NCBI GenBank assembly: GCA_964448295.1
Contig: CAYUVV010000002.1
Span: 19,081-83,080 of the forward strand
From: an uncultured Candidatus Saccharibacteria bacterium
GTDB lineage: Bacteria; Patescibacteriota; Minisyncoccia; Phycocordibacterales; JACOZG01
Direction: 5' to 3'
Length of the DNA stretch: 64,000 bases
Shown here: piece by piece, positions 1 through 64,000 of the stretch
How the letters are laid out: each line of letters begins with the position of its first letter
How positions within the stretch are numbered: position 1 is the stretch's first letter
Made by a program: the position numbers and the translations under genes
The notes under the pieces: generated by a model
What the model saw: only the letters and a program-made list of their open reading frames with translations
The model's database searches: none
Told to the model about the DNA's origin: nothing

Positions 1-1973
1 TGCCGGTATTCCTCGGCTTCGGCTTCCAAGCGCGCTCGTTTGCCGCGAATATAACGGCCATACAAAGAACCCAAAGCTCCGCCCGCCGCGCCGCCGACCG
101 CCCCCCCAATCACCGTACCAACTCCGGGTACGATACTGCCAAGAGCTCCGCCGGCAATGAGGCCGGCTTGGGCGCTGGTTAGCCCGATTTGTGTGGGGCC
201 TTCGCCGCGATACATCCTAGCGGCAAAATCTGTGGCGACGGCGGGGCCGAGCTTGGTCTCGATATTTTTAATAACCTTGCCGGTTTCTTTTTGTTTTGCC
301 TCTTCGCTGGCCTCAAACCCGCCTTTTTGCGCCTTGCCGCCGCCGAGGCCTTCGGCTACACCCGCAAATTTCATCACCCTCTTGGCGGTTTTAGAGGCAC
401 GGAAATCAAAACTGGATTTGCCCAACTGCTCGCTGCCGCGTCGGGCCAGGCGTCCGACCCAGCCGGTAACGCCGCGCGCGTTTTCCCATTTGGCGGCCAG
501 TTTAGAGTTGGCAAATTTATGTCCCATCCGTCCAACCGTTTGCCGACCCATAAAACCAAACGACCCGGCCAGCGTTCGACCGAACGACCCGGCCAGCGTT
601 CGACCGACGGTTTTCATCGCCCAGTCGGTGCCGCCGGCGCCCATCTTTTTAGCGATAACAAGCGAGGCGACAAGAAAGATCGTCATTATGACGATTCGGA
701 AAACTGAGATGGTAAAAGCGTCTGCGCCGGTCGCGGGAGGGTTAGTTTTGAGCGCGTCGGTGATGGCGCTGCCCAAAGTGAGCGAGACGTGAATCATCAA
801 AAAAACCGTCGGGGCAAAGAAGGCATCAGAAAGTAGCATCTGCGTCCACTCTTTGCCCCATTTTTCCGTCTTGGGGTTGGTGTACGCGACGAAAGCAAGG
901 GGTGAAACCACGAGTAGAATGAGCAGGCGCACGGCCCTGATGATAAGCAAAAGGCTGATCGTCCCCAACACAAAAATAGAGATGAGAGAAAACAAAATTG
1001 CTAGGGCAGAATTAAACAAAGAAGCGACATCAACTCCGAGGGACATTATGCCGGTGTCGTTAACTGCCGGGGGCAAGCTCATCAGCTGCACCAGTTTCTC
1101 GGCGAAACCTCGGCCCGACAGATTAAAAATCCCGAGCGCAAGGACGTTGGCGGCGTCGATTACCAGCCCCACCAGAACGGCGCTGAAGTTGATGAGCAGA
1201 GCAACGATAATGACGTAAGAGATCGTTTGTTTGGCATCCAGTTTGAGATTAAAAACGAGCCCGGCCGCGGCGTAGAGGAGCATAAAAATAAGACCAAGAT
1301 TGGCAAAATTGCGGATTGTTGCCCAAGCGACATGCACTCCCCCGCTGAGATCGGCCCAAGCGCGGAATTGCTCGATAGACTGATTGATGGCGAATACCAT
1401 CACCGTTTCCCCAATCCAGCCGTTCACGTACGCCACACCTTCGGCTACTATGGTGGCGGTTTTGGCGAGGTAACAGGTGGGGCTCAAACCGCAGTCTCTG
1501 TCTCCGGCAGTGTTTTGGACTCTTATTCTTTCATTAGAAATTCGGTATAGAGATTCCACTATCCCATTTAGGTGTAGCAAGGTCTGTTCTCCCAACGCGC
1601 GCCCCACGTTATACCGCCAATTATTTGATTGATGATTCAACAATTCATCTTGGTCGCGCCGGGCTCTATCAAGTAAAATTCCTAATCGTGAATCATTGAT
1701 TGCTATATCATTTGAACTTAACGGAGATGGAAGTTGTAGCCATAAACGAGCTCTGTTTTCCAATGAATCCACTCCAAAAAATTCGCTTCCGGTCAGCTGG
1801 TCAATCGTTCTTTCCCAGTTAGAAAAGCCGTTGGGCACATTTTCTACCTCCACATCAATGGCTGTGTTTTGAGCAGATCCCTGTTTTGGTTTTGAGAACC
1901 ACAATGCACCAGCCACAGTTCCCAACAGAAGCAGGGCGATGAAGAATTTAGTGGTGGCGGTTTGTTTAGTCAT
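1..1973 (-). CDS. Polytopic membrane protein with a C-terminal glycine-zipper (GxxxG-rich) tail; possibly TrbL/VirB6-like. 3' end truncated by the window edge
   Basis: Reverse-strand frame is open from the ATG at 1973 to position 1 (my manual translation MTKQTATTKFFIALLLLGTVAGALWF..., with several hydrophobic TM stretches and a tail ...GLIAGGALGSIVPGVGTVIGGAVGGAAGGALGSLYG). Its ATG overlaps the upstream TAA (TAATG). It is absent from the ORF track because no stop lies inside the window. The plus-strand ORFs listed here are antisense low-complexity artefacts. Confidence 0.6.
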   Translation of the reverse strand, partial: MTKQTATTKFFIALLLLGTVAGALWFSKPKQGSAQNTAIDVEVENVPNGFSNWERTIDQLTGSEFFGVDSLENRARLWLQLPSPLSSNDIAINDSRLGILLDRARRDQDELLNHQSNNWRYNVGRALGEQTLLHLNGIVESLYRISNERIRVQNTAGDRDCGLSPTCYLAKTATIVAEGVAYVNGWIGETVMVFAINQSIEQFRAWADLSGGVHVAWATIRNFANLGLIFMLLYAAAGLVFNLKLDAKQTISYVIIVALLINFSAVLVGLVIDAANVLALGIFNLSGRGFAEKLVQLMSLPPAVNDTGIMSLGVDVASLFNSALAILFSLISIFVLGTISLLLIIRAVRLLILLVVSPLAFVAYTNPKTEKWGKEWTQMLLSDAFFAPTVFLMIHVSLTLGSAITDALKTNPPATGADAFTISVFRIVIMTIFLVASLVIAKKMGAGGTDWAMKTVGRTLAGSFGRTLAGSFGFMGRQTVGRMGHKFANSKLAAKWENARGVTGWVGRLARRGSEQLGKSSFDFRASKTAKRVMKFAGVAEGLGGGKAQKGGFEASEEAKQKETGKVIKNIETKLGPAVATDFAARMYRGEGPTQIGLTSAQAGLIAGGALGSIVPGVGTVIGGAVGGAAGGALGSLYGRYIRGKRARLEAEAEEYR

Positions 1974-4900
1974 TAAAATGGCGGCTCGTCTTCTGGAGGA
2001 ACACCCAAAGGAACGTTTTGGATTTGTTGGCCGACCTGCCGGCTCTCGTCGGGGCAGACGGGACCAGTGCAGATTTGGTTGTTTTTGTTGAGCGGGCTTT
2101 GGCGCGCGGTTTGCGGTTGGAGAGTCAGATCGTCCCACTGAGCTAGGGCGTTCGCCACCGCGCGGGCGATTGCGGCCTCGTTCACCTCGCTCACGTTTTT
2201 CAACTGATCAAACACGGCGGTAACGAAAGAGGCCAGTTGTTCGGCCCGAACGGCGCCGGGCGTCACTAAGCGGTATTCGCGGCAAGCTACCTGCCGACCA
2301 CCCTCCTCAATCCATTCGTCGCAGGCGATATTGGGCAAAAGGCCGTTGCCGTGAGCGAGCAGTTGGCGATAGTCGTCTTCCACTCGCGCCTCGCGTTCAA
2401 CCTTGAGTTGGTAGGTGGTGAGGGCTTGGCGGTAGAAGGGGTTAGCGTTAATCCGGTTGCGGATCTCTTTATACTCCGCCCACGTTAGTTTATGCGGCTC
2501 TTCGTAAAACCGGCGCATGTCTTCTGGGGATACCCCGATGTTATAGATGTTAAGATCCGGGTCTTGGTTTGATCCTTCCAGCGCGGTAATTAAGAGCGAG
2601 CCGTAGGGTGCGTCGAGTGATAGATTCTCGCGCAGTTCAGTTGTCAATTTTTTTAGTTCCTCTTTCTTTTTTTCCTCGAAAATTTTGCTTGGGATACCAA
2701 ATGCTTCTTGTCGGTTATCTTCGCTTTGGCTCTCGCTATCGTCCGCTATCCCAAGGTCGCTCACCAGCCGACCTCTCAAGATGACGTTTTCAACAAAGGC
2801 GTTTTGGGCGGAAAACAGGGTTTGAGCCGCCGCTTGGCGCGCCGCCGCGTCGTAGTAAAATTCTTTTTCCTCGATTGCTTCCTGAATGCGCCGAATGACG
2901 CGCAAATGAGTGCAGATCTCAACCTGTAAACCGAGCATTTTTTCCGTCATTTCGCGGATAGCGGCGCTCTCGCCTGCAATCTGGCCAGTGTTTTTGGCAA
3001 TCTGGCCAGTGTTGCTTTCGATGCCGCCGCTGATCGAGAGGAGCAGGCCGACCTCGTTCACCGCAAGACCCGGGGCGGCAGGTTTAATGGCGCCGGCGGC
3101 CGTCAGCGCAGCATCGATCGCCTTTTTGGCCGCTTGCTCCAAGATTGGTCCGACGTATGGCACGCCGCCTACCACCGAGGTGATTCCACTCGTAACCACT
3201 GAAGCAAAACCGCCGCTTAAACCGGTGAGAAAACCGTTACCCAAATCGCCCAATGTGGCCGAACCAGCCGGCGCTTGAGCGGCAACGGCGTTGTTGACGG
3301 CCGCCGCTGTTCCCTCTTCCGTCGCCGTGGCGCCGTTCGCCGCTAGGGCCTCCATTTCCGGCCCGACGAGTTGTGGTTCGTCTTCCACGATGGTTTGGTA
3401 ATCAGAGAGATGCATCTCTCCCGGACGGAGAGCAACACCGTCTGGCACGAGAGCGAAGCCGGCCGTGGCGGCGATATTGAAATCGCTTTCTCGAACGTAG
3501 TTGGGCGGGAACGGCCCAACAGTGGTGTCAAAAAAGTCGTCTGGAACCACCACAACCTCTGGCCGGGTCCAGATGGCATCGTGAAGAGCAAAGCCGGCGG
3601 TATTGATACTGCCGGAGAGGCGATCGCCGATACTGATTGCGCTAGCGCTGATGTTGCGGGCAATACCCCAAGTAGATGGGTCGTCTGGATTAATCTGATC
3701 GGCCGGCGGGTAGAGAAATTGTCCCAGTGTGTCGTCAATTGTTTTGGCAACGGTGTCGCCGATACTGTCGAGCAGTTGGTCGGCGCTGTCGGTAATCGAG
3801 TTGATGAAAAGATTGAGCTGATTGTCTACCGCTGATGACACCAGATCCACAATGATGTCATCGAAGGTGTCTATTGCCGTTTCCAAAGCGGCGATCGGCT
3901 CGAAAACGGCGTCAATTACTTTATCAATGTTCTCCTCGATCGAGGCGTTGATCGGATCGGTGAGGGCGTTGCCGATGGCATCGGCCAAGCGGTTGATGTT
4001 TTTCGGGTCAGTTAAGACTTGGGTCATCTGGAGCGCCATTCCCTCAATGATGTCGTCCACCAGTTTGTCGGCGTCGAGCTGCTCCAGCCACTTTAAGAAT
4101 TTGCCGAGTGCGTCAATCTGGGCGACAAGATTGTTGAACAGACCGGTGATCCGCTCAATCGTGTCTGGTACCGAGGCCAGACCCTCGATCAGACCCAAGA
4201 TTGGCCCGAGAAACCCGAGACCGGATGGCCCGGCAAAAATACTTTTCAGATTTTTTATTGCCGCCTCGATGCCGATTTTGGTGCCGGTGAGGGTGTCCGT
4301 CAGGCTTTGTACATGCCCCTGGATGGCGTCGGGAATGGTTTTAGCAATCATTTCTACCAACATCGGGCGATAGTAAGTTTCCAACGTCGGGCGGGCAATC
4401 TGATTGAATTCAAACGTCAGACTATCTTTGAGTGAGTCGCGGAATGCGCCATCAAGCGCCGATGAAATTTCGTTACCGATGAAATCCTCGTTCAGCTCGG
4501 AGGGAAAGCTCTCGCGGAGCGAGGCGCGCACGAGATCAGTAAAGCGTCCGCGATCGCGGCTCGCTTCCGCCAAGGTCAGGTTTTCGCTCGCCAGTCGGCG
4601 CTGGAAATTGCTGGAGAAATTTTGTTCCACTCGTTCAAACATCGTCTCCAGCTTAGGTCGCATATTGGTCCGCAACCTTTCCGACACGCCGTGTTCGAGG
4701 GTTTGGCCGGTCGCCGTGTCAAGTGCTCGCGGGACCGCCTGGAGCTGGATCGCTTCGTCAATTCGGGTTTTAAGGGGCGTGATAATGGGTTCGGTAATCA
4801 GTTGGCCGAGAGTCGGCGGCCGGCCTCGAGCTTCCGCCTGGCAGACGAGATAATCATTTTGCCGGCGTTGACTTAAGACCTGCCGCGCTTTGGCGGTTTG

Positions 4901-5116
4901 GCCGCCGTCGCCTGTGCCTCGCCGCGCCTCAATTAAAGTCCGGGTGTATTCGGGGATATTAAGCGGGTTGTCGGCCTCTCCGCCCAAGCGACGGCTGGTT
5001 GGCGATGGCGGAATGGGTGGCAGAGCGGCGACCACAGTTTGCGGAACGATCATTACCAAGAGACCGAGGCTGGCGACAAGCTGTTTCCCAATAAGTTTGT
5101 TGTTTTTAAAACTCAT
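1973..5116 (-). CDS. Large secreted protein (1047 aa) with signal peptide and long alpha-helical Asp/Ile-rich repeat region; function unknown
   Basis: ORF track. N-terminal MSFKNNKLIGKQLVASLGLLVMIVPQTVVAA looks like a signal peptide. Repetitive D-x-I/L helical segments. Coupled 4-nt (ATGA) to the upstream gene and 1-nt (TAATG) to the downstream gene. Confidence 0.65.
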   Translation of the reverse strand: MSFKNNKLIGKQLVASLGLLVMIVPQTVVAALPPIPPSPTSRRLGGEADNPLNIPEYTRTLIEARRGTGDGGQTAKARQVLSQRRQNDYLVCQAEARGRPPTLGQLITEPIITPLKTRIDEAIQLQAVPRALDTATGQTLEHGVSERLRTNMRPKLETMFERVEQNFSSNFQRRLASENLTLAEASRDRGRFTDLVRASLRESFPSELNEDFIGNEISSALDGAFRDSLKDSLTFEFNQIARPTLETYYRPMLVEMIAKTIPDAIQGHVQSLTDTLTGTKIGIEAAIKNLKSIFAGPSGLGFLGPILGLIEGLASVPDTIERITGLFNNLVAQIDALGKFLKWLEQLDADKLVDDIIEGMALQMTQVLTDPKNINRLADAIGNALTDPINASIEENIDKVIDAVFEPIAALETAIDTFDDIIVDLVSSAVDNQLNLFINSITDSADQLLDSIGDTVAKTIDDTLGQFLYPPADQINPDDPSTWGIARNISASAISIGDRLSGSINTAGFALHDAIWTRPEVVVVPDDFFDTTVGPFPPNYVRESDFNIAATAGFALVPDGVALRPGEMHLSDYQTIVEDEPQLVGPEMEALAANGATATEEGTAAAVNNAVAAQAPAGSATLGDLGNGFLTGLSGGFASVVTSGITSVVGGVPYVGPILEQAAKKAIDAALTAAGAIKPAAPGLAVNEVGLLLSISGGIESNTGQIAKNTGQIAGESAAIREMTEKMLGLQVEICTHLRVIRRIQEAIEEKEFYYDAAARQAAAQTLFSAQNAFVENVILRGRLVSDLGIADDSESQSEDNRQEAFGIPSKIFEEKKKEELKKLTTELRENLSLDAPYGSLLITALEGSNQDPDLNIYNIGVSPEDMRRFYEEPHKLTWAEYKEIRNRINANPFYRQALTTYQLKVEREARVEDDYRQLLAHGNGLLPNIACDEWIEEGGRQVACREYRLVTPGAVRAEQLASFVTAVFDQLKNVSEVNEAAIARAVANALAQWDDLTLQPQTARQSPLNKNNQICTGPVCPDESRQVGQQIQNVPLGVPPEDEPPF

Positions 5117-6042
5117 AGGCCAAGATTGATTTCTGCCCCCTCGTCTGGATTAAAAATAAGACCGTTGGCGCGAAGATAGAGATTTACATTGTTAACGGCA
5201 GCGAAAAAGTTTTCAAAACGTCCAGCCTGCATTTGGCCAGCGGCCAAGGCGACGGCCGGCTCCGTTTCTATTTCTGCCATCAAGGCGGCGCCCGCGGCGA
5301 GTTGCGACAAACTGTTTACTAAATGGAGTTGGAGTGGCGCCGCCGTACGTGGGGTGGCAACGGCGAGCAGTTGCGCCACAGTTTGGCGATAGAGCGCGGC
5401 GGCGATTTCCAGTTTGGTCAGCGCGAGTTCGTCCCCCTCCACCGCGCGGGAGAGCAGAGCGAGCTCGTTTTCTCCAGAAGAGCCATAGACCCGCAGAGAT
5501 GCGGCGATTGCCTCACCATAACGCCGGAGAGATTCTTCATTTTCGCTGTCAGTTAGAAGCAAATCGCTTTCGGTATATTGTTTGGCGGCTTGCCAATTCA
5601 CACCTTCGAGCGGGAGTAATGGCTGGTTCTTTTTGGCAATGGCGTTGCCGACAAGAACGATGGCTTGACCATCGTTGCTAAGGGCTTGGTTACCGTTTGC
5701 CGCTAGGGGGTCACTCCCCCGCTCAATCTCCGGTCCATCTTGTTCGCCGTCGCCGTCGCTATCCGGATTAAGCGGGTCGGTGCCCCATAGATCGGTTTCT
5801 TCCCAGTCGGCCAAGCCGTCGCCGTCGCCGTCGCGCTGTTTTTGCCGGCGAATCACGGTCGGAGTATCGGCTGGCCCACCACGCGCGATTAAGCTATTAT
5901 TGTTTGCACGCTCGGCACTTTCTCTCAACGCCTGATCGCCCAGCCACCACAAGTACGAGCCGCCGGCAACGACGAGCGTAATCAGCAACCAAACCAGCCG
6001 CTTCATCTTCTCAATTATAGTATAGTCAGCGCCGCGTCTCAC
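5113..6042 (-). CDS. Membrane-anchored protein with thrombospondin-type-3-like Ca-binding repeats (DGDGDG...DPLNPDSDGDGEQDG) followed by a helical domain
   Basis: ORF track. N-terminal TM segment (LVWLLITLVVAGGSYLWW) and Asp-rich DxDxDG motifs. First gene of a 3-gene minus-strand operon. Confidence 0.6.
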   Translation of the reverse strand: MRRGADYTIIEKMKRLVWLLITLVVAGGSYLWWLGDQALRESAERANNNSLIARGGPADTPTVIRRQKQRDGDGDGLADWEETDLWGTDPLNPDSDGDGEQDGPEIERGSDPLAANGNQALSNDGQAIVLVGNAIAKKNQPLLPLEGVNWQAAKQYTESDLLLTDSENEESLRRYGEAIAASLRVYGSSGENELALLSRAVEGDELALTKLEIAAALYRQTVAQLLAVATPRTAAPLQLHLVNSLSQLAAGAALMAEIETEPAVALAAGQMQAGRFENFFAAVNNVNLYLRANGLIFNPDEGAEINLGL

Positions 6043-6045
6043 GCT

Positions 6046-6543
6046 CTAATCTGTGGATGATGATATTTGCCAGTTTACTCGTTCGCCAATTTGCAATTTG
6101 TCGGTGAGGGGGTGTGCGGCATTAATTTCGAGCACCCACTTGACAGGCGCGGGGGGAGAAAATGTTTGAGGATAGGTTTGGGGTTTTACGTCGTTTTCCC
6201 AACCAACAACTGTTTGATCCGGCCCGATCCAAATGATATCGAGAGGGAACTTCATCTCTTTCATCCAAAAAGCCGGTTTTTCCGCTCGGTCGAAAATAAA
6301 TAGCATTCCGGTTTCTGCTGGCAGAAACGCCCGGCCCGATAAACCCTGCCGCCGCTCGTTGGGACTGTCGGCGATTTCTACCTTAATCTTCTCGTGGCCA
6401 ACCGTCAGCCAGCCGGTTTCGCGCCCGGCTTGATTCGGCCAGAGAGCGAACAGGGCGGTTAGTGTGGCAAAGATGATTCGTTCAGACAAAACCATTGCTC
6501 TAATGTTAGCGTTTCCGCTCGCGCTTGGGGAGAGAGGCCACAA
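6046..6543 (-). CDS. DUF192 (COG1430) family protein; true start probably the internal Met at about 6495
   Basis: Motifs IADSPNERRQGLSGR ... GMLFIF ... FWMKEMKFPLDIIWIG match DUF192. Overlaps the ksgA 3' end. Confidence 0.7.
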   Translation of the reverse strand: MWPLSPSASGNANIRAMVLSERIIFATLTALFALWPNQAGRETGWLTVGHEKIKVEIADSPNERRQGLSGRAFLPAETGMLFIFDRAEKPAFWMKEMKFPLDIIWIGPDQTVVGWENDVKPQTYPQTFSPPAPVKWVLEINAAHPLTDKLQIGERVNWQISSSTD

Positions 6544-7235
6544 GCGGCAAATCGGCCCGCCAATTCAGGCAGTTTGCCTCCGAGCATTTTCCGCGGATTG
6601 GCAAAGCCACGATGGAGAATGTCAAAAAACCGGTTTTCTGCCGTCGCTGTTGGGAAACGTGCTCGGGCAATGTTATCAATTGCCAGCACCGCTGAATCTA
6701 CTTTTGGCGGTGGCGAAAACTGGCCGCGTTTGACGATTTTTACCAATCGCGGATGGCCATAGGCCTTGATCGAGATCGAGAGCAAGCTTTCCCGTTCGCG
6801 TCCGATAACGCGCTGGGCGACTTCTTTTTGAACCAAGACGACGATAGTTTGAGGCGGATTCTTGCTCGGCAGAACTAAGCGGAAAAATTCGCCGGTGAGA
6901 TAATACGGGAGATTGGCGATTATTTTATAACGTTTACCGAGGATTGATTGATGTTCCGCCGCGCGCCACCAATCACGGAAATCTTGTGTCACAACGGTTA
7001 GCGGCGCAGGAGAACCAATAGCCGCGGCTAGCGCGGCGGCCAAGCGCTCGTCTTTTTCCACCGCGATCACTTGTTTGGCCTTATCAGTGAGAAGGCGGGT
7101 GAGGATGCCGTGTCCCGGGCCTATCTCGAGGACGATATCGTCGGCGTTGAGTTGGGCGGCTTCAACCATCAGCCGGGGAATAGCGTCACGGGTGAGAAAG
7201 TGTTGGCCGAGAGGTGGCGGGCGATGGCGAGTCAT
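6459..7235 (-). CDS. rsmA: 16S rRNA (adenine1518/1519-N6)-dimethyltransferase RsmA/KsgA
   Basis: GQHFL, EIGPGHGILT and NLPY motifs. Confidence 0.9.
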   Translation of the reverse strand: MTRHRPPPLGQHFLTRDAIPRLMVEAAQLNADDIVLEIGPGHGILTRLLTDKAKQVIAVEKDERLAAALAAAIGSPAPLTVVTQDFRDWWRAAEHQSILGKRYKIIANLPYYLTGEFFRLVLPSKNPPQTIVVLVQKEVAQRVIGRERESLLSISIKAYGHPRLVKIVKRGQFSPPPKVDSAVLAIDNIARARFPTATAENRFFDILHRGFANPRKMLGGKLPELAGRFAACGLSPQARAETLTLEQWFCLNESSLPH

Positions 7236-7236
7236 T

Positions 7237-9084
7237 TTAATCGACGGCCAGGTGATTCAAAAATTCCGACGGCCAAGAGGATTGACGACCACCGGCGATC
7301 GCGCGACTCTCGGCGTAAGCCAACGTGAGCGTCTGCCGTGCGCGGGTGACGGCAACGTAGAAGAGCCGTCGTTCCTCGGCGGCGGCCTCGGCCGGGCCGC
7401 GTTCATCGTTATCGCGTGGTCGGCTGGGAAACAAATCTTGTTCCAAACCGGTGATGAACACATTGTCGAATTCGAGACCCTTGGCCGCGTGAATCGTCAT
7501 TAGGCGGACGGGGTTAACTGCGCGCTCGCCCTCCCCTTCTTCGAGGCTGTCTTGGTCCGACACGAGAGCGGCTTCATCGAGCAAGCGCCATAGACCGTCT
7601 GGGGTGGGGTCGGCGTCATAGCGGCCAGCGAGAGCGATTAATTCTTCAAGGTTGCGCCGGCGGTCCAACCCGTTTTCGTCTGGTTCGTCATAAAATTTCA
7701 TCAAACCGGAACGCTCGAGGGTTAGTTTGATTACCGCCGAAGGCGGCTGGTTTGCGGCAGCGGCGATGTCTTCGAGCCGGTTGCGCAGTTCTTGCCAGCG
7801 GCGGCGAGCGGCGGGGCCGAGAGCGCCACCGTCTCCGGCGGCGATTTTGGCAAGCGAGCTTTTGCCGAGTCCGCATGGAGGTCGCGTCGCCGCCCGGGCC
7901 AAACTAAACCAGTCTCCGGGGTTTAACGCCAATTTGAGGTAGGCCAAAGCGTCGCGAATCTCCTGACGGTCGAAAAAGCGCGTGCCGAGCACCTGATAGG
8001 ACAGACCGTGGCGCAGGCAGGCCTCTTCGAGCGCTCGCGATTGGAAATTGGCGCGGTATAAGATGGCCGACGAGGCCGCGGGATTTGTAGCGCGTTGGCT
8101 CAAAATTTCGGCCACCACCAGGTCGGCTTCTTCTGTTTCGTCGGTAGCGATCAATAATTTCACCGGTGCGCCGCCGGTTTGGCGGGTATAAAGATTTTTC
8201 GGTGGACGGTTCGGGTTAGCCGCGATCGCTCGATTAGCCAGATCAAGAATGGGTTTGGTGGAACGATAATTTTCTTCCAAAATAATAATAGTGGTGCCCG
8301 GAAATTCTCGTTCAAAAAGCAGCAGGTTGCGGTAATCGGCGCCACGCCAACTATAGATTGATTGATCGACGTCGCCGACGACACACACGTTGCGCCTCTC
8401 CCCTGCCAAGAGTTTCGTCAATTCATATTGTGGGCCGTTAGTGTCTTGATATTCATCCACGTGCAGATATTGCCACCGGTTTTGGTATTCGGCCAAAATT
8501 GTTGATTCGCGTCGAAACAACAGCAAGGTTTTTAAGATTAGATCGTCAAAGTCGAGTGCTTGGCGTTCGCGGAGGATTTCCTCGTATCTTTGCCAAATTG
8601 GCGACAATCTCTTATTCTCCCACGATTGCGGGTTGCTTTGTCCGCGGTTTTTTTCCCGCGAGATGAGCCGTTGGATTTTTCCTTTAGGGAAAAGCTTACG
8701 ATCAAAACCGAGATTTTGCAGGGCTTGGCCAACCAGTGCCTCCGATTCGTCCCGATCGAGGATTGTAAAATGACGTTTCAGACCGATCAAACCGCCGTGG
8801 AGACGCAAGATTTTTGCTCCGAGCGCGTGGAATGTCGCTATCGTTGGCCCGCCGCCCTCACCGCTCTGGCGACCAAGAGCCTTAACGCGATTGGCGAGTT
8901 CCCGCGCTGCTTTGTTGGTGAAAGTAACGGCGAGGATGCGCTCGGCCGGAACGCCACCGGCGATCAGATTGGCGATCCGGTGGACGATTACCCGCGTTTT
9001 GCCAGCGCCAGCGCCAGCGACCACGAGGAGGGGGCCGTCGCGGTGCTCACTTGCGCTCCTTTGTGCGGGATTGAGGGCTGTCAT
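7237..9084 (-). CDS. uvrD: UvrD/PcrA-family ATP-dependent DNA helicase
   Basis: Walker A AGAGAGKT. UvrD/Rep motifs (TFTNKAA, DEYQDTN, YRS). Confidence 0.85.
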   Translation of the reverse strand: MTALNPAQRSASEHRDGPLLVVAGAGAGKTRVIVHRIANLIAGGVPAERILAVTFTNKAARELANRVKALGRQSGEGGGPTIATFHALGAKILRLHGGLIGLKRHFTILDRDESEALVGQALQNLGFDRKLFPKGKIQRLISREKNRGQSNPQSWENKRLSPIWQRYEEILRERQALDFDDLILKTLLLFRRESTILAEYQNRWQYLHVDEYQDTNGPQYELTKLLAGERRNVCVVGDVDQSIYSWRGADYRNLLLFEREFPGTTIIILEENYRSTKPILDLANRAIAANPNRPPKNLYTRQTGGAPVKLLIATDETEEADLVVAEILSQRATNPAASSAILYRANFQSRALEEACLRHGLSYQVLGTRFFDRQEIRDALAYLKLALNPGDWFSLARAATRPPCGLGKSSLAKIAAGDGGALGPAARRRWQELRNRLEDIAAAANQPPSAVIKLTLERSGLMKFYDEPDENGLDRRRNLEELIALAGRYDADPTPDGLWRLLDEAALVSDQDSLEEGEGERAVNPVRLMTIHAAKGLEFDNVFITGLEQDLFPSRPRDNDERGPAEAAAEERRLFYVAVTRARQTLTLAYAESRAIAGGRQSSWPSEFLNHLAVD

Positions 9085-9256
9085 ATTGGCTTGTTATAGC
9101 AAATTGGCGGCCTATTGGCTTATCCCCAGCGTCCGATTGTCGGCTTTGACCGAGTCCTCTTTTTCGGCTAGGATGATCCCTATCCCCTGTTTTTGTTCCT
9201 AATTTAGGCTTATTTTACCTAACTTACAATTAATTTCTGGCCTGTTTGCCCTGTCC

Positions 9257-10186
9257 GTGCTGGCGGCGACCATTCGTCCTCATTTTGCCCTGTCTGCTCC
9301 GGCGGCGGTTGGTCGGGTTGGCAATTCTCAAACCATCTCTTTGCCCGATGGGTTGCCCTCCTATTACCTTCTGGCGCGGGGCGGAGGTGAAACACTGATT
9401 ATTGATGACAGCGTTCTCGCGGCCGAGGTGACGGCGCCGAACCGTCCCCTCTCGACCAGTGGCACGAGTGGTCAGGTTAGTTTGTATGTTGTGCGCCCGG
9501 GCGACTCCCTCTCGCAAATTGCTGAAATGTTTTCCGTGTCGGCAAACACCATCATTTGGGCCAACGACCTAGACCGCGCCGGAGAACTGATTGCGCCCGG
9601 GCAGGTGCTCGTTATTTTACCGATCTCGGGCGTTCAACATACGGTGGTCAAGGGCGATACGCTAGCCGGTATCGCCAAAAAATACGAAGGCGATTTGGAC
9701 GATCTGGTTAAGTGGAACGGGCTGGACCCCGATGCCCCGCTTGCTTTAGGCGCGGTGGTGACGATTCCCGACGGTGTGATGGCCACACCGGCGCCGAGCG
9801 CGGGGAGTAAGGGGGTGCCGGCAGGTAGCGGCCCTGAGTACGCCGGTTATTACCTCCGTCCGATTGATGGCGGTGTGCGGACGCAAGGGATTCACGGTTA
9901 CAATGGAGTAGATTTGGCCACGGCCGCCGGTTCGCCGATCTACGCCGCCGCCGCCGGCACGGTCATCGTCAGCAAAACTGGCGGTTGGAACGGCGGCTAC
10001 GGCAATTACATCGTGATCCGTCACAACAACGGCACACAAACACTCTACGCTCACAACCAGAAAAATCTTGTAACGACCGGCGAGCGGGTGGCGCAAGGTG
10101 ATGTGATCGGGTACATCGGTTCGACCGGCAAATCCACCGGTCCCCACGTCCATTTCGAAATCCGTGGGGCCAAGAATCCGTTTTAG
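9257..10186 (+). CDS. Peptidoglycan hydrolase: two LysM domains followed by an M23 (LytM) peptidase domain
   Basis: LysM segments (YVVRPGDSLSQIAEMF..., HTVVKGDTLAGIAKKY...). M23 catalytic motifs HxxxD and HxH (GPHVHFEIR). The real start is likely upstream (hydrophobic leader in frame). Confidence 0.85.
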   Translation: MLAATIRPHFALSAPAAVGRVGNSQTISLPDGLPSYYLLARGGGETLIIDDSVLAAEVTAPNRPLSTSGTSGQVSLYVVRPGDSLSQIAEMFSVSANTIIWANDLDRAGELIAPGQVLVILPISGVQHTVVKGDTLAGIAKKYEGDLDDLVKWNGLDPDAPLALGAVVTIPDGVMATPAPSAGSKGVPAGSGPEYAGYYLRPIDGGVRTQGIHGYNGVDLATAAGSPIYAAAAGTVIVSKTGGWNGGYGNYIVIRHNNGTQTLYAHNQKNLVTTGERVAQGDVIGYIGSTGKSTGPHVHFEIRGAKNPF

Positions 10187-10274
10187 CCCAAGCTTTTTAA
10201 TCAAAAAAATAACAGCGCCGGCTCGGAACGAGTGGGCGCTGTTTTGAATCAAGCAAGGAAAGACAGAGAAACGA

Positions 10275-11105
10275 TTACCACACTCGCCAGCCGAAGAACT
10301 TAACCGTTTCTACTTGTGGTATCAAGTGGCGGGCGAGCTTGAACTCGAGGGCTCCGCAAAACAGAGCGATGAGTCCGCCGCCGGGCGCCATTACCGGGTT
10401 TCTGGTAAGCAGATAACCAGCTGTGGCGCCGACTCCGGCCGATAAAGCGTAAAGCCAACGCGCATCGGAATGAATGGCCTTAATGGTAAGCCACACGACT
10501 CGTTTCAACATCACGCCGAGCCAACAACCGACGGCGATGATGATAAGCCCTAGGGCAACGGCCATGATCAGCATTACCCACGGCATCCAAAACAAGCAAA
10601 CGGGGATGAGCGCCACCATTACGATTTGGGCTTTCAGCCAGTTATCACGACCAAAAACATCATATTGTCTGTCTAGTTCCATACCTATGATCAAATTATA
10701 CACACAAAAAACAACTAAAATCGCCGCGGTGCCAACTGGTTCGTTGCTTATTACAAACCAGTGATCTGTTGGCACCCACCAACACAGAATACTGCCAAGT
10801 AACAGGGTTGGTATTGCTCCAAAAGCAAAAACGGCCAGGGCGATAACCAACCATGCAAGAACATCCTGCGATACCGCCGCGATACTTTGCGTAACGGCAC
10901 TACGCTGAAACGTCTGTTGTCCGGCTCGTTTAACAGCCCTCACTACTGCTTGTTTGTCGTAAACGAGATAAGCGCCGGTCATCGCCACGGCTGTTCCCAC
11001 CCAGCAGAACCAGGTGGAAAGTAGGTACTGACCGATGGCGGTACCCGCCGTTCCCCAAGTGAATAACCACAACCAAAAACCCAACTCCTTCGTTTTGTTG
11101 TTCAC
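10275..11105 (-). CDS. Integral membrane protein, unknown function
   Basis: ORF track. Multiple hydrophobic segments. Confidence 0.45.
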   Translation of the reverse strand: MNNKTKELGFWLWLFTWGTAGTAIGQYLLSTWFCWVGTAVAMTGAYLVYDKQAVVRAVKRAGQQTFQRSAVTQSIAAVSQDVLAWLVIALAVFAFGAIPTLLLGSILCWWVPTDHWFVISNEPVGTAAILVVFCVYNLIIGMELDRQYDVFGRDNWLKAQIVMVALIPVCLFWMPWVMLIMAVALGLIIIAVGCWLGVMLKRVVWLTIKAIHSDARWLYALSAGVGATAGYLLTRNPVMAPGGGLIALFCGALEFKLARHLIPQVETVKFFGWRVW

Positions 11106-11185
11106 GTCTAAACCCTCTCTTTCTTTGGAAAAGGACTAACACACCCCTCTCGCACGTTATCACATATTTTAAATTATTGCAATGG

Positions 11186-12748
11186 CTACTGCATCACCCG
11201 TGGGCGATATTGTATGGCCTCGAGGAGATGGGGCGCGGCAATTTGCTCGGCGCCTTCGAGGTCGGCGATGGTTCGCGCCAGTTTGATTACCCGATGATAG
11301 GCGCGGGCCGAGAGATCCAGTTTGCGCGCTGATTGATTTAGGAGTTCCGTGCTCGGCCCATCGAGCGCCGCGAAGCGGCGCAACTCCTTCAAGCCCATCT
11401 CGCTATTAGTGTTGATGGTGAGACCGGCTTGGCGGAAGCGCTGTTTTTGCCGAGCTCGAGCGGTTGCGATTTTGGCTCGGACGGCGGCCGAGCTCTCCCC
11501 TGTCGGTAGGCCGGAGAGTTTGCTCGGGTCAATTTGCGGCACGTCGAGCCAGAGATCGAGCCGGTCAATGATCGGGCCGGAGAGTTTGCGTCGGTAACGC
11601 GCGAGAGCCGCGGGCGAACAAAGGCATTCCCGACCCCGGGTGCCGAAGTGGCCACAGGGGCAGGGATTCATCGTGGCGATGAGGATGAAACTTGCCGGAA
11701 AGCGGGCCGCGCCCCGGGCGCGGCTGATGTGGATGACGCGATCTTCAAGCGGTTGGCGCAGGGCCTCGATCACCCGCTTGTCGAACTCTGGGAATTCGTC
11801 CAAAAAAAGGACGCCGCGATGCGCGAGCGTAATTTCTCCCGGGCGTGGATTAGCTCCGCCGCCAACGAGTGAAACGTAGGAGGCGGTGTGGTGTGGCGCG
11901 CGGAAGGGCGGGGCGGTGACGAGACTGTCTGTTAACGTGCCCGCCGCTGAATGAATGCCGGTTACCTCCAAGACCTCTTCGGCATCAAGGGCGGGCAGGA
12001 TGCCGGTAAGCGCTTTGGCAAGCAGGGTTTTGCCGGTGCCGGGTGGACCCTGCATCGCGAGATTATGCCCGCCGGCGGCGGCGACGAGCAGGCCGCGTTT
12101 GGCTGTTTCCTGCCCGCGTATTTCGGCTAAATCCACTCCGGCCGGATGCGGTTGGAATATAATCTTGGTCGGCGCTTGGACGTTTAGTTTGCTTGCCGTC
12201 CTTACCTCTTCTCTACCGGTGTTGGTGTCAGTCGGCGGCGAGAGATGCCCCGCTAATTCTTTCAAATTGTTTATCGGGAAAATTTCCAGCCCGGTTGTTA
12301 ACGCGGCCTCGGCCGCATTTTCCGACGGCAAATACAGCTCTCTACACCCTATTTTTTTTAAGGTTTGAGCAATCAGTAGCGCGCCTTTTATTGGCCGCAA
12401 GCGTCCGTCTAGCGCCAGTTCTCCCAAAAAAGTCTTGTCTGGCGTGGCAAACTGAACGAGGCCGGTGGCGAGCAAATAGCTCATCGCAATCGCCAAATCA
12501 AAAATCGCCCCCTCTTTGCGTAAATCCGCCGGTGCGAGGGAGACGATTATTTTTTTGTTGCCTTTTTTGGGAGAGGGAAAACCTGAATTTTTTATAGCGG
12601 CGGTAATCCGGTCGCGTGCCTCCTCCACCGACTTGTCGGGTAAGCCAACGATAGTGAAAGATTGTAGGCCGCGGGAAATATCTACCTCCACCTCGACGGG
12701 CTCGACCGCGAGGCCAACAACTTGCGCGGCTTTAACGCGGGCGAGCAT
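11186..12748 (-). CDS. comM: YifB/ComM family Mg-chelatase-like AAA+ ATPase
   Basis: N-terminal MLARVKAAQVVGL...VEVDISRGL (Lon-like domain). Walker A GPPGTGKT and a ChlI-type C-terminus. The ORF track begins 36 codons upstream (12856); the internal Met is the more likely start. Confidence 0.85.
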   Translation of the reverse strand: MLARVKAAQVVGLAVEPVEVEVDISRGLQSFTIVGLPDKSVEEARDRITAAIKNSGFPSPKKGNKKIIVSLAPADLRKEGAIFDLAIAMSYLLATGLVQFATPDKTFLGELALDGRLRPIKGALLIAQTLKKIGCRELYLPSENAAEAALTTGLEIFPINNLKELAGHLSPPTDTNTGREEVRTASKLNVQAPTKIIFQPHPAGVDLAEIRGQETAKRGLLVAAAGGHNLAMQGPPGTGKTLLAKALTGILPALDAEEVLEVTGIHSAAGTLTDSLVTAPPFRAPHHTASYVSLVGGGANPRPGEITLAHRGVLFLDEFPEFDKRVIEALRQPLEDRVIHISRARGAARFPASFILIATMNPCPCGHFGTRGRECLCSPAALARYRRKLSGPIIDRLDLWLDVPQIDPSKLSGLPTGESSAAVRAKIATARARQKQRFRQAGLTINTNSEMGLKELRRFAALDGPSTELLNQSARKLDLSARAYHRVIKLARTIADLEGAEQIAAPHLLEAIQYRPRVMQ

Positions 12749-13127
12749 TGTCCTCGCCCGCGTCGTTTTCCATATGCCGACGGCAGGTGCGAGCGGCCGG
12801 ATTGGCCTCGAGGCGTTCGCGGCTGATTTCCTCACCACCAATTTCACAAACGCCATAAGTTCCGTTAGTTATGCGCGCTAGGGCTTCGTTTACCTCGCGC
12901 AGGCGGGTTTCGAGCGGAGTGGTCAAACCCTCGCGAGCGTCTTGTTCTTCCAGACGATCGGCGACTTCGTCGCGAAAATCATCCCCGCCTTCTTTGGGTG
13001 GGATGGCTTGCCAGTTATCCGGATTGTGCGGATCTTGCTGGGCAATGCTGGAAAGTTGTTTTAACAATTCCGCTCGTTCTTGTTCCAGTCGAACCCGCAA
13101 TGATTCGATATTTAACGAGTTGTTCAT
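12732..13127 (-). CDS. DksA/TraR-family protein (degenerate zinc finger, partial Cys loss)
   Basis: Coiled-coil N-terminus and C-terminal GTYGVCEIGGEEISRERLEANPAARTC resembling the DksA C4 finger with two Cys missing. Confidence 0.6.
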   Translation of the reverse strand: MNNSLNIESLRVRLEQERAELLKQLSSIAQQDPHNPDNWQAIPPKEGGDDFRDEVADRLEEQDAREGLTTPLETRLREVNEALARITNGTYGVCEIGGEEISRERLEANPAARTCRRHMENDAGEDNARPR

Positions 13128-13147
13128 GTTGCCATCTTATCAGACTC

Positions 13148-14398
13148 TTAATTTTCTGCCAGTGGCTCTAGGATGCGCCGAGTGATTTCCGTTAAGGCCT
13201 CCGCGGTTTCGGCAATCACTACAATTTCTTCATTGACAAAGCCGTAGACGAGACGTGGAACGCCACCAATCAACGCTTCGCGGATTTCCAGATTGTTTTT
13301 GAGCTGGTTGCGAAAATCGGGAGTTGGCAATGGTCCAGTGTCGATCCGCCAGCTACGGAGGAGATCGTCTGGCAGATTTGACTCCCAAGCGCGGAGACCG
13401 GCGAGCGCGCGCTCAAACTGTTTGGATCGGAGGATTAACCAGCCCGTCGGCGGCTCGCTGGCCGCCGACGGTTGATACCAACCCGTTTGCCAATCCGGTT
13501 CTAGGTTGGTGAGCAGATCTTCAGGCGTTTTCCAACCCAGTCTTTGGTGCAGAAATCTCGGAGTTACTGGCGCGGTGGACACAATCTCGATCGCGGTCAA
13601 ACCGTGTGGCGCGGTGCTCGCCGCGCTTCGGCTTTTCGCAATTGCTTGTGCCAGATCAGCTGTTGGCGTGTCGTTTAAATTGATCACCAGGGTTTCATCG
13701 GTGCGCACGAATTTATTGCCGGATTGTCTAGTGGTAGAACCAAGGCCGGCAAACGGATTAGGAGTCGCGGAAATTAGTTTGATGACGGTATTAGGCCAAA
13801 CGTCGCGGTACCAGTAGAGCGCCACGCCCGCTCCTGTGGCGAGGAGAATAAAAATGATTTGGGCGGCACGGCGGCGCCAGACTTTTGGCGCGGGGGCGAC
13901 GATTTTAGTGATGGTTTTGGTTGTTTGGATTCGCCGGGCCTGTTCGGCGATCGCGATGCTCGCGAGCGAGGTTTCTTTTTTTTCCACCGTCGATTCCATA
14001 TCACGCTTAAGAGTGCGCACTGGCTCTAAATTGATTTCCGGCATTTGGCGCAAACGTTCTATCAAATTGCCGGTGTTTTCCGCTTGTTTTAGGCGTGCCG
14101 CTTCCTTAGTTTCGGCCATCGCCGCCGCCGCTACCGCCGCGGCGGCTCGGCGCGCCGTTTCCTCTTCGTTTGCTGCCGCCTGCGCCGCCGCCGCGGCACG
14201 TTGTTCGGCCACAGCCCGCTCGGCCTTTTCAGCCGCTAGGCGCGCCGCCCGTCGCCGTTCGTCCTCCATTGCCCGCCTCGCTTCCTGCCGGCGAGTGGCG
14301 AGGCGGGCGCGCGCGGCTTCGCGCGCCGCCTTGTGCTCCGATGTTTCCATCGCCTGTCTGGCCTCTTCCCGTCGGGCGTCGAGATCCTTTTCCATCAT
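13148..14398 (-). CDS. Hypothetical membrane protein: Ala/Arg/Glu-rich coiled-coil N-terminus, one TM segment, C-terminal globular domain
   Basis: ORF track. Low-complexity charged coiled-coil, then IIFILLATGAGVALYWY. Confidence 0.45.
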   Translation of the reverse strand: MMEKDLDARREEARQAMETSEHKAAREAARARLATRRQEARRAMEDERRRAARLAAEKAERAVAEQRAAAAAQAAANEEETARRAAAAVAAAAMAETKEAARLKQAENTGNLIERLRQMPEINLEPVRTLKRDMESTVEKKETSLASIAIAEQARRIQTTKTITKIVAPAPKVWRRRAAQIIFILLATGAGVALYWYRDVWPNTVIKLISATPNPFAGLGSTTRQSGNKFVRTDETLVINLNDTPTADLAQAIAKSRSAASTAPHGLTAIEIVSTAPVTPRFLHQRLGWKTPEDLLTNLEPDWQTGWYQPSAASEPPTGWLILRSKQFERALAGLRAWESNLPDDLLRSWRIDTGPLPTPDFRNQLKNNLEIREALIGGVPRLVYGFVNEEIVVIAETAEALTEITRRILEPLAEN

Positions 14399-14401
14399 AG
14401 A

Positions 14402-14929
14402 CTATTCCCCACTGAGATCGGCCAGTTCGGTGCGGGTTTTGTCTTCTTCGCTTAACAGCGCGCGATATTGTTTGGTAGTTTCTTCAATTTTTTGTTCTAG
14501 TTTCCACAATTCTTCTTGAATCACCCATTTTTCCTGCTCAAGGCCGTGCCGCTTAGTTTGCGTTACCCAACGCTCCGCTTCAATTTTTTGTTTTTCTGGC
14601 GGAGAAATCGTTTTGCTCTCCGTCAGTTCGCTTTTGGCTTCCAGTTCTTCCGTCTCTTTTTCCTTAGCGAGAATCGGTTCTAGTTTTTGCCGGGCCACGC
14701 GGCGTTTTTCGTCGAGATCAACCCACGCCAGCTCCAACGTTTCTTTTTGTTTTTCTAAATCAGCCAGACGCTTATTTAATGCCTCCAATTGTGAGCGTTT
14801 TTTCGCCTTCTCTTCGTCCGCTAGCCGTTTGCGCGCATGTTCTTCGCCCTCGAGCGCGCGCCGCGCCGTCTCCAATTTTTCTTCAATTGATGGCACAACC
14901 TCTTTGGCTTCTAGTTGTTCGTGTTCCAT
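14402..14929 (-). CDS. Hypothetical coiled-coil protein (Glu/Lys-rich)
   Basis: ORF track. Ends 4 nt before the downstream gene. Confidence 0.4.
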   Translation of the reverse strand: MEHEQLEAKEVVPSIEEKLETARRALEGEEHARKRLADEEKAKKRSQLEALNKRLADLEKQKETLELAWVDLDEKRRVARQKLEPILAKEKETEELEAKSELTESKTISPPEKQKIEAERWVTQTKRHGLEQEKWVIQEELWKLEQKIEETTKQYRALLSEEDKTRTELADLSGE

Positions 14930-15022
14930 TGCCGGTAATTATAAAAGAAAAAGTTTTAGATGCCCATAGTAAAACCCCCCGGCCAAAGGGCCGGGGGGTT
15001 GGCGAGAACGATTGGTTGTAAG

Positions 15023-16579
15023 TTAGAAGCAGTAAGCTTCGCAAGTGATGCCGCTAGCCGAGTCACGTGAAGTGGCGACGAGAACCCAGTTGCCGGCGTT
15101 GCCGCCGGTGCGGTCAATTTTGCACTCACCATACGGCTCACCCACAACCGCGCCGCTGGCACGATCCACCCGACTTAAGCCACAAAAGTTATAGTTGCCC
15201 ATCGTTTCCGTGTCAGAACTTACTCCGCTGGCTGAGGCCGAGTATTTGGTGGTGGTTAGATTTAAACCGTTATTTTTAACCGCTCCCCAGTTGGTAGTGA
15301 CGCCGTTACTAACTAAGGCTTGCCCGTTTTCTCCCAAGGAGCTGTTGGCATAAAAAGCCAGGTTGCCGGTTGATAAAAAGGTTAAACCTTGTCCGCCACC
15401 AGGAAGAGCGGCAATAATAGAACCAACGTGTCCCGATTCACCGCGTAGGTTACCGAAGCTGATGGCCTTGTTTTGCATGTTTAAGTCTAGCGTCGCCGTA
15501 TGATTCCCCAAATTGTCGCCGCCGGAGCCACCGGAGCCACCAAAACTACTAACCGGGTATTTTCTAATTCCTAGGGCAGGATCGTAGACCGCGATCTGTC
15601 CGGACTGCGGGGGGGTACCGCCTTGGGTTAATTTGTTAATATCCATGCTTACCGTTACCGCGCCCGTTGCTGCCGAAGTGCTTATTCCGGTGCCGGCGGT
15701 CAAGCTTGATACTCCAGCCACACCGCTACCCCCGCCGATCATCTCATCAATACAAGAGATTTGATTGCCGGCTGCGTCCCAAACCATTTTTGTTGTGTTT
15801 GGATCAGCTGTAAAGCATTGAGAATTTATTTTAAGCCACCCGCTACGACAATTATCGGCCACCGTCGGGTCGCCGATGCACACCTTGCCATCGCCAAGAA
15901 CACTAAATTTACTTGCAACCGATGAGATGTTGCCGCTTCTTAGATCAAGTATTTTGGTATTGTTTCCATTGGACAAAGTTTTTACCACCAACCCATCTCG
16001 AGTTGTTCCTGACGGGGCCGCGCCAGAATTTTCGAAATAGGCGACCTTGTCATCGGTTGAAGTTTGAACAACTAATTTTGAGCGATTAGTAAAATTGGGA
16101 TTATCCACCGAATTTCCGTAAAGTCCTATGGCAACAGTTCCTGGTAGAGAAGAGTATTGATTGTTGCCAGACGGCGTTACTGTCCAGCTCCCACTCCCAC
16201 CCCCCAGCTCGGAAATTGACTTGCAAACGGTGCCGGTTAAATCGCAGTACTTGTTGGCCCCAATGTTGCCATTAACACCAAAGTGCAAATTTGCGGGCAG
16301 GACATAGTCAGATTGAGTTATCTTGCCCAACTGCCCCAAGAGAAAACCACCGTAAAGACTATTATTAACTTGCAATGAACCCTTTTTGACTTGTGTATTA
16401 TCGGCCGTATTGATCGGCGGGTTGCAACCCGGGATATTGGGGTCCGTGCACGATGGAGGGTTATTGGGCGGATCAACCCAACCGGTAGTCTGGGCCCAGA
16501 CGGGGACGGTGGCAATTAACGCCAAACCGGCCAGAACAAGGATTAACGCCGCGCGAGAAATTTTTTTAAACTCGATCAT
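15023..16579 (-). CDS. Secreted beta-rich protein with conserved N-terminal Cys motif (C-x6-GC-x-PPI) and C-terminal Cys-rich domain; paralogous at its N-terminus to the 34594 and 36420 proteins
   Basis: Signal peptide MIEFKKISRAALILVLAGLALIATVPVWA. Motif PSCTDPNIPGCNPPINTADNTQVKKGSLQV aligns with the N-termini of the two Hep_Hag proteins. Gly/Ser/Asn/Thr-rich repeats. C-terminal CGLSRV...CKIDR...CEAYCF. Confidence 0.6.
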   Translation of the reverse strand: MIEFKKISRAALILVLAGLALIATVPVWAQTTGWVDPPNNPPSCTDPNIPGCNPPINTADNTQVKKGSLQVNNSLYGGFLLGQLGKITQSDYVLPANLHFGVNGNIGANKYCDLTGTVCKSISELGGGSGSWTVTPSGNNQYSSLPGTVAIGLYGNSVDNPNFTNRSKLVVQTSTDDKVAYFENSGAAPSGTTRDGLVVKTLSNGNNTKILDLRSGNISSVASKFSVLGDGKVCIGDPTVADNCRSGWLKINSQCFTADPNTTKMVWDAAGNQISCIDEMIGGGSGVAGVSSLTAGTGISTSAATGAVTVSMDINKLTQGGTPPQSGQIAVYDPALGIRKYPVSSFGGSGGSGGDNLGNHTATLDLNMQNKAISFGNLRGESGHVGSIIAALPGGGQGLTFLSTGNLAFYANSSLGENGQALVSNGVTTNWGAVKNNGLNLTTTKYSASASGVSSDTETMGNYNFCGLSRVDRASGAVVGEPYGECKIDRTGGNAGNWVLVATSRDSASGITCEAYCF

Positions 16580-16612
16580 GTTATTTAGGAAATTATTTTT
16601 AATTGTTAATTT

Positions 16613-16960
16613 TTAAAGTGTTTCCAACACCCGTCCGCGTTCGGCCGGAGTAAGTTTGGTTTCCGTCTCGCCGCTTTCGAGGTTGTCGAGCACGCGCGCC
16701 TGCTCGGCGGGCGTGAGTTCGTCACTCGCGCCGCTTTGCCCTTCCAAGTTTTCCAGAATTCGCGCCTGCTCGGCGGGCGTTAAGTTGGCTCCGTACCCTG
16801 TAACAGGCGTTCCCTCGTTATTTTCATTCCCGCTTGTGGCGAGATAATAGGAAACGACACCAATAATTACTAGGACGCCGGCCAGCGCGAGCGCGATCCA
16901 AGCCGCGCGCGGTGTGCGGACGTCCGTTTTAACATCAGCGACATTATTAATCTCATCCAT
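16613..16960 (-). CDS. Small membrane protein with three LTPAEQAR(I/V)L-x-NLE repeats
   Basis: ORF track. One TM segment (AAWIALALAGVLVIIGVV). Tandem peptide repeats are visible in the translation and in the DNA (16660-16800). Confidence 0.45.
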   Translation of the reverse strand: MDEINNVADVKTDVRTPRAAWIALALAGVLVIIGVVSYYLATSGNENNEGTPVTGYGANLTPAEQARILENLEGQSGASDELTPAEQARVLDNLESGETETKLTPAERGRVLETL

Positions 16961-16987
16961 ACCCGGCCATTATACCGGGTTAACGCT

Positions 16988-17557
16988 TTAAGAAGTTTTG
17001 CCGTTGTTGATAACTTGGCCGTTTTCGGCGTGATTTTGGCCGTTGGTGGCGCGCCGGCGCAAGAGGAATTTACGCGGCTGATGACCGAGATCGAAAAAAT
17101 CGTCGGCCGCCTCTTTGAGGCGGCCAGAAGTGCTCTTGCCGAAAGCGGCCACTTCTACCTGTCGCCCGTGCCACTTTAAATATTCCACTAGGGGAACGAA
17201 GTCGCCGTCGCCGGAAAGAATAATAATTGTGTCGAGCTGGCTCGAAAGCTTGATCGCGTCTACCGCCAAACCAACGTCCCAGTCGGCTTTTTTCATCCCC
17301 CCCGGGTAAATTTGCAAATCTTTGGTTTTGATTTCAATCCCGATCTTGCCGAGGGCGTCAAGAAAATTTTTCTCTTCTCCCGATTCGGTCGTAACCATAT
17401 AAGCCATAGCGCGCACCAACTGTCGCCCGCCGACGACTTCTTTAACAATCGCGCCGAAGTTGACGCGGGCTTGGTAAAGGTTTTTGGCGCAATGATAAAG
17501 ATTTTGGGTGTCAATAAAAACGCCGACCCGCTGGCTCGGATGTTTAATGATTGGCAT
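16988..17557 (-). CDS. NYN-domain (LabA-like/DUF88) putative ribonuclease
   Basis: VGVFIDTQNLY...ILSGDGDF pattern typical of the NYN/LabA fold. Confidence 0.75.
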   Translation of the reverse strand: MPIIKHPSQRVGVFIDTQNLYHCAKNLYQARVNFGAIVKEVVGGRQLVRAMAYMVTTESGEEKNFLDALGKIGIEIKTKDLQIYPGGMKKADWDVGLAVDAIKLSSQLDTIIILSGDGDFVPLVEYLKWHGRQVEVAAFGKSTSGRLKEAADDFFDLGHQPRKFLLRRRATNGQNHAENGQVINNGKTS

Positions 17558-17565
17558 AAAAAAGA

Positions 17566-17802
17566 TTATTTGGCCCCCGTCTTTTTCTGTTTTTCAATAT
17601 ATTTGAGATGCGAGCGGCGATCAGCCACCATTTTGAGGAGGCCGCGGCGCGAGTGATCATCTTGGCGATGCGTTTTCAAGTGCGTCGTCAATTCTTTGAT
17701 TCGCTCGCCCAAAACCGCCACTTGAATAGCGGAGGAGCCGGTATCGGACTCATGCAGGCGATGCTTTTTTATCAAGCCCTGCTTTTTCTTTTTGGAAATC
17801 AT
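17566..17802 (-). CDS. rpsO: 30S ribosomal protein S15
   Basis: DTGSSAIQVAVLGERIKELTTHLKTHRQDDHSRRGLLKMV matches the S15 consensus. Confidence 0.9.
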   Translation of the reverse strand: MISKKKKQGLIKKHRLHESDTGSSAIQVAVLGERIKELTTHLKTHRQDDHSRRGLLKMVADRRSHLKYIEKQKKTGAK

Positions 17803-17864
17803 AAAAGACGGTATTTGCTTATAAAAACGTTAACCTTGCTCATCCTAGCACATCCCGATCAAAT

Positions 17865-18785
17865 TTGCAATATAATGATCTAATGGACCTGACGAAATGG
17901 AAAACTGAATTTCTCGAGTATTTGGAGATTGAACGTGGTCGGAGTTTGCAAACGACGGCCAATTATGACCGCTATTTAAGCCGGTTTTTTGAATTTGCCA
18001 AAATTAAAAGGCCTGCGGAGATCACGGCGGAACTTGTGCGCCGTTATCGTCTCTGGTTGAATCGTCAATCGGCCCCGGGCGCCCACCAGACGCTTAAGAA
18101 AAATACCCAAAATTACCATCTAATTGCCCTACGCTCATTTCTCAAATTTTTAGCGCGGCGCGGAGTTGACTCCCTTTCCCCTACCGAGATTGATCTAGCA
18201 AAAACCGGCGCGCGCGATCTCGATCTTATATCACCGGCCGAGCTCCTGCGTCTGCTTGAGGCGCCTGACGTTTCCACTCCATCCGGCCGACGCGATCGGG
18301 CGATTTTAGAGCTTTTATTTTCTACCGGTTTGCGGGTTTCCGAGCTGTGCGGTCTTAACCGCGACACGATAGATCTAAAACAGGACGAGTTTTCTATTCG
18401 GGGCAAGGGGTCGAAGGTTCGGGTTGTTTTTGTGTCCCCCGCCGCCAAGCGGGCGCTTAAAAATTATCTGGAAAAACTTGATTTGCCAGGAGAGGCGCTT
18501 TTCCCCAATTTTCACCGCGGTGGTGAACGCCTGACCCCGAGAAGCATTGAACGGCTGGTCCGACATTATTCCGTTAAGGCCGGCATTAGCCGCAAAGTAA
18601 CGCCGCATGTCATCCGGCATAGTTTTGCCACCGACCTGCTACGCAACGGCGCCGATTTGCGCTCTGTCCAGATGCTCTTGGGTCATGCCAACATTGCCAC
18701 CACCCAGATTTACACTCACCTGACAGACAAACAGTTGAAAAAGGTCCATTCTCGGTTTCATCGACGGCCACCTGTGGATAACTGA
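17865..18785 (+). CDS. Tyrosine site-specific recombinase XerC/XerD family
   Basis: C-terminal catalytic motifs HVIRHSFAT...LLGHANIATTQIYTH (R-H-R-Y signature). Confidence 0.85.
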   Translation: MQYNDLMDLTKWKTEFLEYLEIERGRSLQTTANYDRYLSRFFEFAKIKRPAEITAELVRRYRLWLNRQSAPGAHQTLKKNTQNYHLIALRSFLKFLARRGVDSLSPTEIDLAKTGARDLDLISPAELLRLLEAPDVSTPSGRRDRAILELLFSTGLRVSELCGLNRDTIDLKQDEFSIRGKGSKVRVVFVSPAAKRALKNYLEKLDLPGEALFPNFHRGGERLTPRSIERLVRHYSVKAGISRKVTPHVIRHSFATDLLRNGADLRSVQMLLGHANIATTQIYTHLTDKQLKKVHSRFHRRPPVDN

Positions 18786-18920
18786 TATTGTCTTATAGGT
18801 CGTCTTTGATTATCTTATAGGACAGATATGATTTGGCCTTTAACCAGCTGCTGATGTGCCACTGGTTGTCTCATAAAACGCTTCTTCGGCAGCTATAACC
18901 ACCCAACCGTCACGGGTGGT

Positions 18921-20423
18921 TTATTTTACTCCGTATTTGTCGCGTATTTCTTTTAACTCGTTGTTTTCTCGCTCTTCTTTACGCTCTCTGCCTTTTTTGC
19001 CTAATTTTTCTAGAGCTTCGTCTGACAAATTAGCCATTTCTTTGGCTTTTTTTGTTAATTGTTCGTTGGTGTTAATTTCTGGATAATCAAGCGCCTCCTC
19101 CAGTAAGGCGTGGAGAATTTGACCTATTTTAGGCCCAGGTTTTAGTCCGGTTTCACGTAAAACATCTTCTCCGCTTATTTTGAGCATCGCCACGGATGTG
19201 GGAGACCTCATTGCTTCTTCGATCATTGATTCGTATTTTCTTAAGCGGTAAGGATTTTCTTTTGGCCGACCCATACCGATCCGATCGCAGTTTCGAACTT
19301 TCATCAAATCCCAAACGTTTTCTGGCCCGACATTTCTTACTATTCGTCTTACAGCCGAAAGGGTTATTCGATCGATATCGGTGAAAAACATATGATAACG
19401 AACCAGTTTCTTAACAACCTCTTCTGTTTTTTTGGCTAAGCGCAGGTTGGTACGCATAATCTGGGAGGCAATTTTTTCACCCACCACATCATGCCCGTAG
19501 AATGTCCAATCTTTTTTGTCTTCGCTCCAGCGTCTGGTTGAGGGCTTACCAATATCATGAAAAAGTACGGCCAGTCTCACGTGAAACGGAAAATTTTTGT
19601 CAGCCGAGTGCTGTAGAGCGCGCAAGGTGTGTTCCCAGACATCATACTTATGGTCGCCGTTTTGCTCTAAGCCGATTCCCTTTTCCAGTTCCGGAGCGAT
19701 GATCGAAAAAGCGCCTATTTTTTGAAGAAAAATTATGCCAACCATTGGTTGAGGCGACATTATTATCCGTTTAAATTCCTCGGTTACCCGCTCTTTAGCG
19801 AGATTACCTAATAAGGGCGATTTGATCGCCATGGCCTGCATCGTTTCGTTGTTTAACGTGAAACCCAGTTCAACCATTAAGCGTATTCCGCGCATAATAC
19901 GCAAAGGATCCTCTTCAAAACGCTCTTCCTGATTACCTACCGCTCGAATTATGCCCCGGCCCAAATCTTCCTGTCCTTTATGCGGATCGGTCAATTTCTG
20001 TTTAGAGACATTAAAAGACATCGCGTTAATAGTAAAGTCGCGCCGCGCCAGATCGTCCAATAGATTGGCGCCGAATTTTACGCTGTCGGGGTGCCTTTTG
20101 TCGGAATACTTCGCTTCCAGACGAAACGGAGTTATTTCAATATTGCGCAAACTTTGGTCTGTTGTGCTTTCGTCAATTACCGTTACTGTTCCAAACGCGT
20201 TTTCATAAATTGTTTTGGGAAAAAGGGTCGTGATTTGTTCCGGTATGGCATCGGTGGCCACATCCCAGTCTTTCGGGCTTTTACCTAGAAGCAGGTCGCG
20301 GACGCAACCCCCGACGAGTTCGGCTTGAAAACCGGCTTGTTCCAAGGTTTTGGTTACTCGTGAAACCTGAATTGGTAGACCTTCTGACCTTATTTTTCCA
20401 AGATTTTTGCCCATTTTTGCCAA
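18921..20423 (-). CDS. cca: CCA-adding tRNA nucleotidyltransferase with HD domain
   Basis: GGCVRDLLLGKSPKDWDVATDA (Pol-beta NTase head). HD motif (LFHDIGKP). Confidence 0.85.
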   Translation of the reverse strand: MAKMGKNLGKIRSEGLPIQVSRVTKTLEQAGFQAELVGGCVRDLLLGKSPKDWDVATDAIPEQITTLFPKTIYENAFGTVTVIDESTTDQSLRNIEITPFRLEAKYSDKRHPDSVKFGANLLDDLARRDFTINAMSFNVSKQKLTDPHKGQEDLGRGIIRAVGNQEERFEEDPLRIMRGIRLMVELGFTLNNETMQAMAIKSPLLGNLAKERVTEEFKRIIMSPQPMVGIIFLQKIGAFSIIAPELEKGIGLEQNGDHKYDVWEHTLRALQHSADKNFPFHVRLAVLFHDIGKPSTRRWSEDKKDWTFYGHDVVGEKIASQIMRTNLRLAKKTEEVVKKLVRYHMFFTDIDRITLSAVRRIVRNVGPENVWDLMKVRNCDRIGMGRPKENPYRLRKYESMIEEAMRSPTSVAMLKISGEDVLRETGLKPGPKIGQILHALLEEALDYPEINTNEQLTKKAKEMANLSDEALEKLGKKGRERKEERENNELKEIRDKYGVK

Positions 20424-20480
20424 TTGTAGTCTTTTTGTTATACTCTTGCCAGTTGTTTGTAAGTTTGGCTTTCGGTGGTT

Positions 20481-20552
20481 GCCCCTGTGGTGAAATGGAT
20501 ATCACGACGGTCTTCGGAACCGTTGTTGGGGGTTCGAATCCCTCCGGGGGCA
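20481..20552 (+). tRNA. tRNA-Arg (anticodon TCG); no encoded CCA
   Basis: Manually folded cloverleaf: acceptor GCCCCTG/CGGGGGC with one G-U pair, D-stem GTGA/TCAC, anticodon stem ACGGT/ACCGT with loop CTTCGGA, T-loop TTCGAAT. Coordinates checked against the overlapping ORF frame. Confidence 0.8.
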
Positions 20553-20564
20553 CAATGAATATAA

Positions 20565-20635
20565 GCGGCCATGGTTTAGTGGTAGAACACGTCCTTGCCA
20601 AGGATGAGACGGGAGTTCGATTCTCCCTGGCCGCA
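20565..20635 (+). tRNA. tRNA-Gly (anticodon GCC); no encoded CCA
   Basis: Acceptor GCGGCCA/TGGCCGC, anticodon loop TTGCCAA, T-loop TTCGATT. Confidence 0.8.
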
Positions 20636-20781
20636 CCGTCCTTAAAAAACCCTTGTTTTGTGGATAATCTTGGGGACATGGTGGATAAAAGACGACCAGC
20701 TTCCTTTATTTTATCGGTCTTTGAGATGTTTGTCCCTATGTTTCTTACGAAACGGTTGTCCTAGATTTTCACGTGTAACAT

Positions 20782-21192
20782 ATGCCCGAGACTGAAAAGC
20801 AAATCGCTGGTCGGATCGGGGAAGAAGCCGTTTGCCGTTTTTTGAAAAACAAAAACTGGACGATTATCGATCGTAATTACCGCCGGTCGTGGGGAGAAAT
20901 AGACGTAATAGCTCGTGAAAACGGGGGAGAAGGGATGCTGGTTTTTGTAGAAGTCAAAACTGTTGTGCGAGATAATTTGGAGCAAGTTTCACGCGAAACA
21001 GATAATTACGAGCCGGAAGACAACATCCATCCTTGGAAACTGAAACGCCTGTCGCGGGTAATTCAGACTTATCTTTTTGATAAAAATATCCCAGACGAAG
21101 CCGATTGGCGGTTCGATGTCGCCGCTGTTTATCTAGATCGGGGATTGAAACTATTGAAAATAGACCACCTCGAAGACCTAGAGTTGTGCTAA
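20782..21192 (+). CDS. yraN: YraN/UPF0102 family endonuclease
   Basis: GEIDVIARENG...LVFVEVKT pattern typical of YraN. Confidence 0.75.
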   Translation: MPETEKQIAGRIGEEAVCRFLKNKNWTIIDRNYRRSWGEIDVIARENGGEGMLVFVEVKTVVRDNLEQVSRETDNYEPEDNIHPWKLKRLSRVIQTYLFDKNIPDEADWRFDVAAVYLDRGLKLLKIDHLEDLELC

Positions 21193-21680
21193 ATCAAACA
21201 ATACACCGGCCCCCAGTCTCTCAACATCAAACTGACAGTCTACAATCAAGATGCTTCCCAATCACAAGAAGCCACCAAACGGATCTGGGTGGGGGAGGGG
21301 GTGCGGGCGCTTGGTGTGTTGCCGCTTGATGGTTCCCCGAAAGAAGCCCGAACCGCCGCCATTGACGGCAATCTGGCCTGGGTTCAGCGTCTTAACCCTC
21401 AAGAAATCGTCGCGATTGATATTTCCGACCCCTCTAATCTCGAACGTCTCTTCACTTTCAGCACCTCTCCCCGTGTGGCCTGGTCTTTGGCCGCCGAACA
21501 CGGTCGGATCTATGCCGCCAATGGCGGCGGCGGGTTTGATATTTGGATTAATCCCACTAATCCTCAAACCCGCGCTAAATACAGCTATGACCCCAACGCT
21601 TATGTTGGTAATCGTAGCTACTACGGCGTATTCGTCTTGGCCGATCCTTACAATCCTTATATTCAGGAGACAATAATTAA
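21193..21680 (+). pseudogene. 5' part of a host gene (LVIVD/beta-propeller-like repeat protein) interrupted by the IS1595-family element
   Basis: The frame is open from the yraN stop. It reads ...AIDISDPSNLERLF...RIYAANGGGGFDIWINPT...YNPYIQETIIK and runs straight into the element's left inverted repeat. Its continuation (…TNPDPGPYPGGDIKEGYYRDGVIYWGNYTHDFFTTSTQ*) resumes in frame after the right-hand TSD at 25087-25204. Confidence 0.6.
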
Positions 21681-21836
21681 GGTGACTATCCCTTGACAGC
21701 AGGTACGCTGTGAACTAGGATTGAGAGATGATTTTCGTAAAAATACACTTCCAACTGTGGATAAGATTTTCAAAAACTATATTTCTAGCCATTTTTCAGG
21801 ACTAGTCAAATCGTCTTGGTTTGCTAGAATTGTAGT

Positions 21837-23705
21837 ATGCCTCGATCAAGAAACAGCGAAGTAGATGCATACATTTTTATAAAAGAAACGCTTGAAAGCC
21901 TTGGATGGAATGTAAAAAATCCTGCTCGAAATCCGAATGGACAAGTTTACACCCAAACGGAATGCCAAGACCATCCTGAAATAAAAAAACGCCTTGACAG
22001 GCTCACTCCTGAAAATATAGTGAAATTGTCCGAGACTAAGTTCTGGGTCATCGAATCGAAGAAAGAGCACAAACAACTACAGCAGGCCCTTGAAGAAGCG
22101 AAAAAGGACTATGCGGAAAAGATAAACCAAAGCTCTACGATAAAAGCTGTTCTAATCTCTGGCGTCGCTGGCAATAGGACTGACAGTTATTTCGTTGAGA
22201 ATGAATACTTTGATGGGGTTAAATGGAAGCCTGTAACTATCAACGGAAAGAAGGCGTCGGCTCTTTTGTCGCCCGAAGAAGTGAAGACGATACTTGGTCA
22301 AAACTCCGCTGAGATCAAGGATATAATCATTGACGAAAATCTGTTCTTAGAAAAGGCGGAAAAGATAAACGAGATTCTTCATCTCGGAGCCATAAACAAA
22401 AACTACCGCGCACGAGTAATGGCGGCGATTCTCCTTTCCCTTATAGACGAGACGCCCCCGAATATAGAAGCGGCTCCCGTTACTCTGATGAAGGATATAA
22501 ACTCTCGTGTCGAGAGTGTCCTACAGAAGGAAGGAAAAAGGGATTTTGCCAGCCAAATAATGATTGAGCTTCCACCATCAACAGATAATCATGTGAAGTT
22601 CAAGAAGGCACTCGTTGATACCATCCAAGAATTGAATATCCTCAATATCCGATCCGCGATGAACTCTGGCACCGACGTGCTCGGCAAGTTCTACGAGGTG
22701 TTTTTGAAATACGGCAACGGAGCAAAAGAGATCGGTATCGTCCTTACACCTCGGCATATCACTCAATACGCTGTCGAGATTTTGGATGTGGGGCCGAACG
22801 ATATTATCTTCGACCCTACTTGCGGCACGGGAGGATTCCTCGTCGCCGCGTTCGACTATGTGAAGAAAAAGGCCAGCGAAAAGCAAATAGACAAGTTCAA
22901 GCAAAAAAACATATTCGGTATAGACCAAGAGCCTCCAGTCGTTGCTTTGGCAATCGTCAATATGATATTCAGAGGCGACGGCAAGAACAACATCATCGAG
23001 GGTAATTGCTTCCAAAAGAACCTGATCGCGAGTGGGGACACTGCGAAGTATGTAAGCGAGTATAAGAAAGACGAGCAGGCAATAACCAAGGTACTTATGA
23101 ATCCTCCCTTTGCGCTCAAAAGCAGTGATGAAAAGGAATACAGGTTTATTGATTATGCCTTAAAGCAGATGCAGGATGGCGGTACGCTTTTCTGCGTGTT
23201 GCCTTATTCAGCCATGTCGAAATCGTCGGGCTACGATGAATGGAGAAAGACGCTCGTACAGAACAACACCCTGCTTTCTGTAGTAACTTTCCCCGAAGAC
23301 CTTTTCTATCCGGTCGGTGTCTTTACAGTTGGCATCTTCGTCAAGAAAGGCATACCGCACCCGAAAGGGCAAAATGTCTTGTGGGTTAGGGCCATTACGG
23401 ACGGCTATGTGAAGAAAAAAGGCAAAAGACTGGTACCTGATAGGCCGGTTACAAACTTTCTCTCTGAATCAAAAGAGAATGTCCGATCATTTGTCTCGAA
23501 CCCTGAAATCAAACTAGAAAGCAGGCCGAAGCTCATAAAGGAATCGCCAATCAACTGGACTGACCCGCGCCTTGAATTGGTGCCCGAAGTCTATTTGGAT
23601 GACAATGACATGACAGCCGATGCTGTGAAGAAAGAGATAAAGTATTTGGTCAAGGAGGTCGCCTCGTTCAAAATTAAGTACAGCGATCTATTATACGAGA
23701 AATGA
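21837..23705 (+). CDS. N6-adenine DNA methyltransferase (HsdM-like / Type IIG-like gamma-class), cargo of the IS element
   Basis: SAM motif I FDPTCGTGGFLVAA and catalytic motif IV NPPF (MNPPFALK). N-terminal about 200-aa HsdM_N-like region. AT-rich codon usage unlike the host. Confidence 0.8.
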   Translation: MPRSRNSEVDAYIFIKETLESLGWNVKNPARNPNGQVYTQTECQDHPEIKKRLDRLTPENIVKLSETKFWVIESKKEHKQLQQALEEAKKDYAEKINQSSTIKAVLISGVAGNRTDSYFVENEYFDGVKWKPVTINGKKASALLSPEEVKTILGQNSAEIKDIIIDENLFLEKAEKINEILHLGAINKNYRARVMAAILLSLIDETPPNIEAAPVTLMKDINSRVESVLQKEGKRDFASQIMIELPPSTDNHVKFKKALVDTIQELNILNIRSAMNSGTDVLGKFYEVFLKYGNGAKEIGIVLTPRHITQYAVEILDVGPNDIIFDPTCGTGGFLVAAFDYVKKKASEKQIDKFKQKNIFGIDQEPPVVALAIVNMIFRGDGKNNIIEGNCFQKNLIASGDTAKYVSEYKKDEQAITKVLMNPPFALKSSDEKEYRFIDYALKQMQDGGTLFCVLPYSAMSKSSGYDEWRKTLVQNNTLLSVVTFPEDLFYPVGVFTVGIFVKKGIPHPKGQNVLWVRAITDGYVKKKGKRLVPDRPVTNFLSESKENVRSFVSNPEIKLESRPKLIKESPINWTDPRLELVPEVYLDDNDMTADAVKKEIKYLVKEVASFKIKYSDLLYEK

Positions 23706-24139
23706 AACTCAAAGACATATTCACAATAGAATACGGACAGAGGGAGTATCACTCAAAGGAGGGCCTTAAAAAGGGCAAGACTATCATGATCTCCTCTCAA
23801 TCAACCGATAACGGATGCTACGGATTTTTCGATGTGCCCGTGAGATATAAGGCTCCGTTCATAACGATACAGAGTACGGGAAGCGTCGGCGAGGCTACAG
23901 TGCAGGAGTTTGATTGTTGTGTTGATGATAATTGCCTGATACTCACACCGAAAGAAAAAATGGACTTGACCGAGCTGTATTTCATAGCCGCCGTTCTTCG
24001 ATTAAGCAAGTGGCGTTTCAGTTATGGAGGCAGAAAAGTTACCCCTCCTCGCATCGAGGAGATGGAGATTCCTGACATCAATCCGCCAATTAAGTACGAA
24101 GAGGTCGTGGCGGAATTGTCCGCCGTCCTGAAACGATAA
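23702..24139 (+). CDS. Putative single target-recognition domain (HsdS-like half specificity subunit), translationally coupled (ATGA) to the methyltransferase
   Basis: 145 aa, ITIQSTGSVGEATV pattern reminiscent of Type I S-subunit target-recognition domains. Assignment is tentative. Confidence 0.45.
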   Translation: MKLKDIFTIEYGQREYHSKEGLKKGKTIMISSQSTDNGCYGFFDVPVRYKAPFITIQSTGSVGEATVQEFDCCVDDNCLILTPKEKMDLTELYFIAAVLRLSKWRFSYGGRKVTPPRIEEMEIPDINPPIKYEEVVAELSAVLKR

Positions 24140-24168
24140 AATGAACAAAAAGAAATTCCAAAAACTAA

Positions 24169-25029
24169 TTAGGCTCGCTTCACAACCTGTCCAAGCATGG
24201 CCTCGAAAAGCGAAGCGTCCCCATGACGCTGATTCCAGCGATACACAAACTCATCAACGTAAGACTGCAAATACTTCGGCGAAACAACGCGGTGTGTCCC
24301 GTCCAAAGAACGCTTAAGCAAGCTCCAAAAACTTTCAATCGTGTTGGTGTGGATTTTGCCACGGACGTACTCTTTGACAGCGTGTTTTATGTACTGGTGA
24401 TTGTACCCCTGTCGGGCGATTTGATTGTAAATGTTAAACTCGTCTGTCATAACATTGCTACCTTTTCGTACGGATGAGTTTATGATCGGCTGTATCGTCA
24501 ATGTTTTTACGTTTGGCACAACTGATGCTTTAACTTTTCCAGTACGGCTTGCGATACCAAAGACAGGCGTTTTATTTTCCGCTCCACGGCCACGTTTATT
24601 GTTTCGTCCTTTACCTCCAACATACGTCTCGTCTATCTCAACTGTGCCACTAAACATATTGCCGTTTTGGGCAAAGAGTAATCGTATCTGCTTTGCCATT
24701 CTCCAAGCACACTTATAAGTTACGCCGATCTGGCGTTCAATTTCTTTAGCGGATACTCCGTTACGGCTTGAGGCAAACAAGAAGATGGCATGAAACCAAT
24801 CATGCAGTGACGTAGGAGACTTGTGGAATATGGTGCCAGCGACAGGATGAACAGAATGGCCACACTGACAATCATATCGCTTACGACCCTCTATGAGATG
24901 ATGGCTGTTCTTTTTGCCACAGTCGGGGCATTTATAGCCCTTTCCGTAGCGATTAGTAAATATAGCTTGTAAGCAGGCGTTATCGTCTGGGTAATCCTTA
25001 TTGAAGTCCTTTATGGTATACTTTTTCAT
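24169..25029 (-). CDS. IS1595-family (ISXO2-like) DDE transposase with N-terminal zinc ribbon
   Basis: N-terminal C-x2-C...C-x-C (YKCPDCGKKNSHHLIEGRKRYDCQCGH). Central DDE region (DEFNIYNQIARQGYNHQYIKH...E). The ORF track starts at TTG 25047; Met-7 (25029) is the likelier start. Confidence 0.85.
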   Translation of the reverse strand: MKKYTIKDFNKDYPDDNACLQAIFTNRYGKGYKCPDCGKKNSHHLIEGRKRYDCQCGHSVHPVAGTIFHKSPTSLHDWFHAIFLFASSRNGVSAKEIERQIGVTYKCAWRMAKQIRLLFAQNGNMFSGTVEIDETYVGGKGRNNKRGRGAENKTPVFGIASRTGKVKASVVPNVKTLTIQPIINSSVRKGSNVMTDEFNIYNQIARQGYNHQYIKHAVKEYVRGKIHTNTIESFWSLLKRSLDGTHRVVSPKYLQSYVDEFVYRWNQRHGDASLFEAMLGQVVKRA

Positions 25030-25078
25030 ATACAGACAGTCTAGCAAATAGGCTACCTGCTGTCAAGGGATAGTCACC

Positions 25079-25204
25079 ATAATTAAAACCAATCCCGACC
25101 CGGGCCCTTATCCGGGCGGCGATATCAAGGAGGGCTATTATCGTGATGGCGTAATTTATTGGGGCAACTACACCCACGATTTCTTCACCACCTCAACACA
25201 ATAA
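25079..25204 (+). pseudogene. 3' part of the same interrupted host gene (resumes in frame after the TSD)
   Basis: Removing the element and one copy of ATAATTAA restores ...QETIIKTNPDPGPYPGG...TSTQ* as one continuous frame. Confidence 0.55.
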
Positions 25205-25268
25205 CTTTTGGTTTGTGCTAGTCTGGTGTGGGCGGGCTTGCCCGCCGTAGTCAGTCGGCGAGCGGAGG

Positions 25269-25341
25269 CGGGGCATAGTGTAACGGCTAACATACTCGCT
25301 TTGGGAGCGAGCGACTCCCGGTTCGAATCCGGGTGCCCCGA
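25269..25341 (+). tRNA. tRNA-Pro (anticodon TGG); no encoded CCA
   Basis: Acceptor CGGGGCA/TGCCCCG, anticodon stem CTCGC/GCGAG with loop TTTGGGA, T-loop TTCGAAT. Confidence 0.75.
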
Positions 25342-25441
25342 TACTTGACTTTTTAACTGCTTTTTGCTACAATAGAAGAGGAGTTTGGTAAGTACCTTGA
25401 TTTTCCTACCTTTTTTCGGCCTTAGGCCGGAGGAGATTGCC

Positions 25442-25660
25442 GTGAAAAACAACCGTTTTTTGGCTATTTTGGGTCTTCTCGTCCTCGCGCCAATTTTTGG
25501 CATGGGATGCGACGAAGGCCTGACCATCGTTTTCGATGATGGTTACGGATATGGTTCGTCATACTCCTACACGGAGTATGATGAGGATTGTGATTTTTGG
25601 CACGGATGTACGTACACGTACACCACCCGCTACTATTCCTATAAAGGGGGCGCGCGATGA
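25442..25660 (+). CDS. Small secreted/lipoprotein-like Tyr-rich protein (72 aa)
   Basis: GTG start 7 nt after the AGGAG ribosome-binding site. Signal-like NNRFLAILGLLVLAPIFGMGC, then Tyr/Gly/Asp-rich YGYGSSYSYTEYDEDCDFWHGCTYTYTTRYYSYKGG. ATGA overlap with the next gene. (ORF track: 25385 TTG.). Confidence 0.5.
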   Translation: MKNNRFLAILGLLVLAPIFGMGCDEGLTIVFDDGYGYGSSYSYTEYDEDCDFWHGCTYTYTTRYYSYKGGAR

Positions 25661-26016
25661 GAAAGTCCGTTTTTTGGGCCATAATTATTACGGTCGCGTT
25701 CTGGCTCGGGGGATCTTGCGGTTGCGCGATTTCTCGCGTAACCGACAAGGTTCGCATCCAAGGACGGGAACGGACCGAGGAAACCTCCGGCGTGAAGTTT
25801 TGGTCGCAGGAGGCGACCACGACAGTTACCGCCCCTGACGGGTCGTCTTATACCGAGACCCGTCCGGTGGGTTTGATGGGGGCGATTTTCGGGACGACCA
25901 ATTGGTACGGCGTCCCGCCCCCGGAGATCTACATTTATCGCGGCGGCGGTAGTCATTGTTACTCCAACCACCGCGAAGTAGTATGGCGGCGAACGATTTA
26001 CGTTCGTCGTCGTTAG
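25657..26016 (+). CDS. Small lipoprotein-like protein (119 aa)
   Basis: MRKSVFWAIIITVAFWLGGSCGC (signal plus Cys). A purine-rich AAAGGGGGCGCGCG ribosome-binding site lies just upstream. A poly-G run (10-11 G) follows the stop. Confidence 0.5.
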   Translation: MRKSVFWAIIITVAFWLGGSCGCAISRVTDKVRIQGRERTEETSGVKFWSQEATTTVTAPDGSSYTETRPVGLMGAIFGTTNWYGVPPPEIYIYRGGGSHCYSNHREVVWRRTIYVRRR

Positions 26017-26074
26017 GTAGGGGGGGGGGGAGTGGATTCGGCTGGCGGGCCGGATCCAACTGCGGACCCGTCGT

Positions 26075-26112
26075 TGGCTTTCGAGCTGACGGCGGGTCTA
26101 TTTTTTTAAGTT
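26075..26112 (+). terminator. Putative rho-independent terminator after the small-lipoprotein pair
   Basis: Inverted repeat GACCCGTCG...CGGCGGGTC followed by a T7 run. Confidence 0.45.
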
Positions 26113-26142
26113 AAACGATGTGGTAATCTGATTTAGCTGAGG

Positions 26143-26214
26143 CGGAGCGTAGTGTAACGGTAACATGCACGATTCGGGTTCGTGTGACTCCGGGTTCAAA
26201 TCCCGGCGCTCCGA
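26143..26214 (+). tRNA. tRNA-Pro (anticodon CGG); no encoded CCA
   Basis: Acceptor CGGAGCG/CGCTCCG, anticodon stem CACGA/TCGTG with loop TTCGGGT, T-loop TTCAAAT. Confidence 0.75.
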
Positions 26215-26320
26215 TATTTTGAGGTAATTTGCGCTCCGGCCTACCTTTTGTTTATAATCAAAAGTGGAGTCAATTGGCATTGGGGCTGATTGGCGCGCAG
26301 TTTTTGCTTTAGGAGGATTT

Positions 26321-26593
26321 ATGAAAACTTCTATGGCAGTTGACGATTTGAGGCAATCTATTAGGGACGGCGATCCCGAACGTGTTCGGGAGGGGTTGGA
26401 CGTTTTGCGCCAAGCGGCTCAAGATTTCGTTAGTGCTTATGAGAATATGTGGGCGGCGTGCTCGATCCCTTTCCGAGACGAGCTAAACACAAGATATCCT
26501 CGACTTATGACAGATGTTTGCGATTTTCGGAATTTTATTGCCACGAAGGCGAAAGAAGGAGATCTGTGTCAGCCCGAACTCGATTTTTCCTGA
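26321..26593 (+). CDS. Small hypothetical cytoplasmic protein (90 aa)
   Basis: ATG 6 nt after an AGGAGG ribosome-binding site. The ORF track begins at an upstream GTG (26264), which is probably not used. Confidence 0.45.
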   Translation: MKTSMAVDDLRQSIRDGDPERVREGLDVLRQAAQDFVSAYENMWAACSIPFRDELNTRYPRLMTDVCDFRNFIATKAKEGDLCQPELDFS

Positions 26594-26673
26594 CAAGACG
26601 ATCTCGATAGAACTTGGCCCCCCGCACATTAGTGTCGGCGAAACGCCGTGGTGTGTTGTGGGGGTCTTATTTT

Positions 26674-26744
26674 CGGGACGTAGTATACCGGTAGTACGCG
26701 CCCATGGGGTGGGTGTAGACCGGGTTCGATTCCCGGCGTCCCGA
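26674..26744 (+). tRNA. tRNA-Pro (anticodon GGG); no encoded CCA
   Basis: Acceptor CGGGACG/CGTCCCG, anticodon stem CGCCC/GGGTG with loop ATGGGGT, T-loop TTCGATT. Coordinates set from the overlapping ORF frames. Confidence 0.75.
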
Positions 26745-26756
26745 TTGTTGGCTCGG

Positions 26757-26827
26757 GCGGACATCGTATAGTGGTAGTACGACTGCCTTCCAAGCAGTAA
26801 GCGCGAGTCCGATTCTCGCTGTCCGCA
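26757..26827 (+). tRNA. tRNA-Gly (anticodon TCC); no encoded CCA
   Basis: Acceptor GCGGACA/TGTCCGC, D-stem CGTA/TACG, anticodon stem ACTGC/GCAGT with loop CTTCCAA. Closely resembles E. coli tRNA-Gly(UCC). Confidence 0.8.
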
Positions 26828-26830
26828 TCT

Positions 26831-27994
26831 ATGCTTATAAAAAAATCAGAATTGGCTAAAGCTACGGAGGCTCTGCGCACTTGGATCACGATTGACACCA
26901 AGGCCGTGCGGCACAACTTTCGGCTGTTTCGGCGGTATTTGCCGGCGGGTGCGAAATTGATGCCGGTGGTTAAGTCCAATGCCTATGGGCACGGCTTGGT
27001 TCAGTTTTCACAATTGATGGAAAGTTTGGGGGCGGACTATTTGGGCGTCGATTCTATTACCGAGGCCAGGCGCCTGCGGCGAGAGGGAATTAAAATTCCG
27101 ATTTTGGTTTTGGGCTATACGCGTCCAGCCTGTTACGCCGAGGCCTTAGAGATTGGGGTTGATCTAACCGTTTCTTCTTTTGAATCTCTGCTTACCCTCA
27201 ACCGTTTTCTGGCTGGGCAACCGAATGGTCATCGTCTGCCAATTCACTTAAAAATTGATACCGGTATGCACCGCCAAGGTTTTGTGGCGGGGGAGTGGGG
27301 GAGATTGTTGCGTTTGTTGCCCAAACGCCATCCGGCCTTATTTGTTGCCGGCGTTTATTCTCATCTGGCCGCCTCCAATTCGGGCGAGCATCTGGCGGCG
27401 ACCCGTCGGCAGTTAACCAGTTTTCACTCGTTTCTCGACCGATTGGCGGCGGTTGACATTAAGCCGGCCCTGATTCATTGCCTAAGCACCGGTGGCGCTT
27501 TGGGTTATCGCGATCAGCGCTTCAACTTGTTTCGCGTTGGCCTCGGTTTGTATGGGGCTTGGGTTTCTCCCGAATGGCAGAAAAAGTTTGGCCAGTCTTT
27601 TCCCTTGCGGCCAGTATTAAGTTGGCAAACAATTGTGAGCGAGATCAAGACTGTGCCGGCGGGGGAGGCCGTGGGCTACGGATTTTTGGAAACCTTAAAT
27701 CGGCCGACCACTTTGGTAATTTGCCCCATCGGCTATTGGCACGGCTTTCCTTTACCCCTTTCCTTGCGCGGCGAAGTGGTGGTCGCCGGTCGTCGCGCCC
27801 GCGTTGTGGGTCGTGTGTCTATGGATATGATTGCGGTTGACGCCACCGATTTGCCCCGCCGGCCGCGCGTGGGGTCTACTGTTACTCTGATCGGCCCGGA
27901 GTTGCGGGCTGAAGAATTCGCCCGCTGGTCGGGGACCCATCCACACGAAGTGCTCACTCGTATCAACCCCCTAATTAAAAAGTTTTATCTCTGA
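26831..27994 (+). CDS. alr: Alanine racemase
   Basis: PLP-Lys motif VVKSNAYGHG. C-terminal beta-domain conserved. Confidence 0.9.
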   Translation: MLIKKSELAKATEALRTWITIDTKAVRHNFRLFRRYLPAGAKLMPVVKSNAYGHGLVQFSQLMESLGADYLGVDSITEARRLRREGIKIPILVLGYTRPACYAEALEIGVDLTVSSFESLLTLNRFLAGQPNGHRLPIHLKIDTGMHRQGFVAGEWGRLLRLLPKRHPALFVAGVYSHLAASNSGEHLAATRRQLTSFHSFLDRLAAVDIKPALIHCLSTGGALGYRDQRFNLFRVGLGLYGAWVSPEWQKKFGQSFPLRPVLSWQTIVSEIKTVPAGEAVGYGFLETLNRPTTLVICPIGYWHGFPLPLSLRGEVVVAGRRARVVGRVSMDMIAVDATDLPRRPRVGSTVTLIGPELRAEEFARWSGTHPHEVLTRINPLIKKFYL

Positions 27995-28049
27995 AAACAA
28001 AACCACCCGCCGGTGGCGGGTGGTTTTGGAAACAGTTTTTCTGGCGTTA

Positions 28050-28322
28050 TTACTTAACCGCGTCCTTAAGGGCTTTCGCCGCGCGGAATTTAGGCGCGCG
28101 CGTGGCCGGCACCTGAATCGTCTCTCCCGTTTTGGGGTTGCGGGCCGTGCGGGCCGCTCGATCCTTGACGGAAAAGATGCCCAAACCAGCAATCGAAACC
28201 TCTTCACCCTTGCGTAATGAGGCAACAATGGAATCAATGACCGTGTCTACCGCTTGCTCGGCGGAAACCTTCGTCCCGCCGATTTTCTCATAAACCGCGT
28301 CTACAATTGATGCTTTATTCAT
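28050..28322 (-). CDS. hup: DNA-binding protein HU
   Basis: GLGIFSVKDRAARTARNPKTGETIQVPA (HU arm). Confidence 0.9.
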   Translation of the reverse strand: MNKASIVDAVYEKIGGTKVSAEQAVDTVIDSIVASLRKGEEVSIAGLGIFSVKDRAARTARNPKTGETIQVPATRAPKFRAAKALKDAVK

Positions 28323-28422
28323 AATTTTCTCAATATTAATTGCGACCGAAATTAAACGCTGGCTAGATTATAACGTTAGGGCGTTTGCAAATCAATGTTT
28401 TTCAACATTGACCATTTCTATT

Positions 28423-29952
28423 TTATTTTGCGTATTCTACAACGCGGGATTCACGAATTACCACGACTTTAATCTCCCCCGGGTACTTGAGTTCGCTCTC
28501 AATCCGTTTGGCGATCTCGCGGGCTAATCTTCTGGCTTCGAGATCGCCCACTTTTTGCGGCTCGACGAAAACGCGGATTTCACGCCCGGCTTGAATCGCG
28601 TAAACCTTTTCAATTCCCGGGAAATTACTCGCTAGTCCTTCCAATTCTTTCAACCGGTTTAGATAATTTTCCGCCGAATCGCGGCGGGCGCCCGGACGCC
28701 CGCCAGAAATCGCGTCGGCGGTTTGCACAATAATGGATTCAAGCGTTTCATACGGATATTCTTCGTGGTGGGATTGCATCGCTTTGATGATTTCCTCCGC
28801 CACACCAAATTTTTTCAAGATCCGTCGCCCGATTTCCACATGGGTGCCAGGCACTTCGTGATCTACCGCTTTGCCGATGTCGTGGAGCAGGCCGCCGGCG
28901 CGGGCCACAACGGCGTTCGCCCCTAACTCCTCCGCGAGCATCCCCGCAAAATTGGCGACCTCCACTGAATGTTGCAAAACGTTTTGGCCGTAGCTCGTGC
29001 GGAAATGTAGGCGCCCGAGAATGATAATAATCCGTGGGTCCAGATTAAAAACACTTGCCTCATAAGCGGCTTGTTCCCCGCGCTCTTTGATGACGCGCGA
29101 AACGTCCTCCTTAACGCGAGCAACCGTCTCTTCAATTTTTGTTGGGTGGACGCGGCCGTCGGCGATGAGTTCCTCCAGAGCGCGGCGGGCGATTTCTCGC
29201 CGCACGGGATCGAAAGAGGAAATAACGATTGAACCGGGGGTGTCGTCAATTACCACCTCGACCCCGGTTTCTTTTTCGAGCGCGCGAATATTCCGACCCT
29301 CTTTACCGATGATTTTGCCTTTTAAATCATCGGAGGGAATAGAGACGATGGTGGCGGTAAGCGCTTGGGTGGTCGGGCTGGCTAGACGCTGGATGGTGGC
29401 GGTTAAGATCGAGCGGGCGCGGCTCTCTAGTTTTTCTTGGTTATTTTGTTCGAATTTTCGCAGGCGTTCGGCAAAACTTTCTTCTTCCTCGGTGAGCAGG
29501 CGGCGCATTAATTCCTCACGGGCCGCGGCTGTGGAGAGTTGGGCGACGCGTTCTAATTCCGCGGTTTGCTTCTTTTCTTTTTCTTCTAAGTGCGCGCGGG
29601 TCTTTTCTATTTCTTTCAGTTGATTTTTAAGATTTTCCAGCTCTTGATCGAGGTCAAGCTGGCGCCGGTCAAGCAGTTCGTCTTTTTTCAACAAACGATC
29701 CTCGCGTTTTTTCAAAAGTTGCTCTGTTTCTTTTTCTTTGTGTTTGATTTCCTTGAGAATCGTTTCGGACTGAGCTTCGGCCCGATCAACTATTTTCTGG
29801 GCCTGATCTTTGGCCTCGAGGATTGTTTGTTTGACCGTCAGTTCGATTGACCCCTTTTGCCCGAGGGTGATAAGCCAACGGAGAAAATAGCCGAGCAGAG
29901 CGCCAAAAACCAAGGCGCCGCCGCCGACGAACAAGAGAGTGAGCAGGTCCAC
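28423..29952 (-). CDS. rny: Ribonuclease Y (TM anchor, coiled coil, KH and HD domains)
   Basis: KH GKIIGKEGRNI. HD LLHDIGKA. Confidence 0.9.
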   Translation of the reverse strand: MDLLTLLFVGGGALVFGALLGYFLRWLITLGQKGSIELTVKQTILEAKDQAQKIVDRAEAQSETILKEIKHKEKETEQLLKKREDRLLKKDELLDRRQLDLDQELENLKNQLKEIEKTRAHLEEKEKKQTAELERVAQLSTAAAREELMRRLLTEEEESFAERLRKFEQNNQEKLESRARSILTATIQRLASPTTQALTATIVSIPSDDLKGKIIGKEGRNIRALEKETGVEVVIDDTPGSIVISSFDPVRREIARRALEELIADGRVHPTKIEETVARVKEDVSRVIKERGEQAAYEASVFNLDPRIIIILGRLHFRTSYGQNVLQHSVEVANFAGMLAEELGANAVVARAGGLLHDIGKAVDHEVPGTHVEIGRRILKKFGVAEEIIKAMQSHHEEYPYETLESIIVQTADAISGGRPGARRDSAENYLNRLKELEGLASNFPGIEKVYAIQAGREIRVFVEPQKVGDLEARRLAREIAKRIESELKYPGEIKVVVIRESRVVEYAK

Positions 29953-29955
29953 GGT

Positions 29956-30537
29956 TTAGCGCTGTGGGGTGATGATGGAATCGATGAGGCCGTATTTAAC
30001 CGCTTCGTCGGCTGTCATAAAGTAATCGCGGTCAGAGTCCTTCTCTACTTCCTCGGCGGATCGCCCGGTGTGTTTGGCAAGAATGCCATTTAACCGCTGT
30101 TTCAGCCGCAGAATATATTTGGCGTTACGCTCGATATCTGATGCCTGGCCTTGAAAGCCAGCGCTCACCTGGTGGATCATCACGTCAGCGTTGGGGAGTG
30201 CTAGGCGCTTGCCTTTGGCGCCGGCGGCGAGCAAAACCGAACCCATCGAAGCGGCCATACCAACGCAAATGGTCTTAATATCCGGTTTGATGTGCTGCAT
30301 TGTGTCGTAAATGGCGAGCCCTGACGTAACCGAGCCACCCGGAGAATTGATGTAGAGATTGATGTCTTTTTTGGCGTCTTCCGATTCCAAGAATAATAAT
30401 TGGGCGATGACGATGTTGGCGAGATTGTCTTCAATCGGCCCGCCCAAGAAAACGATACGCTCTTTAAGCAAACGGGAATAAATATCGTAGGCGCGTTCGC
30501 CGAATGGAGATTTTTCTATAACCGTCGGGATGAGCAT
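29956..30537 (-). CDS. clpP: ATP-dependent Clp protease proteolytic subunit
   Basis: [11 protein letters not shown] (Ser) and MIHQ (His) catalytic motifs. Confidence 0.9.
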
Positions 30538-30552
30538 ACGAGCTTATGCTAC

Positions 30553-30582
30553 TTGACGACCACCTGTCTGTCAAATACTATC
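30553..30582 (+). promoter_or_regulatory. Sigma70-like promoter (TTGACG-N17-TACTAT) reading toward the 30608 ORF, divergent from clpP
   Basis: Seen directly in sequence. Followed by the strong ribosome-binding site AAAGGAGGTG, 7 nt before the ATG. Confidence 0.5.
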
Positions 30583-30607
30583 TTTTTCAGAAAGGAGGTG
30601 GCGCGAG

Positions 30608-30985
30608 ATGGGCTTTTTGCTCATAGCGAGTTTGCGGCCTGAGGACCGTGCGCACCATGAACAATTTATGTCTCTTTTGGTGCGCAATCCTCGACGTCGT
30701 TGGTACCGATTTGATCCGCCGGTAGAATTGACTCCGATTGAGTACTTTCTCCGGTACGACGATCTCTACCGACGCAGTCAGGTGATTGAGGTTAGCCGGG
30801 CCCGGTTTCTCCGCTACCGTAATCTTGGGATGTTCCAAGATGCCTTGTTCCAGGTTGATGCGCCCGTTTCTAGAAACGGGCGAACGAGAAACGGTCAGGG
30901 TGAAGGGCCGTTCACAGTTTCTATATTATTTCATCGAGGATTTTCTCTTGTTCATCCTAACATCATCCGCTTCACCGAAAGATAA
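30608..30985 (+). CDS. Hypothetical highly basic (Arg/aromatic-rich) 125-aa protein
   Basis: Near-consensus promoter plus ribosome-binding site upstream. No recognisable family. Local GC is lower than the surroundings. Confidence 0.4.
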   Translation: MGFLLIASLRPEDRAHHEQFMSLLVRNPRRRWYRFDPPVELTPIEYFLRYDDLYRRSQVIEVSRARFLRYRNLGMFQDALFQVDAPVSRNGRTRNGQGEGPFTVSILFHRGFSLVHPNIIRFTER

Positions 30986-31020
30986 GCCCCGCACGTGCCG
31001 TTAGGCGTGGCGGGGCTGAT
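30986..31020 (-). terminator. Rho-independent terminator of tig (minus strand)
   Basis: GCCCCGC-N17-GCGGGGC hairpin followed by a U-rich tract on the minus strand. Confidence 0.55.
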
Positions 31021-31081
31021 TTTATTTGAGGTTCGACGCGCTACGTACTCGGCGGTTTTTCTTTGTGGGTTTTTACTTTCT

Positions 31082-31915
31082 TTATTTCTGCCCCGTGAGA
31101 AATTCCCAAACGAGGTTATTGGTGAGAGCGTGGCGAACGTAACTGCGGACGACAGCGCGCTCGGCTTTGGGATGTTCGGCGAGAATGGCGGTAACGTCCG
31201 CTTCCACTTTGTCGGCGCTGGGCTCCAGCTTCTCCGCGCGGGCAATTTTTTCAAAAATTAAATTGATTTTAATCCTTTGTTCGGCGACGGTGCGCCAATC
31301 GGCACGCAAGCCCTCTATGGTTTTACCGGCGGTTTTTAATTCTTCTTCCAACTTTTTTCCTTCGGCGGCGGCCTTGGCCTCCAGCTCGCGAATCATTTGC
31401 TCGAGTTCGGCGTTAATGAGGATCGCCGGTAAAACAAGCGACGTCTTGTCGACGAGTTCCTCCGCGATTTTTGTTCGACGTTTTTCTGCCCCGCCGTTTT
31501 CCGTTGTCGGTTGGACGTTGCGAGCGATGGCTTGATAGTCCGGTAACTCAAACGGCGGCACGATCGCCGTCGTTAGCGTGAAGACGAGCGGGTTGCCGCG
31601 GGCGATTTTGGTAATGCTCACGTCGGGTCGTCCCAGCGCGTCAATTTTTTCTTGCGAGATGATCGTCGGATAGATGGCACCAATCGTCGCTTTGGCTGTT
31701 TCCCACAACACCGCGTCTTCGCCAAGCTCGCGCACGACAACGGCTTCGGGCGCTTGCCCGGGTCGGAAGCCGTCGAAATTGTGTTTAGTGGCAAGGGTTT
31801 GAATGGCGGCTGGTCGTTTGGCGTCGAAGTACCCGCTCTCAACTTCCACCGTCAAAGCCACCGTCGCTTCGGGCCGGTTTTGCCGGTCAATAATTTTGAA
31901 AGTGGGGGCAGGCAA
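31082..31915 (-). CDS. tig: Trigger factor, short form (ribosome-binding and chaperone arms, apparently without the PPIase domain)
   Basis: Ribosome-binding signature FDGFRPGQAP. 277 aa versus about 430 aa for canonical trigger factor. The tig-clpP synteny is classical. Confidence 0.8.
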   Translation of the reverse strand: MPAPTFKIIDRQNRPEATVALTVEVESGYFDAKRPAAIQTLATKHNFDGFRPGQAPEAVVVRELGEDAVLWETAKATIGAIYPTIISQEKIDALGRPDVSITKIARGNPLVFTLTTAIVPPFELPDYQAIARNVQPTTENGGAEKRRTKIAEELVDKTSLVLPAILINAELEQMIRELEAKAAAEGKKLEEELKTAGKTIEGLRADWRTVAEQRIKINLIFEKIARAEKLEPSADKVEADVTAILAEHPKAERAVVRSYVRHALTNNLVWEFLTGQK

Positions 31916-31923
31916 AATAAGAT

Positions 31924-32220
31924 CTAAAATTTGCCGAGCTCGCTCTCCAGATCGTTTAGGTCGGTATCGAGACTGCCGAGGTCGGTGGCGTTCAATTCAG
32001 ATTCGATTGTTTGCAGGTCGTTAGGGTTGGAAGAAGTGGCGGGTGAGACGGAGGTCGTGCCATCGGCCGGCAAACTGTTTTCTGCTGGTGTGGCGTTTGC
32101 CCCCCCATCAACTTTGACAGCGTTTTTGTTCCAGATGAAATAGATGGCGCCTAAAACGAGAATGATGACGACGATAATCGTGCCAATCACGGGACCGCGG
32201 CTATTGGTGTTGTTATCCAT
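31924..32220 (-). CDS. Small membrane protein
   Basis: ORF track. TM segment VIGTIIVVIILVLGAIYFIW. Confidence 0.4.
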   Translation of the reverse strand: MDNNTNSRGPVIGTIIVVIILVLGAIYFIWNKNAVKVDGGANATPAENSLPADGTTSVSPATSSNPNDLQTIESELNATDLGSLDTDLNDLESELGKF

Positions 32221-32229
32221 AAAATTTTT

Positions 32230-32823
32230 TTAATTTTGATTAATTGCTGTTTTAATCGCCACTAAGAGATCGCGCAGAGCATTGTGGGCCGCTTGCAAGG
32301 CCTGTTTGGCGTCTTCCAGTGCGGCGCGAAGCGGCGCGAAGGGTTGGGGAGTTTTGGCTTCTAAATTGTCGGCAATTGTTTGTTGCAGGTTTTCTCTCTC
32401 GCCCTGGAAACGGTCTAGGGATTCTTTGGCGGCGGCCAACTTGCTTTTAGCGACAGCAAGTGCGTCTCTCACCTCCGACAGATCGGTTGTTGGCTGTTCT
32501 GTGACCAGCTGTTCGATTCGACTTTCAGCTCGTGCTAAAAGATTGGTCAAACGCTCACGCGCGGCGTTTAAGCGCCGCGCCGCCAGCTCCAAGAAATTTC
32601 CGGTTCTCTCGTGCCATAAACCGCGCAGTTGGCCGCGGGCCGTATTGGCGGCCTCGCGCCGCTCTCCGAGCCGTTTGGTGGCCGTGGGTGAAATCGGTCT
32701 AGCCCGCAAGCCGCTTTCCGGAGTTGCGTTGCGATCGGGTGTGTTGGTCGTCTGTGCTTGAACCAAACTGCTAACGCCGAAGGTTAAAATTATAAAAGTC
32801 GGAGCTAAAAATTTTCGCTTCAT
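32230..32823 (-). CDS. Secreted coiled-coil protein
   Basis: Signal peptide MKRKFLAPTFIILTFGVSSLVQA. Helical heptad-like remainder. Confidence 0.45.
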   Translation of the reverse strand: MKRKFLAPTFIILTFGVSSLVQAQTTNTPDRNATPESGLRARPISPTATKRLGERREAANTARGQLRGLWHERTGNFLELAARRLNAARERLTNLLARAESRIEQLVTEQPTTDLSEVRDALAVAKSKLAAAKESLDRFQGERENLQQTIADNLEAKTPQPFAPLRAALEDAKQALQAAHNALRDLLVAIKTAINQN

Positions 32824-32827
32824 TTTA

Positions 32828-33370
32828 TTATTCTGCTATGCGCTTATTTTTTATAAATTTCTGCTGATAATTGGCTATCCCCCGCGCGAACGCTTGGCGA
32901 GCGGCCGCCGCCGGCTCGAAGCCGCTCACCGCCACCTCTTTGTTTTGCAGTTTTTTGTAGGTGCTGTAAAAGTGGGTCATCTCTTTTAGAGTGTGCGAAT
33001 TGAGGTGGGGGAGATCGCGGACTTCGTCCCAGCGCGGATCGCTTGTTGGCACCGCCACAATTTTATCATCTGGTTCTCCGCCATCAATCATTTTTAATAG
33101 AGCGACTGGCCGCGTCCTGACCAAGATGCCGGGAAGCAAGGGATAAGTGGTGAGGACCACCACGTCGAGCGCGTCGCCGTCGTCCCATAAGGTTTGCGGC
33201 ACAAAGCCGTAATCGTAGGGGAAAACCTGCGCGGTGTGCGCCGCCCGATCGAGCGTGATGAGACCGGTGGCCTTATCAATTTCGTACTTATTGCTAGAGC
33301 CGCGGGGAATCTCGATAATGACGTTCATCTCGTTTTCCGTGCCGGCGGCGATGTCGTGCCAAAGATTCAT
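32828..33370 (-). CDS. ppa: Inorganic pyrophosphatase
   Basis: DGDALDVVVL and family-I PPase motifs. Confidence 0.9.
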   Translation of the reverse strand: MNLWHDIAAGTENEMNVIIEIPRGSSNKYEIDKATGLITLDRAAHTAQVFPYDYGFVPQTLWDDGDALDVVVLTTYPLLPGILVRTRPVALLKMIDGGEPDDKIVAVPTSDPRWDEVRDLPHLNSHTLKEMTHFYSTYKKLQNKEVAVSGFEPAAAARQAFARGIANYQQKFIKNKRIAE

Positions 33371-33374
33371 AATT

Positions 33375-34490
33375 TTATTCTACCACAGGCGGGTTTTCCG
33401 GCGTGACGATGTCTATTTTCCAGCCTGTTAAGCGTGCCGCTAAACGGACGTTTTGGCCGCCCTTACCCACCGCGACAGAAAATTGATCGGCTGGCACCTC
33501 CACTCGCGCTCGACCCGACGCTTCGTCGAGTGTAATGGAGCTGATTTTGGCTGGCGCCAGAGCGTGCTCGATAAAAGTCAACTGGTTTTCGTTCCATTCA
33601 ATAATATCGATCTTTTCGCCGCCGAGCTCGCTCGTAACCGTATTGACCCGCACACCTCGTTGCCCGACGCAGGCGCCAACCGGATCAATGTTTTTATCTG
33701 TTGCGACGACGGCAATTTTGGTGCGCGATCCGGCTTCGCGGGCGATGGCGCGGATTTCCACTGTGCCGTGGGCGACCTCCGGCGCCTCAACGGCAAATAG
33801 TTGTTTTACAAATTGAGGGTGAGCGCGAGATAGGCGGAGGTTGATTGCCCGCGGTGTTTCTTCCACCTTAAACAAGTAGGCCTTGACCCGTTCGCCTTGG
33901 CGATAATGTTCTCCGGGAATCTGCTCTTCATAGGGTAAGAGGGCGGTGGCTCGGCCGAGGTCAACAAAGACGTTGCCCCGTTCAATTTTTTGTACTTTGC
34001 CGTGAACAATTTCTCCCTCGCGACCGGAGTATTCGTTGAGGATTGATCCCTTTTCGGCCTCGCGGAGACGTTGAATGATGACCTGTTTGGCGGTTTGGGC
34101 GGCAATGCGACCGTAATCTTCCTTGGTTTCCAGCGGAAAAACGAGCTCGTCGCCTGTCTTGACGTCGTTTTTGATTTTACGAGCGTCTTCCAGTTTAATG
34201 TGTTGTTCTTCGTTAAAATGAGGGAGGGTGTTTTCTTCCGATTCCGTTTCGCTTTTTTCCTGATCAAACTGGACGTTGGTTTCGTCTACCACCAGTTTAA
34301 CTTGCTCAAAACGAGTGCCCCCTGTTTCCAGATCAAAATGCGCCCGCACCAGCTGGCTTTTTTTACCATAATCTTTCTTATAAGCGGCCACGAGGGCGTC
34401 CTCAATGGCGCCAATCACTTTTTCCGGCGGTAGTCCGCGCTCTTCTTCCAATTGCTCTAAGGACGAGCGCAGAACCTTCAAGTCCATCAT
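33375..34490 (-). CDS. nusA: Transcription termination/antitermination factor NusA (N-terminal, S1 and two KH domains; no C-terminal acidic repeats)
   Basis: MMDLKVLRSSLEQLEEERGLPPEKVIGAIEDAL is a typical NusA N-terminus. KH GQNVRLAARLTGWKIDIV. Confidence 0.9.
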   Translation of the reverse strand: MMDLKVLRSSLEQLEEERGLPPEKVIGAIEDALVAAYKKDYGKKSQLVRAHFDLETGGTRFEQVKLVVDETNVQFDQEKSETESEENTLPHFNEEQHIKLEDARKIKNDVKTGDELVFPLETKEDYGRIAAQTAKQVIIQRLREAEKGSILNEYSGREGEIVHGKVQKIERGNVFVDLGRATALLPYEEQIPGEHYRQGERVKAYLFKVEETPRAINLRLSRAHPQFVKQLFAVEAPEVAHGTVEIRAIAREAGSRTKIAVVATDKNIDPVGACVGQRGVRVNTVTSELGGEKIDIIEWNENQLTFIEHALAPAKISSITLDEASGRARVEVPADQFSVAVGKGGQNVRLAARLTGWKIDIVTPENPPVVE

Positions 34491-34593
34491 AAAACGAACA
34501 AAATTTAGTAAGAATGTTAATTAAAACTTGGTTGCCAGTATATTACTTTTATATCATTAGTCAACTTATCCCCGTTTAGGCCGCGGTTGAGGC

Positions 34594-36441
34594 GTGGCCG
34601 TTTGTTATAATTATTATCAAATCAAAGTGATAATTATGATTCACACACAATCGGCGAAATTTAAATTATCAATGGTCGTTTTAATATTTGCTCTCGCACT
34701 GTGGTTTGGCAGCGTGGGTACTGGGTGGGCGGCGTGGGCGCGGCCGGTGAGCTCGCCCACCGCTTGCGTCAACGGCGATCAGGGTTGCGATCCGCCGATC
34801 AACATATCGAACGCGGCCCAAACGAAGCAGGGCTCACTTGGTATCTCCAACGTGCTGGCTGTTTTTAATGCCGCTTATGCCAAGCAGTTGGCCACTGGCT
34901 CTGGGTTTTTTGACGGTTCGGCGACACTCGATCCTAACGTTGCTCTTCACGTTGACGGCAATTTGCGTTTGAAATTTGGCAGTCCGCAGGCTGGGGATGT
35001 GTTGGTTGCGGCCGAGACTGATGGCACGCTCGGCTGGGAAGATATTAATGACGAAATGCTATGGACGCGCGCCACGGCGGACACGAACGACATTGATATT
35101 TACAACACCGCCGGCGGGGCCGTTGGCGTTCGCACCGGCAATATTGCGTTAAATGACGGCTTGACGGTGAGGGGGGCGCTGGTCCGGTATGACGCTACTG
35201 CGAGCACTTTAACCGGCAACATCGAGACCCACGTTAATTTGGGTAACAACAGTACTACCGGCAACTCTACCAGCGGTTTGTATCCAACAGTCGGCGGCGG
35301 GGACAACAATACGGCGAGCGGGGATTACTCGACGGTGGGCGGCGGCCAGTCCAATTTCGCTACCGGTAATTACTCTTTTATTGGTGGCGGGAGCAACAGC
35401 GCTCATGGTGATTACGACACGGTGGTTGGCGGGGTGGCCAGTGGGGCTGTTTTGCCGACGGTGAGCGGTAGCGTTGGTGGCTACAATTTTCTCGGCGGTG
35501 GCGATAATCTTGATGCTTTTGGCCAGTACAACGTTATACTGGGTGGATTAGACAACAAGATCGGTCAAGATGTTAATAACCGAGCCGATTTTTCCGTCGT
35601 TGGCGGTGGCTCTGGCACCAACACTGTGTATAGCGATTATGGTTCGATATTGGGTGGTAGCAACAACGTGTTAAGCGCTTCGGCGGATTATTCGGTCGTC
35701 GGCGGCGGTTTTAGCAATCAAACTGAATCTCCTCACTCAATAATCCCGGGCGGTGAAAATAACGGAATTGGTTTGGCTAGTCCCTATAGTTTTGTCGGCG
35801 GTAAGGATGCCAACATCGTTGACAACGCTCCCGGAGCGTTCGTGTGGGGCGGCGCGGGCGGGGCGACGGTGGCGACGTCGAATTCATTTGTGATTCATCC
35901 CAACGCCGGGCCGACGGAGGGCTATGTGGGTATTGGTACTGCCGCGCCCACCGCCAAGCTTGATGTGAACGGCAATGTGCGGATTCGGGGCTCGACCGCT
36001 AAACCGCCAGCAGCCGGTTATGTTTTAACGGCGGCTTCAGACAACGGTGATGCCTATTGGGAATCGCCAACAGCGCCGGTTGGGGCTAAGCCGGGGGAAG
36101 GGATTATCACTGTTCGCAATTACTGTTCCGGCACTCCCTTAATCGGCGGCTGTGATGTTGCTTATCAAATCCCTAGTTGCCCGTCAGGTTGGATGGCAAG
36201 CGCGGTGATGTATGAAAAATATGGTTCTCAATACAACCGTGTGGTAACTTGCCACACCGACGCCAATGTCCAAGTGATGACACTGGTTGGTCTAAACAAC
36301 GGCTCTAATCCGGCGCCCAGTTGCCCATCCGCTGATTGGACGGCATGGCCGTCAAGCGGCGTTTGGACTCCCGCTTCTGGTAGTGGCGCGGTGCCTACCG
36401 GCCTTAATCAGGCGCGTCATTGCTACAAGCTAAATACTTAA
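34594..36441 (+). CDS. Secreted adhesin-like protein with Hep_Hag/YadA-head-type repeats (N-x-A-x-G-x-x-S-x-V-G-G), conserved N-terminal Cys motif and C-terminal Cys-rich domain
   Basis: Signal peptide (likely start at Met15, MIHTQ...). N-terminal TACVNGDQGCDPPINISNAAQTKQGSLGIS. Repeats such as NTASGDYSTVGGGQSNFATGNYSFIGGGSNSAHGDY. Overlaps the next gene by 22 nt. Confidence 0.7.
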   Translation: MAVCYNYYQIKVIIMIHTQSAKFKLSMVVLIFALALWFGSVGTGWAAWARPVSSPTACVNGDQGCDPPINISNAAQTKQGSLGISNVLAVFNAAYAKQLATGSGFFDGSATLDPNVALHVDGNLRLKFGSPQAGDVLVAAETDGTLGWEDINDEMLWTRATADTNDIDIYNTAGGAVGVRTGNIALNDGLTVRGALVRYDATASTLTGNIETHVNLGNNSTTGNSTSGLYPTVGGGDNNTASGDYSTVGGGQSNFATGNYSFIGGGSNSAHGDYDTVVGGVASGAVLPTVSGSVGGYNFLGGGDNLDAFGQYNVILGGLDNKIGQDVNNRADFSVVGGGSGTNTVYSDYGSILGGSNNVLSASADYSVVGGGFSNQTESPHSIIPGGENNGIGLASPYSFVGGKDANIVDNAPGAFVWGGAGGATVATSNSFVIHPNAGPTEGYVGIGTAAPTAKLDVNGNVRIRGSTAKPPAAGYVLTAASDNGDAYWESPTAPVGAKPGEGIITVRNYCSGTPLIGGCDVAYQIPSCPSGWMASAVMYEKYGSQYNRVVTCHTDANVQVMTLVGLNNGSNPAPSCPSADWTAWPSSGVWTPASGSGAVPTGLNQARHCYKLNT

Positions 36442-38297
36442 AAATGCCTCGGCGGCTTTTGGTTTTTGGCGGTTTGGCAATAACAGCGGGAGCGTGGTTT
36501 TTTGCTGGCCAACCAGCGGCGGCGGATTGGGTTCCGCCACTTGATTACCCGCCTTTTTGCACCACGAGCCAACCCGGCTGTTTTCTTCCCATTGAGCCGT
36601 CGGGTATTTCCCAATTGAAGTTGGGATCGCTGGGAGTAAGTTCGCTTAACCTGCACAACCGACCCAATACGGCCGACAATTTCGATTTTTACGCGAGCGT
36701 TTTAGGTGTTGGTAACAATTTTATTAACAGCACCAATGGCGCGCCCAAGTACCCACTCGACGTCGAGGGCAATGTTCGGATCGAGCCGGGCGGGGGGGCG
36801 GTGCCGGTCGGGACGGCGCTCGAAGTTCTTCCTAACGGGGTGGACCCCGATGCGGGTGCTTTGGTTGGTTGGGGGAGCAAATATTTTTCTCTTTGGAGTT
36901 CAGCCAGCAACAGCTCGGCCAACAACGGCATTTATAATACCGACGGCGGTGGGGTGGGAGTGAGAACGGGCAACGCCAACCTCGTTAATGGTTTGACAGT
37001 GATGGGGGCGCTCGTTCGTTATGGCGGGACCGCGTTCGTGAATAACCTTTCCGGTTCGCCAACCACTCAAGTTAATTTGAGCACTCAAGGGCAAACCGGT
37101 GGCCAATATTCTTCTCTGCGCGGCGGGTATTTGAACCAAGCGACGGCCAATTATTCCACCGTGATCGGCGGTCGCTCCAATCAAGCCACTGGCGCCAACT
37201 CTTTTGTTGGTGGCGGGCAGGGTAATCGCGCCGTTGGCGTTTACTCGTCGGTGGTCGGTGGTAGTTCCAATCAGGCCAACGGCAATCGTTCGTTTGTTGG
37301 TGGTGGGCGGTCGAACATTGCCTCGGCCCTCGGGACCTATTCCGCGGTGGGTGGTGGCCAATCAAACGTGGCAAGTGGCGCGGGGGCGGTAGTGCTCGGC
37401 GGCCAATCAAACACCGCGAGTGGTGCGAGCTCGGCCGTGCTTGGTGGACGGAGCAATATCGCGAGCGGTAATTATGCCGCCGTGCTCGGCGGCCAATCAA
37501 ACACCGCGAGCGGGATTAATTCGGTCGTGCTCGGCGGCCAGAATAACACCGTGACCACCGCTTACGCCGCCGCCGGTGGCCGCTTAATGCGGGTTGGTTC
37601 GGTGGGGACGTTCGCTTGGGGAAATAATCGCGCTGAGATCGCCGCCAACACCGCCAACTCATTTATTGTACAACCTGATTTCGGCGCCGGTTCCGGCGCC
37701 GTGCCATCTTGGGGTTATGCCGAAGGAGCGATGATGATCGGCACCTCCACACCCTTTACGGCCGGTTACGATGTTCGTCTAAATGTTGATGGGCCGATAG
37801 TGATTCGAGGTGTTACCGGCGCCCTACCGCAGGTTGGCGCGCGATTGACGGCGATTGACGATGCAGGCAGAGCGACCTGGCAAATGCCCCCGGCCTCGCC
37901 GCAGACCACCTACGGCGGCTCAGTTTTTTATATGCGGCGCCAGGACCAAGCTGGCGATCCGATTTCCTGTCCGGCTTATTGGTGCGATGCGAGCAATGGA
38001 GCCGCCGGTTGTGCCGGCACTCCTGGCCAGCCGCCGGCCGCCCAGCCAACAATGACGGAAAAAAGTGGCGGTTTCTCCAACAGCGTGCGGGTTTGTTATC
38101 GCGACGATAAGCGAGTAAGGGCGGTGATGACTACCGCTGAATGTGTGCTTGGGTGCGGTGGCAGCGAAAACGCTCCGCCTAATTGCCCGAGCGGTTTTAC
38201 ATCGGTTTATTCCAACTATAATCAGGGTGGTGAGTATCTTTTGGGAAACTTAATCAAGACCCGCGTCTGTTTGAGTACCGGTTATAACACGCCATGA
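36420..38297 (+). CDS. Second secreted Hep_Hag/YadA-head repeat protein, paralog of the upstream gene; stop overlaps the pilB start (ATGA)
   Basis: Signal peptide. N-terminal PFCTTSQPGCFLPIEPSGISQLKLGSLGVS. Long run of ATGANSFVGGGQGNRAVGVYSSVVGGSSNQANG... repeats. C-terminal CPSGFTSVYSNY...RVC. Confidence 0.7.
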   Translation: MLQAKYLKMPRRLLVFGGLAITAGAWFFAGQPAAADWVPPLDYPPFCTTSQPGCFLPIEPSGISQLKLGSLGVSSLNLHNRPNTADNFDFYASVLGVGNNFINSTNGAPKYPLDVEGNVRIEPGGGAVPVGTALEVLPNGVDPDAGALVGWGSKYFSLWSSASNSSANNGIYNTDGGGVGVRTGNANLVNGLTVMGALVRYGGTAFVNNLSGSPTTQVNLSTQGQTGGQYSSLRGGYLNQATANYSTVIGGRSNQATGANSFVGGGQGNRAVGVYSSVVGGSSNQANGNRSFVGGGRSNIASALGTYSAVGGGQSNVASGAGAVVLGGQSNTASGASSAVLGGRSNIASGNYAAVLGGQSNTASGINSVVLGGQNNTVTTAYAAAGGRLMRVGSVGTFAWGNNRAEIAANTANSFIVQPDFGAGSGAVPSWGYAEGAMMIGTSTPFTAGYDVRLNVDGPIVIRGVTGALPQVGARLTAIDDAGRATWQMPPASPQTTYGGSVFYMRRQDQAGDPISCPAYWCDASNGAAGCAGTPGQPPAAQPTMTEKSGGFSNSVRVCYRDDKRVRAVMTTAECVLGCGGSENAPPNCPSGFTSVYSNYNQGGEYLLGNLIKTRVCLSTGYNTP

Positions 38298-40048
38298 CGG
38301 CCGACAACGAACGGCTAAAAGTTTTTCTCCGCGATGCCGGCTTAGTAGGGGAGAAGGATTTGACGGCCCTGATCGAGAAAGCGGAATCATCCGGCCAGCC
38401 GCTCGATCAGGTACTCCTTGCCAGCGGCAAGGTCTCGGAAGACGAGTTCCGGCGCCTGCACGCCTATCTCCTCGGTATCCCTTTTATCAGTCTACGGAAT
38501 TTGAAGGTGCCGCGCGACGTTCTTTTTTTGATTCCGGAACCGATTGCCCGTCGGCACAACATCGTGGCTTTCAATCGCCGCGGTGAGGTGCTTGAGGTGG
38601 CAATGCTTGATCCAGAGGATCTCGCTTCAATCGAGTTTATCAAGAAAAAAGTTGGTTTGAAAATCCAGTCGCGGTTAACGGACACCGAGTCCATCCGCAA
38701 CCTCCTCCTCCAATACCAGAAAAGTTTGAAAGCCGAATTTGGCGACATCATTCAGCGCGAAACGGCAGCGATCGAGACGAGCACCGCGCGGGGCGGAGCG
38801 GAGCTTGAGGCCAGCCCGAGCGAACTGAAAAAATTGGCCGAGGGTGTACCCGTCGTTAAGATCGTCGACACCCTTTTGTCGCACGCGATTATCCAAAAGG
38901 CGTCCGACATTCATCTTGAGCCCTACGAAAAAGAATTGGTGGTGCGCTATCGCATTGACGGCGTGCTCCACGACGCGATGATTTTGCCGATAATATTGGC
39001 CGCCGGTCTGACGGCGCGAATTAAAATTTTGGCCAACTTGCGTCTGGACGAGAAGCGTTTGCCACAAGATGGCCGTTTCAAGATCGAGGCGCCGGAACGG
39101 GTGTCGTTTCGCGTTTCCGTTTTGCCTACGTACTATGGCGAGAAGGTGGTAATGCGTTTACTGCCGGATACGGTCGAGGGGTTTACTTTGGAGCAATGCG
39201 GTTTTCACGGTGGCGGTTTAGAGCGCTTGCACGAGGGGATGAATTATAAAGCCGGGATGATCCTTGTGACGGGCCCGACCGGTTCGGGCAAATCCACCAC
39301 GCTCTACACCATTCTTGATATTTTGAATAAGCCCGACGTCAACATTTCCACGATTGAAGACCCGATCGAGTATCAGATCAAGCGGATTAACCAAACTCAA
39401 GTTAAGCCGGATATTGGGCTGACATTTGCCGCCGGCCTTCGATCGTTGATGCGTCAAGACCCCGACATCATTATGGTGGGCGAGATCCGCGATGAAGAAA
39501 CGGCGAATCTCGCCATTAACGCCGCCCTCACTGGCCACCTCGTGCTCTCGACCCTGCACACCAACTCGGCGGCGGCCACCGTGCCGCGTTTGCTTGATAT
39601 GGGCGCGGAGGCCTTCCTTTTGGTTTCTACCCTTCGGGTCGTGATCAGCCAGCGTTTGGTGCGCAAATTGTTGCCCACGCGGGAAAGTTATTTCTTAAAC
39701 AAAACGGAAACAAAAATATTGGGCGAGAAGGTTGATCTGGGGCGCGTGCTTGAGGCCTTGCGGAGAGAGCGAGTGGTGTCGCCGGACGCCACCTGGGAAA
39801 AAATCCCCTTTTATCGTCCCAAGCCGTCCGACGAATCAACAGACGGTTTTGCTGGGCGGGTGGGGATTCACGAGGTGATGAAAATTTCGCTCGCGGTGCG
39901 CGAGCTGATTCTTGCCGGCGCGAGTCATGACAAGATCGAAGCGCAAGCCAAGCAAGAAGGAATGTTTACTATGCTCGAAGATGGAATTTACAAAGCGGCG
40001 CAGGGTATTACCAGTTTGGAGGAGGTTTATCGGGTGGTGTCAGAATAA
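38294..40048 (+). CDS. pilB: Type IV pilus assembly ATPase PilB (GspE family) with N-terminal GSPII_E_N domain
   Basis: Walker A GPTGSGKST. Asp box and His box. Typical PilB N-terminus. Confidence 0.9.
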   Translation: MTADNERLKVFLRDAGLVGEKDLTALIEKAESSGQPLDQVLLASGKVSEDEFRRLHAYLLGIPFISLRNLKVPRDVLFLIPEPIARRHNIVAFNRRGEVLEVAMLDPEDLASIEFIKKKVGLKIQSRLTDTESIRNLLLQYQKSLKAEFGDIIQRETAAIETSTARGGAELEASPSELKKLAEGVPVVKIVDTLLSHAIIQKASDIHLEPYEKELVVRYRIDGVLHDAMILPIILAAGLTARIKILANLRLDEKRLPQDGRFKIEAPERVSFRVSVLPTYYGEKVVMRLLPDTVEGFTLEQCGFHGGGLERLHEGMNYKAGMILVTGPTGSGKSTTLYTILDILNKPDVNISTIEDPIEYQIKRINQTQVKPDIGLTFAAGLRSLMRQDPDIIMVGEIRDEETANLAINAALTGHLVLSTLHTNSAAATVPRLLDMGAEAFLLVSTLRVVISQRLVRKLLPTRESYFLNKTETKILGEKVDLGRVLEALRRERVVSPDATWEKIPFYRPKPSDESTDGFAGRVGIHEVMKISLAVRELILAGASHDKIEAQAKQEGMFTMLEDGIYKAAQGITSLEEVYRVVSE

Positions 40049-40051
40049 TCA

Positions 40052-41266
40052 ATGAAATTTAAATTTCGCGCAAAAAATCAAGCCGGAGCGATGGTGGAGG
40101 GTGAGCGAGAAGCGGCTGATCGTTTGGCGCTTGCCCGCGAGTTGCGCCCCGGTGGCTTGACGCTGTTTTGGGCCGAACCCGTCGCCGCACCAGTTGGTTG
40201 GCAAAAACTGGTTGCTCGTTTGACCTTTGGCCGCGTTAAACTCAAAGACAAAATTTTGTTTGCTGGCAACCTGTCGTCAATGCTAGAAGCTGGGTTGCCG
40301 CTCGCGCGAACGCTTGATGTGATTGGGCGTCAAAACACCAACAAGGTGTTTCGGCCAATTCTCGAAACCTTGGCCCAAAAGATTCGCAACGGCGAGAGTT
40401 TTAGTCAGGCGCTCGGTTCTTTTCCGGAAACTTTTCCGGCAGTGTTTGTGGCGATGGTTGCGGCTGGCGAAGAGTCGGGCAAATTGACGGAAGCGTTGGG
40501 AATTGTGCGCCGGCAAATGGAGCGAAGTTACAATCTGCGTCGGCGCGTGCGCGGGGCGATGCTGTACCCGCTGATCATCGTCATTGCCATCGTCATTATC
40601 GCGGTGTTGATGATGATTTTCCTCGTGCCGACACTCACTGGTTTGTTCACCGAACTTAAGGTTGATTTGCCCGTGAGTACGCGAGTAGTGATCGCGATTA
40701 GCAATTTTCTTGCCGGTTACCCGCTAATTTTTTTCCCCAGTTTAATCTTGGTGTTCGCCGCGGGTTGGCGTTTGAGTCGAACGCGTCGCGGCAAGCGTTT
40801 TCTGGCGAGCGCCTGGTTGCGTTTGCCGGTGATCCGCGACATCACGCGCCAGCTAAACTCGGCCGTGATTATGCGCACCCTGTCTTCCTTGCTCGCTTCG
40901 GGCGTGAGTATGGTGGAAACGATTAACATCACGCGCCAAGTGGTGCCTAACCCGTTTTATCAAGAGTCGCTCAATCAGGCGGTGCTCGAAGTAACGCGAG
41001 GTCAGCCATTATCAAAAATTTTTCGCGATTATAACCGGATTTATCCGCCGCTCGTGGGCGAGCTTGTGGAAGTTGGCGAGGAGACGGGCGATTTGCCGAC
41101 CTTGCTCCACAAGGGCGCTCTGTTTTACGAGGGCGAGGTTAATCAGTTGACCAAAAATTTGTCTACCGTGATCGAGCCGGTGCTGATGGTGTTCGTCGGT
41201 TTGGCGGTCGGATTTTTTGCTATTTCGATGATTTCCCCGATTTATTCGTTGTCCAGTAGTTTTTAA
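40052..41266 (+). CDS. pilC: Type IV pilus platform protein PilC (GspF family)
   Basis: Two GspF repeats. Polytopic. Confidence 0.85.
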   Translation: MKFKFRAKNQAGAMVEGEREAADRLALARELRPGGLTLFWAEPVAAPVGWQKLVARLTFGRVKLKDKILFAGNLSSMLEAGLPLARTLDVIGRQNTNKVFRPILETLAQKIRNGESFSQALGSFPETFPAVFVAMVAAGEESGKLTEALGIVRRQMERSYNLRRRVRGAMLYPLIIVIAIVIIAVLMMIFLVPTLTGLFTELKVDLPVSTRVVIAISNFLAGYPLIFFPSLILVFAAGWRLSRTRRGKRFLASAWLRLPVIRDITRQLNSAVIMRTLSSLLASGVSMVETINITRQVVPNPFYQESLNQAVLEVTRGQPLSKIFRDYNRIYPPLVGELVEVGEETGDLPTLLHKGALFYEGEVNQLTKNLSTVIEPVLMVFVGLAVGFFAISMISPIYSLSSSF

Positions 41267-41737
41267 ATGACGAGCAGTTACCGAGGATTGACGGCGGTGG
41301 AACTTCTCGTGGTGGTGGCGATTGTCGCGCTTCTCGCGACGGTAGTGATTATTCCGTTTCGTCGTTTTTACGAAGAACAATCTTTGCGGGCGGCGGCGGA
41401 AACGGCGTTGGCTTTTCTGGCGGAAGCGCGCGCGGCCACTCTGTCTTCGGCGGGCACGGTGGGCGAACAATACGGAGTTCAGTTTGAAAGTGATCGGCTG
41501 ATTAAATTTGCCGGCACCACTTATGGCGGTTTAGGGGCAAACGACGTCGAATATTTGTTACCCGACGGAATAGAACTGACGGGGCCCAGTCTCTCAAGCG
41601 GCGGACGCGAGATTGTATTTGCGCGGCTGACGGGCGCGGCGAGCGCCATCGGCACCATTACCTTTCGTCTGGTCTCCAATCACGGCCGCTTTATCACAAT
41701 CAGGGTTGAACAATGGGGGGTGGCTTATTTAGAATAG
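41267..41737 (+). CDS. Type IV prepilin/pseudopilin (class III signal, G|LTAVE)
   Basis: RGLTAVELLVVVAIVALLA matches the prepilin cleavage/methylation motif with Glu at +5. Confidence 0.8.
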   Translation: MTSSYRGLTAVELLVVVAIVALLATVVIIPFRRFYEEQSLRAAAETALAFLAEARAATLSSAGTVGEQYGVQFESDRLIKFAGTTYGGLGANDVEYLLPDGIELTGPSLSSGGREIVFARLTGAASAIGTITFRLVSNHGRFITIRVEQWGVAYLE

Positions 41738-42222
41738 TGGTTATGAGGTCACGCGGGCGAGGATTTGGTTTGGTGGAGGTGGTCGTCGGCGCGGCGATCA
41801 TCGCGGGACTTGTGGTGGGCGGGGCCTCGGCTTTAGCGCGTTTAACGCGGACGGCGCAGGTTACTTGGCAGGAGAGTCGGGCCTCGTGGTGGCTCGAAGA
41901 GGGAGCCGAGGCTGTTCGCTGGTGGCGAGACGCCGCTTGGGCCAATGTGAGTGATCTGCAGCCGGGGACGCGCTATTACCTAACTTGGTCGGGGAGCAAT
42001 TTTGCCACCAGCACCACCGCGACGCCCCTTAATCCAATTTTTACCCGTTGGCTTGAAACGGCCGAAGTTTACCGCGATGGCAACGGTGATGTCGTGTCGA
42101 GCGGCGGGACGCTTGATCCCGAAACGCGGTTTATTACGCTTGCCGTGGAGTGGTCCGATTTTACCGGCGGGTTGAGAACCAAAAATCTGTCCTTTTATTT
42201 GACCAACTTGTTTGACAGTTAG
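41713..42222 (+). CDS. Type IV pseudopilin/minor pilin (G|FGLVE)
   Basis: RGRGFGLVEVVVGAAIIAGL. Confidence 0.75.
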   Translation: MGGGLFRIVVMRSRGRGFGLVEVVVGAAIIAGLVVGGASALARLTRTAQVTWQESRASWWLEEGAEAVRWWRDAAWANVSDLQPGTRYYLTWSGSNFATSTTATPLNPIFTRWLETAEVYRDGNGDVVSSGGTLDPETRFITLAVEWSDFTGGLRTKNLSFYLTNLFDS

Positions 42223-42739
42223 AATGTTTAAATTTATTCATCGTCGCTCCGCCGCTGGCTTCACTCTGCTTGAGGCCTTGATCTATGCCGCCCTGACGAC
42301 GATTTTGCTCACGGCGACCATAACACTCTTTCTCTCTTTTTCTCGCACCTTCGCTGATTATCGTTTAGGCCGGGCACTCAACCACTCGGCTCGGATCACT
42401 CTCGAATCGTTTGCGCGCGAGGTGCGGCGGGCGGCGAGCGTTGATCTTGGCCAGAGCACTTTTGCGAGTCATCCCGGGCGGTTGGTGTTAAACGATGCTC
42501 TCGGGCATACCCAGGCCGATTTTACTTGGCAAGACGGGACGATTTTCTTAGCGACGGATGGTGGTGCTATGGCATCCACGACGGCCGCCCGAGTGACGGC
42601 GACGAATGTTGTTTACCACTACTTAAGTTCCAACGCGTCGACCGCCGTTCGTCTGGAATTGACCCTCACGGCGAACCAGGGCGATTTAATTAAGAGCGAA
42701 AACTATAGCGCCACCGCGGTTTTGCGCGGTGCCTATTGA
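42212..42739 (+). CDS. Type IV pseudopilin/minor pilin (G|FTLLE)
   Basis: AAGFTLLEALIYAALTTILL. Confidence 0.75.
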   Translation: MTVRMFKFIHRRSAAGFTLLEALIYAALTTILLTATITLFLSFSRTFADYRLGRALNHSARITLESFAREVRRAASVDLGQSTFASHPGRLVLNDALGHTQADFTWQDGTIFLATDGGAMASTTAARVTATNVVYHYLSSNASTAVRLELTLTANQGDLIKSENYSATAVLRGAY

Positions 42740-44504
42740 CCAAACTATGCGAAAAACCGAATTAACAACACGCGGCGGCCAAGTAATTTTGGCGACAGTG
42801 TTGGCTGTGATTATGGCGGCGACGGTAATGGTCGGCGGTTTGGCCTGGCCGGTGGTGCGCGAGTTTAAGGCGGCGCGCGAGGTTTATCAATCGCGAGCCA
42901 GTTTTTTCGCCGCTGAATCTGGTTTGGAAGATGCCTCGTTTCGCATCAAGCGCGGTTTGCCTTACTTATCCGCTTATACGCTGGCAGTGGGATCAAATCA
43001 GGCGGAAATCCGGATTGAGGGAACTGGCCACCTTCGTACCGTGCAATCGGTCGGCGAGGCTGCCACGCGCTTCCGGCAGTTGGAATCCAATCTTAGTCTC
43101 GACGAGACGAGCGCCGAATTTTTCTACGGCGTGCAGGTGAGCGATGGCGGGGTGCAAATCGCCAATAACGCGCGCGTTTTGGGCAACGTTTATTCCAACG
43201 GTAATATTATTGGTAGTAGTAGTGGTTCGGCGTTTATCTCGGGTGACGCGGTGGTGGCCGGCGGCTTGAATTACCCGCCGAACGTTAATTTCGCCGCTCA
43301 CAACAACGATCAACTGTTCGCCAATCTTAATTCGCAAGAGGATTTGGCCCAACCCTTTGTGGCACCGGTGAGCGGCGTCCTGTCTCGGGTTTCGGTGTAT
43401 CTCGCCAAGGTTGGTAATCCCAACACCATCACACTTAAAATTGCCGCTAATAGCGCCACTGATGGTGGTACGCCGGGTGGAACCATCAGCGGCGGTTCGG
43501 CGTCTGTCGCCGCCGCGGGAGTTGGCACCACGCCTTCTTGGGTGCATGTGGCGTTTGCTTCACCACCAACGCTGGTTGCTGGCACCAAATATTGGATCGT
43601 GTTGGACGCAAGCACGGTGAGCGCGATTAATCATTGGAATTGGCGCAAGGATAATAGTACGGGCGAGTCGGGCAGTAATACTTATAAATCATGGAGCAAT
43701 ACTGCCCGGAGATGGTCATCGCCCGGCACCGGTTTTCTCGCTCATCAAGTGTGGATCGGTGGGGCTAATACCCGAATTGAAAAAGTCACAGTTGGGGATG
43801 CTAACACTGGCACCGCCCGAGCGAACCAATTTGAGAGCGTTGTTGTTCATGGCGCTAGTTGCCCCAACAGTTACTGCGTAGTTGATAATCCACCACGCGC
43901 TGAATTGCCGATTTCCGACGGAACGATTCAGGATTGGCGCGATGCGGCGCTTTTGGGCGGAACCTGCGCCGCTCCTGTTTGCGACGCTGGTGGCAATTAC
44001 CACTTATCTAATGGCGCGAGTGGTAGTTTGGGACCTCTGTATGTCCCCGGCGATTTGGAGGTGGACAATAACGCCACCCTTACCCTTACAGGCACAGTGT
44101 GGGTGCGCGGCAATATTGATTTGTCTAATAATTGCCGTCTTAATCTTGATTCTGGTTATAGCCGCAATTCTGGCGTTTTGCTCGCCGATGGTAAGATCAC
44201 GGTTTCCAATAATTGCGGCCTTGATGGCTCGGGCGATCCCGACAGTTATTTAATGTTGCTGTCGGCGCTCGACGCGCCGAGCGAAGACGCGATTGTGGTG
44301 GATAACGGCGCGACGGGTGTAATTTATTATGCCGGCAAAGGTCGAATCCGTTTCTCCAATAATGCTTATGCCAAAGAAGCGACGGCCTACGGTTTGACGC
44401 TTGATAATGGCGCGACAGTCGAGTACGAAAGCGGGCTAGCCAACATCAACTTTACTTCCGGCCCCGGGGCCTCATTTGAATTACTTGATTGGTATGAATA
44501 TTAA
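42729..44504 (+). CDS. Large pilus-associated protein (591 aa), N-terminal TM helix but non-canonical prepilin motif; beta-helix-like repeats, possible tip adhesin or PilX/PilY-type
   Basis: TTRGGQVILATVLAVIMAATVMV lacks Glu at +5. Gly/Asn/Ser repeats (NNARVLGNVYSNGNIIGSSSGSAFISGDAVVAGG). Last gene of the pilus operon. Confidence 0.5.
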   Translation: MPIDQTMRKTELTTRGGQVILATVLAVIMAATVMVGGLAWPVVREFKAAREVYQSRASFFAAESGLEDASFRIKRGLPYLSAYTLAVGSNQAEIRIEGTGHLRTVQSVGEAATRFRQLESNLSLDETSAEFFYGVQVSDGGVQIANNARVLGNVYSNGNIIGSSSGSAFISGDAVVAGGLNYPPNVNFAAHNNDQLFANLNSQEDLAQPFVAPVSGVLSRVSVYLAKVGNPNTITLKIAANSATDGGTPGGTISGGSASVAAAGVGTTPSWVHVAFASPPTLVAGTKYWIVLDASTVSAINHWNWRKDNSTGESGSNTYKSWSNTARRWSSPGTGFLAHQVWIGGANTRIEKVTVGDANTGTARANQFESVVVHGASCPNSYCVVDNPPRAELPISDGTIQDWRDAALLGGTCAAPVCDAGGNYHLSNGASGSLGPLYVPGDLEVDNNATLTLTGTVWVRGNIDLSNNCRLNLDSGYSRNSGVLLADGKITVSNNCGLDGSGDPDSYLMLLSALDAPSEDAIVVDNGATGVIYYAGKGRIRFSNNAYAKEATAYGLTLDNGATVEYESGLANINFTSGPGASFELLDWYEY

Positions 44505-45270
44505 AAATAAAAAGCTGATCGTTGCGAATTGGAAGATGAATCCCGAAACTCCGCGCGAGGCGCAGGAGTTGTTGAGTCGGACGAAAGCGGTGGCCCGTCG
44601 CGCGCGGCGGGCGCAGGTGGTGGTTTGCCCGCCCGCGGTGTTTTTGAGCCGCTTGCGCGCCGGTGAGAATTTGCAACTAGGCAGTCAAGATGTTTTTTTT
44701 GAACCCGTTAGTTCCGGCCCGCACACTGGCGCCGTGTCTGCCGTTCAGTTGAAACACACCGGCGCCGAGTGGGCGCTTCTTGGTCACTCGGAGTCACGAG
44801 CGCGCGGCGAGACAGATGAATTGATCAATCGAAAAATTAAGGCGGCGCTAAAAGCGGGTTTGCGCATAATTGTCTGCGTGGGAGAACGAGCGCGGGATGC
44901 CGCTGGTGATTATCTGCAGGCCGTTCGTCAAAATTTGGAAGCGGCTACCGCGGATCTTCGTCGAGCAGACTTTACTCGTCTCGTCGTGGCTTACGAACCG
45001 CTCTGGGCGATTGGCGATCAAGCCGTCGGGGCCGATACCCCCGCCGGTTTTCTCGAGCAAGCCATTTTTATCCGTCGGGTGATGAGCGCTTATCTCTCAC
45101 CGCGGCAGGCGAGCGAACTCTCGGTTCTCTATGGCGGTTCGGTTGACGAAAAAAACGCTGCCGCTTTTTTGAGTGTGGCTGATGGCTTGCTTGTTGGTCG
45201 CGCCTCGTTGCGAGCCGACAAATTTTCGTTGATTGTGCGGGCGGCCGACGAATTGCCAAACAATGCTTGA
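44494..45270 (+). CDS. tpiA: Triosephosphate isomerase
   Basis: ANWKMN, GHSESR and catalytic EPLWAIG. The ORF track starts 6 codons earlier. Confidence 0.9.
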   Translation: MNIKNKKLIVANWKMNPETPREAQELLSRTKAVARRARRAQVVVCPPAVFLSRLRAGENLQLGSQDVFFEPVSSGPHTGAVSAVQLKHTGAEWALLGHSESRARGETDELINRKIKAALKAGLRIIVCVGERARDAAGDYLQAVRQNLEAATADLRRADFTRLVVAYEPLWAIGDQAVGADTPAGFLEQAIFIRRVMSAYLSPRQASELSVLYGGSVDEKNAAAFLSVADGLLVGRASLRADKFSLIVRAADELPNNA

Positions 45271-46417
45271 TCTCAAGCGTTTCTCGCTCTCCCAACTGGA
45301 ACATCAAGACCTTGCGGGCCAGCGGGTTTTGGTGCGACTTGATCTCAATTTGCCGTTAGCTAACGGCCAAATCACTGACGATTTTCGTCTGGCACGGAGT
45401 TTGGGCACTTTGCGGTTTTTGCTTGCGCGCGGTGCGAAGGTTTTGGCGGTGAGTCATCTAGGTAGTGACCCGCGCGCCTCGCTGTCGGGTGCCGCTAAAG
45501 CGTTAAATCAATATCTGCCGACCGAGTTTGTGCCCGACTGGAGAGACGGATTGCCCGCCGCACCGCGCAATCGGCCGTCGGGCGCTATTTGGCTGTTGGA
45601 AAACCTGCGCCGCGATCCGGGTGAGGAAACGAATGACCCCGCTTTCGCTGGTTCTTTAGCCGCCCTGGCTGATATTTTTGTTAACGAGGCTTTCGCCGTT
45701 TCGCACCGACCGCACGCTTCCGTTGTGGGTCTGCCTCGTCTCCTCCCGTCTTTTGTGGGAGAAAATTTTGCCGCGGAAGTGGCTGGGTTGTCGGGTCTTT
45801 TTTCTCCTGCCCACCCCTTCATCATTATTCTTGGCGGGGCCAAGTTTGGCACCAAACTTCCTCTGGTGGAAAAGTTTTTGCCGTTAGCCGATAAGATTTT
45901 TATCTACGGCGCGCTGGCTAACGTTTTTTTCCGTTCTCTGGGGATCGAGACCGGCCAATCTTTGGTGGACGGTGGAGCCGTGATTGATCGTAATCTTTTG
46001 CGCCACCCCAAAATCATTTTGCCGGTGGACGTGCGCGTGCGGGTTGGCGCTCGGGTAGCTATTAAAAAACTGTCGGCGATTGAAGCGTCCGACAATATTC
46101 TCGATATCGGCTTGGAGTCAATCGAAAAATTGGTGGATGAGATCGCGTTGGCCCGCACGATTCTCTGGAATGGTCCAGTGGGATTGTGCGAGCAAGGTTT
46201 CACCGGTGGAACGAAATCTTTGGCTCAACTTGTGGCCGCGAGCCGGGCCCGTACCGTTATCGGTGGCGGCGACACCGTCGCCGCCGTGGCCGGCCTCGGC
46301 CTGCTCGATCAATTCGGTTTCGTCTCTACCGGCGGCGGTGCCATGCTCGATTTTCTTGCTCGGGGCACTCTCCCGGGGATTGAGGCCTTGGCTCAATCGC
46401 CCACGTTTAAAATTTAA
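45263..46417 (+). CDS. pgk: Phosphoglycerate kinase
   Basis: VRLDLNLP...KVLAVSHLG. The internal Met (MLDLKRF) is the likely start; the ORF track starts at 45233. Confidence 0.9.
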   Translation: MLDLKRFSLSQLEHQDLAGQRVLVRLDLNLPLANGQITDDFRLARSLGTLRFLLARGAKVLAVSHLGSDPRASLSGAAKALNQYLPTEFVPDWRDGLPAAPRNRPSGAIWLLENLRRDPGEETNDPAFAGSLAALADIFVNEAFAVSHRPHASVVGLPRLLPSFVGENFAAEVAGLSGLFSPAHPFIIILGGAKFGTKLPLVEKFLPLADKIFIYGALANVFFRSLGIETGQSLVDGGAVIDRNLLRHPKIILPVDVRVRVGARVAIKKLSAIEASDNILDIGLESIEKLVDEIALARTILWNGPVGLCEQGFTGGTKSLAQLVAASRARTVIGGGDTVAAVAGLGLLDQFGFVSTGGGAMLDFLARGTLPGIEALAQSPTFKI

Positions 46418-46782
46418 ATCAAGTTTTTTCTAATTTTCTCCCCGTTACTCTTAAAATCGGTTTTGGAGCCAGTGGTTGATTGCGGTGCGGGGAAAATCCA
46501 GATATGGGCGTGGGGAACTTCGTCACCGACGATTTTGGATAAAATCATCTCTTGCTCAAAGGCCCGCTGTTGCGCTCGGGCAATCTTAGCGACCGCCTCA
46601 AAGTATTTGCCGATATTTGGCACTTGCCACACCCAGCGGTAATGTGTTTTGGGGATCACTTGGCAGTGCCCGGGGGATTGAGGGTGAATATCGAGGAAAG
46701 CCAGAAAATTATCGTCCTCATACACAATTTCCGCCGGGATTTTTTTGGTGGCGATTTGGCAAAAAATGCAGTTTTCAATCAT
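46414..46782 (-). CDS. HIT-family hydrolase
   Basis: Histidine triad HAHIWIFP. N-terminal CxxC. Confidence 0.85.
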   Translation of the reverse strand: MIENCIFCQIATKKIPAEIVYEDDNFLAFLDIHPQSPGHCQVIPKTHYRWVWQVPNIGKYFEAVAKIARAQQRAFEQEMILSKIVGDEVPHAHIWIFPAPQSTTGSKTDFKSNGEKIRKNLI

Positions 46783-46815
46783 ACAACAATCATTCTATGT
46801 TAAAATCTGACTTTT

Positions 46816-48519
46816 ATGAAGCATTGGCGGCTCCGTCCTGAACCACCGGCCGATTTTTTGCCCACGGAGTTGCCGCTCTTGCGTCGCTTGCTCCACACTC
46901 GTGGCGTTGCCAATGACGTTGCGGCTCGCACTTGGCTTGAGCCGGATTACGGGCGCGATCTCCATGATCCGTTCTTGCTTACCGATATGGTGGTGGCGAC
47001 AGAACGCCTCCAACGCGCGCTTGCGATAGGAGAAAAAATCGCAATTTTTGGCGATTATGATGCCGATGGAGTTTTGGCCACGGCTGTGCTCGCTGAGGCT
47101 TGGCGGCAGTTAGGCGGGAGCGAGCCGGAAATTTATATCCCTGATCGCCATGAGGAGCAGTATGGTTTGAGTGAGACAGTTATTCGCCGTCTCGCGGCGC
47201 AGGGGATTAAACTTTTGGTAACGGTTGACTGCGGCATTAGCAACGAAACCGAAGTGCGACTGGCCAACGCGCTCGGTTTGGAAGTGATCGTGACGGATCA
47301 CCACCTGCCGCCGCCGGTTCTACCGTCCGCTTTGGCTGTGATCAACCCTAAGCGTGAAGGTGATCGGTATCCCGAGAAGATGCTCTGTGGGGCGGGAGTG
47401 GCGTTCAAGTTGGTTCAGGCGCTCGCAATGTCAAGGTTAAACCTTGACATAAAGGAGGGGTGGGAGAAGTGGCTACTGGATTTAGTGGCTGTCGCGACTG
47501 TAGCGGATATGGTTCCTATCACTGGCGAGAACCGCGCCCTTGTCCATTTTGGTCTAAAAGTTTTGCGCCAAACGCGCCGACCTGGTTTGCGCGCGTTAAT
47601 TCGCGAACTGCGTTTGCCGTTTTCAGCTATTAGCGAGGACGACATTGGTTTTATGATCGGCCCGCGGTTAAACTCAGCCTCGCGGATGTCGCACGGTTCG
47701 GAAGCCTATCGCTTGGTGACGACGCTGGATGAAAGTGAGGGGGCGGCGTTGGCGGCTCATCTGATGGCGAAAAATCAGGAACGTCGAGATCTGGTATCCG
47801 TCATTTTGGAAGCTCTGAATGGCTACGCGGCGACCATGGGCGATCGGCCGGTTTTGGTAGCTGGTGATGCCACGTGGTCGCTTGGCGTGCTCGGCTTAAC
47901 CGCCAATCGGGTGGTGGAGAAAATTGGGCGTACGACATTCCTCTGGGGTAAAAACGGTCAAGGATTAGTGCGTGGCTCCTGCCGCTCGGCAGGTGAGGTG
48001 AACGTGGTCGAATTGATGCGGGCCGCTGGCGGGCGCGAATTTTTCACCGATTTTGGCGGTCATCGGTTGGCCGGCGGTTTTTCTCTTCCGGCCGAACGCT
48101 TGCCTGAACTTGCCCCGCGCTTAAACGAAGCTCATGCCAAACTCGAACCCCTACCTGCCACGGACGATGTTGTGCTCGCTGATGCGGAACTGTTTCCCCC
48201 GGACATTACTTGGACTTTCTACGATCAGGTGGCGCGATTGGCGCCGTACGGATTGGATAATCCCAAGCCAATTTTCTGGTTGCCGCGTTTGACGATTGCG
48301 CGCGTTCGGGTGTTTGGGCGCGAGCAGGCTCATCTTGGGCTGGAATTTGCCGGTTTTCCTGTTGAAGCGATCCGGTTTTTTGCCGGACAAAACGAGTTTG
48401 CCAGTGTGCGTCTGGCGATGGGCGAGCGGATTGATCTTTTAGCCAATCTGGAGAAAAGCTTTTTCCGCTCGCGGCCGGAATTGCGTTTGCGGATTGTGGA
48501 TCTGCGCCCCGCCGAGTAG
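46816..48519 (+). CDS. recJ: Single-stranded-DNA-specific exonuclease RecJ
   Basis: DHH motifs (DYDADGV, TDHH) and DHHA1 (GGGH-like). Confidence 0.9.
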   Translation: MKHWRLRPEPPADFLPTELPLLRRLLHTRGVANDVAARTWLEPDYGRDLHDPFLLTDMVVATERLQRALAIGEKIAIFGDYDADGVLATAVLAEAWRQLGGSEPEIYIPDRHEEQYGLSETVIRRLAAQGIKLLVTVDCGISNETEVRLANALGLEVIVTDHHLPPPVLPSALAVINPKREGDRYPEKMLCGAGVAFKLVQALAMSRLNLDIKEGWEKWLLDLVAVATVADMVPITGENRALVHFGLKVLRQTRRPGLRALIRELRLPFSAISEDDIGFMIGPRLNSASRMSHGSEAYRLVTTLDESEGAALAAHLMAKNQERRDLVSVILEALNGYAATMGDRPVLVAGDATWSLGVLGLTANRVVEKIGRTTFLWGKNGQGLVRGSCRSAGEVNVVELMRAAGGREFFTDFGGHRLAGGFSLPAERLPELAPRLNEAHAKLEPLPATDDVVLADAELFPPDITWTFYDQVARLAPYGLDNPKPIFWLPRLTIARVRVFGREQAHLGLEFAGFPVEAIRFFAGQNEFASVRLAMGERIDLLANLEKSFFRSRPELRLRIVDLRPAE

Positions 48520-48522
48520 AAT

Positions 48523-48981
48523 GTGGCGATGGAAAAACTGATTCTCTATACCGACGGTGGCGCGCGCGGCAACCCCGGCCCCGCGGGGGCCGGGGCGGTA
48601 GTGTATAATTGTCAAGGCGAGACCTTGACAGAGATGCATCACGCTCTCGGCGAGATGACGAACAACGAGGCCGAGTACCAAGCTCTTCTGCTTGGCCTGG
48701 AAACAATAAAAAAATTGGTGGGTAAAGAAAAAACGCGCGAGACGGAGATAGAAGCGCGATTAGACAGTGAGTTGGTGGCCAAGCAATTAAATGGCGAATA
48801 TCAAATTAAAGAAGCGAGTCTCCAGCCGCTTTTCATCAAAGTGTGGAACCAGAGGGTGGCTCATTTCCCCAAACTCACTTTCCAGCACATCCCGCGTGAG
48901 CAGAACCGCCGGGCCGACGAACTAGCCAATCAAGCCATGGACGAGGCCCAAGCCGTCAGCGTCAAAAAACCCTTATTTTAA
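48523..48981 (+). CDS. rnhA: Ribonuclease HI
   Basis: YTDGGARGNPGPAGAGAV ... NNEAEY ... catalytic DEDD residues. Confidence 0.85.
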   Translation: MAMEKLILYTDGGARGNPGPAGAGAVVYNCQGETLTEMHHALGEMTNNEAEYQALLLGLETIKKLVGKEKTRETEIEARLDSELVAKQLNGEYQIKEASLQPLFIKVWNQRVAHFPKLTFQHIPREQNRRADELANQAMDEAQAVSVKKPLF

Positions 48982-49106
48982 AATACCCGCCAGCTGGCGG
49001 ATGAGGGGGACTCATGAGTACAGGATTAGCATCTGCCGGTCTTGTCCAGCCTTACGGAAAGAGTGATACATGGGAATGAGTATAAAGCACCAATTACTGC
49101 CAGAGT

Positions 49107-49484
49107 CTAATTTCTAAAATAGTGGCGAGTATGAGCGCGGGCGGCTCGGAGAAAGTCGTGGCAGAAGGTTTCCGCCACGCTTGGTTCGAAAAATTTGCAA
49201 GAGAAGATATCAACGAAGGCGCGGTTCTTAACTTCGTCGAAGTGCATAGTGATGGACGATGTTTCGATAAACTGCATCGCCGAGTAGCCCTCAAGCTCTC
49301 CCTCGGCAAAACGCTGGATGAGTGGCGCGCCGAATTGTTTCATCGCGATGGTGGCGCACAAACCATCTATTAACCCGCGGATTTTTTGCGGGTCGCGAAT
49401 AGTCGGGGGATGGCAGTCGTAGAGATCAATCGAGGCCACCATCCCCCAACACTGTTCCGATTCGTAGTCTTCTTTTAGACTCAT
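49107..49484 (-). CDS. speH: S-adenosylmethionine decarboxylase proenzyme (SpeH-type, pyruvoyl-dependent)
   Basis: GMVASIDLYDC ... FIETSSITMHF (Ser processing site) ... VDIFSCK. Confidence 0.8.
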   Translation of the reverse strand: MSLKEDYESEQCWGMVASIDLYDCHPPTIRDPQKIRGLIDGLCATIAMKQFGAPLIQRFAEGELEGYSAMQFIETSSITMHFDEVKNRAFVDIFSCKFFEPSVAETFCHDFLRAARAHTRHYFRN

Positions 49485-51033
49485 GGGGCTGGGAAATCTG
49501 ATTATAGAAAAAATGTCGGCAGAAGTTAAGACTGTTGATAACCTTAACCGGGTCGACTGGCGTTTTACGGCCGCGGTAATTGGCTTAAGTTTGGGCGTGT
49601 TTGGCGCCGGTGTTTTCCCGGCTGGCGGTTTGGGCCTTGCGCTCTTGTGGCTGTGGTTAGCTTTGTTGTTTGGGCTGATCTGGCCGCGGCCAATTTTGGG
49701 CGTTTTCTTTTTGTGCCTTGCCCTGGGTTGGGGTCGTTGGCTGTGGTACGAGGAGCAAAGACCGCCCGCCTCTTGGCCGGCGGGGGAAACGCGTGAGTTT
49801 GCTGCTTTCGTAGCCGAACCGCCCGAACCGCGGGAGACGGGGCAACGTCTGACTTTGCGCCCGCACGGTGAGCAATTCTTGGTTCACGTCTACGCGCCCA
49901 CTTATCCGCCGATCGCTCTTGGTGATGAGTTGCTGGTCTCGGGTGAGCCGGTGCGGCCAGAGGTGTTTGAGAGCGGAACGGGGCGGGTAGTTGATTACCC
50001 GGCTATTCTACGCCGCGCCGGTGTTTATTATCAAATGTTTAATCCGCGCTTGACTGTGACGAAACCAGCCGCCGCCTATCCCATGCGCCGCACATTGGAT
50101 AGAATCAAGAATATATTTGAAAACGCCGTGGGAAAAGTTTTCCCCGAGCCGAGCGCCGCTTTACTTCACGGCATACTTTTGGGTAGCCGCGCGGCTCTTG
50201 GCGTCGATTGGCAAGAGCGCTTTCGCGTTACCGGCTTAATTCATATTGTTGTGCTTTCTGGCTATAACTTAACGGTGGTGGCGGAGGGCTTGCGTCGCCT
50301 GCTCGGTTTTTTACCCCGCCATTTTTCTGCCTTATTTTCTCTGAGCGCGCTCGTCTTGTTTACCTTAATGACCGGGGCGGGTCCGGCGACGGTGCGGGCG
50401 GCGCTGATGGCCGGTTTGGCTCTCGTTGCTGGCGCTCTGGGTCGCGCGCCGGCGGCGCGCCGTGGCCTGTGGGCCGCGGGCCTGCTGATGGTTTGGCACA
50501 ATCCGGCGATTCTGCGCGACGACCTCGGCTTTCAACTCTCGTTTCTCGCGACGGCCGGTTTGCTCTATCTCTCGCCGGTTCTCGAGAACTTTTTAGTTCG
50601 CTCGCGATTTTTATCTGGCTATTTGCCACGTTCGTTTGCTGGTCTCGCGGCGGCGACTCTCTCTGCCCAGATTTTTATCTTGCCGTGGGTGGTGTACCGG
50701 ATCGGCGCGTGGCCGACTTACGCGCTTTTCACCAATTTACTCGTTTTGCCTTTTGTGCCGGCAATTATGTTTGGCGGATTTTTCGCTGTTTTGGCCGCGC
50801 TCACGAGTGTGGTTTTGGGCCCGGTGGGAACAGCGCTCGCGTGGATTACAATGACCCCGGTTTATTTTATGTTGCTGGGTTTACTTACGTTAGTGCGGTG
50901 GGTGGCGCTCTGGCCGTGGGCCAACCTTGAGTTGCCGCCAATCCCGTGGACGTTTGTCGTTATCGCCTACTCTCTTTTGGGCTGGTGGGCGATAATGAAA
51001 AACAATGTTGGGCATTCCACGCGCCGAACTTAA
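49483..51033 (+). CDS. comEC: DNA internalization competence protein ComEC/Rec2, membrane channel part (DUF4131 plus competence domain)
   Basis: LLHGILLGSRAALGVDWQERFRVTGLIHIVVLSGYNLTVV. Polytopic. Confidence 0.85.
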   Translation: MGLGNLIIEKMSAEVKTVDNLNRVDWRFTAAVIGLSLGVFGAGVFPAGGLGLALLWLWLALLFGLIWPRPILGVFFLCLALGWGRWLWYEEQRPPASWPAGETREFAAFVAEPPEPRETGQRLTLRPHGEQFLVHVYAPTYPPIALGDELLVSGEPVRPEVFESGTGRVVDYPAILRRAGVYYQMFNPRLTVTKPAAAYPMRRTLDRIKNIFENAVGKVFPEPSAALLHGILLGSRAALGVDWQERFRVTGLIHIVVLSGYNLTVVAEGLRRLLGFLPRHFSALFSLSALVLFTLMTGAGPATVRAALMAGLALVAGALGRAPAARRGLWAAGLLMVWHNPAILRDDLGFQLSFLATAGLLYLSPVLENFLVRSRFLSGYLPRSFAGLAAATLSAQIFILPWVVYRIGAWPTYALFTNLLVLPFVPAIMFGGFFAVLAALTSVVLGPVGTALAWITMTPVYFMLLGLLTLVRWVALWPWANLELPPIPWTFVVIAYSLLGWWAIMKNNVGHSTRRT

Positions 51034-51892
51034 ACTCTGGATCACTCCGCTTGTTTTGGTTTTTTTGGTGGGCGCGAATTGTCTTGTCTGGTTTTCTTGG
51101 TGGCGGGCTGAGCGTGGCGAGACGCGGGTTGTTTTTCTAAACGTTGGACAGGGGGACGCGATCTTGATTGAGGGCGCGCGCGGTCGCCAATTGCTGGTTG
51201 ATGGCGGCCCCGGGCCAGCTTTGCTCCGCGAGTTGGGCGAGCTTTTACCTTTTTACGATCGTTCACTTGACGTGGTCTTACTCACGCACCCCGATGCCGA
51301 CCATTTGGGTGGTTTGCCCGGCCTGCTTGACCGTTATGAGGTGGAAACGGTTTTGCAAACCGATGCGCGGGCGGAAACGGCCGTCGCTCGCGCGTGGTAT
51401 GAGGGGGTAACCGGGCGCGGTTTGCAGGTTTTGCCCGCGCGGCGCGGCCTCGTGGTGTGGCTTGAGGCCGGTTTGGCTCTGCGGCTTTTGTTCCCAGACC
51501 GGCTCGTGGCGGGAATGGAGACGAATGACGGTTCCGTCGTGGCCGAGCTTTGGCACTGGCCGTCAGCTGATGCCGCGCCAATCAAATTCATTCTCACCGG
51601 CGATGCGCCGGTGAAAGTCGAGCGTTATTTACTTAGCACGGGAGGCGGCGGGCTCGCGGCCAACGTGCTTAAGGCCGGCCACCATGGTTCGAGAACTTCC
51701 ACCTCGCCCGAGTTTGTAAACGCCGTCGGGCCCGATTATGCCGTCATTTCGGCCGGCGCCAAAAATCGCTATGGCCATCCACACCCCGAAGTGTTGGAAA
51801 CCTTAACCGCCGCCGGCGTCAAAATTGTGGAAACCAAAAACGGCCGAGTGGAATTTCGTCTCGGCCCCAACGGCTTGCGCTTGGTAGATTAG
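51005..51892 (+). CDS. comEC: ComEC C-terminal metallo-beta-lactamase domain encoded as a separate, frame-shifted, overlapping ORF
   Basis: VVFLNVGQGDAILIE...DVVLLTHPDADHLGG (HxHxDH). Overlaps the preceding ORF by 29 nt in a different frame. Confidence 0.75.
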   Translation: MLGIPRAELKLWITPLVLVFLVGANCLVWFSWWRAERGETRVVFLNVGQGDAILIEGARGRQLLVDGGPGPALLRELGELLPFYDRSLDVVLLTHPDADHLGGLPGLLDRYEVETVLQTDARAETAVARAWYEGVTGRGLQVLPARRGLVVWLEAGLALRLLFPDRLVAGMETNDGSVVAELWHWPSADAAPIKFILTGDAPVKVERYLLSTGGGGLAANVLKAGHHGSRTSTSPEFVNAVGPDYAVISAGAKNRYGHPHPEVLETLTAAGVKIVETKNGRVEFRLGPNGLRLVD

Positions 51893-51969
51893 TATGATAT
51901 AATCCAGCCGGATGGTGTAGAAATCGTTTCTACGCCAAGGTTTTTCGGGTCTTTCACAGGAGACTTGTC

Positions 51970-52722
51970 ATGACGGATAAATCTGTCGCCGACAAAGTGT
52001 TGGGCCAAATAGCTCGCAAACAAAATGACTTGTTTCGCAGGGTGCGCGAAGGAACACTGGAACCGGACTTGGTTTTGTCTGGTCTCCAAAATCTGATCGA
52101 GGGTCGGTTCCCGCAACTGGCGAGCGGCAGTAGCTCTGTCATTCTTAGCCCTGGTGTTTGCGAGAAGGTCTACGCGCTTCTGGACTCCAGCACTAAAGTC
52201 CTTGAGACACTGTGGGTACCACCCATCGCCGGTTTCTGGGAAGTTTATGTCCCGCCAGGTGTTACCCCCGACCGCGTTATCGCAGCGATGCGCAGGGCTG
52301 GGATGACGGTTTGTACCTGGACCGGAGGCGGCGTGGACGAGTATATCGCTCACAACGACCGTAGTCCTAACAACGGTGCCTACCGTGCTCGTTTTCGGGC
52401 CAACGTCGAGGCTGACCCTGAATTTGCCAAAAAGTCGACCAACGACCTGGTCAAGTTCGGCTACCAGGGTATTACCTTAACCGAGCGTCTGTTGTTGGGG
52501 TTGGCCTACTTTCTGGCCACCGAGAACAACGATGACCTCAACCAGCGTCATCTTGACGTCGAAAACGCGACGCTCTGTGCAGGCTCTCGTCTCTCTGGCG
52601 GCGCTGTCCCGCGCGTGCACTGGGATTCGACGTTCCGCAGGGTCTACGTCGACTGGTACTACGTTGATAGTGCCAGCCCACGCCTCCGTTCTCGTCTCGC
52701 AGTTGAGTACACTGGTAACTAG
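51970..52722 (+). CDS. DGR target protein (250 aa) with C-terminal variable region (VR)
   Basis: The C-terminal about 120 nt (52585-52704) is near-identical to the downstream template repeat apart from substitutions at TR adenines. No signal peptide evident. Confidence 0.8.
   Translation: MTDKSVADKVLGQIARKQNDLFRRVREGTLEPDLVLSGLQNLIEGRFPQLASGSSSVILSPGVCEKVYALLDSSTKVLETLWVPPIAGFWEVYVPPGVTPDRVIAAMRRAGMTVCTWTGGGVDEYIAHNDRSPNNGAYRARFRANVEADPEFAKKSTNDLVKFGYQGITLTERLLLGLAYFLATENNDDLNQRHLDVENATLCAGSRLSGGAVPRVHWDSTFRRVYVDWYYVDSASPRLRSRLAVEYTGN
52585..52704 (+). repeat. DGR variable region (VR) inside the target gene 3' end
   Basis: Aligned by eye to TR: 20 differences at positions where TR has A (TR AAC/AAT codons correspond to VR CGC/CAC/GAT/TTC/GAC/TAC/AGT/AGC/CTC) and one non-A difference. 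A conserved GC-rich 3' end (IMH-like CTCCGTTCTCGTCTCG) is followed by a hairpin at 52737-52768. Confidence 0.85.
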
Positions 52723-52969
52723 AGACTTGTCCCCTTGCCCCCAATCAGTCAAATGGCTGGTTGGGGGCTCTGTGTGTAAAATGATTTTGGGTTGTTAAAC
52801 CGGCTTCGCACAATGTGAGGTAGCGGTTTACCCACTGCTAGAAACTGCTTGTTCAATCCTAGCGAGTTTAGACTCGGCACACTGCTCCCGAGGAGGAGAA
52901 AATTCAGATGATTTTGCTTGTTTTTTCAGGTAAGGTCGTCGGTGCGATTGACGGGGTGGGGCAAAAGGC

Positions 52970-53091
52970 GATCTCGTAACTCTGACGGCAATGTCCCGAA
53001 CGTGAACTGGAATTCGACGAACCGCAAGGTCTACGTCAACTGGTACAACGTTGATAATGCCAACCCGAACCTCCGTTCTCGTCTCGAAGTT
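52970..53091 (+). repeat. DGR template repeat (TR)
   Basis: About 122 bp homologous to VR, rich in in-frame AAC/AAT codons. Followed by the hairpin GGCCGGC-ttatcc-GCCGGCC and a T-run. The overlapping ORF 52918-53166 is an artefact of TR. Confidence 0.85.
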
Positions 53092-53107
53092 TCGCGAACG
53101 GGCCGGC

Positions 53108-53518
53108 TTATCCGCCGGCCTTTTCGTTGTTTAAGGTATATTTCCTCCACCCCGCGGCCATTTTAGAAACTTCTTCTAGTTTTTCTACCAGAGACAGGTA
53201 AGTTTGATCGGCCACCAACTTTATTTCGTAACAAATCCTAATGAGTCTTTTAGCTATCTCGATTTTAAGCGACAACTGTCTTAAAATTTCTGTTTTTCCA
53301 TTTGCTGGTGATAAAGCGGCCAGTGTCGCAAGCTCAAGACAAGCGAGATTGGTGTTTTCTACTCGCGACCAGACGCCCAATTTGTCGGCCTTGTTTAGTT
53401 TCTTTCCCGCCAGATACACCCGCTTGTATAATTCACCCAACCCATGAACAATTGGCAACTTGACGCTTGCGGGGGGGCACTCAATGGTCGCTGTGGCACC
53501 ATATAATTTCACTCCCAA
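53108..53518 (-). CDS. avd: Avd-like four-helix-bundle accessory protein of the DGR (TIGR02436-like), encoded antisense between TR and the reverse transcriptase
   Basis: 136 aa. ...EILRQLSLKIEIAKRLIRICYEIKLVADQTYLSLVEKLEEVSKM fits the four-helix-bundle/Avd pattern. Position is typical for avd but orientation is opposite. The 5' end overlaps the RT start. Confidence 0.5.
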   Translation of the reverse strand: MGVKLYGATATIECPPASVKLPIVHGLGELYKRVYLAGKKLNKADKLGVWSRVENTNLACLELATLAALSPANGKTEILRQLSLKIEIAKRLIRICYEIKLVADQTYLSLVEKLEEVSKMAAGWRKYTLNNEKAGG

Positions 53519-54477
53519 ATTTACTCCACGCGTGGCGTGAATTCAAGCGCGGAAAAACTAGAAAACCAGACGTTCTAGAATTCGACTTCAGTCTCGAAAG
53601 CAATTTACTCGCTCTCCACGACGAGTTACTCAACCAAACTTATTGTCCTGGTCCGTATCAAACCTTTCTCGTCCGCGACCCCAAATTGCGCCACATCCAC
53701 AAGGCCCCGGTCCGCGATCGGGTGATTCATCAAGCTCTGTTTCGGGTTCTTTACCATCTGTTCGACCGCCACTTCATCCACGACTCTTATTCTTGTCGTT
53801 TTAATAAAGGCGTTCATCGGGGAGTGGAACGATTGGAGGCTTTTACCAGAAAGGTTAGCAAAAATTACTGTTATCCTGTCTGCGTTCTCCAAGGTGATAT
53901 CAGAAAATTTTTCGACAATATTTCCCATCGTATCTTATTAAACTTGATTAAGCAGCAAATAACCGACCCCGATGTTCTCCAACTAATCAAGTTCATTATC
54001 TCCAGTTTTGAAATTGGCCCCGGTCGTGGTTTACCCCTCGGCAACGTGACCAGCCAACTATTTGCCAACATTTTCTTAAATGAACTGGACCAATTTGCCA
54101 AACACCAACTCCGAGAAAAACATTACCTCCGCTATTGCGACGACTTCGTGATTTTGCATTTCAGCAGAGATCATCTTGAAATCTTGCCAGCAAAAATTAA
54201 CCACTTTCTCCAAACTCGACTTGGCCTTGAACTCCACCCTCAAAAACTGACCATCAGAAAATTAAGCTGGGGCGTTGATTGGTTGGGGTACATCGTTCGT
54301 CCTCATTATCAGATTCTGCGCACCAAGACCAGAAGACGAATTGAAAAACGTCTGAAAAGAGATGAGATTAACGAGAAAAATTTACCGTCTTATCTGGGGA
54401 TATTGAAATGGTGTCGGGGGTATAAGTTACGTAGCACTTTAGATCAGATTAGGCCACCAAATGCTTTCCCCGTTTGA
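53467..54477 (+). CDS. DGR reverse transcriptase
   Basis: RT motifs: RHIHKAPVRDRVIHQAL, the DGR-specific LPLGNVTSQLFANIFLNELD (GxxxSQ in motif 4), and YCDDF (YxDD). TTG start. N-terminus NLLHAWREFKRGK typical of RTs. Confidence 0.9.
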   Translation: MRGGTQWSLWHHIISLPNLLHAWREFKRGKTRKPDVLEFDFSLESNLLALHDELLNQTYCPGPYQTFLVRDPKLRHIHKAPVRDRVIHQALFRVLYHLFDRHFIHDSYSCRFNKGVHRGVERLEAFTRKVSKNYCYPVCVLQGDIRKFFDNISHRILLNLIKQQITDPDVLQLIKFIISSFEIGPGRGLPLGNVTSQLFANIFLNELDQFAKHQLREKHYLRYCDDFVILHFSRDHLEILPAKINHFLQTRLGLELHPQKLTIRKLSWGVDWLGYIVRPHYQILRTKTRRRIEKRLKRDEINEKNLPSYLGILKWCRGYKLRSTLDQIRPPNAFPV

Positions 54478-54499
54478 GGCAACGAGTGCAGAGGAGGAT

Positions 54500-54529
54500 G
54501 CGCTCACCCTGCGGAGTGAGCGCGTTTTG
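54500..54529 (+). terminator. Rho-independent terminator after the reverse transcriptase
   Basis: GCGCTCAC-cctgcgga-GTGAGCGC followed by GTTTTGG. Confidence 0.5.
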
Positions 54530-54686
54530 GAGATTGGGGTATTTGCGTTGTTTGCCCGTGGGATTGAATTTGGTGGCGCGGACGCGGTTCGAGTAACCGC
54601 CCGCGACGCGACTCCATTTGGCGCAACCTACACATTGTTTCATAGGTTCCGTATGCTAACATACGAGAGACTCGTTCGCAAATCCA

Positions 54687-55337
54687 ATGGAAACTGTTTT
54701 TTTCTTGCTCATCCTGATTTGTGCTGTCGTCATACACGAAGTGGCGCACGGGGTGGCGGCCGACGCTCTCGGCGACCCGACGGCTCGACTCGCCGGGCGC
54801 TTAACCTTGAATCCGATTTCGCATCTCGACTGGGTTGGTTCCGTCTTGGTACCGGGGCTGCTCGCTTTGAGCGGCTCGGGGATTATTTTCGGTTGGGCCA
54901 AGCCGGTGCCCTACAATCCCTACAATCTTAAGGCCGGCCGTTGGGGTCCGGCGGTGGTGGCCGCCGCTGGGCCGGTCGCAAACGTCGTTTTGGCGATTAT
55001 TTTCGGTTTTTGCGCCCGCTTTGGTGTGGTGCCGGAAGCGGCCTTGGGGATGATCGGCGCCGTAGTGCTCACGAACGCGGTTCTCGCGGTTTTTAATCTC
55101 ATTCCGATCCCGCCGCTTGATGGCTCGAAAATTTTGTTCAGTCTTCTACCTTATCGCTACCAACGTTTTGCCGATTTGCCTTACCGGCAGGCGGGTACAG
55201 CGAACGCGATGTCGTTTATCTTAATTCTTGTCGCGATTTTCTTTCTTTGGCCGCTTGTGAGCCAGGTTGCCATATTTCTCGCCGTTCTCCTCGCCGGCCC
55301 CGCTTCTATTGTGGCGGCAATGAATAGTTTTTCGTAG
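54687..55337 (+). CDS. Site-2-protease-like (M50/COG1994) membrane metalloprotease
   Basis: HEVAHG (HExxH) in the first TM segment. Multiple TM segments. Confidence 0.75.
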   Translation: METVFFLLILICAVVIHEVAHGVAADALGDPTARLAGRLTLNPISHLDWVGSVLVPGLLALSGSGIIFGWAKPVPYNPYNLKAGRWGPAVVAAAGPVANVVLAIIFGFCARFGVVPEAALGMIGAVVLTNAVLAVFNLIPIPPLDGSKILFSLLPYRYQRFADLPYRQAGTANAMSFILILVAIFFLWPLVSQVAIFLAVLLAGPASIVAAMNSFS

Positions 55338-55391
55338 TTCTCTTGTTTTTTTGGGGGCCTATGTTAGATTAGACCAGTTGTTAGTTTTTAT

Positions 55392-55805
55392 ATGCCGACG
55401 ATCAATCAGTTGGTAAGACGGCCCCGTCGTCACACGGCGCGCAAATCGCGTTCCGTGGCTTTAGCGCGCGGCTTTAATACTCTGAAAAATCATCCGGTGT
55501 TTTACCCGTCGCCTTTTAAGCGCGGGGTGTGCGTTCAGGTCAAAACTACGACGCCGAAAAAACCTAACTCCGCGGTGCGGAAGATTGCTCGCGTTCGTTT
55601 AACCAACGGTGACGAAGTGACGGCTTATATCCCCGGTATGGGGCACAACCTGCAGGAGCACTCCATGGTGGTGATCCGCGGCGGCCGAGTTAAAGACTTG
55701 CCCGGCGTGCGTTACCACATTGTGCGCGGCGTGCTCGATGCCGCCGGTGTGGAGAACCGCCGTCAGGGGCGGAGTCTCTATGGCGCCAAGCGCCCCAAGG
55801 CCTAG
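55392..55805 (+). CDS. rpsL: 30S ribosomal protein S12 (with an about 12-aa insertion near the N-terminus)
   Basis: PTINQLVR...[61 protein letters not shown]. Confidence 0.9.
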
Positions 55806-56318
55806 TTGTTTATGCGTCGTCCGATTAAATTTGCTCCTCGACGCCAGCCCGATTTGGTATACCAATCGGCCGAGGTTTCGCGTTTGATTAATTACGTGAT
55901 GAAGAACGGCAAGAAAGAGACGGCGCGACGGGTCGTCTATCGCGCGCTGACGCGCGCAGGCGAAGAATTAAAACGGCCACCGCTTGAGGCTCTAGAGACC
56001 GCAGTTAATAACGTTGGGCCACAAATGGAGCTACGTTCGCGGCGGGTGGGTGGTGCGAACTACCAGATTCCTTTTGAGGTTAGTCCAGTTCGCCGTTTGA
56101 CTCTCGCCCTGCGCTGGATGATCGAGGCCGCGGCCGCTCGTACTGGTAAGCCAATGGCTGAACGTCTGGCCGAAGAATTAGTGGCCGCCGCCAAGAATGA
56201 GGGTGAGGCCATTCGCCGGCGCGAGAACGTGCACAAAATGGCCGAGGCCAACCGAGCCTTTGCTCATTTCGCTCGCGCCACCAACCGTCCGAAGCGCCCG
56301 ACTCTGCCGAAAGTTTAA
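55806..56318 (+). CDS. rpsG: 30S ribosomal protein S7
   Basis: Conserved S7 C-terminus (ENVHKMAEANRAFAHF). Confidence 0.9.
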   Translation: MFMRRPIKFAPRRQPDLVYQSAEVSRLINYVMKNGKKETARRVVYRALTRAGEELKRPPLEALETAVNNVGPQMELRSRRVGGANYQIPFEVSPVRRLTLALRWMIEAAAARTGKPMAERLAEELVAAAKNEGEAIRRRENVHKMAEANRAFAHFARATNRPKRPTLPKV

Positions 56319-58457
56319 ATGCCCGCCGATTATCCGCTCGCCCGCGTTCGTAATTTAGGCGTTATCGCCCACATTGACGCCGGCAAAACGACGGTCACGG
56401 AACGGATCTTGTTTTATACTGGGGTTTCGCACAAGATCGGCGAGGTCCATGAAGGCAATACGGTTATGGACTGGATGGAACAGGAGCGCGAACGGGGAAT
56501 TACTATCACCGCCGCCGCTACCACCGCCTATTGGCAACCCACCGACGACTCTCGGCCCGAGGCCAAGGTCAAACTAAATATCATTGATACGCCCGGGCAC
56601 ATTGACTTTACGATTGAGGTTAAACGCTCCCTGCGGGTGCTCGACGGGGCGGTGGTGGTGTTTGACGGTGTTGCTGGTGCCGAGCCCCAGTCGGAAACTA
56701 ATTGGCGCTACGCCGACGACTATGCCGTGCCGCGGATCTGTTTTATTAACAAACTTGATCGCACTGGCGCCTCTTTCGAGCGCTCTTATCAATCAATTTT
56801 AGAACGTCTGTCGCCCAAGGCCGTTAAATTGCAGATTCCCGACGGCCACGAAGATCAATTCCACGGAGTAATTGATTTGTTGACGCGGCAGTACATTACC
56901 TTTAGCGGCGAACGGGGTGAAAAGATGGAGCGGCTAGCGGTTCCCCCCAGTCTCCAAGAGGCAACCGAAAAAGAGCGGGCGATTTTGGTAGAAAAAATTG
57001 TGGAGCATGATGATGCGGCGATGGCTGAATATCTGGAAGGTCGGGAAGTGCCGGTGGCGCGTTTACAAGAGATCTTGCGTCGCGCGACGATTGCCAACAA
57101 AATTTTCCCAGTTTTTTGCGGTTCGGCTTTGAAAAACAAAGGCGTCCAATTGATGCTTGATGCGGTGGCGCACTATCTGCCATCGCCGATCGACGTGCCG
57201 GCGGCTCGCGCCACTGATCCGGAGACCGGGGATGAAATTGAGATTTTAACGGACGAAGCGGCGCCGCTTACCGCCCTGGCTTTTAAAAACGCGGCCGACC
57301 CGTTTGTGGGCTCATTAACTTTTTTCCGAGTTTATGCCGGTTGTATCGAATCCGGTTCTTATGTTTTGAATACCCGAACGGGCCGGCAAGAACGGATCAG
57401 CCGGATTGTTCGTTTGCACGCCAATGAACGGCAAGAGGTCAAGCAAGTTTGGGCGGGCAATATTGCCGCCGCCGTCGGCTTGAAGGATACGAAAACAGGC
57501 GATACGCTTTGCGATCCCAAGCACGTGGTTCTGCTTGAGGGGATCGAATCGCCTGAACCGGTGATTTCCCTACGGGTGGAGCCGAAGACTAAAGCCGATC
57601 AAGAGAAAATGAGCATGGCTTTGAAAAAATTGTCAGACGAAGATCCGACGTTCCGTGTGAAAGGCGACGAGGAAACGGGCGAAACGATTATTTCTGGTAT
57701 GGGCGAATTGCACTTAGAGATTTTGGTTGACCGAATGAAGCGTGAGTTTAATGTGGAGGCAAATGTCGGCAAGCCCCAAGTGGCTTACCGTGAGACGATT
57801 GTCGGCGAAGCCGAAGTTGAGCAAAAATATATCAAGCAGTCTGGCGGTCGCGGACAGTACGGCCACGTTAAAATCCGTCTAAAACCAATGGCGCCGCTTG
57901 TTGCAGGAGCGAAAATTGGTAAGAACGTCAGCCGTGACGACCACTTCGAATTCATTAACTCCATCAAAGGCGGCATTATTCCTCAAGAATATATTCCAGC
58001 GGTGGAAAAAGGCGTAAGGGAGGGTTTGGATCGGGGAGTCGTCGCCGGTTTTCCGTTGGTGGATGTTTCTTGCGAGCTTTTTTACGGTTCTTATCACGAG
58101 GTCGACTCTTCTGAGCTCGCGTTTAAGCTTGCCGGCTCAATGGCCGTTCAGGAGGCGGCGCGGCGGGCTAAGCCGGTTTTACTTGAGCCGGTGATGAAGG
58201 TAGAAGTTGTTACGCCGGAGAAATTTATTGGCGACGTGACGGGTAGTTTGAGTAGTCGGCGCGGGCAAATTGAAGGAACGGAGGATCGCGGCTTAGCCAA
58301 GATTGTGCGGGCGAAGGTGCCTCTGGCCGAAATGTTTGGCTATATGACGACACTTCGCTCGATGACGGAGGGGCGGGCGACGTTCACGATGGAATTTGAC
58401 CGCTATCTCGTGATTCCCCCAAATGTGGCCGAAAAAATTATCAGCGCTAGAAAATAA
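56319..58457 (+). CDS. fusA: Elongation factor G
   Basis: NLGVIAHIDAGKTT ... DTPGHIDF ... 712 aa. Confidence 0.95.
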   Translation: MPADYPLARVRNLGVIAHIDAGKTTVTERILFYTGVSHKIGEVHEGNTVMDWMEQERERGITITAAATTAYWQPTDDSRPEAKVKLNIIDTPGHIDFTIEVKRSLRVLDGAVVVFDGVAGAEPQSETNWRYADDYAVPRICFINKLDRTGASFERSYQSILERLSPKAVKLQIPDGHEDQFHGVIDLLTRQYITFSGERGEKMERLAVPPSLQEATEKERAILVEKIVEHDDAAMAEYLEGREVPVARLQEILRRATIANKIFPVFCGSALKNKGVQLMLDAVAHYLPSPIDVPAARATDPETGDEIEILTDEAAPLTALAFKNAADPFVGSLTFFRVYAGCIESGSYVLNTRTGRQERISRIVRLHANERQEVKQVWAGNIAAAVGLKDTKTGDTLCDPKHVVLLEGIESPEPVISLRVEPKTKADQEKMSMALKKLSDEDPTFRVKGDEETGETIISGMGELHLEILVDRMKREFNVEANVGKPQVAYRETIVGEAEVEQKYIKQSGGRGQYGHVKIRLKPMAPLVAGAKIGKNVSRDDHFEFINSIKGGIIPQEYIPAVEKGVREGLDRGVVAGFPLVDVSCELFYGSYHEVDSSELAFKLAGSMAVQEAARRAKPVLLEPVMKVEVVTPEKFIGDVTGSLSSRRGQIEGTEDRGLAKIVRAKVPLAEMFGYMTTLRSMTEGRATFTMEFDRYLVIPPNVAEKIISARK

Positions 58458-58459
58458 TT

Positions 58460-58885
58460 ATGAAAATATTTTTTACTCTTTTTACTATAATTCTGTGGTT
58501 TGTTTCAGGACCGCTGGTTAACGCTCAGATTAAATCGAGAAAAGAGGAAAAAGTTTTGGAGCCACAACCGGTGGTCATGGTGACAACTAAACCATCAGAC
58601 AAGAAAATGTATTTGGGTGATACGGAGGTGATGATTAACCCAGCCGCGGCGACCACCAAAGCCCAGCAAAAATTGGGATTAGTTGATTTGAACAAAATCG
58701 AGCTTTATGCCAAACAAGAGATCGCCGGTGAAAATAAAATTCCTGCCTATCAAGTGACTGCCGAGCGCGAGGCCAAGCTTTTTGGGGTTTTTAAAGCCGG
58801 GGTGGCCGAAAAGGTGGAAATCAATGCACTTAACGGCCCGGTGAGTGAAGTGAAAACTCCGTGGTGGAGTTGGTTATCGTTCTAG
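58460..58885 (+). CDS. Small secreted hypothetical protein (141 aa) inserted between fusA and tuf
   Basis: Signal peptide MKIFFTLFTIILWFVSGPLVNAQ. AT-rich relative to flanking genes. Starts 3 nt after the fusA stop. Confidence 0.5.
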   Translation: MKIFFTLFTIILWFVSGPLVNAQIKSRKEEKVLEPQPVVMVTTKPSDKKMYLGDTEVMINPAAATTKAQQKLGLVDLNKIELYAKQEIAGENKIPAYQVTAEREAKLFGVFKAGVAEKVEINALNGPVSEVKTPWWSWLSF

Positions 58886-58887
58886 TT

Positions 58888-58918
58888 GACCGTCGATGAG
58901 CTGTCTGTTAGTATCTTA
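58888..58918 (+). promoter_or_regulatory. Putative sigma70-like promoter for tuf (TTGACC-N17-TAGTAT)
   Basis: Seen in sequence about 55 nt upstream of the tuf ATG. Coordinates ±2. Confidence 0.4.
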
Positions 58919-58972
58919 ATTCCAAAGCTGGAGCGAATTTTATAAACACTTAGTCTTAATTATTTTAGCAAT

Positions 58973-60166
58973 ATGGCAGACAAATTTGATCGCAGTAAGC
59001 CGCATGTGAACGTGGGAACCATTGGCCACGTCGACCACGGCAAAACGACGTTGACGGCCGCCATCCTTCATAGTTTGAAGTTGGCTGGGCGCAATGTTCG
59101 GGAAAAGAAAGTTGACGAAATTGATAGCGCGCCGGAAGAAAAGGCGCGCGGTATTACCATTGCCCTGTCGCACAACGAGTATGAGACGGAAAAGCGCCAC
59201 TATGCGCACATTGATGCGCCCGGTCACGCCGACTACATCAAAAATATGATTACCGGCGCCGCCCAAATGGATGGCGCGATCATTGTGGTGGCGGCCACGG
59301 ATGGCGTAATGCCGCAAACTCGCGAGCACATTCTCCTTGCGCGCCAAGTGGGTGTGCCGCGGATTATTGTTTTTCTGAACAAGTGCGACATGGTCGACGA
59401 CCCCGAACTGATTGATTTGGTCGAGACGGAAGTCCGAGAATTGTTGACGAAATATGAGTATGATGGCGACAAAGCTCCGATCATTCGTGGTTCGGCCTTG
59501 AAGGCTTTGGAAGCCGATAGCGCTGATGATGAGAACGTGAAAAAGGTTTTGGAGTTGGCGCAGGCCCTCGATGATTATATTCCCGAGCCCCAACGCGAGG
59601 TTGACAAGCCCTTCTTGATGCCAATTGAAGATATTTTTTCGATTGAGGGCCGGGGTACGGTGGTAACCGGACGGATTGAACGTGGCAAGGTTAAGATTGG
59701 CGAAGAAGTTGAGATCATCGGTCTTAAAGATACCGCCAAGACGACAGTCACCGGGATTGAAATGTTTAACAAGTCGCTTGACGAAGGTATCGCGGGCGAC
59801 AATGCCGGCATTCTTCTGCGTGGCGTAAAGAAAGAAGACATTACCCGCGGGCAGGTGCTCTCCAAGCCGGGAAGCGTAACACCACACACCGAGTTTGAAA
59901 CGGAGGTGTATATCTTAAAGAAGGAGGAGGGCGGACGTCACACGCCTTTTATTTCCGGTTACAAGCCGCAATTTTACATCCGGACGACGGATGTTACGGG
60001 TGAAGTGACCTTGCCGGAATCTACCAAAATGGTTATGCCGGGCGATACCGTCAGCTTCAAGGTCAAGCTGGTGGCTCCGGTGGCTTTGGAGGAAAAGCAG
60101 CGTTTCGCGATCCGCGAGGGCGGGCATACCGTGGGCGCTGGCGTCGTCTCGAAAATTATCGCTTAA
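58973..60166 (+). CDS. tuf: Elongation factor Tu
   Basis: [13 protein letters not shown] ... DAPGHADY ... NKCD. Confidence 0.95.
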
Positions 60167-60523
60167 ATGGCTACCGCTTCGACCAAGAGGAAAGAAGCCC
60201 GGCACGGGGACGAAGCGGTGCAGAAGATTCGCATTCGTGTTGCGGCTTATGAGAACAAGGTGCTCGACGCGAGCGTTAAGCAGATCGTCGATACCGCTCT
60301 TCGTTATGATGGGGTGGTAGAGGGGCCGGTGCCGCTTCCGACGGAGATCAAAAAATATACCGTTAATCGTAGTTCGTTTGTCCACAAAAACGCGCGCGAA
60401 CAATTTGAAATGCGGATCCACAAACGTCTGATTGATATCTTGAATCCCGGTCCGAAAATTATTGAGAGTTTGACTAATTTGCATCTACCATCAGGCGTGA
60501 ACATTGACGTCAAAATGCTTTAA
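60167..60523 (+). CDS. rpsJ: 30S ribosomal protein S10
   Basis: IRIRVAAYENKVLD ... PLPTEIKKYTVNRS. Confidence 0.9.
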   Translation: MATASTKRKEARHGDEAVQKIRIRVAAYENKVLDASVKQIVDTALRYDGVVEGPVPLPTEIKKYTVNRSSFVHKNAREQFEMRIHKRLIDILNPGPKIIESLTNLHLPSGVNIDVKML

Positions 60524-60538
60524 GCTTGGTTATGCCGA

Positions 60539-61123
60539 TTGTTAATTACTATGAATTTTATCTTAGGCCGGAAGAAAGGGATGTCGCAGGTGTTTACACC
60601 CGAGGGGGTAGTGCCCGTAACGGAGATCGAGGCCGGGCCGGTAGTGATTACGGCGCTCAAAACCAAAGAGCGCGACGGTTATCAAGCGGCGCAGGTTGGA
60701 TTTGAGCCAGTGTCGGACAAGCGACGATTCCGCGTGCGACGCGAGTGGCGCGCGGTTACTGACTCTTTGCCGGAATTAAGTCTCGGTCAAGAATTGACCG
60801 TTGACGGTTTTGCTGTGGGCGATATCGTTGCCGTCAGCGGGGTGTCTAAGGGCAAGGGTTTCCAGGGTGTGGTCAAACGCCACGGTTTCCGCGGCGGACC
60901 GCGTACTCATGGCCAAAAGCATAGCGAGCGCGAACCGGGTTCCATCGGCGGCGGCCTGCGAACTCGCGTGCCGAAAGGTATGCGGATGGCGGGGCGGATG
61001 GGTGGTAAAAGAGTGACGATTCGTAATCTACGGGTAGTGGCGGTGGATGCTGCCGACCGGCGCTTGCTTGTTTCGGGAGCTATCCCGGGTCGTCGCGGGA
61101 CCGTGCTTGAGATTCGCAGTTGA
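60539..61123 (+). CDS. rplC: 50S ribosomal protein L3
   Basis: ILGRKKGMSQVFTPEG...FKGVVKRHGF.GG..THGQK. Confidence 0.9.
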   Translation: MLITMNFILGRKKGMSQVFTPEGVVPVTEIEAGPVVITALKTKERDGYQAAQVGFEPVSDKRRFRVRREWRAVTDSLPELSLGQELTVDGFAVGDIVAVSGVSKGKGFQGVVKRHGFRGGPRTHGQKHSEREPGSIGGGLRTRVPKGMRMAGRMGGKRVTIRNLRVVAVDAADRRLLVSGAIPGRRGTVLEIRS

Positions 61124-61803
61124 TTGCTGATATGAAAAAAATTGAAGCGCCAATCTATAACTTGGAAGGCAAAAAAGTGGGGTCCACCACCTTGCCGTCG
61201 ACTCTGTTCGGCAGGCGTTGGAGCGCTGATTTGGTTCATCAGGTCGTGGTGGCGATGTCAGCCAATCAGCGGCGTGGTACGGCTTACGCCAAAGATCGCG
61301 GCGCGGTTTCTGGTGGTGGCCGCAAGCCTTGGAAGCAAAAAGGCACCGGTCGGGCGCGTCATGGCTCGACCCGTTCGCCTCTATGGCGGAAAGGCGGAGC
61401 TGTGCACGGTCCGACACTCGAACGATCTTACAAGCAAAAAATCAACAAAAAGATGCGCCGGGCGGCGTTGGCCTCCGTTCTCTCGCGCAAGTGGCGCGAC
61501 GGCGAGGTTCTGCTTGTTGATGATTTAAACTCGGTCGCTGGCAAAACCAAGGCCGCACGGCAGGCGCTTCTTCGTTTGGCCGCCCTCGACGGTTTCCGCG
61601 AACTCGGTTATCGTCATGGGCGTCGGGCCTTGGTGGTCGCGCCGGTTCTGCCCGCGGCGGTGTCGCGCGGGTTCCGCAACTTACCTACAGTGGCAATGTC
61701 GGCGGTGAGTAATTTAGATCCGCTCACAGCCATGCAATCGCGTTACTTGGTACTCGCCGATCCTGTTAATAGTTTAAAAATCTTGGCTGATCGCCTTGGA
61801 TAA
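61120..61803 (+). CDS. rplD: 50S ribosomal protein L4
   Basis: GGGRKPWKQKGTGRARHGS.RSP.W.KGG. Confidence 0.9.
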   Translation: MIADMKKIEAPIYNLEGKKVGSTTLPSTLFGRRWSADLVHQVVVAMSANQRRGTAYAKDRGAVSGGGRKPWKQKGTGRARHGSTRSPLWRKGGAVHGPTLERSYKQKINKKMRRAALASVLSRKWRDGEVLLVDDLNSVAGKTKAARQALLRLAALDGFRELGYRHGRRALVVAPVLPAAVSRGFRNLPTVAMSAVSNLDPLTAMQSRYLVLADPVNSLKILADRLG

Positions 61804-61806
61804 AAT

Positions 61807-62112
61807 ATGTCGCGCCTCGGAAACAAATTGCGTTCTCTGCCAGAAGTAATCATCCGCCCCTATTTGACGGAACGGACGACGACGCTGGCGACCACCCCTC
61901 ATCCGGTCTACGCTTTTGTGGTTGCGCCCACCGCCACGCGCGCGACTGTGGCACGAGCTTTTCAGGCGATTTACGGGCACCGGCCGTCGCGGGTGAACAT
62001 TATTAACGTCTCGGAGAAAAGGATTGTGGTGCGTGGCCGCGTTGGGAAACGGCCGGGTTTTAAGAAGGCCTTAGTCGCCCTGAATCCGGGTGAGAAAATT
62101 GATTTCGTTTAA
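61807..62112 (+). CDS. rplW: 50S ribosomal protein L23
   Basis: Position in the S10 operon and conserved IRPYLTERT...YAFVVAP. Confidence 0.85.
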   Translation: MSRLGNKLRSLPEVIIRPYLTERTTTLATTPHPVYAFVVAPTATRATVARAFQAIYGHRPSRVNIINVSEKRIVVRGRVGKRPGFKKALVALNPGEKIDFV

Positions 62113-62116
62113 TTTT

Positions 62117-62968
62117 ATGCCAGTCAAAAAATTTGCCCCTCGTAGCCCGGGACGTCGCCAAATGACGACGATCGGTTTCCGCGCCGCTCTGTCTGGTGCC
62201 GCGCCCTCGAAAAAACTGACGAGCGGATTTCGTCGCGCGCGTGGGCGTAATAATTTCGGTCGCATCACCACTCGTCATAAAGGTGGTGGTCACAAGCGTC
62301 GCTATCGTCAGCTTGACTTTTTTTACGCCAAGTCGGGGGTGCCGGCGCGGGTAGAGACGATCGAATACGATCCGAACCGTAGCGGTTTTATCGGCCGGGT
62401 TCTCTACGCGGATGGTGCTCGGGCTTATCATTTACTGCCCAACGGAGTGGGAGTGGGCGAAACGATTGTTTCTGGTGCGGAAGCCGAGGTCCGCCGCGGC
62501 AACCGTTTGCCGCTTGCCAAAATTCCGATCGGAACCCAGATTTACAATTTAGAAATCCAGCCCGGTTCCGGCGCGCGACTGGTGCGTTCGGCCGGAGTTT
62601 TTGCTGAAGTCCTTTCCAATGACGGTGGTTACGTTTCTGTCCGTTTGCCTTCTTCCGAGGTGCGTCGCTTGTCGGAAAAATGCGCCGCTTGCGTTGGCTT
62701 TGTTTCAAACGACGAACATCGTCTGGTATCTTATGGCAAGGCGGGGCGGTCGCGTTGGAAGGGAATCAGGCCGACTGTGCGCGGTTCGGCGATGAATCCG
62801 GTTGATCATCGTTATGGTGGCGGTGAAGGACGCCAAGGCCGCGGTACTCGTCGGGCCGTAGATATTTGGGGTAACCCAACAGGTAAAGGCCAGAAGACTC
62901 GCCGCGCCAAAAAGTATTCCAATCAATCGATCGTTACTCGCCGCGTGCCGAAACGAAAGAAGAAATAA
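62117..62968 (+). CDS. rplB: 50S ribosomal protein L2
   Basis: MPVKKFAPRSPGRR ... GGGHKRRYR ... VRGSAMNPVDHRYGGGEGR. The ORF track starts at an upstream in-frame Met (62090). Confidence 0.9.
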   Translation: MPVKKFAPRSPGRRQMTTIGFRAALSGAAPSKKLTSGFRRARGRNNFGRITTRHKGGGHKRRYRQLDFFYAKSGVPARVETIEYDPNRSGFIGRVLYADGARAYHLLPNGVGVGETIVSGAEAEVRRGNRLPLAKIPIGTQIYNLEIQPGSGARLVRSAGVFAEVLSNDGGYVSVRLPSSEVRRLSEKCAACVGFVSNDEHRLVSYGKAGRSRWKGIRPTVRGSAMNPVDHRYGGGEGRQGRGTRRAVDIWGNPTGKGQKTRRAKKYSNQSIVTRRVPKRKKK

Positions 62969-62971
62969 GCG

Positions 62972-64000
62972 TTACTCTAGGTGGGTGGTTTGATTGATCT
63001 GCGATGCCTTGGTTCGCAGTTGCGGATGTTTTTCTAGGTGCGGATCAGTATTTAATAAGCGCTCTGCTTCCTCGCGGGCGGCGGCGACCATTTTCAAATT
63101 TTGCAAGGCCTCCATCCCTACATCGGAAATACCCCACTGCTCCCGGCCGGTAAGTGAACCGGCGCCGCGCAGCTTTAAATCTAGTTCGGCCAACGCGAAG
63201 CCGTTTTTTGCTTCCACCAGAGCCCGCAGTCGTTGATTACGAGCAGCGGCATCAGTGGTGGGGAACAAGAAACAACGAGCCTGATGCTCGCTCCGGAGCA
63301 CGCGACCGCGTAGCTGGTGTAACTGGGCGAGGCCGAAACGCTCGGCGCCCTCAATCGCTATTATGGTGGCGTTGGGGACGTTAACACCGACTTCGACCAC
63401 CGAAGTGGCGACGAGAATTTGCGTTTTGCCTTCGACGAAGCGGCGCATTTCCTCTTCTTTTTCTTTCGGTTTCAGTTTGCTGTGAACGAGCCCTATCGCC
63501 AACTCCGGAAAAATTTTTTCCTGTAACCGTTTTTGCTCGGCTTTAGCCGATCGGACTTGTAGGGCCATTTCTTTCGCGGGGTCTGGCTCATCGATGCGTG
63601 GGCAAATAACGAAAGCCTGCCGACCGCTTTTTAGTTCGGCGCGGATTTGTTCGTAAGCCGCGCTCCGCCTACTTTCCGGCACCACGATGGTGATTGGTTG
63701 TTTTCGGCCCGGTGGTAATTCATCAAGCAAGGTCAAATCAAGATCGCCGTAAATGGTAAGAGCCAGCGTGCGGGGTATGGGTGTGGCCGTCATCGAGAGA
63801 AGGTGCGGTACCCGTGAGCCGCCGCGGCCCAACCGCGCGCGTTGTTCCACGCCGAAACGATGTTGTTCATCAATTATAACGAGCGCCAAATCTTTGAAGC
63901 GGACGCCTTTTTGAATCAGCGCTTGTGTGCCAACAAGAATCGGAATTTCGCCATTTCCGGCCCACTTGAGAAGTTGGCTCCGAGAAATTTTAGTTGATTC
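62972..64000 (-). CDS. recG: ATP-dependent DNA helicase RecG, C-terminal part (5' end beyond the window)
   Basis: DEQHRFGV (DEAH box), SMTATPIPRTL, QLRGRVLRS. Short C-terminus typical of RecG rather than Mfd. The frame stays open to the window end. Confidence 0.8.
   Translation of the reverse strand, partial: ESTKISRSQLLKWAGNGEIPILVGTQALIQKGVRFKDLALVIIDEQHRFGVEQRARLGRGGSRVPHLLSMTATPIPRTLALTIYGDLDLTLLDELPPGRKQPITIVVPESRRSAAYEQIRAELKSGRQAFVICPRIDEPDPAKEMALQVRSAKAEQKRLQEKIFPELAIGLVHSKLKPKEKEEEMRRFVEGKTQILVATSVVEVGVNVPNATIIAIEGAERFGLAQLHQLRGRVLRSEHQARCFLFPTTDAAARNQRLRALVEAKNGFALAELDLKLRGAGSLTGREQWGISDVGMEALQNLKMVAAAREEAERLLNTDPHLEKHPQLRTKASQINQTTHLE

What the first reader, a model, noticed from the sequence alone, without database searches (positions are those of the whole stretch)
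1..6042. Three-gene envelope operon: TM plus Ca-binding-repeat protein, 1047-aa secreted helical giant, and polytopic glycine-zipper membrane protein
The three minus-strand genes are tightly coupled (ATGA and TAATG overlaps). They encode a membrane-anchored protein with TSP3-like DxDxDG repeats, a very large signal-peptide-bearing repetitive helical protein, and a multi-TM protein ending in a long Gly-zipper tail (GGALGSIVPGVGTVIGGAVGGAAGGALGSLYG). The last is reminiscent of VirB6/TrbL-type T4SS inner-membrane components. The third gene is invisible to the ORF track because it runs off the window, so the track's plus-strand ORFs at 157-1550 are antisense artefacts. This could be a conjugation- or secretion-related complex or a lineage-specific surface structure.
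Basis: partly seen in the sequence, partly recalled or inferred. Interest (0 to 1): 0.5.

Follow-up and report, generated by a model that had tools for sequence, protein, structure and literature searches.

The report
Front end of Patescibacteria T4SS cluster
The three genes are the first three of an 11-gene type IV secretion system cluster that ultra-small Patescibacteria (Paceibacteria type) carry next to their replication origin: the third gene is a VirB6-type channel protein, and the first two are conserved, fast-evolving surface proteins with no known relatives.

Summary
Three translationally coupled minus-strand genes occupy 1-6042. g1 is 297 aa (more likely start 6006) with one TM helix and TSP3 Ca-binding motifs. 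g2 is 1047 aa with a signal peptide. g3 is polytopic and runs off the window.

A near-identical public contig (1 mismatch in 10,462 nt) extends the locus. g3 is 838 aa and is followed by g4, PrgI/VirB3, a TraC/TrsD-like protein, a VirB4 ATPase, g8, g9, a VirB2-like pilin and g11, then yidC and rnpA; dnaA follows in related loci.

g3 is an extended VirB6. A profile of its homologues has TrwI as best PDB hit (E 0.0026), 4 of 14 homologues match Pfam TrbL, and the five best Foldseek hits of its AlphaFold model are all R388 TrwI/VirB6.

The order g1-g2-g3 recurs in about 50 of 59 species-level Patescibacteria loci. g1 and g2 match nothing in Pfam or the PDB by sequence. The g2 core model (pLDDT 75) has no fold match, VirB5 included.

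Verdict: a new member of the published Patescibacteria T4SS, which lacks a relaxase and is probably used in host interaction. It includes two unannotated accessory families. Interest is moderate.

The parts
5113..6006 (-). g1: a 297-aa bitopic envelope protein. It has an N-terminal TM helix (aa 4-22), a TSP3-type Ca-binding motif pair, and a conserved C-terminal domain of about 170 aa. A longer GTG start at 6042 is possible but less likely.
   Evidence: Translation. Pfam TSP3_bac at E 1.6e-6. Hydropathy. The 297-aa call on the public contig is an exact record in the collection. The family was found by local jackhmmer, at the same position where gene order was listed, in 55 of 59 loci.
5734..5832 (-). 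TSP3-like DxDxDG motifs of g1 (DGDGDGLADWEE ... DSDGDGEQDG).
   Evidence: Read from the translation. The Pfam PF18884 hit covers aa 73-93 of the 309-aa frame. The motif is present in only 20 of 68 family members, so it is an accessory feature.
6014..6042 (-). Promoter-like site (GTGAGA, 17 nt, TATAAT; 10 of 12 matches) immediately upstream of the g1 ATG.
   Evidence: Consensus scan; this is the best-scoring site in 1-9400. It is a pattern match only, not evidence of function.
1973..5116 (-). g2: the 1047-aa secreted 'giant'. It has a signal peptide, a lineage-specific N-terminal extension of about 650 aa, the conserved g2 module, and a Pro/Gln-rich tail.
   Evidence: ORF and translation. An identical gene is called on the public contig. 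No Pfam or NCBIfam hit. Family membership by local jackhmmer and by the representative search, which found 116 clusters.
5024..5116 (-). g2 signal peptide or N-terminal hydrophobic segment (aa 1-31).
   Evidence: Hydropathy peak at aa 13-31. Nearly all complete family members printed start with a comparable signal-like sequence.
2117..3079 (-). Conserved g2 family module (giant aa ~680-1000). It starts with the GVPVxExGxLL-type motif, followed by a helix of about 79 residues, more helices, and a beta-hairpin holding a conserved Cys pair (C932/C945), then TPG.
   Evidence: jackhmmer domain map. Alignments A4 and A9 and the conservation map. AlphaFold2 model with mean pLDDT 75.2. No PDB fold match.
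1..1973 (-). g3: an extended VirB6/TrbL-type polytopic membrane protein. The first 657 of its 838 aa are in the window; the gene continues beyond position 1.
   Evidence: Translation. Full length from contig L001. Profile against PDB gives TrwI at E 0.0026. Pfam TrbL hits in 4 of 14 homologues. The top five Foldseek hits are all TrwI/VirB6.
654..1307 (-). g3 six-helix transmembrane core (aa 223-440). This is the region that aligns with TrbL/VirB6.
   Evidence: Hydropathy. The weak direct Pfam TrbL match covers aa 248-433 against profile positions 26-212 of 215. The TrwI alignment. Helices in the AlphaFold model.
1308..1895 (-). g3 N-terminal hydrophilic domain (aa 27-222), lying between the first TM helix and the TM core. 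It is predicted to be helical, and its extracytoplasmic location is inferred.
   Evidence: Hydropathy. AlphaFold secondary structure. The location is an inference from topology.
57..164 (-). g3 glycine-zipper segment (aa 604-639) in the C-terminal hydrophilic region.
   Evidence: Read from the translation. Weak Pfam Gly-zipper_Omp hit at E 0.021. A comparable zipper occurs in 29 of 63 family members, so it is variable.

Best explanation
The three genes are the promoter-proximal end of an 11-gene, chromosomally fixed type IV secretion system (T4SS) cluster typical of Paceibacteria/Parcubacteria-type Patescibacteria.

The cluster order is:
- g1
- g2
- g3 (VirB6)
- g4
- PrgI/VirB3
- a TraC/TrsD-like protein
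- VirB4
- g8
- g9 (weakly Ig-like)
- a VirB2-like pilin
- g11 (TM anchor plus a TolB-like beta-propeller)

The cluster sits between ksgA and yidC-rnpA-dnaA, which places it next to the replication origin.

Shown here:
- g3 is an extended VirB6, the polytopic subunit that in solved T4SSs forms the pentameric base of the translocation stalk.
- g1 is membrane-anchored and g2 has a signal peptide.
- g1 and g2 are translationally coupled to g3.
- g1 and g2 keep their position in about 50 of 59 related species.
- The cytoplasmic and motor parts (VirB4, TraC-like, PrgI) are well conserved, while g1, g2, g3 and the other envelope parts diverge about 5 to 12 times faster at the protein level.

Inferred:
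- g1 and g2 are extracytoplasmic accessory subunits of the machine. They would assemble on or around the VirB6 platform, outside the membrane. g1 would be tethered by its TM helix, with Ca2+ stiffening its linker. g2 would be exported by Sec.
- g2 carries a conserved helical module preceded by a variable spacer, which in this clade is about 650 aa long.
- As proposed for the Saccharibacteria system, the machine serves the epibiotic host interaction (contact, pilus, or transfer of protein or other macromolecules) rather than plasmid conjugation. No relaxase or coupling protein accompanies it.
For: - Contig extension shows the downstream genes: PrgI (Pfam E 7.7e-9), TraC-like, VirB4 (P-loop_TraG at 1.8e-25, AAA_10 at 5e-12) and T4SS_pilin (7.8e-6). 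The window and the contig differ at 1 of 10,462 nt.
- VirB6 assignment: the g3 family profile has TrwI as best PDB hit at E 0.0026 over about 230 residues. Four of 14 homologues hit Pfam TrbL, best 9.7e-7. The top five Foldseek hits of the AlphaFold model are all TrwI/VirB6, probability 1.00, TM up to 0.47.
- Synteny: the same gene order is seen in L002, L003, L005 and L087 and in 80 species-level genomes, nearly all labelled Patescibacteria/CPR and the rest unclassified MAGs. Of 59 loci with at least 9 kb upstream of virB4, g1 is present in 55, g2 in 50, g3 in 58 and ksgA in 51. Downstream, yidC is present in 57 of 58 and dnaA in 54 of 58.
- Coupling: ATGA and TAATG overlaps.
- Topology.
- Rate contrast: VirB4 is 74-93% identical, against about 23-40% for most g1/g2/g3 comparisons (the closest relative, L002, reaches 66% for g2 and 45% for g3). 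Against L002, dN is 0.05 for VirB4, 0.27 for g2 and 0.61 for g3.
- No relaxase or T4CP domain in the cluster or in the large ORFs of the window that were scanned.
- Literature: the Patescibacteria T4SS is MPF_FATA-related, often near dnaA/ksgA/rnpA, and lacks a relaxase (PMC12102498). It is essential for epibiotic growth of Southlakia epibionticum (PMC10633639, PMC12857230). Possible T4SS pili were seen at a parasite-host interface (bioRxiv 10.64898/2026.06.21.733656).
Against: - g3 itself does not reach the Pfam TrbL threshold (E 0.37, 11 bits against 25.9). The Foldseek E-values are only about 0.01 and the TM-scores are modest.
- g1 and g2 have no detectable homology to any T4SS component. 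Their profiles find nothing credible in Pfam or PDB. The g2 module model matches no solved fold.
- The local g1 and g2 profiles find nothing in the one Saccharimonadia cluster examined (RAAC3_TM7). Experimental essentiality data come from a different Saccharibacterium (Southlakia epibionticum) that was not examined here and do not cover these two families.
- Their membership of the machine therefore rests on conserved position and translational coupling alone.
- Function and substrate are not shown for any Paceibacteria-type system.
- About 9 of 59 loci lack a detectable g2.
Confidence: 0.85

Rival explanations
1. The cluster is a conjugative T4SS of an integrated mobile element (ICE or plasmid remnant) that transfers DNA to other cells. 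On this reading g1 and g2 would be surface adhesins for mating-pair formation.
For: - The core genes (PrgI, TraC/TrsD-like, VirB4, VirB6) are those of Gram-positive conjugation systems.
- A T4CP-like gene lies about 8 kb upstream of the cluster in one relative, L003.
- A tyrosine integrase and an IS1595 transposase occur in the window at 17.9-25 kb.
Against: - The cluster occupies the same core-genome slot, between ksgA and yidC-rnpA-dnaA, in more than 50 different species. This is the opposite of what a mobile element would show.
- GC content at 1-14 kb equals that of the bulk of the window. The low-GC island with the integrase lies about 12 kb away and is separated by housekeeping genes.
- No relaxase or T4CP domain was found in the cluster or in the large ORFs of the window that were scanned.
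- The literature reports relaxases in only 103 Patescibacteria genomes, and rarely near virB4 (PMC12102498).
Confidence: 0.05
2. g1 and g2 are not T4SS parts. They are a lineage-specific cell-surface or S-layer-like pair, perhaps an adhesin with its anchor, that merely sits in the same origin-proximal operon as the T4SS.
For: - Neither protein has sequence or fold similarity to a T4SS component.
- The local g1 and g2 profiles find nothing in the Saccharibacteria RAAC3_TM7 T4SS cluster.
- g2 length is highly variable, at 323-1375 aa, and TSP3 motifs are common in surface proteins.
- Housekeeping genes (uvrD, ksgA, DUF192) lie on the same strand directly upstream with tiny gaps, so co-transcription alone does not prove shared function.
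Against: - The order g1-g2-virB6 is retained in about 50 of 59 species despite only about 25% sequence identity.
- The start and stop codons overlap with virB6.
- Where g1 is duplicated, the copies stay in place (12 loci).
- Unrelated surface genes would be expected to drift apart over this evolutionary depth.
Confidence: 0.1
3. The system is a DNA-uptake (ComB-like) T4SS that serves natural competence, with g1 and g2 acting as extracellular DNA- or Ca-binding receptors.
For: - T4SS-based DNA uptake is known from established knowledge (Helicobacter ComB).
- The window also encodes ComEC, RecJ, ComM and a type IV pilus cluster.
Against: - In Southlakia, competence depends on T4P and ComEC, and the T4SS remains essential when comEC is deleted (PMC10633639, as summarised in PMC12857230).
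- The window already contains a complete-looking T4P/ComEC route.
- No DNA-binding domain was detected in g1 or g2.
Confidence: 0.03

Closest known systems
Patescibacteria T4SS (the 'Patescibacteria clade' of VirB4, MPF_FATA-related; Quinonero-Coronel et al. 2025, PMC12102498; Southlakia epibionticum SEML1_0006-0019, Wang et al. 2023, PMC10633639)
   Same: - VirB4, PrgI/VirB3, a TrsD/TraC-like protein, VirB6 and a VirB2-like pilin lie in one chromosomal cluster.
- The cluster is next to dnaA/rnpA/ksgA.
- There is no relaxase or T4CP in the cluster.
   Different: The accessory set differs from the one Saccharimonadia cluster examined here.
- The RAAC3_TM7 cluster has a six-gene pilin array, a second 1099-aa VirB6 paralogue, and Exo_endo_phos+M23 and CHAP hydrolases. 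The local profiles of g1, g2, g4, g9 and g11 find nothing there.
- The Paceibacteria-type cluster has usually one or two pilin-like genes, plus g1, g2, g4, g8, g9 and g11.
- I did not find g1 or g2 discussed in the main text of the papers read.
VirB6/TrbL family (PF04610), e.g. TrwI of plasmid R388 (PDB 7o3v, 8rt9, 8rtd), including 'extended VirB6' proteins
   Same: - A polytopic helical core.
- Best PDB match by both sequence profile and fold.
- The gene lies beside virB3/virB4.
- Large hydrophilic extensions, as in extended VirB6 proteins (700-900 aa in MPF_FA, according to PMC12857230).
   Different: - It is 838 aa, against about 300-340 aa for TrwI.
- It has an extra N-terminal TM helix and a helical domain of about 190 aa.
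- It has a C-terminal region of about 400 aa with a Gly-zipper and a highly charged tail (43 K/R and 41 D/E in 194 aa).
- The protein itself is below the Pfam threshold.
- It has the highest dN of the cluster genes in the L001/L002 comparison.
Gram-positive MPF_FATA conjugation systems (pCF10 PrgH/PrgI/PrgJ; pGO1 TrsC/TrsD/TrsE)
   Same: A monoderm architecture without VirB7/9/10. PrgI-type VirB3, a TrsD-like protein and VirB4 are encoded in that order.
   Different: It has no relaxase, no T4CP, and no PrgB-type adhesin. It does have a VirB2-like pilin gene. It is chromosomal and vertically conserved.
VirB5/TraC/TrwJ (minor pilin and stalk-tip subunit), as a possible analogue of g2
   Same: - Sec-exported and mainly helical.
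- Encoded immediately upstream of virB6, as virB5 is in virB operons (established knowledge).
- It co-occurs with a VirB2-like pilin.
- Many short g2 members begin, after the signal peptide, with a VPVxD/E-type motif.
   Different: - No Pfam VirB5 match.
- It is far larger (323-1375 aa) and contains a Cys-bridged beta-hairpin.

Membership tests
Patescibacteria-type T4SS (MPF_FATA-related) | A VirB4 ATPase is encoded in the same cluster. | tested here: met
   A 606-aa protein lies 4.3 kb downstream of the g3 start on contig L001. It hits P-loop_TraG at 1.8e-25, AAA_10 at 5e-12 and DUF87 at 4e-6. It lies outside the window.
Patescibacteria-type T4SS (MPF_FATA-related) | A VirB3 homologue (PrgI) and a TrsD/TraC-like protein lie next to virB4. 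| tested here: met
   Pfam PrgI at E 7.7e-9. PF26593 TraC-like is precomputed for the neighbouring gene, and TraC_F_IV hits at 9.7e-4. Both are present in 59 of 59 loci.
Patescibacteria-type T4SS (MPF_FATA-related) | A VirB2-like pilin gene is in the cluster. | tested here: inconclusive
   The 119-aa protein scores 26.3 bits (E 7.8e-6) on PF18895 T4SS_pilin, just under the 26.6-bit cutoff. The family is present in 54 of 58 loci.
Patescibacteria-type T4SS (MPF_FATA-related) | The VirB4 falls in the monophyletic Patescibacteria clade. | tested here: inconclusive
   No tree was built. The 80 best of 588 genomic relatives (72-85% identity) come from genomes nearly all labelled Patescibacteria/CPR, the rest being unclassified MAGs.
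Patescibacteria-type T4SS (MPF_FATA-related) | A chromosomal location near dnaA/rnpA/ksgA, with no relaxase or T4CP in the cluster. | tested here: met
   ksgA is upstream in 51 of 59 loci. Downstream, yidC is present in 57 of 58 and dnaA in 54 of 58. No relaxase or T4CP domain was found among the cluster proteins.
Patescibacteria-type T4SS (MPF_FATA-related) | It is required for epibiotic growth, or translocates a substrate. | not testable with these tools
   Known only for Southlakia epibionticum (PMC10633639).
VirB6/TrbL (PF04610) | The protein itself matches the Pfam model above its gathering score. | tested here: not met
   E 0.37, 11 bits against 25.9. The match does span profile positions 26-212 of 215.
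VirB6/TrbL (PF04610) | Homology to recognised VirB6 at the family-profile level. | tested here: met
   Four of 14 homologues hit TrbL, best 9.7e-7. The family profile has TrwI as best PDB hit at E 0.0026.
VirB6/TrbL (PF04610) | A polytopic helical core (at least 5 TM helices) whose fold resembles solved VirB6. | tested here: met
   Six TM helices at aa 223-440, plus one N-terminal TM helix. AlphaFold model with pLDDT 69.6. Foldseek PDB ranks 1-5 are all TrwI/VirB6 chains, with E 0.013-0.021, probability 1.00 and TM 0.34-0.47. The E-values are weak.
VirB6/TrbL (PF04610) | Pentameric assembly at the stalk base. | not testable with these tools
   No multimer prediction or experiment was available.
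VirB5/TraC/TrbJ (considered for g2) | Sequence match to VirB5-type families. | tested here: not met
   No Pfam hit for the giant or for 51 family cores. A PDB profile search found nothing relevant.
VirB5/TraC/TrbJ (considered for g2) | A three-helix-bundle-plus-appendage fold like TraC (1R8I) or TrwJ. | tested here: not met
VirB5/TraC/TrbJ (considered for g2) | A secreted protein encoded directly upstream of virB6. | tested here: met
   A signal peptide is present in nearly all complete members printed. The position is conserved in 50 of 59 loci.
Bacterial TSP3 repeat (PF18884; g1) | DxDxDG-type repeat above the Pfam threshold. | tested here: met
   28.3 bits against 25, E 1.6e-6. Ca2+ binding itself is not testable here. 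Only 20 of 68 g1 family members carry the motif.
VirB8-like (PrgL/TraM; considered for g1) | A bitopic protein with an NTF2-like extracytoplasmic domain. | tested here: inconclusive
   The bitopic topology is met. The g1 C-domain profile finds no VirB8, PrgL or TraM chain in the PDB. No structure model could be made because no admissible alignment was available.

The most novel reading that the evidence does not exclude
g2 is the extracellular stalk or tip subunit of the Paceibacteria T4SS, a non-homologous functional counterpart of VirB5.

On this reading its conserved helical module docks, through the GVPVxExGxLL segment, onto the extended VirB6 platform or the VirB2-like pilus. Its variable extension (absent to about 1000 aa; about 650 aa here) sets the reach or the host specificity of the machine. 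g1 would act as its Ca2+-stiffened membrane tether.

This would define a new, lineage-specific extracellular architecture for a monoderm T4SS.
Probability: 0.25. Interest if true: 0.6.

Novelty: new member of a known kind. Interest (0 to 1): 0.35.

Why it matters
The Patescibacteria T4SS is the first T4SS reported to be essential for its bearer's growth, and its substrate and extracellular architecture are unknown.

For the largest Patescibacteria class, this locus shows two things:
- VirB6 is nearly always present (58 of 59 loci), although single-protein HMMs miss it.
- Two further envelope proteins, g1 and g2, are fixed parts of the operon yet belong to no described family, and the g2 core has no known fold.

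These are concrete candidates for the host-contact end of the machine. They could be targeted once Paceibacteria co-cultures become genetically tractable.

On its own, however, the finding adds a member to a system that is already published.

Tried and rejected
1. My third and last homologous-protein search used a concatenated g1+g2 alignment, to harvest both families at once. The TSP3 motif of g1 swamped the word filter. All listed hits, apart from the giant itself (P0015), were unrelated multi-TSP3 surface proteins. No usable homologues were gained, and g1 therefore never received an admissible alignment for structure prediction.

2. A related-loci run with the divergent VirB6 alignment failed for lack of a conserved stretch. 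It was replaced with a VirB4 alignment.

5. dN/dS between the two closest strains is unusable because dS is saturated or undefined. Only dN values are quoted.

6. Searching for internal repeats in the giant by self-BLAST found none.

8. Profile searches of the context families gave only weak leads: g9 resembles Ig-like Hoc at E 1.3e-3, g11 resembles the TolB propeller at E 1e-4, and g4 matches nothing.

Full report
**1. What is in the sequence**

The minus strand of 1-6042 carries three stop-free frames:
- g1 at 5113-6042
- g2 at 1973-5116 (1047 aa)
- g3 at 1-1973 (657 codons that run off the window)

The junctions read CTATGAGT (ATGA overlap) and TTTTAATGACT (TAATG overlap).

For g1, the gene called on an identical public contig starts at ATG 6006, giving 297 aa (MKRLVW...). 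That exact protein is on record. A promoter-like GTGAGA-17-TATAAT pair lies at 6042-6014. This is a pattern match only.

g1 features:
- One N-terminal TM helix.
- A Pfam TSP3_bac match at E 1.6e-6.

g2 features:
- A signal-like N-terminus.
- No Pfam or NCBIfam match.
- Self-BLAST shows no internal repeats, so 'repetitive' is not supported.

g3 features:
- One N-terminal TM helix.
- A helical hydrophilic domain of about 190 aa.
- Six TM helices at aa 223-440.
- A Gly-zipper at aa 604-639.

The plus-strand ORFs inside these genes have no Pfam match.

**2. Extending the locus**

An exact look-up of the giant returned a 29.5-kb Logan contig, L001. It overlaps the window over 10,462 nt with one mismatch, at window position 380.

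On that contig g3 is 838 aa. Its tail of 194 aa is extremely charged, with 43 K/R and 41 D/E.

Downstream, on the same strand, lie the following genes:
- a 258-aa protein (g4)
- PrgI/VirB3 (E 7.7e-9)
- a TraC/TrsD-like protein
- a 606-aa VirB4 ATPase (P-loop_TraG at 1.8e-25)
- a two-TM 90-aa protein (g8)
- a 254-aa protein (g9)
- a T4SS_pilin-like 119-aa protein (26.3 bits against a cutoff of 26.6)
- a 416-aa protein (g11)

After these come yidC and rnpA on the other strand. Upstream in the window, on the same strand, lie uvrD, ksgA and a DUF192 gene. A divergent LysM/M23 peptidase and comM follow.

**3. g3 is VirB6**

Directly, g3 reaches only E 0.37 on Pfam TrbL, although the match spans almost the whole model.

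Other evidence supports the assignment:
- Its 13 detectable homologues include four that hit TrbL, best 9.7e-7. One of these is from Saccharibacteria RAAC3_TM7.
- A profile of the 14 sequences has TrwI, the VirB6 of R388, as its best hit among all PDB sequences, at E 0.0026 over about 230 residues.
- An AlphaFold2 model of aa 1-481 (pLDDT 69.6) has TrwI/VirB6 chains as its five best Foldseek PDB hits: 7o3v_F/G/J, 8rt9_F and 8rtd_L. These have E 0.013-0.021, probability 1.00 and TM up to 0.47.

Together with its position next to virB3/virB4, this makes g3 an 'extended VirB6'. That class is reviewed in PMC12857230.

**4. The cluster is a conserved, origin-proximal feature of Paceibacteria-type Patescibacteria**

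Neighbourhoods of four g3 homologues show the same order, ending in yidC-rnpA-dnaA.

A scan of one genome per species with a VirB4 alignment found 588 relatives. The best 80 are 72-85% identical. Nearly all come from genomes labelled Patescibacteria/CPR, among them Paceibacterota, Parcubacteria and Kaiser-, Taylor-, Nomura-, Campbell-, Zambryskii-, Adler- and Vogelbacteria; a few carry only generic MAG labels.

Local jackhmmer over all ORFs of these loci recovers the order g1-g2-g3-g4-PrgI-TraC-like-VirB4-g8-g9-pilin-g11 almost everywhere.

Among 59 loci with at least 9 kb upstream of virB4:
- g1 is present in 55
- g2 in 50
- g3 in 58
- ksgA in 51

Downstream, yidC is present in 57 of 58 loci and dnaA in 54 of 58.

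This matches the published description of the Patescibacteria T4SS:
- It is MPF_FATA-related, lies near dnaA/rnpA/ksgA, usually lacks a relaxase, and carries VirB2-like pilins (PMC12102498).
- It is essential for epibiotic growth in Southlakia (PMC10633639).
- Possible T4SS pili have been seen at a parasite-host interface (bioRxiv 10.64898/2026.06.21.733656).

I found no relaxase or coupling-protein domain in the cluster or in the large window ORFs that I scanned.

**5. g1 and g2 are unannotated accessory families**

g2 family:
- Members range from 323 to 838 aa in most loci. In the window's clade they are 1020-1288 aa.
- Nearly all complete members printed start with a signal peptide.
- What they share is one module, corresponding to giant aa ~680-1000.
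- The module opens with a GVPVxExGxLL-type motif. It also contains a conserved Cys in a long helix, an NNPxG motif, GxGF, and a Cys pair before TPG.
- An exhaustive HMMER search of 1.84 billion representatives found 116 clusters at E <= 1e-3, with lengths of 135-1375 aa.
- With 76 of these as the alignment, AlphaFold2 gives a model with mean pLDDT 75.2, much of the core scoring above 85. It has a 79-residue helix, further helices and a beta-hairpin holding the conserved Cys pair. The GVPV segment has low confidence, as would be expected of a partner-binding element, though this is inference.

g1 family:
- It shares a C-terminal domain of about 170 aa with a VP...HL.L.N...DP signature.
- TSP3 motifs occur in only 20 of 68 members.
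- g1 is tandemly duplicated in 12 loci.

Profile searches of both families against PDB sequences and Pfam give nothing credible.

In the Saccharibacteria RAAC3_TM7 cluster, local profiles of g1, g2, g4, g9 and g11 find nothing. That cluster instead has a second 1099-aa VirB6 paralogue, six pilin genes, and M23/CHAP hydrolases. The Paceibacteria-type machine therefore has its own envelope complement.

**6. Evolutionary rates**

Relative to L001, percentage identities are:
- VirB4: 74-93%
- TraC-like: 50-75%
- PrgI: 43-78%
- g1, g2, g3, g4, g8, g9, g10, g11: mostly 23-40% beyond the closest relative, L002 (which reaches 66% for g2 and 45% for g3)

Against the closest relative, dN values are as follows; dS is saturated, so no dN/dS claim is made:
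- VirB4: 0.05
- g2: 0.27
- g3: 0.61

A conserved motor with fast-changing exposed parts fits a host-contact apparatus, but this is inference.

**7. Mechanism**

The following is shown:
- A VirB3/VirB4/VirB6 translocon is encoded here with a pilin-like gene.
- The exported proteins g1 and g2 are translationally coupled to it.

The following is inferred:
- g1 is TM-tethered, with a Ca-binding linker in this strain.
- g2 is Sec-exported, with a conserved module on a variable spacer.
- Both act outside the membrane on or near the VirB6 platform.
- The Ig-like g9 (weak, E 1.3e-3) and the TM-anchored TolB-like propeller g11 (E 1e-4) act there as well.
- The conserved divergent LysM/M23 peptidase may supply the VirB1-type wall-opening function. 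PMC12102498 notes M23/LysM-containing VirB1 candidates, mostly in Paceibacteria.
- The substrate is unknown. Following the literature, I favour a host-interaction role (contact, pilus, or macromolecule transfer) over conjugation.

**8. Verdict**

The system is a new member of a published kind. What is new is modest:
- VirB6 is near-universal in these loci.
- Two conserved, unannotated accessory families are identified, one with an apparently undescribed fold and a clade-specific giant form.

Interest is 0.35.

Noticed in passing
window 16000-26900: GC content drops to 45-49%, against about 55% elsewhere. The stretch holds an NYN-domain gene, a tyrosine integrase (17865-18785), a CCA-adding enzyme, tRNA-Arg and tRNA-Gly, a 622-aa N6 DNA methylase (21837-23705), an IS1595 transposase (24169-25047), and three tRNA-Pro plus one tRNA-Gly. 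It looks like a small integrated island or an RM+IS insertion at a tRNA cluster.
   Followed up: no
window 34594-51033: A type IV pilus and competence region lies on the plus strand: PilB-type ATPase (38294-40048), PilC (40052-41266), then a run of small ORFs (41267-42739). There are three large ORFs without a Pfam hit (34594-36441, 36420-38297, 42729-44504), RecJ (46816-48519) and ComEC (49483-51033). Both of the envelope machines reported as essential in Saccharibacteria (T4P and T4SS) therefore lie within about 45 kb of the origin here.
   Followed up: partly
window 9257-10186 (+) and 11186-12856 (-): A LysM-LysM-M23 peptidase is transcribed divergently from uvrD, and comM (Mg-chelatase-like) lies beyond it. 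The same neighbours recur in L005. The peptidase is a candidate VirB1-type wall hydrolase for the T4SS. By phmmer it was found in only 3 of 59 loci at E <= 1e-5, possibly because it lies beyond the fetched flank.
   Followed up: partly
window 380 (g3 codon 532): This is the only difference between the window and the public Logan contig over 10,462 nt. It changes Arg (window, KRVMKF) to Gly (contig, KGVMKF) in the hydrophilic C-region of VirB6.
   Followed up: yes
L087 6505-6870; L005 721-1092: A bAvd/23S_rRNA_IVP-family gene, the accessory protein of diversity-generating retroelements, is inserted between g4 and prgI in one relative. In another it lies next to comM. No DGR reverse transcriptase or repeats were looked for.
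   Followed up: no
L039, L043, L046, L047, L054, L055, L057, L058, L065, L068, L069, L081 (upstream of g2/g3): g1 is tandemly duplicated in 12 loci. In the same group the pilin-like gene and g11 have swapped order.
   Followed up: no
L001 11012-11788 (g4) and family alignment A13: The soluble g4 family is poorly conserved overall (13% mean column identity). It ends in a nearly invariant DPYREP motif. No PDB or Pfam match was found.
   Followed up: partly
L086 (Saccharibacteria RAAC3_TM7, CP006915) 5621-8920: In the Saccharimonadia-type cluster, a 1099-aa second VirB6 paralogue (TrbL_3; E 3.9e-35 to the g3 profile) lies upstream of the main VirB6, separated from it by a 295-aa gene. Six pilin genes precede it.
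   Followed up: partly
window 13148-14398 (-), 15023-16579 (-), 10275-11105 (-): ORFs of 416, 518 and 276 aa have no Pfam match at the thresholds used.
   Followed up: no

Follow-up and report, generated by a model that had tools for sequence, protein, structure and literature searches.

The mechanism by which Patescibacteria (CPR) recognise and hold their hosts is largely unknown, and the described systems closest to the proteins considered here come from pili, surface fibres and extracellular trimers. Adhesins of the PilY1/PilC type are thought to sit on a pilus tip complex, where they mediate adhesion; in solved structures, the UspA1/YadA-type head folds as a beta-roll that is necessarily trimeric; and in collectins, C1q and the collagen cystine knot, short Cys-rich segments could staple the chains at one end of the trimer. 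For Saccharibacteria, published work has so far directed attention to type IV pili and to large minor pilins, with the large minor pilin PilX2 proposed as the adhesin (PMC11623550). In Vibrio cholerae, TcpF is a homotrimer whose flexible N-terminus hooks onto a TcpB trimer (PMC9565799), and in ETEC an N-terminal extension of CofJ binds CofB (PMC6048534).

Within the 64,000-nucleotide stretch of DNA analysed here (the window), three secreted proteins begin with a conserved module of some 40 residues. The same module heads an extensive and so far unnamed family of fibre-like proteins that the ultra-small Patescibacteria/CPR secrete. The first, p15023 (518 aa; 15023..16579, minus strand, from the ORF and its translation), has its signal peptide and module followed by a body rich in Gly, Ser and Thr and by a C-terminal domain that contains 4 Cys. 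The second, pA (601 aa; 34636..36441, plus strand), is encoded by the first gene of a pilus operon and continues after signal peptide and module with beta-roll repeats and a GIGT..KLDV motif, its C-terminal domain having CPSGW...C motifs; the third, pB (617 aa; 36444..38297, plus strand), is its tandem paralogue. An earlier note had quoted a peptide from each protein and placed it right after the signal peptide, and translation finds all three exactly there: PSCTDPNIPGC...SLQV at 16367-16456 (minus strand) within the 518-aa ORF 15023-16579, TACVNGDQGC...GIS at 34759-34848 (plus strand) within pA (ATG 34636-36441), and PFCTTSQPGC...GVS at 36552-36641 (plus strand) within pB (ATG 36444-38297). 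The quoted peptides are a genuine part of the module, but the conserved unit begins 8-9 residues further upstream, at an invariant Trp. It runs from W34 to V71 in p15023 (16367..16480, minus strand; WVDPPNNPPSCTDPNIPGCNPPINTADNTQVKKGSLQV; family-profile score 55 bits, E 5.5e-16), from W34 to S71 in pA (34735..34848, plus strand; WARPVSSPTACVNGDQGCDPPINISNAAQTKQGSLGIS; family-profile E 2.7e-19) and from W29 to S66 in pB (36528..36641, plus strand; WVPPLDYPPFCTTSQPGCFLPIEPSGISQLKLGSLGVS; family-profile E 8.5e-16), the pB copy being the most divergent of the three; an HMM built from these copies finds no fourth in a six-frame translation of the window. The preceding signal peptides look to be of the Sec type in all three proteins, judged by eye from their basic and hydrophobic N-termini, and AF2 predicts a helix over this region (residues 2-30 in p15023, 7-27 in pA).

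Sharing of the module by all three proteins is thus confirmed, but not as three independent occurrences: pA and pB are paralogous over their full length (35% identity, E 6e-61), so that their common N-terminus is not an independent event. Similarity between p15023 and either of them is confined to signal peptide and module. The Cys-rich C-termini also attributed to the trio are Cys-containing in every case, but p15023 differs from the other two in the type of this region, which is similar to the C-terminal end of a 182-aa relative from locus L018 (E 4e-4, pairwise); jackhmmer on the p15023 C-terminus gave no match, and jackhmmer on the L018 C-terminus drifted to signal peptides and low-complexity sequence, so only the pairwise result and simple motif counts were retained.

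The module consensus is AxA followed, past the predicted cleavage point, by [A/D]-W-[TS]-x-P-x3-PP-x-C-x5-G-C-[DN]-[AP]-P-[ILV]-N-x-[SG]-x3-Q-x-K-x-G-x-L. Identity per alignment column averages 56% across 45 residues, with Trp, Gln, Lys and Asn invariant and four prolines nearly so; the full-length alignment of carriers averages 4%. Six residues lie between the two Cys (C-x5-G-C) in 128/137 family members, and the C-x6-GC spacing originally described fits a rarer seven-residue variant (9/137), of which p15023 is one. The first Cys lies ten residues after the Trp in 134/137, and the number of Cys outside the module is even in 127/137. Position is equally regular: the module starts at or before residue 55 in 139 of the 141 top pattern-fitting matches, while in two members it is internal (P0023, residues 237-280; P0163/L063, residues 356-396), so a free N-terminus is no strict requirement. 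Counting from the Trp, position -2 is Ala in 85/137 and position -4 is Ala or Val in 79/137, which fits an AxA cleavage site just before it. Structure prediction, also proposed earlier, served the module better than the protein around it: in the AF2 model of p15023 (136-sequence alignment) residues 31-70 reach pLDDT 77-84 with neither helix nor strand, a confident predicted coil with no fold beyond that in the monomer, but mean pLDDT over the full protein is 51 (136-row MSA). Some familiar identities can be set aside. A type IV pilin or pseudopilin was rejected because there is no N_methyl match and the hydrophobic segment lies before the AxA site, with a Pro-rich coil after it; a lipoprotein was rejected because there is no +1 Cys, the first Cys falling ~11-12 residues past the predicted AxA cleavage site; and an N-glycosylation sequon was dropped because Gly and Ser are about equally frequent at the last position of N-[VIT]-[SG] and Pro occupies position -2.

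A profile of the three window sequences, searched against 1.84 billion cluster representatives, retrieves 558 protein clusters at E<=1e-3, of which 17 reach E<=1e-10, and places the module almost always at residues ~25-75; 150 of the 558 matches were inspected. Homologues came only from this exhaustive HMM search: word-indexed searches returned no match for the 3-sequence module alignment or for one of 111 sequences, and for full-length p15023 only p15023 itself. The shared N-terminus could in principle reflect mere ancestry of three paralogues or low-complexity chance, and the full-length paralogy of pA and pB speaks for this; so many clusters from a three-sequence profile, in carriers that are otherwise unalignable and with position and spacing fixed, refute it and leave it practically no probability. 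Confinement to the three paralogues, the outcome that the earlier note had held to count against its proposal, is thus the opposite of what is found. Its statement that this is no named domain also stands. Pfam-A 2025, NCBIfam 20.0 and PHROGs v4 have no match on the module of the three window proteins, Pfam and NCBIfam none covering it among 136 family members, and the module profile finds nothing among PDB sequences even at E<=10; p15023 as a whole is likewise without a Pfam, NCBIfam or PHROG match.

The module also looks lineage-specific to Patescibacteria, as had been suggested, since the eight named carriers are all from the Patescibacteria/Parcubacteria group, each annotated "hypothetical protein", and two scans of 2.9 million viral contigs in IMG/VR gave pattern matches but no confirmed relative. 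Carrier loci are short metagenome contigs with mechanically called ORFs, and the 51 loci from the metagenome scan, which used a narrow alignment, are biased towards the canonical GNPGCDAP variant. Phage tail fibres and tailspikes offer a likeness in their conserved N-terminal and hypervariable C-terminal ends and in the Peptidase_S74, Collar and collagen domains of some members. Unlike them, module proteins have Sec signal peptides and are encoded among housekeeping genes (nusA, ppa, tig, clpP, rny, tpiA and pgk); with no PHROG match and no confirmed IMG/VR relative, a viral origin or membership among phage tail fibres was rejected.

Judged by their sequence matches, many carriers bear domains typical of trimeric fibres, a feature that the earlier note had overlooked. 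Among the 136 members scanned, Peptidase_S74 occurs in 10, Collagen in 3, and Collar, YadA_head, H_lectin and Lcl_C in one each, a recognised fibre domain being present in only about a sixth; a trimeric state for carriers lacking one, p15023 included, would be an extrapolation. In the window, residues 219-416 of pB (37098..37691, plus strand; DNA repeat families D1 and D2) match UspA1/YadA-type head repeats by phmmer against PDB (3pr7_A, E 1.7e-17; 3ntn_A, E 3.5e-10). A trimeric-autotransporter head or stalk is therefore present in pB, of which pA is a paralogue, and absent from p15023. The AF2 model of pA (10-row MSA) has a mean pLDDT of 52, with short regular strands at residues 224-405 (pLDDT 63-80), and a Foldseek search of it against PDB found nothing below E=5. 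The fibre-adhesin logic is that of the YadA/UspA1 trimeric autotransporters, with a UspA1-type head in pB and YadA_head in another member. Unlike those proteins, the window proteins and the 136 members have no Pfam match to the C-terminal YadA_anchor beta-barrel; the C-termini of the window proteins are Cys-containing and soluble-looking, and the conserved, presumably anchoring end is N-terminal. Patescibacteria are generally described as being without an outer membrane.

The earlier note offered three candidate functions: a disulfide-stabilised cap, a sorting or attachment signal, and pilus docking. The fibre shafts bear on a version of the first, in which the module is purely a structural cap that would nucleate and staple the trimer as its chains leave Sec N-terminus first, with no docking involved. 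Its Cys pair would then close an intrachain loop or join an interchain ring, as in collectins/C1q or the collagen cystine knot, which likewise have a short Cys segment at a fibre end as a possible chain staple; the parallel is an analogy with eukaryotic proteins that have no sequence similarity to the module. An invariant Cys pair at fixed spacing with an even Cys count in the remainder, the place of the module right before shafts of trimeric type (where a domain is recognised), an alternating conservation in Q-x-K-x-G-x-L that fits a strand with one buried face, and DsbA and VKOR genes adjoining a module gene in L009 and L058 are all consistent with such a cap. We nevertheless think it unlikely to be the whole function, though a serious rival, because an invariant Trp, Gln, Lys and Asn and four near-invariant prolines, kept across beta-roll, collagen and S74 shafts alike, exceed a staple's needs, because a fibre that is secreted and loses its signal peptide must be retained on the cell by other means, and because a cap explains neither of the two gene-neighbourhood associations described below.

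The stronger of these associations, and the strongest that module genes have, was missed in the earlier reading: a gene for a small membrane protein. Located 33 nt upstream of p15023 (16613..16960, minus strand), it encodes a single-pass membrane protein of 115 aa with an N-terminal TM segment and three repeats, LTPAEQARILENL, LTPAEQARVLDNL and LTPAERGRVLETL. Under a strict criterion (a same-strand gene for a TM protein of 70-145 aa, ending within 200 nt upstream), such a gene lies directly upstream of 34/50 dereplicated module genes, as against 15/308 other genes in the same loci; by that criterion 16/50 module genes are without one, and no small membrane-protein gene belongs to pA, pB or the L059 fibre. 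The upstream proteins are single-pass with short helical repeats, usually three. An HMM of the repeat matches 24/32 of them and, in controls, at least two matches occur in only 3/860 ORFs, all three upstream of module genes, making the motif specific to this position. The pairing is kept where fibres have only the module in common. No Pfam family matches the small protein above cut-off. Identity with the Spy/CpxP (LTXXQ) chaperones was rejected, since ten small proteins have no LTXXQ Pfam match at E<=10 and a profile of eight ectodomains finds no Spy/CpxP chain in PDB at E<=10; the resemblance is limited to an L[TS]xxE/Q pattern at helix starts. The L003 small protein has a 27-bit match to 'Unstab_antitox' that passes through the repeated helix, which we regard as motif-level similarity only. 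Sequence conservation is poor among the small proteins but high in the module, which is not what a tight one-to-one interface predicts.

The second association is with type IV pilus genes. In the window, an AT-rich gap of 145 nt sets pA apart from the divergent nusA, and the stop of pB overlaps the start of pilB (ATGA, 38294-38297). The pilus genes follow on the plus strand: pilB (38294-40048; T2SSE/MshEN ATPase, Pfam T2SSE 7e-121), pilC (40052-41266; T2SSF platform, Pfam T2SSF 3.1e-56), three small pilin-like genes (41267-41737, 41713-42222 and 42212-42739; N_methyl 1.6e-4, 6.9e-3 and 1.1e-4) and, last of the set, a gene for a 591-aa protein with an N-terminal hydrophobic segment (42729-44504). 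Judged by its order of genes, 41267..44504 would be a minor-pilin or tip-complex set, and the same order recurs in L059, L062 and L063. The arrangement of nusA, one or two module fibres, then pilB, pilC and minor pilins is found in seven related genomes (the window, L018, L057, L058, L059, L062 and L063), with PilB 59-71% identical to that of the window; the fibres in the slot match pA essentially only over signal peptide and module. Because the slot is known from only three synteny classes, inheritance accounts for part of this count. Pilus genes adjoin module genes also in L013 and in L005/L011/L027, and pilB lies within 5 kb in 5/8 loci selected for length alone. The link to pilus genes raised in the earlier note accordingly extends to about half of long module loci, but not to p15023, whose gene is 18 kb from the window's pilus operon; in ten other long loci, p15023's included, the 7-10 kb of sequence available contain no pilus gene.

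In this setting pA and pB, with fibres of six other genomes, are Sec-signal non-pilins within a pilus operon, as p15023 is not, and they resemble TcpF and CofJ both in this and in having a coil segment near the predicted mature N-terminus. The likeness is one of gene context and N-terminal segment, there being no known sequence relationship. Neither TcpF nor CofJ has a Cys loop in its signal, which is specific to the species, whereas the module has a Cys pair and is conserved in hundreds of clusters. Half of the module genes lie outside pilus operons, and the hosts of TcpF and CofJ are Gram-negative with type IVb pili. As large Sec-exported non-pilins encoded beside a minor-pilin set, the fibres also recall the PilY1/PilC adhesins. 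PilY1, however, is monomeric and pilus-associated with a C-terminal beta-propeller, whereas module proteins are repeat fibres with a conserved N-terminus, and neither the window proteins nor the 136 members match Pfam PilY1 or Neisseria PilC.

By analogy with TcpF on TcpB (PMC9565799) and CofJ on CofB (PMC6048534), the three modules of a trimer might hook a minor-pilin tip complex, with the fibres displayed on or exported by the pilus; p15023 and other fibres from outside the operon would then serve the same pilus as alternative tips. The slot in seven genomes, the frequency of pilB in length-selected loci and the ATGA overlap are in keeping with this possibility; so are the module as a conserved coil beside the predicted mature N-terminus, the lack of an evident major-pilin-sized, abundant pilin in the operon, and the p15023-body relatives that occupy the nusA-pilB slot in L063 (28% over 386 aa, E 1e-22) and L058 (40% over 171 aa, E 1e-17). 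We consider pilus-tip docking a serious rival yet doubtful, given the long loci without a pilus gene nearby, the partial debt of the slot to inheritance, the small membrane-protein partner that it leaves unexplained, and the oddity, as pilus cargo, of fibres that reach 1414 aa and carry self-cleaving chaperone domains.

A ligand other than protein should also be weighed. SLH, LysM and CWB domains bind envelope components in other single-membrane bacteria, and the module, at the cell-proximal end of the fibre, might similarly bind peptidoglycan, a secondary wall polymer or an S-layer; strong conservation in spite of variable protein partners would fit this. We hold such an anchor to be improbable, as the module has no similarity to wall-binding families in Pfam or NCBIfam, is, as a proline-rich coil of 40 residues, smaller than known wall-binding domains, and would by this account be related neither to the small membrane-protein gene nor to the pilus slot.

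The reading that we favour, tentatively, is that the module is the cell-proximal docking and assembly base of variable, Patescibacteria-specific, Sec-exported fibre adhesins. A small membrane-protein gene upstream and a frequent place before type IV pilus genes suggest that it probably secures the fibres to the attachment apparatus of the cell; as the sole part common to otherwise unalignable fibres, it would be the end that meets shared cellular machinery. In the sequence of events that we infer from protein sequence and gene order, signal peptidase I would cut at the conserved AxA site, leaving the invariant Trp at or next to the new N-terminus. A proline-rich stretch would follow, then a loop of 8-9 residues closed by the two invariant Cys, presumably as a disulfide, and then a first beta-strand (Q-x-K-x-G-x-L) leading on into the fibre shaft. 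The most likely direct partner of the module would be the ectodomain of the small upstream membrane protein (16613-16960 in the case of p15023), which may assemble the base of the fibre at the membrane or keep it there; targets would be bound at the variable C-terminal ends. With the cassette frequently inside a type IV pilus operon, fibres and pili probably act jointly in attachment.

The 40-residue module provides an easily searched sequence handle and defines, in the Parcubacteria group, a large and hitherto hidden family of variable, presumably adhesive fibres, together with a conserved two-gene cassette and a conserved pilus-operon slot. The unnamed family could enter Pfam or NCBIfam, labelling hundreds of 'hypothetical proteins', and it supplies concrete candidates for host-specificity determinants as well as a testable protein-protein interface. 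Taken further, and here we speculate on what is rather unlikely to hold in full, the module may be a universal adaptor that plugs a genome's interchangeable fibres, pA and pB from the operon as well as p15023 and others from elsewhere, into the minor-pilin tip complex, with the small protein as a loading or holding factor that gathers the three chains at the membrane; if that were true, the hypervariable cargo of the nusA-pilB slot would set the host range of these episymbionts.

The earlier note had recognised a conserved cysteine module in three secreted proteins of the window, and direct reading of the encoding DNA bears this out: the three peptides it quoted, part of a Trp/Pro/Cys segment of ~40 residues, are encoded at 16367-16456 on the reverse strand within the 518-aa ORF 15023-16579 (p15023), and on the forward strand at 34759-34848 within pA (601 aa, start codon ATG 34636) and at 36552-36641 within pB (617 aa, start codon ATG 36444). 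Each lies, as had been claimed, right behind an N-terminal basic and hydrophobic stretch that resembles a Sec signal peptide. No fourth copy occurs in the window (HMM of the three against the six-frame translation). pA and pB are tandem paralogues along their full length (35% identity, E 6e-61), whereas p15023 has only the signal peptide and module in common with them, the latter in a variant with a Cys-Cys spacing of 7. Two further unannotated, probably secreted proteins, both without the module, are encoded at 1973-6042 on the reverse strand: one of 1047 aa that has a hydrophobic segment at its N-terminus and no match in Pfam, and after it one of 309 aa that contains a bacterial TSP3 repeat.

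Conservation extends beyond these three paralogues. An exhaustive HMMER search of 1.84 billion cluster representatives, with the three window sequences alone as query, matched 558 proteins at E<=1e-3 and 17 at E<=1e-10; word-indexed protein search is insensitive to so short a motif. Among the 150 matches inspected, the module starts within the first 55 residues in 139 of the 141 top matches that fit the pattern. Carriers span 70-1559 aa and are unalignable outside the module, with a mean column identity of 4%, compared with 56% within it (111-module alignment). Chance or mere paralogy as the source of the similarity is excluded. Pfam, NCBIfam, PHROGs and the PDB contain no model or sequence that matches the module, in agreement with the first impression that it is not a named domain, and no description of the motif was found in the literature. 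Taxonomy rests on the eight carriers that have a source name, all Patescibacteria (Vogelbacteria, 3; Falkowbacteria, 3; Parcubacteria, 1; 'Patescibacteria group', 1) and all annotated 'hypothetical protein'. A scan of GTDB genomes added two relatives, the first from a MAG of Candidatus Paceibacterota and the second from a contig binned as Bdellovibrionales. The latter, L003 (MEQJ01000026.1, 4.6 kb, labelled 'Bdellovibrionales bacterium RIFOXYD1_FULL_53_11'), encodes an RNase Y scoring 667 bits against that of the window and a small-TM/module/WSSNIGW cassette resembling those of Paceibacterota, and is probably a mis-binned Patescibacteria contig. Metagenomes yielded 51 module loci, biased to the canonical GNPGCDAP variant and with mechanically called ORFs, several of them in 0.1-0.2 um 'Hain' groundwater samples; among 2.9 million viral contigs, scanned twice, no match could be confirmed.

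The modules follow the consensus [AD]-W-[TS]-x-P-x3-P-P-x-C-x2-G-x-P-G-C-[DN]-[AP]-P-[ILV]-N-[VIT]-[SG]-x3-Q-x-K-x-G-x-L, in which W, C, C and Q are invariant and P, P, P, G, P, N, K, G and L at least 90% conserved (111 modules). Relative to the Trp, Ala occupies position -2 in 85 of 137 members and Ala or Val position -4 in 79, suggesting an AxA signal-peptidase-I site and a mature N-terminus of [A/D]-W. The spacing from Trp to first Cys is 10 in 134/137 members, that between the cysteines 6 in 128/137 and 7 in the remaining 9, and the number of cysteines outside the module is even in 127/137. AF2 (136-row alignment) gives p15023 residues 31-70 a pLDDT of 77-84 without helix or strand, a confidently predicted irregular segment. 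Genes for DsbA-like (CxxC) and VKOR proteins lie a few kb from some module genes (L009 6659-8566; L058 1-181), as would fit the formation of disulfides outside the cytoplasm of these organisms. A purely structural cap for trimerisation or disulfide bonding would account for the module cysteines but for neither of its gene associations, with a small membrane-protein gene and with type IV pilus genes, and we consider it unlikely.

Behind the module the carriers diverge. In pB, residues 219-416 align with the head of UspA1, a trimeric autotransporter adhesin (3pr7, E 1.7e-17), and the equivalent part of pA is modelled by AF2 as a series of short regular strands. Among 136 family members, Pfam assigns Peptidase_S74, which acts as intramolecular chaperone in trimeric tailspikes, to 10, Gly_rich_2 to 6, Collagen to 3, and Collar, YadA_head, H_lectin and Lcl_C to one each. 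Such domains characterise trimeric fibres but cover only ~1/6 of the members; for p15023 and most other carriers, fibre character is extrapolated from the module they share and from their repeat-rich composition. The C-terminal motif C-P-x-G-[WYF]-x(10-40)-C, often terminating ...YxCIKN, recurs in pA (35980-36441), pB (37900-38297) and 22 of 150 family members, including P0028, P0094 and P0103. The C-terminus of p15023 is of a second type, F-C-x-L-S ... W-x-L ... C-x-x-x-C-F, which it has in common with a 182-aa protein of L018 and a 249-aa protein of L005. Because domain content and C-termini differ among carriers, the pattern is one of conserved N-terminus with variable shaft and tip.

The earlier note missed a gene at 16613-16960, on the same strand as p15023 and 33 nt upstream of it, encoding a 115-aa protein with one transmembrane (TM) segment and three repeats, LTPAEQARILENL, LTPAEQARVLDNL and LTPAERGRVLETL. 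Of 50 module genes (dereplicated, with room upstream), 34 have on their own strand, ending <=200 nt upstream, an ORF of 70-145 aa with a TM segment at its N-terminus, compared with 15 of 308 other genes of >=150 aa in the same loci. These small proteins show low sequence conservation and no match to curated families, and an apparent likeness to Spy/CpxP LTXXQ was unconfirmed on checking. An HMM of the repeats matches 24 of 32 of them, and among 860 other small ORFs gave >=2 matches in three only, all upstream of module genes, one of which revealed a second, truncated cassette in L004. Positive charge ahead of the TM segment points to an outward orientation of the repeats. Neither pA nor pB has a small gene of this kind to itself. 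In seven unrelated loci (L003 3399-4619; L004, twice, 7251-9668 and 17422-19710; L007; L013 5902-6417; L017 827-1477; L021 3578-4528; L060 8898-9902) the small TM/module gene cassette adjoins a secreted protein with paired 'GW.WS.NIGWI.F' repeats, which suggests a three-gene unit; the window has no such repeat protein. In some loci a coiled-coil protein of 107-248 aa, without TM segment and ending ...EEF..LEKRV..LE, lies directly upstream of the module gene, either in place of the small TM protein or between the two (L009 9501-9905; L050/L051; L058 9634-9990; L063 9655-9978).

In the window pA and pB open an operon in which they are followed by pilB (T2SSE, 7e-121), whose start codon overlaps the pB stop codon (ATGA), pilC (T2SSF), three small pilin-like genes and a gene for a protein of 591 aa whose N-terminus has a hydrophobic segment. 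L018, L057, L058, L059, L062 and L063 repeat this order, nusA on the opposite strand, then one or two module fibres, then pilB-pilC-minor pilins ... tpiA-pgk, with PilB 59-71% identical to that of the window and most fibres each preceded by a small gene. The slot fibres (182-907 aa) match pA essentially only in signal peptide and module, two additionally sharing a short GIGT-type stretch: the nusA-pilB slot is conserved and its cargo variable. In L063 (E 1e-22) and in L058 (E 1e-17) the slot is filled by relatives of the p15023 body. Pilin and prepilin-peptidase-like genes adjoin the module gene in L013 (read by eye), as does a pilB-like gene in L005, L011 and L027. The co-occurrence with pilus genes that the note suggested testing holds in part: pilB lies <=5 kb away in 5 of 8 loci picked solely for long contigs, counts that are not independent because pilus-positive loci form only three synteny classes, and p15023 and ~10 further long loci lack any pilus gene within 7-10 kb. 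Direct docking of the module on the minor-pilin tip, in the manner of the TcpF and CofJ N-termini (PMC9565799, PMC6048534), would account for the pilus slot but leaves the small upstream gene and the many pilus-unlinked copies unexplained, making it possible but rather doubtful.

Other elements of the window include a tyrosine recombinase gene (17865-18785) and a fall in GC to 0.45-0.49 over about 16-26 kb. The segment 21674-25085 looks like an IS1595-type transposon with a DNA methyltransferase: it is bounded by inverted repeats of 45 nt (21674-21718 and 25041-25085, 84% complementary) and contains, besides an IS1595-family transposase (24169-25047, reverse strand), an ORF of 145 aa and an N6_Mtase gene (21837-23705). 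A diversity-generating retroelement occupies 51970-54477, with a reverse transcriptase at 53467-54477 (RVT_1, 6.9e-21) and a 120-nt repeat pair, 83% identical, comprising a variable copy (52585-52704) at the 3' end of a 250-aa ORF (51970-52722) and a template copy (52972-53091); nearly all mismatches place A in the template and another base in the variable copy. No tie between this element and the module proteins was seen.

From sequence features and gene associations we infer cleavage, disulfide formation, trimerisation and binding, and tentatively favour the module as the cell-proximal base of a fibre, held or assembled at the membrane and coupled to the type IV pilus, because it alone is common to unalignable fibres, would exit the Sec channel first and is genetically tied to two shared machineries. 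This reading and its rivals are not mutually exclusive, as one base could both staple a trimer and dock the fibre; binding of the module to a wall or S-layer polymer seems to us distinctly improbable. Cleavage would expose a proline-rich segment, led by the Trp and looped by a disulfide, ahead of the first shaft strand. The small upstream protein would hold or assemble this base at the membrane, the function of the cassette would be coupled to that of the type IV pilus, and the variable C-termini would be target-binding ends.

A conserved N-terminal attachment end would liken the mode of action to that of phage tail fibres, and perhaps to that of the T4bP secretion signal, although the module belongs to neither family. 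Its carriers are set apart from trimeric autotransporter adhesins by the absence of an anchor barrel and from pilins by the absence of a class III signal, and are not lipoproteins. A study of Saccharibacteria type IV pili proposed large minor pilins, not Sec-exported fibres, as adhesins (PMC11623550). In our assessment, both the lineage-specific N-terminal module and its partner gene are undescribed.

Follow-up and report, generated by a model that had tools for sequence, protein, structure and literature searches.

Directly upstream of a type IV pilus (T4P) gene string of an uncultured Candidatus Saccharibacteria bacterium, an ultrasmall member of the Patescibacteria, lie two tandem genes, here called A1 and A2, for secreted, fibre-like proteins. 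They were studied within a window of 64,000 nucleotides, by which the whole stretch of DNA analysed is meant. The evidence favours a lineage-specific insertion of surface proteins expressed with the pilus over cargo that is carried by the pilus. On balance, A1 and A2 are probably co-expressed, Sec-exported adhesin-like fibres which occupy a variable slot and do not depend on the pilus for their export.

According to this proposal, the two would be tandem paralogs within a Patescibacteria-specific family of modular Sec-exported surface proteins; each is built of a cleavable-looking signal peptide, an N-terminal module (the N-motif module), a beta-roll as the variable shaft, a connector and a disulfide-rich C-terminal beta domain. 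The pair would be transcribed together with pilB, pilC, the minor pilins and the gene of a PilX-like protein, and also with tpiA and pgk. Export would proceed via Sec rather than via the pilus machinery. An outer membrane is generally considered to be missing in Patescibacteria; a Sec-exported protein would then need no pilus machinery to arrive at the surface, and the lack of an autotransporter anchor would come as no surprise. In such an organism without an outer membrane, A1 and A2 may act as fibre-like, probably oligomeric, surface adhesins with the C-terminal domain as the putative distal binding end, and their joint production with the pilus would let contact through the pilus coincide with adhesion through the fibres, be it to a host cell or to a surface. 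In cultivated Saccharibacteria, epibiotic growth needs the T4P along with several non-pilus adhesins (PMC10633639; PMC11623550).

Gene arrangement of the locus

The features of the locus, in window coordinates, are:

33375..34490, minus strand: nusA, divergent, a conserved boundary of the variable slot on its left side
34566..34577, plus strand: 12-nt motif TTATCCCCGTTT ahead of A1, conserved without change in the close relative L001
34603..34611, plus strand: TGTTATAAT, which resembles an extended -10 promoter element and lies 25 nt before the ATG of A1
34636..36441, plus strand: A1, a 601-aa fibre-like protein, secreted (Sec-type signal sequence)
36444..38297, plus strand: A2, a 617-aa paralog of A1 with the same layout
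37086..37673, plus strand: DNA for the predicted left-handed beta-roll of A2 (a fold like that of YadA heads), which repeats every 45 nt
38294..40048, plus strand: pilB, the T4P assembly ATPase (T2SSE, 7e-121)
40052..41266, plus strand: pilC, the platform protein (T2SSF, 3e-56)
41267..42739, plus strand: three prepilin (minor-pilin-like) genes (41267-41737; 41713/41743-42222; 42212/42224-42739), with N_methyl and GspH/GspJ-type matches
42729..44504, plus strand: a large PilX-like protein of 591 aa with a choice-of-anchor R domain (NF041539, 1.4e-08)
44476..46417, plus strand: tpiA and pgk, packed into the pilus gene string

An earlier, sequence-only reading had placed two repeat-protein genes at this location, and two long plus-strand ORFs are present there as real genes. 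Their products share 35% identity (E 6e-61), which identifies them as paralogs in tandem. The same reading had both genes overlapping their downstream neighbours. The overlap of the A2 stop with the pilB start was borne out as ATGA (38294-38297, 4 nt). The A2 start, however, is most likely the ATG at 36444, 2 nt past the A1 stop, because in L001 the second gene begins directly after the stop of the first; the supposed 22-nt overlap of A1 and A2 thus probably results from picking the longest possible reading frame. Similarly, A1 most likely starts at the ATG at 34636 rather than at the GTG at 34594, since the extended -10 element (34603-34611) falls downstream of this GTG. Both proteins contain an even number of cysteines (8 and 10) and have a GAST content of 43-44%, which suggests an extracellular character.

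Further downstream, in agreement with the earlier description, come pilB, pilC, the three prepilin genes and the gene of the 591-aa protein, followed by tpiA and pgk. All of them run on a single strand, and neighbours are spaced or overlap by just a few nucleotides. The three prepilins possess G|(F/L)xxxE N-termini. The 591-aa protein, which had been described as a large pilin-like protein, has a PilX-like hydrophobic N-terminus but not the G/FxxxE motif, and the term 'pilin-like' is only loosely true of it. Its PilX-like reading draws on the analogy with PilX1/PilX2 of TM7x (PMC11623550), and by this analogy it likely assists the minor pilins at the tip or in priming. Its place after the pilins is kept in the relatives.

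Domain layout and predicted fold

The modules located along the two proteins are:

A1, aa 1-32: signal peptide
A1, aa ~33-76: N-motif module (N-motif HMM, E 9e-27)
A1, aa ~215-400: degenerate beta-roll
A1, aa ~430-470: connector, IGT..P..KL.V.G
A1, aa ~490-601: Cys-rich C-domain (pLDDT 70-88)
A2, aa 215-410: regular 15-residue beta-roll

The head-type repeats reported earlier are real, with a period of 45 nt or 15 aa; around 9-11 regular units are present in A2, and those of A1 are degenerate. When the structure was predicted, as had been advised, the repeats formed a left-handed beta-roll like that of a YadA-type head (AF2 pLDDT 97-98 over aa 215-410 of A2). The top Foldseek matches of this beta-roll were all heads of trimeric autotransporter adhesins (TAAs), namely UspA1, CbpF, BpaC, BoaA and AtaA, and a PDB sequence search matched the A2 repeat block with the UspA1 head (3pr7) at E 1.7e-17. 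The likeness to a head that the label Hep_Hag/YadA implies lies in sequence and in predicted fold; in Pfam, no Hep_Hag/YadA model matches, and the only match of the repeats is LbR_Ice_bind (PF21300), whose 20.1 bits fall short of the cutoff of 30. The AF2 models are monomer predictions. The word 'adhesin' is an analogy here, because the confident part of the AF2 models covers no more than about a third of either protein and the C-domain gave no significant structural match.

At the N-terminus, both proteins carry a Sec-type signal sequence, as had been noted. The cleavage of the signal peptide is deduced from an AxA pattern; the segment could equally possibly stay uncleaved as an N-terminal membrane anchor. 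At the other end, the observation that no autotransporter anchor is visible was confirmed in both proteins. The proteins end in a beta domain that looks soluble and is rich in Cys; its sequence shows neither an LPXTG motif nor a hydrophobic tail nor an autotransporter anchor, and no YadA_anchor beta-barrel was matched at E <= 0.1 in Pfam or NCBIfam. A coiled-coil stalk or neck is also absent from the AF2 models, where the only long helices are the signal peptide and one other of 13 residues.

Two identities were considered for the pair and rejected. A1 and A2 are not trimeric autotransporter adhesins (type Vc), as a Hep_Hag Pfam match, a stalk and an anchor are all missing. Nor are they pilins, as the G|(F/M)xxxE motif is absent, N_methyl gave no match and the regex search was negative. 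Among 269 family or repeat homologs, the prepilin motif was found only as one chance match.

A family of N-motif proteins in Patescibacteria

Judged by sequence, A1 and A2 belong to an unannotated Patescibacteria family for which Pfam and NCBIfam hold no model. When the N-terminal region of the pair was used for an exhaustive profile search, 406 cluster representatives were retrieved, most of which match positions ~15-135 only. The family HMM scores A1 at E 9e-27 and A2 at E 1.4e-18. The N-motif module follows the signal peptide and has the consensus W..P...PP.C..G.PGC..P[IV]N.S...Q.K.G.L. The connector (consensus GIGT..P..KL.V.G...I.G....G..LT...G.A.W) is repeated in other members. The connector and the Cys-rich C-domain, both present in A1 and A2, recur in the family. 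Members are mostly 110-450 aa long, with diverse shafts that may be collagen-like, Gly-rich, made of repeated connectors or made of other repeats; one of them comes from Candidatus Falkowbacteria.

The beta-roll shaft together with tandem duplication is confined to three lineages within the family. The full architecture is found in just these three among 1.84 billion representatives, and P0121, P0002 and P0122 were the only full-length relatives in the profile search. It can be called rare, because a scan of the genome collection with a four-sequence alignment returned the L001 contig as the sole relative, and a scan of JGI metagenomes returned no relative with this architecture.

Regarding the location of the family, a third N-motif copy lies within the window at 15023-16579, 18 kb off and away from the pilus genes. 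N-motif genes were likewise found away from pilus genes in three of five sampled long contigs (L087, L090 and L091). The sequence-only reading had held that homologs consistently encoded apart from pilus genes would speak against a link with the pilus; in the sample they are mostly apart, yet five related loci adjoin pilB.

The variable slot between nusA and pilB

Among the relatives, a common backbone is seen: clpP-tig-ppa-nusA, then pilB-pilC-three pilins-PilX-like-tpiA-pgk, then HIT and recJ. The genes tpiA and pgk follow the pilus genes in L008, L009, L013-15, L022-24, L038 and L089. In most relatives nusA directly abuts pilB, and the slot between them is empty (L008, L009, L012, L013, L018, L019). 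Three loci hold a small N-motif gene there (L007, L010, L089), and elsewhere the slot contains two-component genes, zinc-ribbon proteins or other secreted proteins. The large pair occupies it in the window and in one close relative, L001, only. The contigs of L002 and L004-L006 were too short to inform on the neighbourhood. The search for the same synteny in related genomes, which had been suggested earlier, thus gave a divided answer: the pilus block is conserved in many relatives and the pair recurs in L001, but the slot is variable and mostly without the pair.

L001 has the pair and the 4-nt overlap with pilB just as in the window, with a different gene upstream of the pair. As the full A1/A2 architecture is rare, the conservation of the link between the pair and pilB amounts to about one close relative. 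Between the window and L001, the identity is 85% for PilB and 83% for PilC, as against 66% for A1 and 60-63% for A2; such lower values would be typical of exposed surface proteins. In a more distant locus, L077 (PilB 39% identical), pilM-N-O-pilB-pilT-pilC is immediately preceded, in the same orientation, by genes for an 817-aa beta-roll protein, which shares a post-roll motif with the pair, and for a secreted, Cys-rich protein of 761 aa. This is an independent parallel to the placement of beta-roll genes before a T4P cluster.

Putative promoter elements and possible co-transcription

Both TGTTATAAT and TTATCCCCGTTT are conserved before A1 in the window and in L001, despite the different upstream gene. 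TTATCCCCGTTT may serve as a binding site for a regulator or belong to the -35 region. The putative promoter role of TGTTATAAT was assigned by eye and from its conservation; a sigma-70 two-hexamer scan gave no plus-strand promoter upstream of A1. In the relatives, pilB has instead a TGnTATAAT element of its own 20-35 nt upstream, at the distance that TGTTATAAT keeps from A1, and in L089 a hairpin terminator separates the upstream N-motif gene from pilB, which has a promoter of its own.

No convincing terminator was found in the interval from A1 to pgk, where terminator-like matches are at background (29 against 22.7 expected). A weak TATAAC is present 5 nt upstream of the pilB ATG, and an internal pilB promoter may lie within the 3' end of A2. 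A1 and A2 probably share a promoter with the pilus genes. Since the pair sits between the conserved extended -10 element and pilB, its co-transcription with pilB is plausible in the lineage of the window.

Alternative explanations

An explanation that is unlikely but carries some weight is that A1 and A2 are ordinary envelope or surface proteins (e.g., a structural fibre or coat) in a permissive slot, with the link to pilB as a by-product of genome compaction. Indeed, the spacing of tpiA and pgk on the same gene string is no less tight, and the synteny from pilB to pgk-HIT-recJ is conserved in many relatives; in so compact a genome, adjacency is therefore weak evidence for a shared mechanism. 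The high variability of the slot among relatives and the encoding of most of the N-motif family elsewhere also agree with this explanation. It fits less well with the recurrence of secreted or surface proteins in the slot (L007, L010, L016, L017, L020, L089 and L001), with the L001 pair that is still attached to pilB though the upstream gene has changed, and with the parallel in L077.

Improbable is a pilus-dependent display or secretion, by which A1 and A2 would be recruited by a tip complex of minor pilins and the PilX-like protein or extruded by the T4P machinery, in the manner of TcpF and CofJ of the type IVb pili or of the PilC/PilY1 tip adhesins. The conserved N-terminal module would then be a docking signal. 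The retention of the 4-nt pilB overlap in L001 and the independent beta-roll protein before the T4P cluster of L077 agree with it, as does an operon in which a major pilin is not evident next to the minor pilins and the PilX-like protein. Further, N-motif genes stand directly upstream of pilB in the window, L001, L007, L010 and L089, and hardly occur in the remaining ~900 kb of DNA that flanks pilB. These five adjacent cases, however, fall in one PilB clade (60-85% identity) and may represent a single ancestral event, and in L089 the terminator and the separate pilB promoter part the N-motif gene from pilB. The sampled members of the family mostly lie off pilus genes (L087, L090, L091 and the copy at 15023-16579), and the homologs lack the prepilin motif apart from the one chance match. 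Moreover, A1 and A2 carry classical Sec signal peptides, and help from the T4P would be unneeded in Patescibacteria, which are regarded as having no outer membrane to cross. Quite improbable is the broader proposal that the N-motif module couples diverse fibre proteins to the T4P, for instance to the tip complex of minor pilins and the PilX-like protein, A1 and A2 being interchangeable pilus-displayed adhesins. If true, docking or anchoring by this module would give bacteria that have no outer membrane a modular system of 'pilus cargo'.

The idea of remnant prophage tail fibres, which takes its cue from a repeat block common to 'tail fiber domain-containing proteins' and from many repeat-only homologs with Peptidase_S74 (PF13884), some of them named tail fiber domain proteins, is effectively refuted: A1 and A2 have no S74 domain and no PHROG tail-fibre match, tblastn against 50,697 phage records gave no match, the pair is bordered by nusA and pilB, with neither an integrase nor other phage genes in the flanks, and the N-terminal module belongs to a cellular Patescibacteria family. 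The cryptic phage that the sequence-only reading had named as a counter-explanation thus found no backing.

Significance and comparison with known systems

Patescibacteria live attached to other microbes, and little is known of how they recognise and hold on to hosts beyond the T4P and a few adhesins of cultivated Saccharibacteria. The present locus reveals a sizeable family, of hundreds of clusters, without a database model. It also points to the reuse of a YadA-head-type beta-roll outside autotransporters, in a lineage regarded as lacking an outer membrane, where the roll is set on a family-specific N-module with a Cys-rich distal domain, probably under the pilus promoter. If the preferred reading of co-expressed fibres extends to cooperation with the pilus, A1 and A2 would be candidate host-specificity determinants; if there is no cooperation, the locus would illustrate that tight operon packing in compact genomes need not imply a shared mechanism.

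The closest likeness is to the Ylhead of the TAAs UspA1 (3pr7, 3ntn), CbpF (9gh4/9gh5), BoaA (3s6l) and AtaA (3wp8). Both have a left-handed parallel beta-roll of 14-16-residue repeats rich in G/N/A/S, with a match in sequence and in predicted fold. Unlike TAAs, A1 and A2 have no coiled-coil stalk, neck or C-terminal 12-stranded beta-barrel anchor, and their N- and C-terminal modules are unrelated. The S74 tail fiber domain proteins, which are widespread in environmental bacteria and likely fibre-like too, have a repeat block 35-50% identical over 25-43% of A2. They begin with an ..INYQGRLTD.. N-terminus and end in the S74 (PF13884) intramolecular chaperone, whereas A1 and A2 have neither. The ice-recrystallisation-inhibition protein of Lolium perenne (PF21300, 3ult), a weak PDB match, shares the repeat geometry of the beta-roll; it is a monomeric plant protein and gives no reason to assume ice binding by A1 and A2.

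PilY1/PilC and the T4bP-secreted TcpF and CofJ are pilus-linked non-pilins implicated in adhesion. With them, and with PilX1 and PilX2 of Nanosynbacter lyticus TM7x, which are T4P-associated non-pilin proteins (PMC11623550), A1 and A2 share a position in or near a pilus operon and an implied role in adhesion. All these non-pilins either have genes that accompany or follow those of the minor pilins or are proven to be pilus-dependent, whereas A1 and A2 are encoded upstream of pilB and carry Sec signals.

Gene organization of the locus

The genes of two adjacent paralogous secreted beta-roll proteins, A1 and A2, lie just 5' of pilB, and everything from A1 through pgk forms one uninterrupted + strand run in the ORF list of the window. 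Downstream of pgk lies a HIT-family gene in convergent orientation.

Genes of the run and its upstream neighbour
33375-34490, -, nusA, upstream of A1 and divergent
34594/34636-36441, +, A1 (ORF list)
36420/36444-38297, +, A2 (ORF list)
38294-40048, +, pilB (T2SSE 7e-121, Pfam; TIGR02538 1.6e-160, NCBIfam)
40052-41266, +, pilC (T2SSF 3e-56, Pfam)
41267-41737, 41713-42222 and 42212-42739, +, three small genes with prepilin N-methylation motifs (Pfam/NCBIfam)
42729-44504, +, 591-aa protein with choice-of-anchor R domain (Pfam/NCBIfam)
44476-45270, +, tpiA (ORF list)
45233-46417, +, pgk (ORF list)

The ATGA that ends A2 and opens pilB, described in the sequence-only reading, is present. The 22-nt overlap of A1 and A2, also described there, requires a TTG start for A2; an ATG is available 2 nt past the A1 stop, and in L001, a close relative with orthologs of both, the second gene starts directly at the end of the first. 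An extended -10 element, TGTTATAAT (34603-34611), and TTATCCCCGTTT (34566-34577) are both kept in L001. Since the GTG at 34594 precedes this conserved promoter-like element, A1 likely starts at the ATG at 34636.

Architecture and fold of A1 and A2

The two paralogs are 35% identical over their full length and have a single layout in common, with six segments from the N- to the C-terminus.

Segments of A1 and A2
1, Sec-type signal: n-region, ~18 hydrophobic residues, AxA-like site
2, conserved N-terminal module containing Cys
3, beta-rich region with the terminal motif IYNTDGGxVGVRTG...GLTVxGALVRY
4, repeat block, period 45 nt (15 residues)
5, post-repeat F.WG....SF(I/V)(I/V).P....G..(G/M)IGT..P...(K/R)L.V.G..(V/R)IRG....P..G..LTA....G.A.W..P
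6, C-terminal domain with 6-8 cysteines

No Pfam Hep_Hag/YadA model matches A1 or A2; the proposal of a YadA-head-like repeat is right at the level of fold. A2 matched the UspA1 head in a PDB sequence search (E 1.7e-17), and the structure prediction suggested as a check, made with AlphaFold2, gave a beta-roll for A2 residues 215-410 at pLDDT 97-98. The top Foldseek matches in the PDB were UspA1, CbpF, BpaC, BoaA and AtaA, in each case the head of a trimeric autotransporter adhesin. In a second run, the N-terminal module was modelled without a regular fold (pLDDT 70-80) and the A1 C-terminal domain as beta strands (pLDDT 70-88), both with moderate confidence; no PDB match was significant.

The repeats alone find mostly 'tail fiber domain' proteins in a search of 5.8 billion proteins. 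These homologs, however, carry a Peptidase_S74 C-terminus and another N-terminus, whereas A1 and A2 lack S74. As a PHROG search of A1 and A2 matched no tail-fibre family and tblastn against phage genomes gave no match, the phage tail-fibre alternative is very improbable.

The N-motif family

In an exhaustive profile search with the N-terminal 220 residues, 406 proteins were retrieved from 1.84 billion cluster representatives (E <= 1e-3). Relatedness over the full length is limited to three of them, the L001 pair P0121 and P0002 plus P0122. The remaining members have in common only the signal peptide and the module, the N-motif (consensus AAWTAPLSAPPTCTSGNPGCDAPINVSSTAQTKSGSLGI), for which Pfam and NCBIfam hold no model. 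Their shafts are highly diverse, with collagen-like, Gly-rich and repeated-connector types among others, and several end in the Cys-rich domain of A1 and A2. The contig of the closest relative is labelled Candidatus Saccharibacteria, and one member is assigned to Candidatus Falkowbacteria. The short contig of P0122 (L002) likewise bears a tandem pair; the duplication is therefore older than these lineages.

A third member in the window (15023-16579, -, 518 aa, HMM E 1.2e-16) lies 18 kb from the pilus genes; upstream of it is a 115-aa ORF that has a single TM helix and a tail of 'TPAEQARVLxxL' repeats. Such a two-gene cassette recurs at seven loci, where a gene for a ~110-130-aa single-TM protein lies directly upstream of the N-motif gene. 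These proteins have a helical Gln/Glu-rich tail and a common architecture with weak sequence similarity (18-24%). A1 and A2 have no such partner.

Single-TM cassette partners
Window 16613-16960 (-)
L007 165-500
L010 1685-2011
L089 1568-1897
L090 9570-9956
L091 9569-9961
L087 3855-4223

The pilus locus in relatives

A metagenome scan for PilB gave 80 loci, 910 kb in total. In the clade with PilB at 55-65% identity, the backbone reads clpP-tig-(hyp)-ppa-nusA (-), pilB-pilC-three pilins-PilX-like-tpiA-pgk (+), HIT (-) and recJ (+), and it is kept in L008, L009, L013-15, L022-24 and L038. Gene order thus marks the tpiA-pgk tail as an old feature of the pilus block, and with this tail conserved, tight packing here need not mean shared function. 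The nusA-pilB junction is a variable slot.

Content of the nusA-pilB junction
Empty: L008, L009, L012, L013, L018, L019
Small transmembrane ORF and 195-319-aa N-motif protein: L007, L010, L089
Other secreted proteins: L016, L017, L020
Two-component genes: sister clade
Large A1-A2 pair: window and L001 only

The same synteny, suggested as a search, was thus found in L001, where the gene upstream of the pair differs yet the 4-nt overlap onto pilB is retained; most relatives have another junction. Between the window and L001, PilB is 85% and PilC 83% identical, against 66% for A1 and 60-63% for A2, a faster divergence, as is typical of exposed proteins.

Within these 910 kb, N-motif ORFs are confined to L001 (two), L007, L010 and L032, and four of the five sit directly upstream of pilB. 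A single PilB clade accounts for all of them, so that one or two events may underlie the pattern. Five members on long contigs served as a context sample: the gene is directly upstream of pilB in L089 (same clade) and right after nusA-PPase-tig-clpP in L088, and no pilus genes lie within 5-10 kb of it in L087, L090 and L091. Overall, then, the family is not tied to pilus genes. In a low-GC distant relative (L077 1156-6028, PilB 39% identical), two secreted-protein genes lie directly 5' of pilM-N-O-pilB-pilT-pilC on the same strand. The first product (817 aa) has a signal peptide, a beta-roll and the post-roll motif of A1 and A2, the second (761 aa) is very Cys-rich, and neither has a Pfam match. 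This is the one independent parallel for a beta-roll protein gene 5' of a pilus cluster. Surface-protein genes recurrently tend to occupy the 5' flank of this pilus operon.

Promoters and possible co-transcription

In relatives, a TGnTATAAT element is found 20-35 nt ahead of pilB itself. In L089 (2900-2985), a clear hairpin terminator, cacacatctccacagatgtgtg with a T-run, stands between the N-motif gene and the pilB promoter and is followed by TGATATAAT; the two genes are separate transcription units there. The corresponding element of the window and L001 is placed upstream of A1, and no comparable separating terminator or promoter was found at the A2/pilB junction of either. This makes co-transcription plausible for this lineage. 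The proposed single transcript from the repeat proteins through the pilus genes may hold here; across the N-motif family such coupling is not the rule.

Other features of the window

A complete diversity-generating retroelement (DGR) occupies 51970-54477; at every core mismatch of its repeats the template copy has A. ComEC, the competence channel (49483-51892), consists of two overlapping ORFs; gene splitting, a frameshift or programmed organization might explain this. A low-GC island (~16000-25500; 0.45-0.49 against ~0.55) has tRNA genes at its edges; this DNA probably came in by horizontal transfer or is mobile. At 1973-6042 (-), a 1047-aa protein without Pfam match has a 309-aa neighbour that carries a calcium-binding repeat of the bacterial TSP3 type; both are possibly further surface proteins.

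Features in these regions
17865-18785, tyrosine-recombinase-like ORF, judged from sequence alone (island)
21837-23705, N6 DNA methylase (island)
24169-25047, -, IS1595-family transposase (island)
46816-48519, RecJ, just upstream of the ComEC ORFs
49483-51033, ComEC part 1, Competence/DUF4131
51005-51892, ComEC part 2, metallo-beta-lactamase domain
52585-52704, DGR variable repeat, 3' end of a 250-aa ORF (51970-52722) without Pfam match
52972-53091, DGR template repeat, 83% identical to the variable repeat
53467-54477, DGR reverse transcriptase ORF downstream of the repeats, RVT_1 7e-21

Proposed role and comparison with known systems

A1 and A2 would be exported via Sec and, judging from YadA-type heads and S74 fibres, may assemble into a fibre-like, probably oligomeric form. 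Either the N-terminal module or a signal anchor that stays uncleaved could retain them, with the Cys-rich domain as the putative distal binding end. Co-expression with the pilus would make contact and adhesion coincide. An outer membrane is generally regarded as absent from Patescibacteria; a missing autotransporter anchor is therefore expected, and pilus-assisted secretion is unneeded. That A1 and A2 are cargo of the pilus, as had been proposed, is quite improbable; if true, it would be considerably more interesting.

A full-text literature search gave no paper that connects trimeric-autotransporter-type proteins with the candidate phyla radiation, beyond one incidental co-mention. What is new here is the pairing of a YadA-head-type beta-roll with an unannotated surface-protein scaffold of Patescibacteria, at a site linked to a pilus operon. 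A1 and A2 resemble the heads of trimeric autotransporter adhesins in repeat fold but have neither stalk nor anchor, and they are ruled out as trimeric autotransporters for this reason. In cultivated Saccharibacteria, epibiotic growth needs both type IV pili and separate protein adhesins (PMC10633639). The pilus adhesins proposed there are large non-canonical 'PilX' pilins (PMC11623550), whose positional counterpart in the window is the 591-aa protein rather than A1 or A2.
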